Assembly (NCBI GenBank): GCA_964494475.1
Contig: CAZBRS010000013.1
Location: forward strand, 11,057 to 75,056
DNA length: 64,000 nucleotides
Source: an uncultured Myxococcales bacterium
GTDB taxonomy: Bacteria > Myxococcota_A > UBA9042 > CAZBRS01
Direction of reading: 5' to 3'
This document shows positions 1 to 64,000 of the stretch, in pieces (position 1 is the first letter of the stretch; every line of letters starts with the position of its first letter). A model generated the notes under the pieces. That model ran no database searches and was not told the DNA's origin. It saw nothing but the letters and a program-made list of their open reading frames with translations. The translations under genes and the position numbers were made by a program.

Positions 1-17
1 CACTCAGGAGGTCCCCC

Positions 18-2153
18 ATGCGTACGCGATTCCTGGTTCTCCTGGCCCTGGCGGCCCTGGTCGGTGCCTGCACCACCACCGAAGGCGACAACCGCCACGG
101 CAACAACGACGACATCTGGAACAACACCAACGACGCCGACGACGACGCGAGCGACGAGGTCTTGAAGACCGACGGCCAGGGCGACGACTCGACCGTGCCG
201 CCCGACGGCGCCGACGACACGCCCCAGGGCGACGGCCTGGTGGTCGACTCGACGATCGCGGCCATCCAGAAGGACCCGCGCGGGCTCGACTGCAACGCGG
301 CGGTCGACAGCTTCATCGACCTTCAGGCCGGCGTTCGGCTCGAGGGGTTGCAGGTCGTGTCCGATACGTTCTACGCGGGCACCGATCTCACGGGCCTGTT
401 CGTCGCGGCGGGCGCGGGCGCGTGGAACAGCATCCTGCTGGTCTTCCCGGCCGAGACGTTCCCGTCGGTCGAGTTCGCGCCCGGCGACGTGCTCACCGTC
501 ACGGGCGACGCGCAGGAGGCCTTCTGCCTGACCGAGATCGACGTGCTCACCGCCGAGAAGACCGGCGACGGCGCGGCGCTGCCCGCGCCCGTCGTGGTCA
601 CTCCCGCCGACATCGCCTCGTTCGGCGGCCCCAAGGCCGAGGAGCTCGAGGCGGTCTACGTGAAGGTCGAGAACGTCGCCGTGACCGACATCAACGGCCA
701 GTACGGCACCTTCGCCCTCGACGACAAGCTCACGGTCGACGACACCTTCCGGCCCGGGCTCTACCCCAAGGTGGGCTGCTCCCTGAAGTCCGTCAGCGGC
801 GTGCTGCACTTCAGCTTCGGCGAGTACAAGCTGCTGCCGCTCTCGGGCTCCGACATCGTGATCGACGAGGCCAAGGGCTGCGAGCAGCAGGGCGGCCCCA
901 TGACCCTCGAGCAGATCCAGTCCGACGCCACCTCGACCGGCTGCGCGGCCGACGGCCCCGTCAGCTCGTTCAAGGGCATCTCGGTCGCCGACGTGCTCGT
1001 CATGAGCCCCGGCTTCAAGAGCAGCACCTTCATGCAGTACTACGTGTCCGACGGCAGCAGCGGCGAGTTCTCGGGCGTGCTCCTGAACGTGGCCACGGCC
1101 CTCGACCCCGGCCTCGTGCCCGGCGACCTGCTGAACGTGACCGGCGAGGCCATGGAGTACTACTGCCAGACCCAGCTCGTGCCGAACACCCTCACGAAGG
1201 TCTCGTCGGGCAACGCGCTGCCGAGCCCCGCGCCGGTGGCCCTCTCGACCCTCAACTCCACGGCGGCCACCTCCGAGCCCTACGAGGGCACCTACGTCGA
1301 GCTCTCGAACGTCGTGGTCAAGGAGCAGAATCAGTACGGCGACTTCTACGTGGGCACCGCCGGAGGCACCGAGAAGCTGCTGGTCGACAACCACTTCAAC
1401 CACGGCGTGCTGCCCAAGGCCGGTTGCGAGATCGCCAAGGTGCGCGGCCTGGTCGGCTACACCTTCGGCGAGTACAAGCTGGACCCCGTCGACGCGGCGG
1501 CGTTCGAGTTCGCGCCCGGATCGGACTGCGCGGGCGCCACGAACGACACCACCCTGAGCGCGCTGCAGCTCCAGACCGAGGGCGTGATCTGCAACGCCGA
1601 CAGCGGCTCGTTCGTCACCTTGAAGAACGGCGTGAAGGTCGCCGACGTCATCGTGGCCAGCAAGCGCTACGACGCCAGCAACAACCTGCACGGCTACTTC
1701 GCCGAAGAGGCCCCGGGCGGCCCCTCGAACGGCATCCTGCTCGTGGTCGCCAAGACCGAGAACACCAACTGGGCCATCGGCACCCGGCTCGACGTCGAAG
1801 GCGACGCCAAGGAGTACTACTGCATGACCGAGCTCGAGGCGACCGTCGCGACGGTGACGGGCACGGCCAGCGTGCCGGCGCCCTTCGTCGTGGCGTGGGC
1901 CGACTTCCTCGAGCTGCCCGAGGCCTACGAGGGCGGGCTCATCGAGCTCCACGACGTCACGGTCTCGAACAACACCCCCGAGCACGGCGCCTTCCTGATC
2001 GAGGACAACCTGCTGCAGATCGGCACGCTCTTCCACACGCCGACCACCAAGCCGGCCGTCGACGCCAAGATCTCGATTCTCCGGGGGTTCGTGCGCTACG
2101 CGTTCGGCGCCTACATCCTCGAGCCGCGCGACGCCGCCGACATCGTCCTCTGA
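18..2153 (+). CDS. Secreted lipoprotein with four internal ~170-aa repeats
   Basis: AGGAGG lies 7 nt upstream of the ATG. The N-terminus MRTRFLVLLALAALVGAC is a signal peptide with a lipobox Cys. Each of four repeats ends in a G-E/A-Y-K/I-L motif (FSFGEYKLLP, YTFGEYKLDP, YAFGAYILEP). The composition is protein-like (W/Y/F/K present), unlike the Arg/Gly-rich alternative frames. Function unknown. Confidence 0.7.
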   Translation: MRTRFLVLLALAALVGACTTTEGDNRHGNNDDIWNNTNDADDDASDEVLKTDGQGDDSTVPPDGADDTPQGDGLVVDSTIAAIQKDPRGLDCNAAVDSFIDLQAGVRLEGLQVVSDTFYAGTDLTGLFVAAGAGAWNSILLVFPAETFPSVEFAPGDVLTVTGDAQEAFCLTEIDVLTAEKTGDGAALPAPVVVTPADIASFGGPKAEELEAVYVKVENVAVTDINGQYGTFALDDKLTVDDTFRPGLYPKVGCSLKSVSGVLHFSFGEYKLLPLSGSDIVIDEAKGCEQQGGPMTLEQIQSDATSTGCAADGPVSSFKGISVADVLVMSPGFKSSTFMQYYVSDGSSGEFSGVLLNVATALDPGLVPGDLLNVTGEAMEYYCQTQLVPNTLTKVSSGNALPSPAPVALSTLNSTAATSEPYEGTYVELSNVVVKEQNQYGDFYVGTAGGTEKLLVDNHFNHGVLPKAGCEIAKVRGLVGYTFGEYKLDPVDAAAFEFAPGSDCAGATNDTTLSALQLQTEGVICNADSGSFVTLKNGVKVADVIVASKRYDASNNLHGYFAEEAPGGPSNGILLVVAKTENTNWAIGTRLDVEGDAKEYYCMTELEATVATVTGTASVPAPFVVAWADFLELPEAYEGGLIELHDVTVSNNTPEHGAFLIEDNLLQIGTLFHTPTTKPAVDAKISILRGFVRYAFGAYILEPRDAADIVL

Positions 2154-2261
2154 CCTGTCGTCCTCCCGTCCTCCGACCCGCCCGCCGTCCCGCTTTCGCT
2201 TGTCAGCAGGCGCCCATCTCGGGCATACTTCGCGCGTCACAACACGACCGGGGGACGGACC

Positions 2262-4178
2262 TTGCGAGGGATCGCACTCCACGTCGCGGGTATCATGGTC
2301 CTGGCCGCGCTCTCAGCGCGGTCGGCGCCCGTCCTGGCCCAAAAGGCCGAACCGGTCTCCGGCTTCGTCGGCGAAGAGCCCATGGGCTTCCCCGACGAGA
2401 GCCCCCCGGCTCCGCCGCCAACCGTCACCCCTCCACCGACGCCCACGCCTCCGGTCGCCGCGCCCGTCACGCCCGCCGTGCCCGCGGCGCCCGTCGCGGC
2501 CGAGCCCGCCAAGAAGGTCATCGTGGTGCCCGCTCCCGAAGCGCCGGCACCGGCGGTCGTGCCCGTGGCCCCTCCCGTTCAGACGGTCGTCCCGGTCACT
2601 CCGGCGCCGCCGGTGCCCCTGGCGGCTCCGGCGCCCAAGCCCGAGGCCACGCCCGCCACGGCGGCCGCAGCGGCGGCCAGCCTCGACGAGCAGGCGCGCC
2701 TGGCCGAGGAGAAGAAGATCATCGAGGGCGAGCTCGCCAACGTGGGCGGCCTCGGGCTCGTGCCGTGGGAGAACCGCATCGGCGTGGTCCTCGGCCTCGA
2801 GCGCCTGGGCGAGATCTTCTTTATTGGCATCAAGCCCGAGATCAACTGGAGCCACGAGGTCTGGGACCGACCGTTCTCGATGAGCTTCGGCATCCCGTTC
2901 CGGCTCCAACTTCTCGATACGCGCGCCGATCGGCGCTGGAGCAAGGCCGGCCGGCCCCGCGCCGCCGACTGGGACCAGGTCAGCGACTGGGCGCAGCTCA
3001 TCCAGTTCGTCAAGTGGGGCGGCAAGGAGAAGCACTTCTACCTGAACGTCAACCAGTACGAGTCCAGCTCCATCGGGCACGGCACCATCGTCAAGCGCTA
3101 CAACCAGAACCTGAACTTCAACACGCGCCGCGTCTCGCTGCAGTTCGACGGCTTCCTCGACTGGTTCGGCGGCGAGACCTACCTGAACGACATCGTCGGG
3201 CCCAACGTGATGGGTGCGCTCGTGTTCGCGAAGCCCCTCTCGTTCATCGACCGCAGCAACTACATGCTGCGCTCGTTCTCGCTGGGGTTCACCATCGCCG
3301 CCGACGTCGACGCCCCGCTCCGCAACAAGCTCGACTTCGACGACGCCGACGACGACGGGCGCCGGGCCACCGAGATCGCGATCAACCAGTCGAACTTCGA
3401 GCCGAAGTACGCGTCGACGGTCGTGCTGGCCTACGGCATCGACGTCGAAGAGAAGTGGATCGACACGGGCGTGGTCGACTGGAAGAGCTACGTCGACTAT
3501 TCGTGGCTCGAGACGGGCGTGGCCACCGACAACGGGCCGAGCCAGGCCTACAGCGGCGTGCCCACGCGCGCGGTGCGCTCGGGCGGCTTCACCCTCGGCC
3601 AGCTCGTGCGCGTGAACCTGGGCGACGACCCCAAGCACGCCCTGCGCTTCCGCGCCGAGTACCGCACCTACGACTTCAACTACCTGCCGAGCTACTTCGA
3701 CGTGCTCTACGAGGCCCAGCGCGTGCAGTACTACACGTCGGGCGGGCGCTCCACCCGCGACATCGCCAACATGACCAAGGTGCAGCAGGTGCTCGGCCGC
3801 GACCCCGACGGGCCGCGGGTGCACGGCGTGTACCTCGAGGGCAGCTGGCGCATGTCGCACTACCTGGCCGTGGCCATGGGCTTCGAGATGAACAACCAGA
3901 CGGCCGACGACAGCCTGTTCGTGCACGTCGAGGTGCCCATGCTCGACTGGTGGCAGTTCATGGCCACCTACCACCGGCGCACGGCCAGCGGCTTCGGCGA
4001 TCTGTTCAAGTGGTTCTCGGGCGAGAACGATCTGTTCCTCGCCAAGACGCGCTTCGCCATGGGCGACCTGTTCGCGGTGACCCTCGAGGCCCTCACCCCC
4101 TTCGGCATCGGGCCCGAGAGCTTCTTCCGCAGCACGGTGCAGGTCAACCTCAACGTCGAGATCGGGTTCTCGTATTGA
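2262..4178 (+). CDS. Probable outer-membrane/envelope protein with proline-rich linker
   Basis: A signal peptide (MVLAALSARSAPVLAQ) is followed by ~110 aa of a Pro/Ala/Val-rich, TonB-like spacer. Then comes a ~450-aa domain rich in alternating hydrophobic/aromatic beta-strand-like segments, ending in aromatic ...EIGFSY. The antisense 811-aa ORF is Arg/Gly junk. Confidence 0.6.
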   Translation: MRGIALHVAGIMVLAALSARSAPVLAQKAEPVSGFVGEEPMGFPDESPPAPPPTVTPPPTPTPPVAAPVTPAVPAAPVAAEPAKKVIVVPAPEAPAPAVVPVAPPVQTVVPVTPAPPVPLAAPAPKPEATPATAAAAAASLDEQARLAEEKKIIEGELANVGGLGLVPWENRIGVVLGLERLGEIFFIGIKPEINWSHEVWDRPFSMSFGIPFRLQLLDTRADRRWSKAGRPRAADWDQVSDWAQLIQFVKWGGKEKHFYLNVNQYESSSIGHGTIVKRYNQNLNFNTRRVSLQFDGFLDWFGGETYLNDIVGPNVMGALVFAKPLSFIDRSNYMLRSFSLGFTIAADVDAPLRNKLDFDDADDDGRRATEIAINQSNFEPKYASTVVLAYGIDVEEKWIDTGVVDWKSYVDYSWLETGVATDNGPSQAYSGVPTRAVRSGGFTLGQLVRVNLGDDPKHALRFRAEYRTYDFNYLPSYFDVLYEAQRVQYYTSGGRSTRDIANMTKVQQVLGRDPDGPRVHGVYLEGSWRMSHYLAVAMGFEMNNQTADDSLFVHVEVPMLDWWQFMATYHRRTASGFGDLFKWFSGENDLFLAKTRFAMGDLFAVTLEALTPFGIGPESFFRSTVQVNLNVEIGFSY

Positions 4179-4188
4179 GGAGGCACGC

Positions 4189-5064
4189 ATGAAGACGCAC
4201 GTTCTCCGCCCGCTCCTCGTGACCGCGGCCCTGCTCGCGCTCTCGGGCTGCATGGGCTTCCTCGAGTCCGCGTTCGAGCTCACGTTCGGGCCCGGCGACA
4301 TCGACCAGGTGCAGTTCGACATCCGCTTCCCGTCGGTCGACGACGTGGCCGCGTTCGCCGACCCGGGGGTCACCGACCTGCCGGGCTTCCCCTCCAGCCT
4401 CGACAACGCGACCCTCGCACACCTGCAGGGCGCCCTGGTCGTGCAGGGCACGTGCTCGCAGGACCTGGTCGTCGAGCAGGAGGACGCCGACGACCGCATC
4501 GACGCCAACCGCGTGTTCACGCTGACCACGTGCACCGGCGAGCCGCGCTGCGCGCCCGATTGCCCGGCCGACTTCTTCGGGCTCACCGTCCACGCGCAGG
4601 TGCCCGTCCAGCTGCTCGACGAGGCCAAGGCGGCCCAGCTCAAGGACAGCCTGGCCGAGGTCAGCCCCGACGCCATCGTGCAGGTGCGCCTGCGCTTCCT
4701 CGAGCTCACGTTCTTCCAGGTCGAAGACGGCGCCGAGGTCGACGTCACCGATCACTTCGCCGACATCCTGCTCACCATCTCGAACGCCTGGGGCGAGACC
4801 GTCGAGCTCACGGCGCCCGGCCGCATGCCGCGGGTCACTGTCGACGAGCCCCAGCGCTTCGACATCGACGCCGAGTCCGACCTCATGAAGCGCACCAAGG
4901 ACATGCTGCTGAACGCCGAACCCATCAGCCTGAACATCGGCGTGTCCATGCGCGTGCGAGAGCCCGATCTGTACTCCCTGCGCATCGCCGACGCCGGCGT
5001 GCGCGTCGACGTGCAGCCCGAGTTCGTCATCAGCGCGCTCAAGGCCGCCACCTCCAAGCTCTGA
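4189..5064 (+). CDS. Lipoprotein, function unknown
   Basis: It lies 10 nt after the upstream gene. The N-terminus MKTHVLRPLLVTAALLALSGC carries a lipobox. Composition is normal. Confidence 0.6.
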   Translation: MKTHVLRPLLVTAALLALSGCMGFLESAFELTFGPGDIDQVQFDIRFPSVDDVAAFADPGVTDLPGFPSSLDNATLAHLQGALVVQGTCSQDLVVEQEDADDRIDANRVFTLTTCTGEPRCAPDCPADFFGLTVHAQVPVQLLDEAKAAQLKDSLAEVSPDAIVQVRLRFLELTFFQVEDGAEVDVTDHFADILLTISNAWGETVELTAPGRMPRVTVDEPQRFDIDAESDLMKRTKDMLLNAEPISLNIGVSMRVREPDLYSLRIADAGVRVDVQPEFVISALKAATSKL

Positions 5065-5090
5065 GAGCCCACGGTGGCAGGGAGGAGTCC

Positions 5091-7592
5091 ATGACCCGCA
5101 GTCTCCGCACGTGGCTCGTCATCGCCGCCTTCCCGGCGGTGGCGTGTCAGGGCTACTTCGAGAACCCCGGCCCCGACGTCGCGACGGGGCCCGACCTCAC
5201 GCGCTTCGCGGGCGCCGGCGTGGGCGAAGCCTGCAGCGCCGACGACGACTGCCGCGACGGCCTGGCGTGCGAAGCGTCGGGTTGCGCTCCGATCGGCGAC
5301 CGCCTCGCCGACGAGAAGTGCCTGCTCTCGGACGAGTGCGCCGACGGCCTGAACTGCGGCTGGTCCGGCTTCTGCGCGCCCGAGGGCTCGGGCCTCGACG
5401 AGTGCGCTTCTTCGAGCGACTGCCCCAAGGGGCAGTACTGCCGGCTCGTGAGCGTGTCGGGCACGTGCGCCTCGCCGTCGTCCGACGCCGGCGATCTGGG
5501 CGCGCCCTGCGAGACCACCGCCGACTGCCTCGCGGGCCTGGCGTGCTCGTTCGTGTCGAAGACGTGCGTGGCCGGGGCTCTGCTCCTGAACCCCGACCTC
5601 TACATCGGCACGGCCTGCCCCGACGAATCGGCCGAGCCCTTCGGCGTGCGCATGGCGCTGCCGGGCTCCGACGCCAACGCCGACTTCTACTCCCTCCCGT
5701 TCCCCTCGGACGTGCGCCTCGTCGACGGGCGCGTCGACCTCTCGGGTCACCCGGTTCCGGGGCCCGGCAGCGTGGGCTTCGACCTGGTGGCCGCCGTCGT
5801 CGACGCCCTCGAGGCCGAGGCCGACGGCTTCAGCGTCTACCCGCTGGTGCTCTTCCGTTTCACGCGCCCGGTCGACCCCGCGACGTTGACGACGGGGGGC
5901 GCGAACCCGACGCTCCGCCTGGTCGAGTTGCCGTCGGGCGACGCGGTGCCCTTCACGTTCTCGTTCGCCGAGGCCCCCGGCAAGTACGCGTGCGGCCACC
6001 GCCTGGCGCTGCGCCCCACGTGGTCCAGGCCCCTGAAGGCGCGCACCACGTACGCGGCCGTCGTCACGCGCGGCGTGCGCTCCCTGGCTCCCGAAGGGCA
6101 GAGCGCCGAGGAGCCCGAGGCGCTCGACGACCTGCCGGCCTTGCTCTCGGCTTCGGCCCCCGCCGAAGCGGCCGCCAAGGCGGCATGGCAGGCCTATGCG
6201 CCCCTCCGCGCGTGGCTCGGCGCGGGCACCGTCCAGGCCGAGGCCGTGGCCGGCGCCACCGTGTTCACCACGGGTGACCCCACGGCCGTCATGAAGAGCT
6301 TCCCGGCCGCGGCCGCCGCGGCGCCCGCGCCCAAGGTCGTCAAGGCGTCCGTTACCGTGTGCCAGCCCGGTACGCGGAGCCCGTGCGCGACGCCCGACTT
6401 CGCGAGCACGGCCGACGGGCTGGCGGGCGGGGCCGACCCGCGCGACTGCCCCAAGACGGCGCTGGCGGGCTTCTACGAGGTCCACCTCAAGCTCACGCTG
6501 CCCGTGTACCAGAACGGCGAGCGACCCTACCTGCGCGAGGGTGGGGCGCTGAACCTGGTCGACGGCAAACCGGTGGCCGTCGGCACCGAGGAGGTCTGCG
6601 CGGCCGTCACCGTGCCGAGCGGCGCGATGCCGCCCTCGGGCTGGCCGCTCGTCCTGTACGCGCACGGCACCAGCGGCTCGTTCCGCACCGGCGCCGCCAC
6701 CTACGGCGAGATCGCGGCCGACTGGGGCGTGGCCACCCTGGCCATCGACCAGCCCATGCACGGCGACCGCCGGAGCTCCACCGACGATCCGGGCCCGCTC
6801 TTCTACAACTACGCGAACCCGCAGGCCGCCAAGGGCAACCTCTACCAGGGCGCGGCCGACAACTTCGCGCTGCTGCGCTTCGCCAAGGCCTTCGACGACA
6901 CGCTGGGCGCGGCCGGCCGCGTGGCCTTCGACGACGACCGCCTGGTCTACATGGGCCACTCGCAGGGTGCCACGACGGGGCCCCTCTTCCTGCCCTACGC
7001 CGACGAGTTGAAGGCGGCCGTGCTCACCGGGGCCGGCGGCTCGCTGGTCGAGGGGCTGCTCGGCAAGGAGAAGCCCTACAACGCGTCGGTGGGCATGCGC
7101 GTGGGGCTGCAGGAGATCGACCTCGACGCGTGGCACCCGGTGCTCGCGCTCATCGAGCACTACTTCGACGCCACCGAGCCCGCCCTTTACGCGCCGCTGG
7201 CCTTCGCAGAGCCCGTGGGCGAGCCGCTCTCCGTGTTGAACGTGGTGGGGTGGGACGACCACTACTCGCCCTGGCGCGCCGGCGTCATCTTCGCGGCGTC
7301 GCTCGGGGGAGCCTGGGCCGTGCCCGACCACCAGCCCGCCGACCTCGACGTGACCGGGTTCGACCCCGAGACCGACCTCGGCCTCGAGGGCGTCGACCTG
7401 CCCGCCGCAGGCCTCAGCGGCAACATCACCGCCCCGGGCGGCAAGAAGGTGACCGGCGCCTCGGTGGCCCACGTGAGCAACGGCACCTACGACGGGCACT
7501 TCGTGGGCGCGCGCAACGAAGACGCCGTCCGCCAGATCGCGACCTTCCTCGGCGACGTGTTCGCGTCGAAGACTCCGCGCGTGGTCGAGTAG
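5091..7592 (+). CDS. Secreted alpha/beta-hydrolase (esterase/lipase-like) with N-terminal Cys-rich repeat module
   Basis: The internal ATG (MTRSLRTWLVIAAFPAVAC, signal/lipobox) of the 4452..7592 ORF is the likely start. The N-terminal ~250 aa contain repeated C-x-D-C-x-x-G-L-x-C cysteine modules. The C-terminal half has the nucleophile elbow GHSQG and a LVLYAHGTSGS oxyanion-type segment, typical of the alpha/beta-hydrolase fold. Confidence 0.7.
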   Translation: MTRSLRTWLVIAAFPAVACQGYFENPGPDVATGPDLTRFAGAGVGEACSADDDCRDGLACEASGCAPIGDRLADEKCLLSDECADGLNCGWSGFCAPEGSGLDECASSSDCPKGQYCRLVSVSGTCASPSSDAGDLGAPCETTADCLAGLACSFVSKTCVAGALLLNPDLYIGTACPDESAEPFGVRMALPGSDANADFYSLPFPSDVRLVDGRVDLSGHPVPGPGSVGFDLVAAVVDALEAEADGFSVYPLVLFRFTRPVDPATLTTGGANPTLRLVELPSGDAVPFTFSFAEAPGKYACGHRLALRPTWSRPLKARTTYAAVVTRGVRSLAPEGQSAEEPEALDDLPALLSASAPAEAAAKAAWQAYAPLRAWLGAGTVQAEAVAGATVFTTGDPTAVMKSFPAAAAAAPAPKVVKASVTVCQPGTRSPCATPDFASTADGLAGGADPRDCPKTALAGFYEVHLKLTLPVYQNGERPYLREGGALNLVDGKPVAVGTEEVCAAVTVPSGAMPPSGWPLVLYAHGTSGSFRTGAATYGEIAADWGVATLAIDQPMHGDRRSSTDDPGPLFYNYANPQAAKGNLYQGAADNFALLRFAKAFDDTLGAAGRVAFDDDRLVYMGHSQGATTGPLFLPYADELKAAVLTGAGGSLVEGLLGKEKPYNASVGMRVGLQEIDLDAWHPVLALIEHYFDATEPALYAPLAFAEPVGEPLSVLNVVGWDDHYSPWRAGVIFAASLGGAWAVPDHQPADLDVTGFDPETDLGLEGVDLPAAGLSGNITAPGGKKVTGASVAHVSNGTYDGHFVGARNEDAVRQIATFLGDVFASKTPRVVE

Positions 7593-7599
7593 AGCAGGC

Positions 7600-10500
7600 A
7601 TGGCCGAGCCCCTTCCGGAGCGAAAGAGCGGCGACGGGAACCCTAGCGTGCTCACGCGCGCCCGGCGCCTGCTGGCCCTCGACGGGTCCGACCGGCGCCC
7701 GCTGGCGGCGCTCGCGCCCATCTTCGCGGTCTCGGCGGCCTCGGCCATCATCGGCTCCAGCGCTGCGAAGTCGCTGTTCCTGTCGGCCAACGAACTGGGG
7801 CTCCTGCCCTGGATGTTCCTGGCCTCGGCCACGTTCACGGCCGTGGTCTCCAGCCTGTACGTGTCGGCCATCCAGCGCGCCCCCCTCGAGGTGCGCTACC
7901 CCGTGCTGCTGGCGTTCACCCTGGTCTCGTTCGTCGCGCTCCGGTTGCTCTACCCCGTGGCCCCCGAGGTCATGTCGCTGGCGGTCTTCATCTGGCTGCC
8001 CGGCATGGGCTACCTCATCGCCCTGCAGGCGTGGAGCACCGCCTCGTCGCTGCTGCCCACGCGCCAGGGCAAGCGGCTCTTCCCTGTGCTGGCGGCGGTC
8101 GCCACGGCCGGTGCCGCGGGCGGCGGCGCGCTCGTCAAGCTGCTGCTCAACTGGTGGGAGGCCGAAGACCTGATCTGGCTGACCGCCGGGCTGCTGGTCG
8201 TGCCCCTCGTCACGGTGCGGGGCACCATCCGGCGCCTGCGACGCATCGCCGACGAGGGTCGGGGCGACCCCACGAAGGACGCCCGGAGTCCGCGCGCCAC
8301 CGACCTGCGTCCCGTCGTGGCCGAGAGCGCCGGGGTGCTGGGCGGGTTCCGGGCGATCGCGCGCTCGCCGCTCCTGTGGCGGCTGGCGCTCTTCGTCTTC
8401 TGCCTGCAGGCCATGTCGGTGCTGGTCGACTTCCAGTTCAACGGCGAGCTCAAGCGGTCGTTCTCGAAGCGGGAGATCGCCTCGTTCCTCGGCACGTTCT
8501 ACCTGGTCTCGAACGCCGTGGTCGTGCTGTTGTCGCTGTTCGCGAGCGGCCGCATCCTGAAGTCGCTGGGCGTGGGCCTGTCGCTGTCGCTGGGCGCGCT
8601 GCTCGTGGGCGCCGGCAGCGCGGTCTACCTGGTCGCGGCGGGGGGCGAGGTGGCCAGCCCCTTCGCGGCCATGGCCTTCACGGCCTTCGCGCTCCACGTG
8701 GGGCAGTACGCCATGACCCGCAACGCCATCCAGGTGCTGGTCACGCCCCTCGACACCGTCGAGGGTGAGCGCTCGCGCACGCTCATCGACGGCGTCGTAT
8801 ACCGCCTGGCGACCATCGTGGCGTCGGTGGCGTTGCTGATCGTGGCGCCGGCGGCGCAGTCGTTGTACGTGCTCTCCCCCGTGATCATCGTGGCGTCGCT
8901 GGTCGTCGTGGTGTTCGGCCTCAAGGTCGGTCCGCACTACCGCGCAGCGCTCTTCCAGGCCCTGCGGGCCCGGCGCCTCGACGACACGGCCTCGCGCATC
9001 CTCGATCGCGGGCTGGGGCGGCGGGCGCTCCGCGAGGTCGAGCGGCGGCTCCAGGATCCCGATCCCGCCGCCGTCCGCTACGCGCTCGACGTCATCAACG
9101 ATCTGCACGTCGACGTACGCCCCGAGCTGCTCGAGGCGCTGGTGCGCTTCGGACCTCCCGACATCGCCGAGCGCGCCCTGCAGACCATGCGGGTCACCGG
9201 AACCCCCCCCACGCGCGATCTCCTGCAGGCGCTCCTCGCCAGCGAGCGCCCCCTCGGGGTGGTGCGCGAGGCGCTGCACGCCTGCAACCAGGGCGGCGAC
9301 GCCTCGCTGCTCGAGGTGGTGCGGCCGCTGGTCCGGCACGCCGACCCCACGGTGGCGGCGCTCGCGGGGCTCTTCCGCTTGCGGTTCGAGGACGCGGGGG
9401 GCGTCGAGGCCATCGAGCGCGAGCTCGAGGAGGGCGAGGGGCACGATCCACGCCACCGCGCCTCGGAGGTGGGCCGGGCCGAGACCGCGCGGCAACGCGC
9501 CGTGGGCCTGGCGCGCGACCTCTTCGCCATGGTGGGCGGCGGCGCGGCGGGGGTCAGCCCCGAGGCCGTGCAGGCCATGGGGCGCATGCGCCTGCCGGCG
9601 TTCGTCGACCCGCTGATCGCGTGCCTGACCGAGCGCCGGTTGCGCGCGGCCGGCGTCGACGCGCTGGTGGCGCAGGGAGCCATCGCGTTGCCGCGCCTGG
9701 CCGAGCGCCTGGCCGAGGCCGACCTGCCCCTCAGCTCGCGCGTAGCGCTCTACCAGGTGCTCACGCGCGTGGGGTCGCGCGAGGCCGTGGCGCTGCTCGA
9801 GGAGCAGACGGGTTCGCCCTCCATGGCGGTGCGCAGCGAGGCGGTGCTGGCGCTCTGGCGGGCCGTCCGACGCCCGCAGACGGCCAAGCCCTCCGAGTCC
9901 AGGGTGCGCGCGCGCATCCTCGAGGAGATCGAGCGGCTGCGGCGCTACGCCGGGCTCGAGCGCACGGTGTCGCCGACGGGGCCCTTCCGGATGTTCTTCC
10001 GCGAAGAGCTCGAGACCGCGCGCTTCCAGGCCGAGCGGCGCGTGCTGCGCCTGCTCGGCATCCTGTACGATCGCGCGGCGCTCTACCGCGTGTACCTGCA
10101 CTACCGCTCGAAGACCCCGCGCGTGCGCAGCAACGCCATCGAGCTGCTCGAGCAGCACGTGATCGACCCGGCCCTCAAGCCCTTCGTGGGGCTGGTCGAG
10201 CGTGTGGGCGACGCCAGCGGCGAGGAGCAGATGCGCACCGTGATGGTGCGCAAGCTGGTGCCCGACGGCACCGTCGTCGAGATGCTCTCGGGGGTCGAGC
10301 CCTGGCTGCGGCGCCTGTGGTCGTGGGTCCTCGGGCGCGAAGAGAAGCCGGCGCTCGCGTTCGAGTGGGGCAACACCATCGACCGCGTGTTCCAGCTTCG
10401 GCACCTGCCCATCTTCGAGGGCCTGAGCGGCGAGCAGCTCGCGTCGATCGCGCCGGCCTGCGACCGCCGCGAGTGGCCCGCCGGGTCCACGCTCTTCGAG

Positions 10501-10788
10501 CAGGACGACGAGCCCGATTACCTCTACCTCATCCAGAACGGGGCCATCGACGTGGAGCGCAAGGGCCGCCACGTGGCCAGGCTCGGGGGCGGCGAGGCGG
10601 TGGGCGAGCTGGCCGCGCTCTACGACGCGAGGCGCAGCGCCACGGCGCGCGTGTCGGTGCCATCGCGCGTGGTGTCGGTGCCGGTCGGTGCGTTCCAGGA
10701 CCTGCTCGATCGCCACGCCGCGCTCGGTCGCACCATGATCGGCATCCTGGTCCGGCGCAGCCTCAAGCGCATCGATCGAAGGGAGTGA
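7600..10788 (+). CDS. Polytopic membrane transporter-like domain (MFS/ATP:ADP-antiporter-like) fused to HEAT repeats and C-terminal cyclic-nucleotide-binding domain
   Basis: About 12 hydrophobic helices span residues ~40-440 (e.g. LLPWMFLASATFTAVVSSLYV, VLLAFTLVSFVAL, WLTAGLLVVPLV). The middle region has repeated HEAT/PBS-lyase-like units (AAVRYALDVINDLHVDVRPELLEAL..., AAGVDALVAQGAIALPRLAERL...). The C-terminus is a cNMP-binding fold (FEGLSGEQLASIA...GEAVGELAAL...ARVSV). The start lies 7 nt after the upstream gene. Confidence 0.75.
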   Translation: MAEPLPERKSGDGNPSVLTRARRLLALDGSDRRPLAALAPIFAVSAASAIIGSSAAKSLFLSANELGLLPWMFLASATFTAVVSSLYVSAIQRAPLEVRYPVLLAFTLVSFVALRLLYPVAPEVMSLAVFIWLPGMGYLIALQAWSTASSLLPTRQGKRLFPVLAAVATAGAAGGGALVKLLLNWWEAEDLIWLTAGLLVVPLVTVRGTIRRLRRIADEGRGDPTKDARSPRATDLRPVVAESAGVLGGFRAIARSPLLWRLALFVFCLQAMSVLVDFQFNGELKRSFSKREIASFLGTFYLVSNAVVVLLSLFASGRILKSLGVGLSLSLGALLVGAGSAVYLVAAGGEVASPFAAMAFTAFALHVGQYAMTRNAIQVLVTPLDTVEGERSRTLIDGVVYRLATIVASVALLIVAPAAQSLYVLSPVIIVASLVVVVFGLKVGPHYRAALFQALRARRLDDTASRILDRGLGRRALREVERRLQDPDPAAVRYALDVINDLHVDVRPELLEALVRFGPPDIAERALQTMRVTGTPPTRDLLQALLASERPLGVVREALHACNQGGDASLLEVVRPLVRHADPTVAALAGLFRLRFEDAGGVEAIERELEEGEGHDPRHRASEVGRAETARQRAVGLARDLFAMVGGGAAGVSPEAVQAMGRMRLPAFVDPLIACLTERRLRAAGVDALVAQGAIALPRLAERLAEADLPLSSRVALYQVLTRVGSREAVALLEEQTGSPSMAVRSEAVLALWRAVRRPQTAKPSESRVRARILEEIERLRRYAGLERTVSPTGPFRMFFREELETARFQAERRVLRLLGILYDRAALYRVYLHYRSKTPRVRSNAIELLEQHVIDPALKPFVGLVERVGDASGEEQMRTVMVRKLVPDGTVVEMLSGVEPWLRRLWSWVLGREEKPALAFEWGNTIDRVFQLRHLPIFEGLSGEQLASIAPACDRREWPAGSTLFEQDDEPDYLYLIQNGAIDVERKGRHVARLGGGEAVGELAALYDARRSATARVSVPSRVVSVPVGAFQDLLDRHAALGRTMIGILVRRSLKRIDRRE

Positions 10789-10793
10789 GGGCA

Positions 10794-12332
10794 ATGGTCG
10801 TGCAGTCGACGGGCTCCCGCGACGGGTGGCCCTCCAGGCTCGAACGCCGCGTGGCCCGGGGGGCCTTCGTGCTGCTCGCGCTCGGGGTGCTGGGCCTGGC
10901 GCTGTGGCTTCCGTTCCGCGACCGGGGCACGCTGCTCGGCTTCGTGCGGGAGCAATCGAGCGGCGCCTATACGGCCGCCTGCGACCAGAAAGCGGCCAGC
11001 TACCTCTCCGACGTGCGGGAGCGGCGCTACCTGCCCCAGAGGCTGCGCATTCGCCGCTGGGAGAGCCCCAGCCACCAGGCCGGACAGGTGCTCGGCGAGA
11101 CGCTCTTCGCGTCCATGCTGGCGCGGAGGGCCACGCCGTTCGCGATCATCGAGGCGCGCGGCGGCCTGGGCAAGTCCAAGCTCGCCGCGGCCCTGGAGGC
11201 GCGCCTCTGCGGCGCCGTGGCCACCTTCCGCCTCGACGTGGGCCGCGACCTGCTGCCCCGGCTCGGGGAGCAGCTTCCGCCCGGCGAGGTCCTCGAGCAG
11301 GTCGTCGCCGAGTTGGCGGGGGTGAAGCTCGGATCTCCCGAGGCGGCCGACCTGCGCTCGCTGCTCGAGCGCGACGAGTGGGTGCTGCTGGTCGATTCGC
11401 TCGACGAGGTGGCCAGCGCCGACCGACCGCGCGTGATCGCGGCGCTGAACGAGATCGTCGTGCGCTACGGCCGCTCGTTGCGGCTCGCCGTCTTCACGCG
11501 GCCTCCGGTCTACGCCGAGACCTACGGCCTCGCGGGCGTGCACGCCTGGCTCGGCATCGAGCCCCTCGACTGCGCCGCCTCCGACGAGCGCGTGCGCTTC
11601 GCCCTCAAGAACGACGACGACGGGGCGTTCCGTGCCTTCGCGGCGGCCGTGGGGCTCGACGCCAGGAGCGTCACGCGCGAGGCCTGCCGCTACGTTCACC
11701 TCGCGACGTTCCGCGATCTGTTCGTGGCGGTCGACGTGGCGCGGGACCACGGCTTCGTGGCGCCCGAGGGCCTGACCGCGACGCGCGGAGCCATCTACGG
11801 CGCCTGGATCGACGGGCGGCTGAAGGGTGCGGGCCTGGAGCCGGCCGCCGCGCGCGCCGTGCTCGGTGGGCTGGTCGCGGCCGAGCACCCCGAGGCGGGC
11901 ACCCGCACCTTCGTGTTCACGCGCGAGCAATGCCTCCGAAGCGCCGTCGACGCCGCGCTCCCCAACGGGGAGGCGCTCTGCGCCTTGCTCGCGAAATCCG
12001 GCCTCGCCAAGCCGGTGGGCGAGGGCGGCAGCTTCCGCTTCGACAACCAGAGCGTGGCCGACTACTTCCTGGCCGCGTGGGCTGACGATCGACTGGAGGG
12101 CAACGACGGCGCTCCTGCCTGCGAGCGTCTCGCGGATCTGTCGGAGCTCTTCGAGTCCAACGAGGTCGCCGGCTTCCTGCTCGGCCTGCCCAGGGGTGGC
12201 GCCTGCGCCGAGGCCATCGTCCGGCAGCTCTGGCGAAGCGGCGCGCCGGGCGAGGAGACCTCCGCGCTCGTCGAGCAGGGCCTGGGGCCGAGGAGCCGCG
12301 AGATCGCGGTCCCGCAGGAGGTGCGCCCATGA
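10794..12332 (+). CDS. Membrane-anchored STAND/NACHT-like P-loop NTPase
   Basis: The in-frame ATG (MVVQSTG...) lies 5 nt after the upstream stop. It has one N-terminal TM helix (GAFVLLALGVLGLALWLPF). Walker A is ARGGLGKSKLA. Walker B is VLLVDSLDEV, an hhhhD-S-L-D-E motif characteristic of NACHT/STAND ATPases. A ~250-aa C-terminal helical region follows. Confidence 0.7.
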   Translation: MVVQSTGSRDGWPSRLERRVARGAFVLLALGVLGLALWLPFRDRGTLLGFVREQSSGAYTAACDQKAASYLSDVRERRYLPQRLRIRRWESPSHQAGQVLGETLFASMLARRATPFAIIEARGGLGKSKLAAALEARLCGAVATFRLDVGRDLLPRLGEQLPPGEVLEQVVAELAGVKLGSPEAADLRSLLERDEWVLLVDSLDEVASADRPRVIAALNEIVVRYGRSLRLAVFTRPPVYAETYGLAGVHAWLGIEPLDCAASDERVRFALKNDDDGAFRAFAAAVGLDARSVTREACRYVHLATFRDLFVAVDVARDHGFVAPEGLTATRGAIYGAWIDGRLKGAGLEPAAARAVLGGLVAAEHPEAGTRTFVFTREQCLRSAVDAALPNGEALCALLAKSGLAKPVGEGGSFRFDNQSVADYFLAAWADDRLEGNDGAPACERLADLSELFESNEVAGFLLGLPRGGACAEAIVRQLWRSGAPGEETSALVEQGLGPRSREIAVPQEVRP

Positions 12333-12778
12333 CCGACGATCGCCTGCAGTCGACCGGGGTCGGCGCCCCGAGCCTGCGCCTGAAGCTCGTGCGCGGGGTC
12401 TTCGAGCTGAAGGGCATTCCGCTCTTCGAGGGCCTGAACGCCGAGGATCTGCTGCCCATCGCCGAGGCCGTCACGCGCCTCGAAGCCCAGCCGGGCGACG
12501 TGATGGCGCGCGAGGGCGAGGACGCCGACGAGGTGTGGCTCGTGCTCGAGGGCAGCCTCGAGGCCTCGCGCCAGGGGCGGGTGGTGGCGCGCTACGACGC
12601 GGGCGATCTGGCGGGCGACCTCTCGTTCATCGACGGCCGGCACCCGGTCACGCTGACCGCGCGCGCGCCCGTGTCGATGCTGGCCCTCGGCCGCGACGAC
12701 TTCGAAGAATTGCTCGACCTGAACCCCGCGCTGGCGCAGAACGTGATCGGGCTGCTGTCGCGGCGGCTGCGGAGCTGA
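12329..12778 (+). CDS. Stand-alone cyclic-nucleotide-binding domain protein
   Basis: It overlaps the upstream gene by 4 nt (ATGA). The cNMP-binding fold is IPLFEGLNAEDLLPIAEAV...GEDADEVWLVLEGSL...AGDLAGDLSFIDGRHPVTLTA, with no DNA-binding HTH. Confidence 0.75.
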   Translation: MTDDRLQSTGVGAPSLRLKLVRGVFELKGIPLFEGLNAEDLLPIAEAVTRLEAQPGDVMAREGEDADEVWLVLEGSLEASRQGRVVARYDAGDLAGDLSFIDGRHPVTLTARAPVSMLALGRDDFEELLDLNPALAQNVIGLLSRRLRS

Positions 12779-12783
12779 TTACC

Positions 12784-13890
12784 TCAGGGCGCCTCGGCGT
12801 TCCGCGCCACGTTGTACACCAGCCCCAGGCTGAACAGCTTGATCAGCAGCGACGAGCCCCCGTAGCTCATGAGCGGGAAGGTGATGCCCACCACCGGCGC
12901 GAGGCCCACGATCATGCCGAGGTTCACCCAGGCCTGCACGGCGATGAGCAGGCCGCTGCCGAAGCAGACCAGGGCCCCGAATCGGTCGCGCGCGCGCGTG
13001 CTGACCAGCCACGTCCAGGCCACCAGGTAGAAATAGAGCCCGAGCAGCAGCGCGAGCCCCACGAAGCCGTGCTCCTCGGCGAAGGTGGCCAGGGCGAAGT
13101 CGGTGTGGATGGCGTACAGGTAGCGCAGGCGGGTCTTGGCGCCCTCGTGGATGCCGCGCCCCATCAGGCCGCCCGAGCCCACGGCCCAGAGGGCCTGCTT
13201 GGGCTGCATGTACTTGTCGAACAGGCGCTTGTCGACCTTCTGCAGCTCCTGGGGGTCCGTGTGCACCCAGAGGCGCACGCGATCCTTCTGGTACTCCTTG
13301 ATCATGCCGCTGTTCCAGAGCAGCGGCGCGGCCACGGCGACGATGACCAGGAGCTTCAGCACCGAGCGGCCGCTCAGCCCGTCGTAGAGCAGCATCGCCA
13401 AGAACAGGCCCGCGACGATGAGCGCGGTGCCGAGGTCGGGCTGCACGACGATGAGGCCCACCGTGAGGGCCACGACCGTGAGGGGGCGCGCCAGGTGGCG
13501 CCAGCGCAGCGCGTCGTTGGCCCGCCGCTGGTCGAGGTAGGAGGCCACCATCAGCAAGGTCGACATCTTGGCCACCTCGGAGGCCTGGAAGGTGACGCCG
13601 AACACCTCGATCCAGCGCCGGGCGTAGTTCACCTCCTTGCCGATGAGGAGCGTGAGGAAGAGCACCAGCAAGGTGGCGATGGTGAGCGGCAGCGTGAGGC
13701 GCTGGATGAGCGCGAGCTCGAGGCGCGACGTGACGAACAGCACGATGAACCCGACGATGAACCAGACGGTCTGCGCCTCGTGGTAGCGATCGTCGGTGTA
13801 GTAGTCGGCGCTCTTCAGGTTCAGCAGGCTGAGCACGGCGATGATGACCAGCACGAGGCCGGCCAGGACGTTGGCGACGCGCAGGCTCAC
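12784..13890 (-). CDS. rodA: Peptidoglycan glycosyltransferase RodA (SEDS family)
   Basis: The GTG start overlaps the mrdA stop by 4 nt. It is a ~368-aa 10-TM protein with a SEDS-typical C-terminus ...GLAPVVGITFPLMSYGGSSLL... Confidence 0.85.
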   Translation of the reverse strand: MSLRVANVLAGLVLVIIAVLSLLNLKSADYYTDDRYHEAQTVWFIVGFIVLFVTSRLELALIQRLTLPLTIATLLVLFLTLLIGKEVNYARRWIEVFGVTFQASEVAKMSTLLMVASYLDQRRANDALRWRHLARPLTVVALTVGLIVVQPDLGTALIVAGLFLAMLLYDGLSGRSVLKLLVIVAVAAPLLWNSGMIKEYQKDRVRLWVHTDPQELQKVDKRLFDKYMQPKQALWAVGSGGLMGRGIHEGAKTRLRYLYAIHTDFALATFAEEHGFVGLALLLGLYFYLVAWTWLVSTRARDRFGALVCFGSGLLIAVQAWVNLGMIVGLAPVVGITFPLMSYGGSSLLIKLFSLGLVYNVARNAEAP

Positions 13891-16082
13891 GGCGTGTCCC
13901 CCAGGTTGCCGAGCCGCCGCTCGAAGATCTTCTGCAGTGCCTGCTGCGCGATGGGCGCGGCGTTCTTGCCGCCCGAGCCTCCGTGCTCGATGAACACGAC
14001 GACCAGCACGCGCGGCGCGTCGGCCGGGGCGTAGCCGACGAACCAGGCGTGGGGCCGGAGCAACCAGGCGGCGAAGTCGGGATCGTCGACGCCCGGTCGC
14101 TTTTCGCGCGACTCGGCCGTGCCCGTCTTGCCGGACATGGGCAATTCGGCCAGGGCGATGCCGGCCGCGGTGCCCACCTCGTCGTTGATGACGCCGTACA
14201 GGCCCTCGCGGATGATGGCGCCGTACTCGTCGGGGAAGCGCACGTGGCGAACCACCTCGCGCCCCTGGGCCTCGAGCACGTGGCCGGCGTCGTCTTCGAT
14301 GGCGCGCACCAGGTGCAGCCCGAGCACGTCGCCGCCGTTCACGAGCACCGAGAAGGCGCGCGCCACCTGGAGCGGCGTCGAGAGCACGGAGGCCTGGCCG
14401 ACGGCGGCGCTGAGGGCGAAGCCGGGCAGGTAGCCGCGGGGGTCGTTCTCGCGATACCACGCCTCGGTGGGCAGCCGCCCCTTCTGTTCCGGCACCTCGA
14501 GGCCCACGGGCTCGCCGAAGCCGAAGAAGTCGCGGCCGTACAAGGCGATCGTGTCGAGGCCCAGGAGCTCGCCGACGCTGTAGTAGTACACGTCGCACGA
14601 ATGGACGAGCGACTCGACCAGGTCCATCTTGCCGTGGCCGCCCAGGTTGTGGCAGCGGAACTTGCGTCGCTTGTAGAGCACGTAGCCGTGGCACGTGAAC
14701 GTGTCGTTCTCGTCGACGATCCCCTCCATGAGCGCGGCCAGCGCCGGGACAATCTTGAAGACCGAGCCCGGCGCGTAGGCGGTCACGGCCTTGTTGAGCT
14801 GCGGGCTGTAGCGCTCGCGCGCGGTCTGCTCGGCGTCGAGCTTCTCCTGCATCGGCACCGACCGGCGCACGGCCGGCGTGGGCAGCGAGAGGTTGGGGTC
14901 GAAGGACGGCTTGGAGTAGAGCCCGAGGACCTCGCCCTCCTGGGGGTCGATGACCACCGCCGCGCCGCTGACCACGTTGCGCATGGCCTCGGAGAGCACC
15001 GTCTGGATGCGGATGTCGATGGTCAGACGCGCCGTGTGTCCGTCGACCGGGGGGGTGGAGCGGAGCTCGGTGTAGGTGGTCTGGATCGTGTGGGGGTCGC
15101 GCCGGAACCCCTTGGCATCCTTGACGAAGACCTCCTCGCCGTGGCGACCCCGCAGCTGCTTCTCGAGGGTGCGCTCGAGACCGGTGCGGCCGACCAGGTC
15201 GGCCAGACGGTAGGCGTCGGGTTCGGCCGCGAGCTCGTCCGGGGAGACCTCGTTCAGGTAGCCGACGAGGTGGCTGACCTCTTCGCGGAAGGGGTAGAAG
15301 CGGCGCAGGTTGGTGCGGATGTCGAAGCCGGGAAGCTCGTGGAGGCGCGCGTTCAGCGCCGCGTACTGGTTGTTGTAGTCCCGGTTGCAGACCGGGCAGG
15401 TCATGTTGCGGGGCGCCTCGGCCAGGGGGGCTCCGTCGACGGGGTCGGTGGTCTGCTCGGGCAGGAGGAACGTTCGCTCGCAGCGCCCGCAGCGGGCGAC
15501 CCGCTTGTTCAGCGAGTATTTGAGGCGCTGGTGGTCCACGGGGCAGAAGCGCTGCTTGTCGAGGTCGAGGGGCACGTACTCGCGACCGGTGGCGGGCGAC
15601 CAGCGCACCGCGGACTCGGGCAGGAAGCTGAGCGGGCTGCCGTCGTGGGGGCAGAAGTCCGACGTGAGCCACGGCGACACGATGAGGGTGCGGAAGCGCT
15701 TCTCCTTGTCGGCGAGCGCGGCGCTGACCTTGGCGCGGAGCGCGGCGTACTCGTCGTCGGGCAATTCGAGCAGCGCCCGCACGGTCTCGAGCTCGCCGTC
15801 GACGTCCTTGAGGTAGTGGGGAACCAGCGTGAGGCGATGGGTGTCGACGTTGCGGGCCAGCGGGCGTCCGTTGCGATCGACGATCTCGCCGCGCCGGGCG
15901 AGCACGCGCTCCTTGCCGATGGAGCTGACCTGGGAGAGCGACGCGTAGCGTTCGTGCTCGAGCACCTGCAGAAAGAAGATCCGGGCCAGCATGACGACCC
16001 ACGCCAGCGCGAAGAGGATCAGCGCCACCCGGAAGCGGGGCCGGTACTCCAGTCGACCGCGGCGAAAACTCCCGACCTCCAT
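13887..16082 (-). CDS. mrdA: Penicillin-binding protein 2 (elongasome transpeptidase) with N-terminal-domain zinc-ribbon insertion
   Basis: It has an N-terminal TM anchor. The catalytic motifs are SVFK (SxxK), SCD (SxD/N) and KTGTA. It is 731 aa, ~100 aa longer than typical PBP2 because of an insertion carrying four Cys pairs (CPHDG...CPVDH and CGRCE...CPVCN). Confidence 0.85.
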   Translation of the reverse strand: MEVGSFRRGRLEYRPRFRVALILFALAWVVMLARIFFLQVLEHERYASLSQVSSIGKERVLARRGEIVDRNGRPLARNVDTHRLTLVPHYLKDVDGELETVRALLELPDDEYAALRAKVSAALADKEKRFRTLIVSPWLTSDFCPHDGSPLSFLPESAVRWSPATGREYVPLDLDKQRFCPVDHQRLKYSLNKRVARCGRCERTFLLPEQTTDPVDGAPLAEAPRNMTCPVCNRDYNNQYAALNARLHELPGFDIRTNLRRFYPFREEVSHLVGYLNEVSPDELAAEPDAYRLADLVGRTGLERTLEKQLRGRHGEEVFVKDAKGFRRDPHTIQTTYTELRSTPPVDGHTARLTIDIRIQTVLSEAMRNVVSGAAVVIDPQEGEVLGLYSKPSFDPNLSLPTPAVRRSVPMQEKLDAEQTARERYSPQLNKAVTAYAPGSVFKIVPALAALMEGIVDENDTFTCHGYVLYKRRKFRCHNLGGHGKMDLVESLVHSCDVYYYSVGELLGLDTIALYGRDFFGFGEPVGLEVPEQKGRLPTEAWYRENDPRGYLPGFALSAAVGQASVLSTPLQVARAFSVLVNGGDVLGLHLVRAIEDDAGHVLEAQGREVVRHVRFPDEYGAIIREGLYGVINDEVGTAAGIALAELPMSGKTGTAESREKRPGVDDPDFAAWLLRPHAWFVGYAPADAPRVLVVVFIEHGGSGGKNAAPIAQQALQKIFERRLGNLGDTP

Positions 16083-16091
16083 GCGCCTCGT

Positions 16092-17138
16092 TCAACCGCG
16101 GGGGTGGTTGCCGGACTGCTGCAGCCACTTCAGGTAGCGGGAGAACAGGCCGGAGTGCGCGCCCTCGTCGAGATCGACGATCTCGAGCTCGAGCCCCGAG
16201 ACGCCGTCGGCGCGACCCGTGCGCACCTCGGAGATGCGGGTGGTGGCCAGGAGCGCCGCCTCGCCGTCGCGGGTGGGGATGGCGAGCCGCAGGGGGTAGA
16301 CGCCGTCGAGATCGACCGGACCCACCAGGGTGCGCACGAAGAGGGTCGCCGGCGAGAACTGCGTCACGCGGACGCCCAGGCGCTCGCTGCCGATCTCGAA
16401 GACGGCCGGCAGGTCGCCGTGGACGGGCCGCTCGGCCGGTTTGGGCTCGGGCGGGCGGAGGCGATGCGCGGCGGCCACGGCGTCGGAGTCGACGCTCGGG
16501 TCGTCGTCGCGAGGAGCGGCCGAGGAGCGGTGGACCGAGTGCCCCTGGTCGTGGGGGACGACCTCGACCCCCAGGGCGTCGACTTCGTCGGGGCGCGTGA
16601 TGAGGCCGATGGGCCCGGCCTCCGGGTCGCGCAGGCTGGTGCGCGCCGGGGGCAGCGTTCGCAGCACCTCGTCGGACTGGCGCTGCGCGGAGTGCTCGGC
16701 GCGCTGGCGCTCGATGACGGACCGCAGGAACGCCTCGAACGCGAAGACGGAGCGCATGCGGCCCTGCCCGACCTCGATGGAGGGCAGCAGGATCGTCGCG
16801 GAGACGCCGAACAGCACCTCGAGGAACGCGGCCAGGGTGCGGGCCTCCATGGCCGTGGTGGCCTTGAGCCAGCGCAGGCCGATGCCCGCGATGGGCTCGG
16901 TCTGGTAGCGCACCACGCGCCCCAACAGGTACACGGGCGGATCGATCCCGCACGAACGATCGAAGACCACGCCCATCTGCGTGCCCTTCTGGACGCGGCT
17001 GGCATCGGGCGACGCGAAGAGCATGCCGCCGATGCTGATGTCGATGGGCTTGCCGTCGACGCGGGTCCCGTCGTGGTAGCAGAAGACGGCGCGGTCGAAG
17101 GTGTGACGCGGGTGGATGCGGCGATCGGCGTCGTTCAT
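16092..17138 (-). CDS. PilZ domain protein (probable c-di-GMP receptor), tandem PilZ-like halves
   Basis: The internal ATG (MNDADRRIHPRH...) of the 16092..17246 ORF is the likely start. The canonical PilZ motifs are RIHPRHTFDR (RxxxR) and DISIGGMLF (D/NxSxGG). A second degenerate PilZ-like half sits C-terminally. It ends 9 nt before the mrdA start on the same strand. Confidence 0.7.
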   Translation of the reverse strand: MNDADRRIHPRHTFDRAVFCYHDGTRVDGKPIDISIGGMLFASPDASRVQKGTQMGVVFDRSCGIDPPVYLLGRVVRYQTEPIAGIGLRWLKATTAMEARTLAAFLEVLFGVSATILLPSIEVGQGRMRSVFAFEAFLRSVIERQRAEHSAQRQSDEVLRTLPPARTSLRDPEAGPIGLITRPDEVDALGVEVVPHDQGHSVHRSSAAPRDDDPSVDSDAVAAAHRLRPPEPKPAERPVHGDLPAVFEIGSERLGVRVTQFSPATLFVRTLVGPVDLDGVYPLRLAIPTRDGEAALLATTRISEVRTGRADGVSGLELEIVDLDEGAHSGLFSRYLKWLQQSGNHPRG

Positions 17139-17178
17139 GCGGGCCGCTTCGACCAGATGATGCGCGCGTAGTCTATCC

Positions 17179-18321
17179 TCAGAGGACCGCCACGTCCAGG
17201 TGCGGCACGCGGCCGTCGAGGCGCGCCACGGCGTCGGCTCCGTCACCCCAGTGCACCGTGTAGAGGACGCTCGCGTAGACGAGCGCGCGAAACGCCCGAC
17301 GAACGGGACCGAGGAGCGGATGGCGCCGGGCCAGGGAGAGCACCACGTAGGCGAAGCCCCGAACGAGGGCCTGGTCCAGGACCGGCGCGAGCAGGGCCGA
17401 GGCCACGAGCGGATCGTCGTCGTCGACGGCCAGGTGCGACAGGAACGCGTGGTGGAGCCGGCCGCCCACGGGAGGCAGGCGCGGCACGCGCAGCCAGGGC
17501 GCGAGCACGTTGACGAGCGGGCGGGCCAGCCGGAGCGCGCCCGAGTAACCGTGCACCACCGTCTGCTTGAAGGCGGTCTGGTCCCAGAGCGCGACGCAGC
17601 CCACGACTCGCCCGCCGCGCGTGGCGACCCTGAAGTCGCCGGGCGACAACCCGCGGCAACGCTCCGGGTCGGCGAGCGCGGCCGCCGTCCAGACCGGCGC
17701 GAACTGGTAGCGCCGCAGGTTGCGTTGCAGGCACTCGGCGAGCGCGTCGAGGTCGGAGGCCGCGGCGACGCGCACCTCGACCCCGGGGCAGGCGGTGGAG
17801 CGCTGCCGTCGCCAGAGGGGCAGCGCGAGCGTGTGGATTGGCTCGTGCTCGGTGTAGGTCGGCAATCCGGGGCGGGGGCGGGCCAACGCCCGGCGTGCGA
17901 GCTCGTTGCCGGCGATGAGGGTGGTCACGTAGAAGGAGGGCTCGCCGGCCCGGTCGTGCAGGCGTTGGAGGGCCGCGAAGCCGCCCCGCAGCAGGCCGCG
18001 CGTGCCGCGGTGTTCCCGGTCGACGCGCAGCTGCGCCAGGTAGCCCAGGCGCGTCGCCTCACCGTTCACGAACGCATCGCGCACGGCGCGGCTGCCGAGG
18101 CCCAAAAGGCGGCCCTCGGCGGTGCGCGCCACCACCGTCTGGTGCACGTCGCCCTCCAGCGCGGCGGCGTGGAAGAACGACGGCTCGCGCGTCAGCGCCA
18201 GCCGGAAGGCCCCGGGCATGGGGTTGTCGCGCAGCAGTCGACGGAGCTCGGGGTCGTCGGAGGGCACGGCCTCGTCGAAGACGACCGTCGGGCGCAGGTC
18301 GTTCGTTCCCGGTTGAATCAA
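17179..18321 (-). CDS. Acyltransferase-fold (GNAT/FemAB-like) protein, two tandem halves
   Basis: The composition is protein-like, with duplicated ~170-aa halves of GNAT-like secondary-structure pattern. The start is uncertain: TTG at 18321, or the upstream ATG at 18462 which would add a low-complexity Arg/Ser N-terminus. The family assignment is weak. Confidence 0.45.
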   Translation of the reverse strand: MIQPGTNDLRPTVVFDEAVPSDDPELRRLLRDNPMPGAFRLALTREPSFFHAAALEGDVHQTVVARTAEGRLLGLGSRAVRDAFVNGEATRLGYLAQLRVDREHRGTRGLLRGGFAALQRLHDRAGEPSFYVTTLIAGNELARRALARPRPGLPTYTEHEPIHTLALPLWRRQRSTACPGVEVRVAAASDLDALAECLQRNLRRYQFAPVWTAAALADPERCRGLSPGDFRVATRGGRVVGCVALWDQTAFKQTVVHGYSGALRLARPLVNVLAPWLRVPRLPPVGGRLHHAFLSHLAVDDDDPLVASALLAPVLDQALVRGFAYVVLSLARRHPLLGPVRRAFRALVYASVLYTVHWGDGADAVARLDGRVPHLDVAVL

Positions 18322-18472
18322 CGTCGAGATCCTCCCGCAGGCGACGGACGGTTCGGGTTCGGCTATTCTACCGCAAGTGCCAGCATCGGGGGAGGAGCGA
18401 GTGGGAGAGCGGTCGCGGTTGCGGGCGCGCACAACGCCTTGCGCTCGGCTCGACGCGGGCACGCGCGACGCG

Positions 18473-27032: not shown

Positions 27033-28560
27033 GGCGAGCCTCCGTCCGTCGAGCCGCCAGGATGCCCTCGGCCGCCATGCGGCCCGACACGATGCAGGGC
27101 TCGAACCCGCCGCCAGGCTGGACCCAGGCGCCCGCCAGCCACAGCCCGCCCACGGGGCTGCGGGCCCCGTGCCGGAGCGCGGTCGACGACCAGGGGGGTT
27201 GGTCGAAGCCGTAGATGCTGCCCCCGGGGTTGGCCGCGAAGCGCATGTTCGTGAGCGGCGTCGACACCTCGAGCGTCTCGGTCGCGTCGCGGAGGCCCGG
27301 CACGACCCGCTCGGCCAGGTCGAGCAGGCGGTCGGCCAGGCGCTGCTTGGTCGCGTGGTAGCGCTCGGGCGCCAGCCCCAGCCAGGGCTCGCCCCGCGAC
27401 AGCGCCGTGAGCACCACCATGGAGGTGCCGGGGGGCGAGATGGCGGGCCACACGGCGTTGTAGCACGTGATGGCGGCGCAGGGGGGCGCCTCGAGCGTCG
27501 ACGTCGCGGCGTGGTGGGCCTCCTGGTCGAAGCTCTCGTTCACGAAGGTCTCGTGGTCGGTGAAGCCGTCGGCCACCAGGTCGCGGTTCACGCCCAGGTA
27601 CACGTTGACCGTCGAGGGGCCCACGGTCTCGCGCTTCAAGCGCTTCAACCACGCCTCGGGCGCGGCACCGGGCCCCAGCAGGTCGACGGCGGTCGTGAGC
27701 GGGCTGGCGTTCGACAGCACGACGGGAGCCGCGTAGCGTGCGTCGCCCTCGACCTCGACGCCCGTGACGCGGCCCGCCGACGTGACGATGCGCGTGACGG
27801 GCGTGTTGAACAGCGCCTCGCCGCCGTGGCGCTCGAAGGCCGCCAGGAAGGCGTTCGACAACGCCTGCGAGCGCCCGCGCACGTAGGTGGCGCCGTAGCG
27901 GATGTAGGTGGCGAGCGCGATGGCGAAGTACAAGAAGGCCATGCGTGAGGGGGGCAGCCCGAAGTAGCCCCAGTACTGGCTGAGCACGGCCCGCGCCGCC
28001 TCGCCCTTCACGTCGCGCTCGAGCACCTGGCCCCACGTGACGGGCAGGTAGCGCGCGGCGTTCGGAAAGCGGAAGGGCGCCGCGGCCACGTCGCGCCAGC
28101 CGAAGCGCCCCGACGCGAACGTCTTCTCGAGCTCGACCGTGTCGTGGGCCAGCGCGAACACGCGCCCCAGGAAGCGCCGGATGCCCTCGGCGTCGGCCGG
28201 GAACGCGTCGCAGAGCGTGGCCTCGTACGCCTCGCGTCCCACGGGTAGCCGCAGGTCGACCCCGGGGAACACGCTGCGGTACAGGTCCTTGACCGGGGCG
28301 AACTCGAGGCCCTGGGCCACGCCGAGCCGCTGCAGGTACTCGATGTTGCCGGTGGGCTCGCCCTCCTTGCCCATGCCCGACAGCTCGTGCAGCGCCACCT
28401 CGAACTCGAAGCGCCCGCGCACGAAGCTGGTGGCGTACCCCCCGGGCACGTTGTGCCGCTCGAGCAGCAGCACGCGCAACCCCTCGAGCGCCAAGCGGGT
28501 GGCCGCGGACAGGCCGCCGAGCCCGGCGCCGATGACGATGACGTCGTAGCGCTTCGGCAT
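27025..28560 (-). CDS. FAD-dependent oxidoreductase, phytoene-desaturase (CrtI) family
   Basis: The internal ATG (MPKRYDVIVIGAGLGGLSAATRLA...) of the 27025..29562 ORF is the likely start. The Rossmann dinucleotide fingerprint is GxGxxG followed by LLERHNVPGGYATSF. The ~510-aa length fits amine-oxidase/CrtI-like proteins. The upstream part of the ORF track entry is antisense to the next gene and rejected. Confidence 0.7.
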   Translation of the reverse strand: MPKRYDVIVIGAGLGGLSAATRLALEGLRVLLLERHNVPGGYATSFVRGRFEFEVALHELSGMGKEGEPTGNIEYLQRLGVAQGLEFAPVKDLYRSVFPGVDLRLPVGREAYEATLCDAFPADAEGIRRFLGRVFALAHDTVELEKTFASGRFGWRDVAAAPFRFPNAARYLPVTWGQVLERDVKGEAARAVLSQYWGYFGLPPSRMAFLYFAIALATYIRYGATYVRGRSQALSNAFLAAFERHGGEALFNTPVTRIVTSAGRVTGVEVEGDARYAAPVVLSNASPLTTAVDLLGPGAAPEAWLKRLKRETVGPSTVNVYLGVNRDLVADGFTDHETFVNESFDQEAHHAATSTLEAPPCAAITCYNAVWPAISPPGTSMVVLTALSRGEPWLGLAPERYHATKQRLADRLLDLAERVVPGLRDATETLEVSTPLTNMRFAANPGGSIYGFDQPPWSSTALRHGARSPVGGLWLAGAWVQPGGGFEPCIVSGRMAAEGILAARRTEARHA

Positions 28561-28613
28561 GCGGATCGTCTCCCTGAGTCGTGTCCTGAGGGTACCGGCG
28601 GGGCGCGGCCGTG

Positions 28614-29981
28614 TCAACGCGCCGACCGCGTCGCCAGCCGGCTCACGATCTGGTTCTGCCCGCGCGTCGTGACGGGCATCTCGAAGCCCTTCAGGCGATT
28701 GAGGCGCTTCACGAAGATGCGGTACGTGAGGTTGCCCACGAACGCGATGGGGAAGTTCGACCCGGCCGCCACGGCGCGCTTCCAGATGTTGCCCATCTTG
28801 AAGGTCTCGCGGTAGGCGTGGCGGAAGCCCTCGTAGAGCTCGACGGGCGTCATCTTCGCGGGGCGGAAGACCACGTGCATGGTGTCGTAGTCGCCCCAGT
28901 CGTAGCTGAGGATGCGCTGCTCCTCCTCGAGCCGCTGGAACAGGCGCGTGCCGGGGTAGGGCGTGTAGATGGAGTAGCGGGGGATGGAGATCTTGAGCTC
29001 GTGGATGCGGTCCACGGTCGCCTGGAACACATCGCGGTCGTCGTGGTCGAAGCCGAACACGAAGGTGCCCTGCACCACGATGCCGGCCTTCTGCAGCCGG
29101 CGCACCACCTCGGGGTACTGGTCGGCCTTGTTGAAGCCCTTGGCGATGCCCGTGAGGTTCGGCTGCTGCACCGACTCGAAGCCGATCAGCAGGAACTGGC
29201 AGCCGGCCTTCACGAGCAGGTCGAACAGCTCGGGGTCGTCCGTGATCTGCACCGTGGCCAGCGCTCCCCACTTCTTCTTCAAGGGGATCATGGCGGTGAG
29301 AAGCTCTTTCGCGTACTCGACGTCCTCGAACGGGCTGACGTCGCTGACGGCGAAGCGCCTGGAGGGGAGGGCCTCGATGTCGCGGATGACATCGGCCACG
29401 GGGCGCTTCTGGAAGCGCTTCCAGATGACGGGCACCATGCAGAAGTCGCAGAGGTGCGTGCAGCCGCGCGTGAACTGCACGGTGTAGGGCATCATGTAGC
29501 CGCTCTTGCGGTGCAGTTCCCAGCGTGGGGTGGGCAGGTTCGGGGCCACGTCGGAGTCCCACTCCTCTTCGCGGTACTCGGCCTGCAACTGCCCGGCGCG
29601 GAGGTCGGCGAGGAGCTTGGGCCAGGTGCGCTCGGCCATGCCGATGACCACGCAGTCGGCGAAGGCGCGCGCCTCGTCGGGCATGGCCGTCACGTGCACG
29701 CCCCCCAGCACCACGGGGATGCCCTTGGAGCGGTAGTGGTCGGCCAACGCGTAGGCTCGGCGGGCCGTGCCGGTGATCACGCTGATGCCCACCAGATCGG
29801 GGCGCGCGTCGAGGGGTACCTTGTCGACGCTCTCGTCGACCAGCGTGTACTCGAGGTCGGGGTCGGGCGCCAGGGCCGCGAGGGTGGCGATCGAGAGCGG
29901 CACCTCGCGGAACGAGCGCACGCGCGAGCCGATGATCAGCTTGTGCATGGCCGCGTCGGGCATGATGAGCAGGATCTTCAT
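28614..29981 (-). CDS. Cobalamin-binding (class B) radical SAM enzyme (paralog of 22746-24089)
   Basis: The B12-binding region includes MKILLIMPDAAMH...DLVGISVITGTARRAYALADHYRSKGIPVVLGGVHVT. The SAM-cluster motif is RGCTHLCDFC. It is colinear with the 22746-24089 protein over its full length. Confidence 0.85.
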   Translation of the reverse strand: MKILLIMPDAAMHKLIIGSRVRSFREVPLSIATLAALAPDPDLEYTLVDESVDKVPLDARPDLVGISVITGTARRAYALADHYRSKGIPVVLGGVHVTAMPDEARAFADCVVIGMAERTWPKLLADLRAGQLQAEYREEEWDSDVAPNLPTPRWELHRKSGYMMPYTVQFTRGCTHLCDFCMVPVIWKRFQKRPVADVIRDIEALPSRRFAVSDVSPFEDVEYAKELLTAMIPLKKKWGALATVQITDDPELFDLLVKAGCQFLLIGFESVQQPNLTGIAKGFNKADQYPEVVRRLQKAGIVVQGTFVFGFDHDDRDVFQATVDRIHELKISIPRYSIYTPYPGTRLFQRLEEEQRILSYDWGDYDTMHVVFRPAKMTPVELYEGFRHAYRETFKMGNIWKRAVAAGSNFPIAFVGNLTYRIFVKRLNRLKGFEMPVTTRGQNQIVSRLATRSAR

Positions 29982-30012
29982 CGGTCAGCTCCTCGCGGGT
30001 CGAGCGAGGATA

Positions 30013-30294
30013 CTACAGGTCGGCTCCGCAGAGGTAGTGCACCTGCAGCGACACGGGCACGCCGGGCATCACCTGTTCGTCGGTGTCGCAGTCGATCGAG
30101 AACTCGGTCCACGCCAGCCCGCCCTGCTGGTCGCAGGCCTTGGTGGCCAGGGCGCGGGCCTTCTCGCGGGCCTCGACGCAGGTCGGGCCCGAGGCCTCGT
30201 CTTGCCGGGGCCCGCCGCCGCCGAAGGCCGGACCGCACCAGCACGAGACACCGACGGCCGATGCCACCGCCAGGAGCAAAGTTGCTCGTCGCAT
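30013..30294 (-). CDS. Small secreted cysteine-containing protein (~93 aa)
   Basis: The internal ATG (MRRATLLLAVASAVGVSCWCG...) has a signal peptide. The remaining cysteines look paired. There is no homology clue, so the call is low-confidence. Confidence 0.4.
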   Translation of the reverse strand: MRRATLLLAVASAVGVSCWCGPAFGGGGPRQDEASGPTCVEAREKARALATKACDQQGGLAWTEFSIDCDTDEQVMPGVPVSLQVHYLCGADL

Positions 30295-30371
30295 CGCGGC
30301 CTCGACAGGATTTTCCACTGCCACCAGCGTAACGCGGTTGGCGGCGCGATGCAAATGGGAGGGCAGAGCGG

Positions 30372-30806
30372 TCAGCGGGCGAGCACGCGCGCGAGGATGT
30401 GGGCGTGGTCGAAGGCGAGGGCCGGCAGCGCCCCCACGGGGAACCAGGCGGCCTTGGCGGCGTCGTCGCCCGCGATGGGCATCACGCGTTCGCCGTCGAC
30501 GAAGCACGAGTAGACGATCGAGACCGTCCGCCCGCGCGGATCGCGCCCGGGTTTGCCGAAGGCGCCCACCTCGTGCAGGTGACCCGCCACCACGCCGGTC
30601 TCCTCGAGGAGCTCGCGACGCGCGGCGTCTTCGAGGTCTTCGCCGAGCTCGACGAAGCCGCCGGGGATGGCCCAGGCACCCCGGAAGGGTTCGTTGCGGC
30701 GCTCGACCAGCAGCACGTGCAGCCCAGAGGCGAAGCGCCCGAGCACGACCACGTCGGCGGCCACCGACATCTTCGGCGGCGTCCAGATGAAGCTCTCGTC
30801 GTTCAT
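30372..30806 (-). CDS. NUDIX hydrolase
   Basis: The Nudix box is GGFVELGEDLEDAARRELLEETG (Gx5Ex7REUxEExGU). Confidence 0.8.
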   Translation of the reverse strand: MNDESFIWTPPKMSVAADVVVLGRFASGLHVLLVERRNEPFRGAWAIPGGFVELGEDLEDAARRELLEETGVVAGHLHEVGAFGKPGRDPRGRTVSIVYSCFVDGERVMPIAGDDAAKAAWFPVGALPALAFDHAHILARVLAR

Positions 30807-30810
30807 GGCG

Positions 30811-32610
30811 TCACCGTATCGTGTAGACGAGCGTGGGCCGTTCCATGACGCGCCCGATCCAGTAGGCGAACCGGAAGTCGACGCCGGGGAGGAGCCGCGA
30901 GCCGTCGCCCCCGCCGTTCGGCACGTAGGGGTTCGAGCGCCAATGGTAGTTCGAGGGCGGCAGGTGGTTCATGAGGAAGGGCTCCTTCGTGATGAGGTCG
31001 TCGTTGCGACCCACGCACCCCATCGCCGTCCAAGCGCTGCCGTCGTCGGCCTCGCAGGCGGTGGGGCCCTCGACGAAGGGCTCGGCCGAGCAATCCCAGC
31101 CCGGGCAGTTCTGGACCTTCACGTCCCAGTAGGGGGCCTCGGGGAACCAGCCGAGCGTTTGCAATCCGCGCGCCACGGCCGCGTCGGCCTTCGCCACGTC
31201 GGCGGCCAGCGCGCCCGTGGTGGCGAGCACCGCGCTCGCGCCGAACAGCCCCTCGGCGTAGACGAAGTCGTAGAGCGAGTACTGGAAGTCGGCGGGCTGC
31301 CGGTCCTTGCCGGGGCGATCGTACATCTGGGTCTCGACGGCGTCGACCAACTGGGCGCGCACGAGCGGGTCGTCGAGGTAGCGCAGCGCGAGCCACGCGC
31401 CCATGAAGGCCATGTTGTAGTTCGAATAGTTCGAGATCGCGCCGGCGTCGAGCAACCGGAAGACTTCGTCGGTCACGATGTCGTGCAGCTTGCGCTCGCC
31501 GAGGAGGGAATCGTACAGCCAGGCCTTCAGTTCGGGGTCGTCGGTCACGAAGACCCAGCCCGCGACGCACCCGAGGGCCATGATGGCGTGGAAGCCGTTG
31601 CGGATGCTCGGCGAGTAGACCTTGCCGTCGAGGTTGTGCTCGTTCAACCAGCCGTGGAAGGTGGTGCGTCCGTCGGCGTCGGGGACCTCGAGGTCGTAGC
31701 CGCTGGCCCGGACCACCATGAGTTGGCGTGCCACGGCCAGCGCGTCGGCCTGCAGGCGCGCCTTCGCGTCGACGGAGAAGGCGGGGTCGTCGCGGATGGC
31801 CTCCCAGGCGGCGGCATAGCCGGCGACCCAGCCGATGTACATGTCGCGGCTGACGGAGTCTTCCCACACGAGGTTCGGGTAGGCTTGGTCGGCCGAGAAG
31901 TCGGCGCGCCACGTGCCGTTGCTCTTCTCGAGGGGCAGCGCGTGTCCTTCGGCGTCGAAGAGGGGCACGGGCGTCACCGAGGGCCCGTCGCCAGGCCGAT
32001 CGACGCGGGCCAGGCCGCGGGCGATGACGCCCGGCGCGCCGGTGATGGCGACCGCCGCGTGCAGGCCGTCGAGCGTGGCCGAGAGCGCCGCCCGGGCTCG
32101 CTCGATCTCGTCGGAGGGGGCCGCCTGATCGCGCAGCACCAGGTAGCGGTACGCATCGGCGGCCGCGCCGACGCCGGCGTAGAGGCCCGCCACCTTGGCC
32201 TGGTGGGTGACGACCTCGGAGGCGGCCTTGCCCGCGTGGGCCGCGAAGTCGTGCGCGGCGTCGTCGGCCAGGAAGGCCTCGACCAGCGCGCGGTCGCCGG
32301 CGTCGGAGATGCCCACGTCGGTGTTCAGACCCATGGCCTCGGCGCTGAAGGCGCGGAAGGCGCGTTCGAGGCGGGAAGCCTTGGCGTCGAGCGCGGCGTC
32401 GTAGCCCTCCTGGCCGGGGCCCGGGACCACGGTGGTGGGGAGCGGCGCCGCGTCGGCGTCGGCTTCACCGTCGGAGCCGTCGGCCGTGTCGGCGGTGTCG
32501 AGCGCGTCGACGCTGTCGGACCCGCTGGGGGTGTCGCTCACCTCGGCCCCCGAGCCGGACGAACCGCAAGCGACCACGAACAGCAAGGGAACCAGGAAGA
32601 AGCTACGCAT
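30811..32610 (-). CDS. Lipoprotein, function unknown (acidic N-terminal linker, ~500-aa globular domain)
   Basis: The N-terminus MRSFFLVPLLFVVACGSSGSG carries a lipobox, followed by a D/S/A-rich linker. The W/Y-rich domain includes NCPGWDCSAEPF. It is coupled 5 nt downstream to the NUDIX gene. Confidence 0.6.
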   Translation of the reverse strand: MRSFFLVPLLFVVACGSSGSGAEVSDTPSGSDSVDALDTADTADGSDGEADADAAPLPTTVVPGPGQEGYDAALDAKASRLERAFRAFSAEAMGLNTDVGISDAGDRALVEAFLADDAAHDFAAHAGKAASEVVTHQAKVAGLYAGVGAAADAYRYLVLRDQAAPSDEIERARAALSATLDGLHAAVAITGAPGVIARGLARVDRPGDGPSVTPVPLFDAEGHALPLEKSNGTWRADFSADQAYPNLVWEDSVSRDMYIGWVAGYAAAWEAIRDDPAFSVDAKARLQADALAVARQLMVVRASGYDLEVPDADGRTTFHGWLNEHNLDGKVYSPSIRNGFHAIMALGCVAGWVFVTDDPELKAWLYDSLLGERKLHDIVTDEVFRLLDAGAISNYSNYNMAFMGAWLALRYLDDPLVRAQLVDAVETQMYDRPGKDRQPADFQYSLYDFVYAEGLFGASAVLATTGALAADVAKADAAVARGLQTLGWFPEAPYWDVKVQNCPGWDCSAEPFVEGPTACEADDGSAWTAMGCVGRNDDLITKEPFLMNHLPPSNYHWRSNPYVPNGGGDGSRLLPGVDFRFAYWIGRVMERPTLVYTIR

Positions 32611-32619
32611 GGTCGGGCC

Positions 32620-33519
32620 TCAATATGTCTTGCCGATGCGCGTGGCGACGTTCTTCAGGAGCTCGAGGTCTTCCTCGATGAAGGCCTGGTGGTTGTCGGC
32701 GAACGAGTCGAGGTACAGGAGCGCGGCCAACGCGCCCGCGGAGCCCATCACCGGGACGACGGCGACCGAGCCCAGGGGGTCGGTCACGCCGGCCTCGCGC
32801 GGCAGCGAGTTCAGGATGATGGGCTTGCCCCGCTTGTAGACGGCCGAGATCGCGGTCACGGCCGGCCTGGCGCGTCGGCGCTCGGCCGAGAGGCCCGCCA
32901 CGTACGAGGTGGAGACGGGCAGCGCCTTGCCGTCGGGCGTGATCTGCAGCACGAACGCGCGATCGGGGGCGAGGTACTCGGCCAGGCCGGCGAGGGCCTT
33001 GTCGTACACGGCCTTGGGGTTGTCCTTCCGCGTGGTCAGGCGATCGAGCTCGAACAGGAACATGGTGCGGTTGAGGTCCCGCTGCTCCTCGTTCTTGTCG
33101 AGGTCGATGGAGAGCCCATCGAGGCCATCGGAGACCGCGGTGCGCATGGAGATGTCGACGGCGCGGGTCTCGCTGCCCACGATGCCGCGGTCGGCGATCT
33201 TTCGGCCCAGCGCCTGATCCTGCACGTTGGCCTGGTCGTGGATGACCTCGAGCTCGGTGTTGCCGATCGTGAGGCGGTCGCCCACGTCGATGGTGGCCTG
33301 GCTGACCTGGGCGCCGTTCACGAACACGCCGTTGGAGCTGTTCAGGTCCTGCAGGCTGTAGCCGTTGCCCGCCCAGCGGATGAGCGCGTGGCGCCGCGAG
33401 ACCTTGTCGTCGATGATCTGAACGGGGTTTCCCACGTCGCGGCCGATGGTGAGCGTGCGCTGTCCGAGGCGGAACACGGCCCCCTCGTTATAGCCCTTGC
33501 GGATGATCAGCATCGCCAT
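32620..33519 (-). CDS. FHA domain - GAF domain protein
   Basis: The N-terminal FHA domain is TLTIGRDVGNPVQIIDDKVSRRHALIRWAGNGYSLQDLNSSNGVFVNG. The C-terminal GAF-like fold is ...AVVPVMGSAGALAALLYLDSF... Confidence 0.75.
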   Translation of the reverse strand: MAMLIIRKGYNEGAVFRLGQRTLTIGRDVGNPVQIIDDKVSRRHALIRWAGNGYSLQDLNSSNGVFVNGAQVSQATIDVGDRLTIGNTELEVIHDQANVQDQALGRKIADRGIVGSETRAVDISMRTAVSDGLDGLSIDLDKNEEQRDLNRTMFLFELDRLTTRKDNPKAVYDKALAGLAEYLAPDRAFVLQITPDGKALPVSTSYVAGLSAERRRARPAVTAISAVYKRGKPIILNSLPREAGVTDPLGSVAVVPVMGSAGALAALLYLDSFADNHQAFIEEDLELLKNVATRIGKTY

Positions 33520-33590
33520 GCGGGACCCTCAATGTCGTCGATAGGTGCCGCGCCATCATAGACGACGGGGTCGCCAGCTGACAACGGCGA

Positions 33591-33620
33591 TTGACGCGAC
33601 GGGCCGCGATCGTCTAGGAT
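33591..33620 (+). promoter_or_regulatory. Putative sigma70-type promoter for pyrG (TTGACG-N18-TAGGAT)
   Basis: TTGACG sits at 33591-33596 and TAGGAT at 33615-33620, immediately upstream of the pyrG ORF. This is sequence-pattern evidence only. Confidence 0.4.
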
Positions 33621-33629
33621 GAGGCCCCG

Positions 33630-35303
33630 ATGGCGGCCATTCGGCCGGGCTTCCCGATGGCGAGGAAAATGCGACCCCTTGAGCACACCAAGCTGATCTT
33701 CGTTACCGGCGGCGTCATCTCCGGCCTCGGGAAGGGCATCACGGCGGCATCGCTCGGCGCGCTGCTCGAGAGCCGCGGGCTCCGCGTGACGCTCGTCAAG
33801 ATGGACCCCTACATCAACGTAGACCCCGGCACGATGAACCCCTACCAGCACGGCGAGGTCTACGTCACCGAAGACGGCGCGGAGACCGACCTCGACCTCG
33901 GCCACTACGAGCGCTTCACGTCGTGCGTCATCACGCGCGCCAACAACTTCACGACCGGTCAGGTCTACGACTCCATCCTGGCCAAGGAGCGCAAGGGCGA
34001 GTTCCTCGGCAAGACGGTGCAGGTCATCCCGCACATCACGAACGCCATTCGCGAGCGCATCGTGGCGGGCGTCGGCAAGGCCGACATCGGCATCGTCGAG
34101 GTCGGGGGCACGGTGGGCGACATCGAGAGCCTGCCGTTCCTCGAGGCCATCCGCCAGATGAAGCTGCAGATGGGTCCGGCCAACGCCTTGAGCATCCACG
34201 TCACCCTCGTGCCCTACATCAAGGCCGCGGGCGAGCTGAAGTCCAAGCCCACGCAGCACAGCGTGCACAAGCTGCGCGAGATCGGCATCCAGCCCGATAT
34301 GATCGTGCTGCGCGCCGAGCGCGAGGTGCCGCTCGAGATGCGCGAGAAGATCTCGCTCTTCACGAATGTCCCCGTCGACTGCGTCGTCGAGTGCCGCGAT
34401 CTCGACTCGGTCTACCGCATCCCGCTCTACTTCCACGAGCAGGGCGTCGACCAGCGGGTGGTCGAGATGCTGCAGATCTGGTCGGCGCGCCCGCGCCTCG
34501 AGGCGTGGCAGCGCATCGTCCAGGCCCTCGACGCGGCCGACGAGAACCCGGTGACCATCGGCATCGCCGGAAAGTACGTCGAGCAGCAGGAGTCGTACAA
34601 GAGCCTGACCGAGGCCCTGATCCACGCGGGCATCGCGCACCGTGCCAAGGTGAACCTCGAGTACATCAACACCGAAGAGCTCGAGACGGCCGCCGACCCG
34701 TTCGCGGCGATCGGTCACGTCGACGGCGTGCTGGTGCCGGGCGGCTTCGGCAAGCGCGGCATCGAGGGCAAGATCCGCGCGGTGCAGTGCGCGCGCGAGC
34801 GGGGCATTCCGTACTTCGGCATCTGCCTCGGCATGCAGATCGCGTCGATCGAGTTCGCGCGCAACGTGTGCGGGCTCTCCGGAGCGAACTCCACCGAGTT
34901 CGACGAGCTCACGCCTCATCCGGTCATCGACCTCATGCGCGAGCAGCACGAGGTCACCGACCTGGGCGCCACCATGCGCCTGGGCGCCTACCCGCACGTG
35001 CTGAAGGCGGGCAGCCTGGCCGAGAGCCTCTACGGCGCCACCGAGATCTCCGAGCGCCACCGTCACCGCTACGAGTTCAACAACGGCTACCGCCAGCTCT
35101 TCCAGGAGAAGGGCCTGCGCTTCAGCGGCGAGTCTCCGGATCGCGGGCTCGTCGAGATCATCGAACTGCCCGGGCACCCGTGGTTCCTCGGGTGCCAGTT
35201 CCACCCCGAGTTCAAATCGAAGCCGACGGCGCCTCACCCGATCTTCGCCGGCTTCGTGAAGGCCGCGCTCGAGTACCGTGCGCGCGCCCGCCAGCCCCAC
35301 TGA
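33630..35303 (+). CDS. pyrG: CTP synthase
   Basis: The N-terminal synthetase domain is [21 protein letters not shown]. The C-terminal glutamine amidotransferase has a GICLGMQ nucleophile Cys and HPEF. The start may be at 33630, 33657 or 33669; homologs begin ~8 aa before IFVTGGV. Confidence 0.9.
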
Positions 35304-35317
35304 CGAAGGAGACGCGC

Positions 35318-36022
35318 ATGGCCGAGCAAGAGCACGAACACGACGAGGAGCAGGATTTCTTCTTCTGGACCGTCGAGCCGCCCGTCCGCGAGGGCAAGGA
35401 GCTCGAGGCCGCCAACCTGACCCGGCAGCTCTCCGAGATCGCCGAGCGCACGGGCGACGACGATCCCACCCCCGAGGACGAGGAGCGCTTCGAGACCCTG
35501 CTCGGCGAATTGCACGCGTGCATGGCCGACAAGTGCGATCTCGCGGGCGCCAAGCGCATGAAGACGCGTCCCGACTTCGACGAGGTCGCCCGCCGGGTCT
35601 TCGACGAAGAGGTCGAGGAGAGCGATCTGTCGTTCGCCGAGTTCAAGGAGATGTTCGCCGAGCAGCCCGACTGCGAGAACTGCTCGTCGTTGCTGCCCTA
35701 TTCGCACGACGACGTCGACCCGTGCGAGACCACGCCCATGTTCATCCAGGAGCTCGTGCGCGACCCCGCGGTCATCGAGAAGGTGCAGTACGAGATGGAG
35801 CCCGCGGCCATGCTCGAGTTGGCCGACGATCTGCAGCGCGTGCTCGACAACAACGACTTCAGCGACCAGCGCCCCGAAGACGCGGGCGACGAGTTCGAGC
35901 CCCGCGAGTACCTGGTGGGCATGGTCCGCTTCCTGCGCACCTGGGCCGAGCGCGACTGCCGCCTTTCGCCGGCTTTCTTCGACGTGGGCTGCGACTGCGA
36001 CGACGAGGAGACCCCCGCGTAG
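35318..36022 (+). CDS. Acidic hypothetical protein with CxxC pairs
   Basis: GAAGGAG lies 8 nt upstream of the ATG, which is 14 nt after the pyrG stop. The protein is strongly acidic (MAEQEHEHDEEQDFFFW...). It has Cys pairs CENC and CDCD. No recognisable family. Confidence 0.6.
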   Translation: MAEQEHEHDEEQDFFFWTVEPPVREGKELEAANLTRQLSEIAERTGDDDPTPEDEERFETLLGELHACMADKCDLAGAKRMKTRPDFDEVARRVFDEEVEESDLSFAEFKEMFAEQPDCENCSSLLPYSHDDVDPCETTPMFIQELVRDPAVIEKVQYEMEPAAMLELADDLQRVLDNNDFSDQRPEDAGDEFEPREYLVGMVRFLRTWAERDCRLSPAFFDVGCDCDDEETPA

Positions 36023-36041
36023 GACACGACGCGTCGGGTCC
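36022..36041. terminator. Possible bidirectional hairpin between convergent stops (GGACACGACG/CGTCGGGTCC)
   Basis: A near-perfect 9-bp inverted repeat sits exactly between the stop at 36022 (+) and the stop at 36042 (-). It has no U-tract, so the call is weak. Confidence 0.3.
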
Positions 36042-36878
36042 CTACGTATAGCCCCTCCGCTCCAGCACCGCCCGCGCGAGCTGCTGCACCTCGAGCTTGA
36101 CGTCCCCCGTCTTCGTGAGCAGGAACAGATCGGCGATCGAGAGCGTCTCGAGCAGGCGCTTGGCCACGTGACGCGGCGTGGAGGGGTGCTTCAGGAGTGC
36201 CAGGCGCACCCGCGACGAGTGCACCCAGCGCGGGTTGGCCGCGATCAAGGAGATGGCCTCGCCCGTCAACGTCGACATGCGCACGAACTCGTTGACCTCC
36301 TGCTCGTCGAGCCGCGGGTTCTTCAACACGAACAGTTGGATGAGCTTGACGCCGTCGCGCATGAGCAACGAGCGCTCGAGGCGGTCGGCGGTGAGGGCGT
36401 AGCGGCGACGCTCGGTGGGCGACATCGCCTGCAGGCGCGCCGCGGCCGTGTCCAGTTCGCCGGGCATGGCGTGGGGAACGGCGGCTTCGTCGCCCTCGCG
36501 CAGGAAGTGCACGTCGAGGTCGTCTACGACGGTGTCAGCCGTCGTGGCGTCGAAGGAGTCGGCGCCGGGCTCCGCCCCGGGGGGCCCCACGGCGCCGGGG
36601 TCCGAGGACTCGGGCGGGGCGGCGGGCGCCTCCGGCTCGATGACCGTGCCCTCCGGATCGGCGATGTCGAGGCTGGCGCCCCGCGCCGGGTTGACGTGGA
36701 GGACGCGCGCCGAGAAGCTGAGCTGGCTGCCGTCCGGGTTGCAGAGCACCAGGCGAACCTCGTCGCCCACGGCCAGGTCGTCGCGCGGCTCGAGCAGGTA
36801 CACGCGGTGGGCGCGGATCGTGCGCAGCGAGCGCTTCCACTCCGCCTCGTCACGCACGGCCACGACGACGCGCACCAT
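36042..36878 (-). CDS. PilZ-like beta-barrel N-terminal domain protein with helical C-terminal domain
   Basis: The internal ATG (MVRVVVAVRDEAEWKRSLRTIRAHRVYLLEP...VRLVLCNPDG...) has a PilZ-like topology but lacks the canonical RxxxR. The upstream 200 aa of the ORF-track entry is Arg/Pro junk antisense to other genes. Confidence 0.45.
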   Translation of the reverse strand: MVRVVVAVRDEAEWKRSLRTIRAHRVYLLEPRDDLAVGDEVRLVLCNPDGSQLSFSARVLHVNPARGASLDIADPEGTVIEPEAPAAPPESSDPGAVGPPGAEPGADSFDATTADTVVDDLDVHFLREGDEAAVPHAMPGELDTAAARLQAMSPTERRRYALTADRLERSLLMRDGVKLIQLFVLKNPRLDEQEVNEFVRMSTLTGEAISLIAANPRWVHSSRVRLALLKHPSTPRHVAKRLLETLSIADLFLLTKTGDVKLEVQQLARAVLERRGYT

Positions 36879-36889
36879 CAGGGATTCCT

Positions 36890-37432
36890 TTACTTTGCTT
36901 CGACGTCCGGCAGCTTGCGCGCGATCGCCACGACGTTGCCGTCGGGGTCGGCGAAGTAGGCCGCCTCGTCGCCCCAGGGCCGGGGCGCCCACGCCGACAG
37001 CACGCGCGCGCCTCGCCTGGACAGGCGCTCGAGGTAGGGGGCGGGGTCGTCGAAGACGAGGTAGAGCTCGGTGCCCGAGACGGCGCCGTAGGCCAGGGGC
37101 TCGGGGGTCTTCCCGGCGCTGAGGGCGAAGCCCTCGCGCGCGTAGAGGCCGAGGCTGCACCCTTCGCCGAGGGTAAAGGCCACGAACGTGTCGGTGTGGG
37201 TCTGGAGCGCCCAGTCGAACACCTCGCGGTAGAACGCCACGGAGTGCGCCAGGTCGGCCACGGCCAGGATGGTCACGCGCTGCAGCAGCTTGGGCTCGCG
37301 ACCTTCGTCCGTGGCCGGCGCCGAGGTGGACCTCGGGGCGGCGCTCACCTCGGCCGCCGTGGGCGGGCGCAGTTGCTGAGGGGCGCCGCAGGCGACGACG
37401 AACCATCCCAGGGTCAGCAGGGCACGACGCAT
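36890..37432 (-). CDS. VOC-family (glyoxalase/bleomycin-resistance fold) lipoprotein
   Basis: The internal ATG (MRRALLTLGWFVVACG...) has a lipobox. The VOC-like segments are VTILAVADLAHSVAFYREVFDW and GTELYLVFDDP. Confidence 0.65.
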   Translation of the reverse strand: MRRALLTLGWFVVACGAPQQLRPPTAAEVSAAPRSTSAPATDEGREPKLLQRVTILAVADLAHSVAFYREVFDWALQTHTDTFVAFTLGEGCSLGLYAREGFALSAGKTPEPLAYGAVSGTELYLVFDDPAPYLERLSRRGARVLSAWAPRPWGDEAAYFADPDGNVVAIARKLPDVEAK

Positions 37433-38970
37433 CAGAAGATCCAATAGGCCCGCAGCTGGAACGTGAACGCCCCGCTGGCGTCGAGCGGGCGGTACGGGTT
37501 GTCGAGCGCCGCGAGGGGCGCCAGGTAGCCCCCATCGAGTCGGAAGCGGAACTCGGGCTGGGGTTCGTACTCGAGCCAGGCGTCGGCTTCGACGCCGAGG
37601 GGCTGCCACGTGTCGAAGGCCCAGGACATGATGGGGCGAACTCCGGCGCGCAGGCGGTGCGTGTCGATCGAGAGCAGGTCGTACGAGAAGGGCAGGGCCA
37701 CCAGGAAGGCGTTCGTGAACGTGCCGATGATCTCGCGGAACAGGAGCAGGTCGACGTGGTGGTCGCGGGCGAAGAAGAAGTGGTGCTGGTTGGGGACGCC
37801 GTTCCAGGAGGTGGCGTTCACGCTGCCGTCGCCCGCGGGGTCGTAGCCAGGTCCGAACGCGCGCGGGAAGCCGTCGCCCCCCGTGGCCAGGGCGACGTCG
37901 AGCGCGCCGTGGAGCTCGTTCCAGTCGAGCGACGCGCGGAGGAAGCCCCCGGCGGCCAGGATGTCGTCGGACACGTCGTTGATGGCGCTGTTTCGAGCGT
38001 GGTCGATGGAACCGTAGGCCAGCGCCATCTCGGCCGACAGCGAGAACTCGGGGACGGGCCGCCAGATCACGTAGACATCGGGCGACCACAGGAAGTAGCC
38101 GCGTGGGGTGAGCGCGTAGCAGTCCCAATCGAGCCCGAGGGTGTCGCTGCCCGAGACCTTGCAGTAGGCCGAGCCGAAGGCCTCCCAGCGGGCCTGCTCG
38201 GACGAGTACTTCTGCTCGCGGAAGACGTTGAGCAGCCCCCACTCGACGGTAGGCAGCACGCTGCGAACCCACAACCGCCACTGGCCCACGTCGTCGAGGT
38301 TGCCGATCGAGTGTGGCTGTCCCTCGCGATCGTAGCGGGTGCCGCTGATGGCGCCCTCCCAGGCGAAGTCCCACGAGAAGCCGCCCTCGTAATCGAACAG
38401 CCGCACCAACCCGCCGACGCCGTCGACGTACGAGCCGTAGTCGGCGTCGAGCCCGCTGCCGTCGTTGTGGGCCATGCCCGTGCCCCAATGCCACGCCTCG
38501 CGGCCGGCGTGGATCTCGACGTTCTTGAACGGCGTGAACACGCCGTAGACTTCCTTCACCCGGAAGAATCGACGGTCGGGGCGGGTGTCGCCCTCGCTGA
38601 GGAAAGAGAGCCCGGTGTCGCCGGCCGGGTAGGCGCCGAGCCCACCGAACAGCAGGTCGTCGACGACGTCGACGGTGGCGCCGATTCGGAAGCCGTCGGC
38701 GGCATCGGCCAGCAGTCGCACGCGCAGGCGCGTCGAGAACGAACTGCCGAAGTCGGTCGACGAGCCCAGGCCGCGGTTCGCGTATTGCGTGAGCAGGGGC
38801 GAGAACACGCCCGAGTAGCCGCCGTTGTCGAGATCGAGGTTGTGGAAGCCGAGGAAGCGCGTGCGGAGGTACCCGTCGAGGTGGACGCCACCGAGCGTGC
38901 GTACCTCGGCAGAACCCCTAGAGGGCGCCGCGAACAGCAGGGCCAGGAGGAGAAAGAGGGCGCGGTGCAT
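37432..38970 (-). CDS. Outer-membrane beta-barrel protein
   Basis: The internal ATG (MHRALFLLLALLFAAPSRGSAEV) has a signal peptide. Amphipathic beta-strand patterns alternate throughout. It has an aromatic C-terminal residue (...LRAYWIF), as beta-barrel OMPs do. Confidence 0.6.
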   Translation of the reverse strand: MHRALFLLLALLFAAPSRGSAEVRTLGGVHLDGYLRTRFLGFHNLDLDNGGYSGVFSPLLTQYANRGLGSSTDFGSSFSTRLRVRLLADAADGFRIGATVDVVDDLLFGGLGAYPAGDTGLSFLSEGDTRPDRRFFRVKEVYGVFTPFKNVEIHAGREAWHWGTGMAHNDGSGLDADYGSYVDGVGGLVRLFDYEGGFSWDFAWEGAISGTRYDREGQPHSIGNLDDVGQWRLWVRSVLPTVEWGLLNVFREQKYSSEQARWEAFGSAYCKVSGSDTLGLDWDCYALTPRGYFLWSPDVYVIWRPVPEFSLSAEMALAYGSIDHARNSAINDVSDDILAAGGFLRASLDWNELHGALDVALATGGDGFPRAFGPGYDPAGDGSVNATSWNGVPNQHHFFFARDHHVDLLLFREIIGTFTNAFLVALPFSYDLLSIDTHRLRAGVRPIMSWAFDTWQPLGVEADAWLEYEPQPEFRFRLDGGYLAPLAALDNPYRPLDASGAFTFQLRAYWIF

Positions 38971-39003
38971 GGGCCTCAACGAAAATCGGCGTGATGATAG
39001 GGG

Positions 39004-39032
39004 ACGGTCCGCGGCCTTGTCAATTGACATCG
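39004..39032 (+). promoter_or_regulatory. Putative sigma70-type promoter (TTGACA-N17-TAGCTT) upstream of Zn-ribbon gene
   Basis: TTGACA sits at 39004-39009 and TAGCTT at 39027-39032, ~50 nt upstream of the ATG at 39084. The -35 is a consensus match. Confidence 0.4.
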
Positions 39033-39083
39033 CGCGGGCCAACCTGCTAGCTTCCACACGCCGAAACGACGCGCGGGGCCGCG

Positions 39084-39467
39084 ATGTTCGAGAAGGGTGT
39101 CGTCTACCGCTGCTACAAGTGCGGCGAAGAGCTCGAGTTCGACGTGAAGATCGGGCGGCGTGACGTGTGTCCGAACTGCCACGCCTACCTGCACTGCTGC
39201 TTCAACTGCCAGTTCTGGGACCAGAACGTCCACAACCAGTGCACCGAGAACCGGGCCGAGTTCATCCGCGACCGGGCCGAGGGAAACTTCTGCCTGTATT
39301 TCACCTTCAAGAAGCCCGAAGAAGACGTGGCGGCCGAACAGAACGAGGCGAAGGCCAAGCTCGACGCCATGTTCGGGAGCGGTCGGAAGGGCGGCCCGGC
39401 TCCGAAGTTCTCGCCCAAGACGTCCGACGACGCGAAGTCCCGCCTCGAGGCCCTTTTCAAGAAATGA
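39084..39467 (+). CDS. Small cysteine-rich zinc-ribbon protein
   Basis: The N-terminus is MFEKGVVYRCYKCGEELEFDVKIGRRDVCPNCHAYLHCCFNCQFWDQNVHNQC. It has multiple CxxC pairs and a Lys-rich C-terminal tail. Confidence 0.6.
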   Translation: MFEKGVVYRCYKCGEELEFDVKIGRRDVCPNCHAYLHCCFNCQFWDQNVHNQCTENRAEFIRDRAEGNFCLYFTFKKPEEDVAAEQNEAKAKLDAMFGSGRKGGPAPKFSPKTSDDAKSRLEALFKK

Positions 39468-39787
39468 CGCCGCGCGAGCCCGTCGTCCTGTTCGTCACCG
39501 TTCCGAGCGCCGAAGTGGCCACGACCATCGCCCACGCGGTCGTCGGCGAGCACCTGGCGGCCTGTGTCAACATCGTCCCGGGCGTGCGCTCCCTATACTG
39601 GTGGCAGGGCGCCGTCCACGACGACGCCGAACTGTTGCTCGTCCTGAAGAGCTGCCGCGACCGGGTGCCCGCGCTCCGCGAGCGCATCCTCGGCCTTCAC
39701 CCCTACGAGGTGCCCGAGCTCGTCGTGCTGCCCATCGTCGACGGCTCCGAGCCCTACCTGGAATGGATTCGCGACTCGACGCGTTGA
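39464..39787 (+). CDS. cutA: Divalent-cation tolerance protein CutA
   Basis: The ATG overlaps the upstream stop (ATGA). The CutA1 signature is HLAACVNIVPGVRSLYWWQGAVHDDAELLLVLK...LHPYEVPELVVLPI..GSEPYLEWIRDST. Confidence 0.8.
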   Translation: MTPREPVVLFVTVPSAEVATTIAHAVVGEHLAACVNIVPGVRSLYWWQGAVHDDAELLLVLKSCRDRVPALRERILGLHPYEVPELVVLPIVDGSEPYLEWIRDSTR

Positions 39788-39830
39788 ACCGGAACGGGCT
39801 GGAGTCCCCGGCCCCCTGAGGAGGTCGCTC

Positions 39831-41141
39831 ATGGTACGATCCAACTGGCTCGGTATGCTCTCGGCGCTCTTCGTGGGCGTGGGGCTCGGCGTTCTGGCAG
39901 GGCGCTCCCTGGGCTCCGGGGCCTCCGGCTCCACGAGCGTCGCCAATCCGGTCGCCGCGCCCGACGACACCCCCGACGTCCGTCTGCTGCCCGACGAGGA
40001 TCCGAAGCTCGCCGAGAAGATCGAAGCGAGCTTGAAGGCCGAGGCCGCCGACGCGTACGCGGCCTGGCACGCCTGCACGCGAGCGCGCCTCGCGACCTGC
40101 GCCACGGAGGCGGCGATCCTGCTCTCGGAGAATCCCGAGTCGAAGCTCGGCTGCGACGACCTCCTTCCGCCTGCGCTCGCGCTCAACTGCACCGAGAAGG
40201 TCGTCCTGCAACGCGCCCGCGGACACGCCGACCTGACCGTCTGCGAAAAGCTCAGGGGCTCCCCCGCCTATCAGGCGTGTCGCTCCTCGGCGCTCGAGGC
40301 TCATCCGGTCGATGCCGATTTCGGGGTCGCGTGCGACACGCTCACCAGCCCCGACGACCGCAGGTCGTGCCGACTGCGCGTCTTCACGGCGCGCGCGGAG
40401 CGCACGGGCAGCATCGGCGCCTGCACAGGGGCCACGGACCGGGGCGTGCGCATGGAGTGTGTCGAGAGCCTGCGCGGCTGGATCACGGGGCAGGGCGACA
40501 AGGGCGCCGCGTTCTGCGCCGTTCTCGGCGACGAAGACCACCTGCGCGATCGTTGCCTGCGCTACGTGCTCCACGACAGCGCGCTCCGCTCGGGTGATCC
40601 GGCCGTGTGCGACGCCGTCCGCGAGCCCGACCTCCGCCGCGATTGCCTCGACGTCGCCACCGAGGGCAGGGCCCGCCAGCAGGCGAACGCCGCCGTCTGC
40701 AACGAGATCGCCGCGACGGCACGGCGCGAGGCGTGTCGGGCCGCGGTGGCCGCTCAGATGATCGAGACGGGATCTTCGCCTTCGGCCTGCCTGTCGCTGG
40801 CCGAGGGTCCGATCCGGACTCGCTGCATCGACGAGGCCGCGCATCGCCTGGCCGTGGCCAATCGAGATCCCGCCGGATGCCTCGGGATCGCCGAGCCGCG
40901 CTTTCGCGACTACTGCACCGAGGAGGTGCGGACGATCCTCGCGAACGCTCCCAAGTCGCCCGCCCCCGTACCCGCGCTCGCCCCCGATGCTCCCGCGCCT
41001 GCGGTCGTCCATCCGCCCCAACGGAACGAGCCGTCGCGCCCCATCGAGGCTGCCCCCCTGCCGTCGCCTGCGAGCGTGTCCCCGGCCACCCTGCCGGAAG
41101 GGCCGGCGCCGACCGTGGACCCCGCTCTCGTTCCGAAGTAG
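39831..41141 (+). CDS. Membrane-anchored cysteine-rich repeat protein with Pro/Ala-rich C-terminus
   Basis: It has an N-terminal TM helix (WLGMLSALFVGVGLGVLAG), ~10 repeats of a C-x(6-10)-R-x-x-C pattern (e.g. RDRCLRYV, RRDCLDVA, RREACRAA, RTRCIDEA, FRDYCTEE), and a PAPVPALAPDAPAPA tail. Confidence 0.55.
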   Translation: MVRSNWLGMLSALFVGVGLGVLAGRSLGSGASGSTSVANPVAAPDDTPDVRLLPDEDPKLAEKIEASLKAEAADAYAAWHACTRARLATCATEAAILLSENPESKLGCDDLLPPALALNCTEKVVLQRARGHADLTVCEKLRGSPAYQACRSSALEAHPVDADFGVACDTLTSPDDRRSCRLRVFTARAERTGSIGACTGATDRGVRMECVESLRGWITGQGDKGAAFCAVLGDEDHLRDRCLRYVLHDSALRSGDPAVCDAVREPDLRRDCLDVATEGRARQQANAAVCNEIAATARREACRAAVAAQMIETGSSPSACLSLAEGPIRTRCIDEAAHRLAVANRDPAGCLGIAEPRFRDYCTEEVRTILANAPKSPAPVPALAPDAPAPAVVHPPQRNEPSRPIEAAPLPSPASVSPATLPEGPAPTVDPALVPK

Positions 41142-41154
41142 CTACTAAAAGTAA

Positions 41155-56976
<15,822 letters not shown>

Positions 56977-57191
56977 TCTAGCCCCCGAACGGCCGTTTCG
57001 CGTGGCTGTGCCCGTGCCCGGGTACACCACTGGGCGAGTGTAGCCAAACCGCGGGGTCGAAGGAAGGCAATTTGACAGGACGACGGATCCGTGCATTTCG
57101 AGATGACAGGCCATCGGGGCTGGTGTACCTGTCTCCTGGACGAGGATCCCGAGGTTCGTCGGGACGACCTGCATCGTTCGAGGAGATCAGG

Positions 57192-58253
57192 ATGGCCAAG
57201 GCGATGGTGTTCATCGACGGGACGTGGCTCTATTCCAACGTGCCGAAGCTCTGCGAGAGCCTGGGACAGCCCGCATTCCGTATCGACTTCGGGAGATTGC
57301 CCACGGTCCTTTGCGACCAACTCTACGAGTTGATGGACGACGAGGGCGTCGACCTCGTTCGCACGCATCTCTTCGGCAGCTACGCCGCCGGCTTCGATCC
57401 GCGCGACGCCGAGGCCGTGCAGCGCCGGCGCGACTTCTTCGAGATGCTGCGCTTCGAGTACCGCTACGACGTCGAGTTGTACCCCATCGAGTTCCGGGGC
57501 CGGCGCCTGCGAAGGGCCGACCGCGATCCGAACGATCCCTTCCGTCCGGAAGAGAAGAGCGTGGCGGTCGCCCTGGCGTCGTCCGTCCTCTACCACGCCG
57601 CGCTGCCCGGGGCCTTCGACATCGCGCTCGTCGTCGCCGGGGACCACGATCTGCGCCCGGCGTTACGGGCCGCCAGACGGCTGGGGAAGCGCCTGGCCCT
57701 GGTCAGCGTCCGAGGGGGCTGCTCGTCGGCGCTGGCCGACGATCGCGAGGCGGAGCACGTCCTCGACTTCGACGTCATCTGGCTCGACGATCATCTGTCC
57801 GACATCGAGCTCAAGTACGAGCGCGTCCAGCTCGACTGCGAGTCTCCGCTGCACGAAGGGGAGCGGCAGGTGTGGACCACGTTCCACCCGCGGAGGGGCC
57901 AGCGCTTCTTCTGCCCCGACTGCCAGGAGCGCTACGCCCGGCAACGCCAGTGCGACGACGACGCGGCCCCTCCTCGCGCCGAGGGCGGCGAGGAGCGTGG
58001 CGCCGTGCCCGCCACCGACGTGCTCCGGGGCGTCGTCAAGCGCAAGGTCGCCGAACGCGGCTTCGGTTTCATCCAGGCCGCCGACGGTGAGGATTACTTC
58101 TTCCACTTCACGGACGTGGTCGGCGACGCCGCGTTCGACGCGATCGTCGAGGGCTCGACCGTGGGCTTCCAGATCAAGCGCGCGCCGGGCGCCGACAACG
58201 CCGGCGCGGCGCAGAAGGTTCACGTGCTCGCGCCCGAGGTGACTGCCGAGTAG
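57192..58253 (+). CDS. NYN-domain (LabA-like) nuclease fold fused to C-terminal cold-shock domain
   Basis: GAGGAG lies 7 nt upstream of the in-frame ATG. The NYN/LabA-like N-terminus is MVFIDGTWLY...ALVVAGDHDLRPALRAARRLGKRLALVSV. A CxxC...CPDC zinc-ribbon-like pair sits in the middle. The C-terminal CSD carries RNP-like motifs GVVKRKVAERGFGFI and FFHFTDV. Confidence 0.7.
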   Translation: MAKAMVFIDGTWLYSNVPKLCESLGQPAFRIDFGRLPTVLCDQLYELMDDEGVDLVRTHLFGSYAAGFDPRDAEAVQRRRDFFEMLRFEYRYDVELYPIEFRGRRLRRADRDPNDPFRPEEKSVAVALASSVLYHAALPGAFDIALVVAGDHDLRPALRAARRLGKRLALVSVRGGCSSALADDREAEHVLDFDVIWLDDHLSDIELKYERVQLDCESPLHEGERQVWTTFHPRRGQRFFCPDCQERYARQRQCDDDAAPPRAEGGEERGAVPATDVLRGVVKRKVAERGFGFIQAADGEDYFFHFTDVVGDAAFDAIVEGSTVGFQIKRAPGADNAGAAQKVHVLAPEVTAE

Positions 58254-58283
58254 GGGCGACCGGCGCGTCCGCCCTGGTCCGGA

Positions 58284-59768
58284 TCACGCCAGCAGGTCCG
58301 GCAGGTCTCTCACGGGTCCGGCCGCCAGATCGCTGCGGCCCGTGAGGTGCCGATGGATGGCCGCCGCGGCTCGCCGACCGTCGGAGATGGCCCACACCAC
58401 GAGCGAAGGTCCGCGGGCCGCGTCGCCCGCGGCGAACACGCCGGGCACTGCCGTTCGCCAGTCGCGATCCGTGGCCACCACGCCCCGGGCGTCGAGCCGC
58501 AGCTCGGGCTGCAGTTGCTCGAGCAGGCCGGCGCGCACGGGCGCGGTGAAACCGAGCGCCAGGAGCACGAGATCGCAGGGGATCTCGTGCTCGCTGCCGG
58601 GCTCCTCCACGAAACGCCGCGCCCCGCTCACGACCTCGGGGCGAACGGCCACCACGCCTACGGAGCTCACGCGTCCGTTCGCGTCGCCCGAGAAGCGGCG
58701 CGTCGAGAGCGACCAGCGGCGCTCGCCGCCCTCTTCGTGGGCGTGGCTCGTGCGCAGGCGGTCGGGCCACCAGGGCCAAGGCGTGGCGGGCGAGCGTGAC
58801 TCCGGGGGCCGGGGGAGCAGCTCGAGGTTCACCACCGACGCCGCCCCCTGGCGCAGCGCCGTGGCCACGCAGTCGGAGCCCGTGTCGCCGCCGCCGAGGA
58901 CCACGACGCGCCGACCGCGGGCATCGATGGACGCGCGGGGGTCGATGGGATCACCCGCGCCGCGGCGGTTCTGCTCGGAGAGGAAGTCCATGGCGCGGTG
59001 GATGCCGAGGAGGTCCCGGCCTTCGACGGGCAGTTCGCGCGGCGTTTCGGCGCCCGTGGCCAGCAGGACGGCATCGAAGCCCGCGACGAGCGCCGCGGCG
59101 GTCAGGTCGACGCCCACGTGCACGCCGACCCGGAATTCGACGCCCTCAGCGACCAGTTGCGCCACGCGCGCGTCGACCAGGCGCTTCGGCAGCTTGAAGT
59201 CGGGGATGCCGTAGCGCATCAGCCCCCCCGCGCGGTCGGCTTTCTCGAACACCACCACGCAATGGCCGGCGCGTGTCAGTTGCTGGGCCGCCGCCAGCCC
59301 GGCGGGGCCGCTGCCGACGACCGCCACGCGCTTGCCGGTCGGAGGGGCGGATACGGCCGCCACCAGAGGACCTGCGTCGAAGAGGGAGTCGGCCAGCGAG
59401 CGCTCGATCTGCTTGATCGTGACGGGCTCGGCGTTGATGCCGAGCGTGCAGGCGGTCTCGCAGGGCGCCGGGCACACGCGGCCGGTGACTTCGGGGAAGT
59501 TGTTGGTGGCCAGCAACCGGCGCACCGCGACGGTACGTTCGCCGCGAACCAGCAGGTCGTTCCACTCCGGAACGAGGTTCCCGAGCGGACACCCGGTCGG
59601 GCCCTGACAGAACGGGATGCCGCAGTCCATGCAGCGCGCGGCCTGGGTACGCAGTTCTTCGGCCGGCAGCTCGCCCTCGAAGGGCTCGAAGTCCGTCGAG
59701 CGCTCCGCGGCGGGGCGCTCCTCGGGCTCCTGTCGCTCGTACTCGAGGAAGCCGGTGGGCTTGCCCAT
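58284..59768 (-). CDS. gltD: Glutamate synthase (NADPH) small subunit
   Basis: The N-terminal Fe-S motif is CMDCGIPFC...C. The dinucleotide-binding motifs are VAVVGSGPAGLAAA and VVVLGGGDTGSD. The gene lies 3 nt downstream of gltB. Confidence 0.85.
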   Translation of the reverse strand: MGKPTGFLEYERQEPEERPAAERSTDFEPFEGELPAEELRTQAARCMDCGIPFCQGPTGCPLGNLVPEWNDLLVRGERTVAVRRLLATNNFPEVTGRVCPAPCETACTLGINAEPVTIKQIERSLADSLFDAGPLVAAVSAPPTGKRVAVVGSGPAGLAAAQQLTRAGHCVVVFEKADRAGGLMRYGIPDFKLPKRLVDARVAQLVAEGVEFRVGVHVGVDLTAAALVAGFDAVLLATGAETPRELPVEGRDLLGIHRAMDFLSEQNRRGAGDPIDPRASIDARGRRVVVLGGGDTGSDCVATALRQGAASVVNLELLPRPPESRSPATPWPWWPDRLRTSHAHEEGGERRWSLSTRRFSGDANGRVSSVGVVAVRPEVVSGARRFVEEPGSEHEIPCDLVLLALGFTAPVRAGLLEQLQPELRLDARGVVATDRDWRTAVPGVFAAGDAARGPSLVVWAISDGRRAAAAIHRHLTGRSDLAAGPVRDLPDLLA

Positions 59769-59771
59769 CGT

Positions 59772-64000
<4,229 letters not shown>

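Follow-up and report, generated by a model that had tools for sequence, protein, structure and literature searches.

Layout of the locus

The window, a 64,000-nucleotide stretch of a contig from an uncultured Myxococcales bacterium, carries three adjacent genes, G1, G2 and G3, whose coordinates, 5-nt gap and 4-nt overlap hold in ORF and frame analysis as the initial annotation gave them (Table 1). They are the last three genes of a tightly packed, plus-strand run of seven that starts at base 18 and had been missed there. G2 begins 5 nt after the G1 stop, with a Shine-Dalgarno sequence (AAGGGAG) 8 nt before its start codon; the G3 start overlaps the end of G2 by ATGA (a −4-nt junction) and is preceded at 7 nt by AGGAGG. 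From this arrangement the three genes are predicted to be translationally coupled.

The four upstream genes appear to encode envelope proteins. In U1 (lipobox LVGAC, aa 14-18), the N-terminal domain of ExeM/NucH extracellular nucleases, which is non-catalytic, occurs three times; NF033681 matches U1 in three stretches (E 8.6e-24), at model positions 20-123 only, and the nuclease domain is absent. The gene is kept in loci L047 and L075 and missing from L070. U2 consists of a signal peptide, a Pro/Ala-rich linker and a putative barrel ending in GFSY; it is probably an outer-membrane beta-barrel, and the NCBIfam model of Leptospira ImpL63 matches it partially (77 bits). No other gene of the cluster is as well conserved: its homologues form 79 clusters at 45-60% identity, all from Myxococcota MAGs where named. 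U3 has no domain recognisable by Pfam or NCBIfam and is co-conserved with U2, U4 and G1. U4 (lipobox FPAVAC) combines myxobacterial Cys-rich repeats (TIGR04201) with a hydrolase domain, matched partially by TIGR03502 (E 8.8e-15) and weakly by Pfam Abhydrolase_1.

Table 1. Genes and sequence features of the seven-gene run (positions in the window)
Feature	Position	Strand	Evidence
U1, lipoprotein	18..2153	+	GC3 frame analysis, translation, NCBIfam NF033681
U2, signal peptide and probable outer-membrane beta-barrel	2262..4178	+	Translation, partial NCBIfam match
U3, small lipoprotein	4189..5064	+	Frame analysis, translation, lipobox LALSGC
U4, lipoprotein with VolA/Pla-1-like alpha/beta-hydrolase domain	5091..7592	+	NCBIfam, weak Pfam, motif
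U4 nucleophile elbow GHSQGA	nt 6954-6971	+	Motif
G1, NTT(TLC)-HEAT-cNBD fusion, 1062 aa	7600..10788	+	Pfam, AF2, Foldseek, alignment, literature
G1, 12 TM helices	aa 29-457, nt 7684-8970	+	AF2
G1, HEAT solenoid	aa 462-866, nt 8983-10197	+	AF2
G1, cNBD	aa 926-1061, nt 10375-10782	+	AF2, Pfam
G1, phosphate-binding cassette GELAALYDARRSATA, canonical	nt 10603-10647	+	Alignment
G2, signal anchor and bare NACHT module, 512 aa	10794..12332	+	AF2, Foldseek, family profile, covariation
G2, N-terminal hydrophobic helix	aa 24-41, nt 10863-10916	+	
G2, NACHT module	about aa 83-503	+	AF2
G2, Walker A ARGGLGKS	nt 11154-11177	+	Motif
G2, Walker B WVLLVDSLDE	nt 11379-11408	+	Motif
G2, sensor-1 FTRPP	nt 11493-11507	+	Motif
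G2, WHD motif FRFDNQSVADYFLAAW	nt 12033-12080	+	Motif
G3, stand-alone cNBD protein, 149 aa	12329..12778	+	Pfam, HMMER alignment, orthologue alignments
G3, cassette GDLSFIDGRHPVT, non-canonical but conserved	nt 12614-12652	+	Alignment

The transporter fusion G1 and its cNBD partner G3

The three parts first proposed for G1, a transporter-like domain, HEAT repeats and a cNMP-binding domain, are all recovered. Pfam scores cNMP_binding at 62 bits and HEAT_2 at 37 bits; TLC reaches 19.7 bits, just below its cutoff of 21, a score that sets G1 apart from members of the TLC/NTT family (PF03219). The AF2 model (pLDDT 80) shows 12 TM helices, a HEAT solenoid and a cNBD. In Foldseek the best PDB match is the ATP-bound Arabidopsis ATP/ADP translocator AtNTT1 (9j3l; TM-score 0.71 on target), followed by C. 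pneumoniae NTT1 (CpNTT1, 9j3n), and the predicted 12-helix domain superposes best on these solved translocators. Database names of homologues include 'AAA family ATP:ADP antiporter' and 'Npt1/Npt2 family nucleotide transporter'. PycTIR (8jsk) is among the PDB matches to the cNBD. On model and profile evidence, G1 is an inner-membrane transporter with the NTT ATP/ADP-translocase fold, and its predicted cytoplasmic tail holds the HEAT scaffold and a canonical cNBD.

The initial annotation could assign the architecture to no named system, which is true only in part. Major, Embley and Williams 2017 (Genome Biol Evol, PMC5381601) had already described fusions of this NTT-HEAT-cNBD type, along with NTT-HEAT genes that have a separate cNBD gene close downstream; the fusion clade is without a characterised member. 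G1 shares with them the three-domain order and the close downstream cNBD gene but differs in its setting, an envelope-lipoprotein operon with a NACHT gene inserted before the cNBD gene, a context unreported there. NTT-HEAT(-cNBD) proteins are widespread in bacteria of many phyla that lack the G2 NACHT family, and where G2 is absent G1 homologues are followed immediately by a cNBD gene, as noted in PMC5381601.

G3 is, as initially annotated, a bare cNMP-binding domain (Pfam cNMP_binding, 52 bits). The suggested check for a degenerate phosphate-binding cassette divides the two cNBDs: that of G1 is canonical, whereas that of G3 deviates, yet is conserved in orthologues. Aligned to PKA RIalpha with HMMER, the G3 cassette has Asp for Glu and His for the canonical Arg, with an Arg one position earlier, and orthologue alignments keep the resulting RH[PG][VA] motif. 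The best PDB sequence match to G3 is trypanosome PKA-R (6flo/6h4g). The trypanosomatid PKA regulatory subunits are cAMP-independent nucleoside binders. The canonical cassette Arg is missing at the aligned position in both; unlike them, G3 is a single bacterial cNBD with the Arg one residue earlier and a conserved motif of its own. G3, a small cNBD protein predicted to be cytoplasmic, is the ancestral partner encoded downstream of transporters like G1.

G2 as a minimal NACHT module

The NACHT/STAND call made for G2 is reproduced by no profile library: searches of Pfam, NCBIfam and PADLOC gave no match above threshold. It stands because of a fold match and transitive profile evidence. The AF2 model (pLDDT 85, pTM 0.81) is matched by Foldseek to the NACHT modules of NOD2 (5irm), NLRP1 (7wge), NLRC4 (4kxf) and NLRP3 (7alv), with E values of 1e-9 to 1e-7, TMq of 0.5-0.55 and about 470-520 aligned columns; the fold common to G2, NOD2, NLRC4, NLRP3 and bacterial NACHT defence proteins extends across NBD, HD1, WHD and HD2. 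Beyond about 100 family representatives, a G2-family profile aligns with much longer proteins (roughly 1000 aa), and with their P-loop region alone; each of the 35 tested is a Pfam NACHT protein; the long family members P0147, P0149 and P0201 themselves pass the Pfam NACHT gathering score.

G2 and the NACHT-clade STAND NTPases have in common the Walker A motif, a Walker B of the form hhhhD[SGA]LDE, the sensor-1 Arg in T-R-P and the WHD motif F-x-[HN]-x-S-xx-[DE]-x-F-L-A-A, in which G2 and most of its family have Asn in place of the NACHT histidine. Across 84 family representatives (27-35% identity), GxGK[ST] and the sensor-1 Arg are present in every one and the Walker B Asp in 83. By fold and motifs, G2 consists of a minimal NACHT module (NBD-HD1-WHD-HD2) whose NTPase motifs are intact; unlike animal NLRs and bacterial NACHT defence proteins, it has neither an N-terminal effector nor a C-terminal repeat or sensor domain.

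Predicted export of G2

The single N-terminal hydrophobic helix of G2 had been noted as an anchor, but not that it is predicted to place the NACHT domain outside the membrane: the positive charges before it (net +3 vs +1) favour an N-in/C-out orientation. A signal peptide with a lipobox Cys starts 69 of the 84 family representatives (82%), and a further 8 carry a hydrophobic anchor that lacks the Cys; the classifier is crude, and applied to canonical NACHT proteins it flags 2 of 35. Cysteine makes up 2.1% of residues in the G2 family vs 0.9% in canonical NACHT proteins. Eight cysteines of G2 are conserved (C63, C139, C260, C298, C380, C396, C443 and C471), five of them (C139, C380, C396, C443, C471) in all 84 representatives and C63 in 82. 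C260 and C298 are both present in 76 and both missing in 8, as well as in 6 further long forms, and C480 and a C-terminal Cys are both present in 81 and both missing in 3 (plus 2); neither pair is ever reduced to a single residue. The family thus has five conserved Cys pairs, two of which are only ever lost together. In eight relatives, a soluble, leaderless N-terminal domain is followed by one TM helix and then the NACHT module.

The lipoprotein signals or anchor, the paired cysteine losses and the near-invariant NTPase motifs make G2 look like an exported, disulfide-bonded NACHT NTPase. We infer with some force that most of the family are lipoproteins, that the clade in the window is tethered by an N-in signal anchor, and that four disulfides stabilise G2 here and five most relatives. 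G2 would therefore work on the periplasmic face, very probably together with three lipoproteins (U1, U3 and U4) and with U2, the probable outer-membrane protein. The family thereby departs from NACHT-clade STAND NTPases in its lipoprotein signal or signal anchor, its 4-5 conserved Cys pairs and its probably periplasmic location, as it does in the WHD residue. The earlier picture of two sensors bracketing a STAND ATPase describes gene order only, the cNBDs being cytoplasmic and the NACHT module predicted to be exported. Bacterial NACHT proteins with TM regions may sense periplasmic signals (Kibby et al., bioRxiv 10.1101/2022.07.19.500537); there, multiple TM regions form a C-terminal sensor category, and an exported NACHT is not described.

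Conservation and linkage

Co-occurrence outside the lineage, on which the initial annotation had staked its call, is found: the order G1-G2-G3 recurs in loci L075, L050 and L070 (G1 identity 55%, 39% and 38%), persisting down to 33% G2 identity, and U4-G1-G2 recurs in L048. In a rough NJ tree, G2 proteins form three subfamilies, each with a fixed position in the cluster: one directly follows G1, one faces the 3' end of G1 in convergent orientation, and one precedes U2. Locus L049 has three copies around one cluster. A G2-family gene lies within about 4 kb in 17 distinct U/G1 cluster loci; three cluster loci show none in their short flanks, nor does any of about 8 G1 homologues without U genes have one nearby. 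Locus L076 has U2-U4 without G1. About 24 of the 35 G2-family loci in species-representative genomes do not adjoin G1, and their genes sit between a divergent PAPS_reduct gene and AHSA1/ThiF genes. Since the 'convergent' subfamily also has a PAPS_reduct neighbour, part of the G1-G2 adjacency may be inherited synteny. The genomes of all relatives are metagenome-assembled, the three genes occurring together in uncultured myxobacteria; no cultured host is known.

A proposed role and its alternatives

Taken together, the seven-gene run is best explained as a conserved myxobacterial cell-envelope operon, not a phage-defence unit. We tentatively favour, at not quite an even chance, a reading in which G1-G3 form its distal half and the exported G2 NTPase is coupled to cNMP-regulated nucleotide transport by G1. 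As our best proposal, G1 would set a periplasmic nucleotide level that G2 senses or uses, nucleotide being their common currency. G1 would carry nucleotides, adenine or other, through the inner membrane, with cNMP as the regulator by way of the G1 cNBD and of G3 docked on the HEAT arm. G2 would bind, and probably hydrolyse, nucleotide in the periplasm, where it would serve as an NTP/NDP-driven switch signalling to its envelope partners or acting on them. Transport might run outwards, cytoplasmic ATP leaving in exchange for ADP and feeding G2, or inwards, with scavenged (for example prey-derived) nucleotides taken up and G2 a periplasmic nucleotide sensor. A sensor role is favoured because of the relatives built as cytoplasmic domain, one TM helix and exo-NACHT.

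Adjacency may instead carry no functional coupling, G1 and G3 forming a self-contained cNMP-regulated transporter and G2 being an unrelated envelope protein of the same neighbourhood. This is unlikely, though it has a real chance: most G2 paralogues lie elsewhere, beside PAPS_reduct, AHSA1 and ThiF genes, many phyla have G1 homologues that work without G2, and G1 plus a cNBD gene is found without it. Against it, G2 separates G1 from its ancestral cNBD partner at junctions of 5 nt and −4 nt, the order is kept at low identity, three subfamilies occupy three positions around the same cluster, and only G1 genes with U2-U4 have G2 companions.

Somewhat less probable still is that G2 no longer uses nucleotide, its exported NACHT fold serving as a structural or ligand-binding scaffold in the periplasm or its P-loop binding another phosphorylated envelope molecule. 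In the textbook view the periplasm contains no ATP, the WHD His is Asn in most members, and effector and sensor domains are lacking; however, the essentially invariant Walker A Lys, Walker B acidic residues and sensor-1 Arg are hard to explain at such identities without catalysis or tight nucleotide binding, and the gene is linked to a nucleotide-translocase homologue.

We give little credence to G2 being an ordinary cytoplasmic STAND switch, tethered to the inner membrane by an N-out/C-in helix and interacting directly with both G3 and the HEAT-cNBD tail of G1. No characterised NACHT protein is known to lie outside the cytoplasm, STAND proteins often have HEAT repeats as partners (HEAT_2 occurs in 11 of the 35 canonical NACHT tail matches) and the genes are translationally coupled; but most of the family begins with a lipoprotein signal peptide rather than a helix, and the charge bias, the strict pairwise co-loss among eight to ten conserved Cys and the long leaderless domain ahead of the single TM helix in fused relatives all oppose it.

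The defence framing, in which two cNBDs read an infection-made cyclic nucleotide and activate either the STAND ATPase or the transporter, with death or arrest of the cell as the outcome, is scarcely credible: defence systems often contain NACHT/STAND proteins and cNBD effectors, and the G1 and G3 cNBDs match the cNBD part of PADLOC PycTIR/Pycsar models and, in PDB, PycTIR 8jsk, and resemble Pycsar/CBASS effectors (PycTIR) in fold and sequence, but the likeness is limited to this generic domain, G2 lies in no defence island, the predicted extracytoplasmic NACHT module cannot meet the cNBDs, the operon layout implies co-transcription with envelope lipoproteins, and the 64 kb, uniform in G+C, hold no cyclase, nuclease, TIR or other killing domain, phage, mobile or defence gene, in a housekeeping chromosomal setting syntenic in relatives with rodA/pbp2, PilZ and GH3 genes down to 55% G1 identity.

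For possible cNMP gating of G1, cNBD-gated transporters and channels offer a working analogy. SLC9C1 (the sperm Na+/H+ exchanger) and HCN/CNG/SthK/MlotiK1 match G1 by fold through the cNBD and likewise place a membrane transport domain before a cytoplasmic cNBD with a canonical cassette. Their transport domains are unrelated to that of G1 (TM-score about 0.1 for SLC9C1), and they have neither its HEAT solenoid of ~400 aa between transporter and cNBD nor a separate partner cNBD protein.

Organization of the operon

Third-position G+C analysis yielded an unambiguous gene map of the window, whose G+C content is ~70% throughout. The positions first annotated for the fusion gene G1, which joins an ATP/ADP-translocase family (NTT) domain to HEAT repeats and a domain for cyclic-nucleotide binding (cNBD), for the NACHT-like NTPase gene G2 and for the stand-alone cNBD gene G3 coincide exactly with this map. 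G2 starts 5 nt after the G1 stop codon with AAGGGAG ahead of it; G2 and G3 overlap in ATGA, and AGGAGG lies ahead of G3. The three genes do not form a free-standing trio: ahead of them lie four more plus-strand genes, U1 to U4, which encode envelope proteins and are separated by gaps of 108, 10, 26 and, before G1, 7 nt. U1 has no nuclease domain, and U2, the cluster gene with the highest conservation, shows a weak match to Leptospira ImpL63 and encodes a putative outer-membrane barrel. Phmmer searches of the PDB with U1, U4 and the membrane domain of G1 gave no useful match.

Genes and regions of the window (aa, amino acids)
Feature	Position	Strand	Length	Description
U1	18-2153	+		Lipoprotein; three N-terminal non-catalytic domains of ExeM/NucH extracellular nucleases in tandem
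U2	2262-4178	+		Signal peptide, Pro/Ala-rich linker, end ...GFSY
U3	4189-5064	+		Lipoprotein without recognisable domains
U4	5091-7592	+		Lipoprotein; myxobacterial Cys-rich repeats and VolA/Pla-1-like serine hydrolase domain (GHSQGA)
G1	7600-10788	+	1062 aa	NTT-HEAT-cNBD fusion
G2	10794-12332	+	512 aa	NACHT-like NTPase
G3	12329-12778	+	149 aa	Stand-alone cNBD
PilZ gene	16092-17246	-		PilZ-domain protein
Radical-SAM region	19144-29981			Four B12-binding radical-SAM genes and others
Radical-SAM gene	20727-22709			B12-binding
Radical-SAM gene	22746-24089			B12-binding
Radical-SAM gene	24185-25855			B12-binding
Radical-SAM gene	28614-29981			B12-binding
FHA-GAF gene	32620-33519	-		FHA-GAF protein
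Giant ORF	41155-56955	-	about 5266 aa	Single ORF

On the other side, rodA is convergent on G3, followed by pbp2, a PilZ gene and others. Only 5 nt separate the stop codon of G3 from that of rodA (window 12778-12784), so there is no room for a terminator between them. A promoter and terminator scan of positions 1-14000 gave hits at chance level only and was uninformative on the limits of the operon.

G1 is an NTT-HEAT-cNBD fusion

The architecture first ascribed to G1, a transporter of about 12 transmembrane helices followed by HEAT repeats and a C-terminal cNBD, is borne out by Pfam, an AlphaFold2 model and fold matches in the PDB. Pfam detects cNMP_binding (PF00027) at 62.4 bits (cutoff 27.5) and HEAT_2 at 37 bits; TLC (PF03219, TC 2.A.12) scores 19.7 bits, just below its cutoff of 21, and TIGR00769 scores 15.9 bits, while PF03219 is precomputed on several G1 orthologues and on more distant homologues. 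The model, built from 31 orthologue-like sequences (pLDDT 80), comprises twelve membrane helices (residues 29-457), an all-helical solenoid (462-866) and a beta-roll cNBD (926-1061). Its best match is the ATP-bound AtNTT1 of Arabidopsis (9j3l; E 1.9e-8, TM-score 0.71 on the target over 489 columns), followed by NTT1 of Chlamydia pneumoniae (9j3n; TM-score 0.68), with the generic MFS protein sialin behind (0.59); as modelled, G1 has the 12-helix NTT fold. Since the N-terminus is basic and the number of helices even, the HEAT-cNBD tail is probably cytoplasmic.

Homologues of G1 carry source names such as 'AAA family ATP:ADP antiporter' or 'Npt1/Npt2 family nucleotide transporter'. ATP/ADP translocators are used by chloroplasts and intracellular parasites, and G1 is a homologue of these proteins in a free-living lineage, equipped with a cyclic-nucleotide sensor. 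Fusions of this type, described in 2017, are widespread and occur in cyanobacteria, chlamydiae, oomycetes and deltaproteobacteria; Major, Embley and Williams found the NTT-HEAT and NTT-HEAT-cNBD fusions to be monophyletic and present in many free-living bacteria, in some cases with a separate cNBD gene a few nucleotides downstream, and none has been characterised (PMC5381601). G1 is a member of this described yet uncharacterised family.

The phosphate-binding cassettes of G1 and G3

G3 consists of a single cNBD (Pfam cNMP_binding 52.2 bits, cutoff 27.5), and among PDB entries it matches the trypanosome PKA regulatory subunit best. The initial annotation had made its reading depend on cNBDs that are not degenerate. 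The cassette of G1 agrees with the canonical pattern G-E-L-A-...-R-[ST]-A-[TS] (GELAALYDARRSATA). That of G3 deviates: when it, GDLSFIDGRHPVT, is aligned to PKA RIalpha with HMMER, Asp replaces the Glu and His the canonical Arg, and an Arg stands one position earlier. The same deviation is kept in the orthologues at two relative loci, L047 (GDLALLDGRHGAT) and L075 (GELAFLEESRHPVS), which suggests that the G3 cassette is maintained rather than decaying. The distant orthologue in L070 is canonical (GELAMLDRGVRTAT), and that in L050 keeps the Arg and has Asp for Glu (GDMAMLDQEVRSAT).

L070 (12683-13078; 14670-15062) shows the reverse of the window, with a G1-fused cNBD devoid of both cassette residues (GLMALLEEAPYGAT) and a canonical separate G3. 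We do not generalise this to a rule that one cNBD is always degenerate and the other canonical, as it would describe two loci only, the window and L070.

G2 is predicted to be a variant NACHT protein

G2 has no match at E<=0.1 in Pfam, NCBIfam or PADLOC, and a profile of its family gave P-loop-level noise only among the PDB sequences (ArsA and Mrp, E about 1-2). A word-indexed search of 5.8 billion proteins returned only 21 clusters, and an exhaustive HMMER search with the alignment of these clusters retrieved about 100 representatives of the family. Past a score gap, the tail of this search consists of weak matches to the P-loop region alone of ~1000-aa proteins, and all 35 of those tested contain Pfam NACHT. 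The cutoff of the NACHT profile itself (PF05729, 26.7 bits) is passed only by longer members of the G2 family (P0147, 28.5; P0149, 30.2; P0201, 40.3 bits). P0149, a long fused relative, lies on a 6-kb contig, and its context is uninformative.

The AlphaFold2 model of G2 (pLDDT 85, pTM 0.81) was compared with known structures by Foldseek. It aligns with the NACHT modules of NOD2, NLRP1, NLRC4 and NLRP3 over ~470-520 columns (TMq 0.5-0.55), and almost all of the top 30 matches are NLR NACHT modules (best E 1.8e-9, with 1e-9 to 1e-7 for the named NLRs), among which the closed, ADP-bound or inhibitor-bound forms fit best. The model thus predicts an NBD-HD1-WHD-HD2 fold (WHD, winged-helix domain). 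A SIMIBI/ParA-type protein with a deviant Walker A ('RGGxGKS') had also been considered for G2, and was dropped after the fold search gave NLR NACHT modules.

The catalytic motifs of G2 are ARGGLGKS (Walker A), WVLLVDSLDE (Walker B) and FTRPP (sensor-1). Across 84 representatives of the family, Walker A (GxGK[ST]) and the sensor-1 Arg are invariant (84/84 each), and the Walker B Asp is present in 83, with DE next in most. The winged-helix motif can be recognised, FRFDNQSVADYFLAAW where the canonical consensus is YQFAHLTLQEYFAA (seen in A2), with Asn in place of His. The conserved His of this domain in NACHT proteins (FxHxxxQEFLAA) contacts the bound nucleotide; the G2 family has Asn at this position in 56 of the 84 representatives and His in 4.

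The fold, the conservation of the motifs and the profile tail, together with the Pfam scores of the long members, show that the NACHT call first made from the hhhhDSLDE signature was right. The 512 residues of G2 are taken up by an N-terminal helix or anchor and the NACHT module, with nothing over; effector and sensor domains or repeats are absent, and with them the tripartite NACHT build. Judged by its sequence and model, G2 would fold and work like the NACHT NTPases but differ from them in profile score, in the WHD His, in the lack of tripartite build and, by prediction, in their cytoplasmic location, and it appears to be a variant of the NACHT kind that lacks several features of membership.

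G2 is predicted to lie outside the cytoplasm

A signal peptide ending in a lipobox Cys is found in 69 of the 84 full-length family representatives, and a further 8, the window's clade included, have a Cys-less hydrophobic anchor; in the remainder the protein is truncated or the signal peptide is a plain one. The signal classifier used is crude, with a modest false-positive rate, as it flags 2 of 35 canonical NACHT proteins. In G2 the net charge is +3 ahead of the helix and +1 behind it, which favours an N-in/C-out orientation.

The family is also rich in Cys (2.1%, against 0.9% in canonical NACHT proteins). C139, C380, C396, C443 and C471 are present in 84 of 84 representatives and C63 in 82. 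C260 and C298 occur together in 76 and are both missing from 8, never singly, with 6 more co-losses in the long relatives. In the same manner, C480 and the C-terminal Cys are both present in 81 and both absent from 3, among them the window protein, again never singly, and the long relatives add 2 co-losses. Since the pairs are lost strictly together, they are more probably disulfide partners than ligands of a four-ligand metal site.

In eight relatives a leaderless domain of ~250-460 aa is followed by one transmembrane helix and then by the NACHT module, an arrangement that would also put the NACHT outside the cytoplasm; these proteins look like transmembrane receptors. The lipobox in 69 of 84 representatives, the signal anchor of the window's clade and the covarying Cys pairs strongly suggest that G2 is extracytoplasmic. 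Tat export of a folded, nucleotide-loaded G2 was considered and set aside, twin-arginine-like motifs being found in few members only. The open-access subset of the literature that was searched yielded no precedent for a NACHT or other P-loop switch that is exported, a lipoprotein or periplasmic.

Co-occurrence and gene order in related genomes

The relatives of the locus (L numbers) all come from metagenome-assembled genomes; where the titles are informative, they name Myxococcales or Myxococcota. Several GTDB representatives among them (L012-L014, L016, L019, L021, L024) are titled 'uncultured Enterobacteriaceae bacterium' or 'Klebsiella pneumoniae' and are, by gene content, apparently mislabelled.

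The seven-gene order and the adjoining rodA are intact in L005/L047 (G1 82% identical) and in L075 (G1 55%, G2 41%, G3 48%). L070 (G1 38%) has U2-U3-U4-G1-G2-G3 without U1, L050 (G1 39%) keeps G1-G2-G3, and L048 (G1 43%) keeps U4-G1-G2, with G3 missing. The three genes thus stay together in L075, L050 and L070, which answers the concern, voiced in the initial annotation, that they might not co-occur outside this lineage. Only the window's clade (L047, L075) has U1; in L070 pepN precedes U2. L076 has U2-U3-U4 homologues followed by unrelated genes on the opposite strand, and neither G1 nor G2 lies within 10 kb, so that the envelope trio can exist apart from the transporter.

A rough neighbour-joining tree of the G2 homologues, without bootstrap, has four groups, in which the G2 gene is (i) co-directional with G1 (L005/L047, L075, L070, L050, L048), (ii) convergent on the 3' end of G1 (L009, L012, L021, L029, L032, L034, L035), (iii) upstream of U2 (L049, with two copies, L059 and possibly L046) or (iv) in another context (~22 loci). 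Where a G2-family gene is not co-directional with G1 (L008, L010, L014-L038 and others), a PAPS_reduct-family gene lies divergently upstream of it at nearly every locus. Because groups (ii) and (iv) share this neighbour, they represent one ancestral locus with the cluster attached or not. The NACHT gene of the 'orphan' group is followed by AHSA1 and ThiF/rhodanese genes. L049 (metagenome contig Ga0114933_10000395) carries three G2-family paralogues around one U2-U3-U4-G1 cluster. Two of them precede U2 on the same strand; the third, beyond a GGACT-family gene, lies downstream of G1 in convergent orientation.

In total, a G2-family gene lies within ~4 kb at 17 distinct U/G1 cluster loci, and 3 loci whose flanks are short show none. 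The ~8 G1 homologues without U genes all lack a G2-family gene; a cNBD gene lies directly downstream there instead. A 508-aa gene after the distant G1 of L074 was examined as a G2 candidate and rejected (hhalign probability 0.2%). A better description of the conserved unit is U2-U3-U4-G1 with a G2-family gene added. Of the two partners of G1, G3 is the older, and the insertion of G2 took place between G1 and G3.

Gene context does not support a role in defence

Work on NACHT/STAND NTPases, from bacteria to humans, has treated them as immune and death switches of the cytoplasm, and the three genes had at first been framed as a candidate defence module. Neither the operon nor the 64-kb window contains a cyclase, effector, phage, transposon or defence gene, PADLOC finds domain-level cNBD matches only, and the chromosomal synteny around the locus is conserved in relatives. 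The defence framing is abandoned on these grounds, as is membership of a defence island, Pycsar, CBASS or NACHT-Avs: the locus shows no cyclase/CD-NTase, no effector, no island setting and no patchy distribution. The interest of the locus shifts from defence to an apparently extracytoplasmic STAND NTPase that is genetically tied to an ATP/ADP-translocase homologue.

A possible nucleotide link between G1 and G2

Very probably, the G1 tail and G3 are cytoplasmic and G2 and U1-U4 are extracytoplasmic. In our own judgement it is very probable that the description holds as a whole, namely an NTT-HEAT-cNBD protein, an exported NACHT and an envelope operon with no part in defence. The periplasm is held to lack ATP, and periplasmic processes have long been assumed unable to use it. 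An exported NACHT raises the question of its nucleotide source, to which the adjoining G1 suggests a directly testable answer.

In the model we propose, nucleotide would link the translocase homologue G1 to the P-loop switch G2 across the same membrane. G1 would set periplasmic nucleotide levels, gated by cyclic nucleotide through its own cNBD and probably also through G3 acting on the HEAT arm, as in the analogous gating of SLC9C1 and the HCN/CNG channels; G2 would bind or hydrolyse the periplasmic nucleotide, change state and act with envelope partners. Such nucleotide-based coupling we hold tentatively, at slightly below an even chance. Its direction could be either of two: ATP/ADP exchange might power the periplasmic NACHT, or scavenged nucleotides might be taken up, with G2 as a periplasmic nucleotide sensor. 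Many myxobacteria are predatory, and scavenging would fit this habit together with the nuclease-type binding domains of U1 and the lipase of U4. The relatives of G2 with a cytoplasmic domain, a transmembrane helix and an external NACHT would best fit the sensor role.

A family with catalytic motifs, lipoprotein signals and covarying Cys pairs would extend the NACHT fold to the periplasm, and an exported NACHT, if confirmed, bears on the assumption that periplasmic processes are unable to draw on ATP. The most far-reaching reading, which we consider unlikely, is that these are the first extracytoplasmic STAND/NACHT proteins, lipid- or helix-anchored, disulfide-bonded periplasmic switches of free-living Gram-negatives, genetically coupled to a cNMP-gated ATP/ADP translocase from which they would receive ATP or through which they would come into contact with it. 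This reading would imply that nucleotide exchange between cytoplasm and periplasm is regulated and that nucleotides drive signalling in the periplasm. We know of no partner or function proposed for NTT-HEAT-cNBD fusions since 2017. The operon gives these proteins a concrete context of envelope lipoproteins, a putative outer-membrane protein and a predicted periplasmic P-loop protein, and even if the exported NACHT is not borne out, the locus offers a clean and conserved case for the study of their function.

Other features of the window

The rest of the window is housekeeping or biosynthetic: rodA, pbp2, CTP synthase, glutamate synthase, NUDIX, CutA, four B12-radical-SAM genes and GH3. The radical-SAM region also holds a GH3-family adenylating enzyme, a flavin amine oxidase and an FAD/NAD/2Fe-2S reductase and resembles a cluster for lipid or natural-product modification; in L005 synteny extends to the GH3 and radical-SAM neighbours. 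The PilZ gene adjoins pbp2/rodA, a placement kept in L005, and together with the FHA-GAF gene further along it provides other second-messenger or signalling proteins near the locus. The N-terminal 1500 aa of the giant ORF contain repeated MopE-type metal-binding motifs and thrombospondin type 3 (TSP3) repeats, and its product is therefore probably a giant secreted repeat protein.
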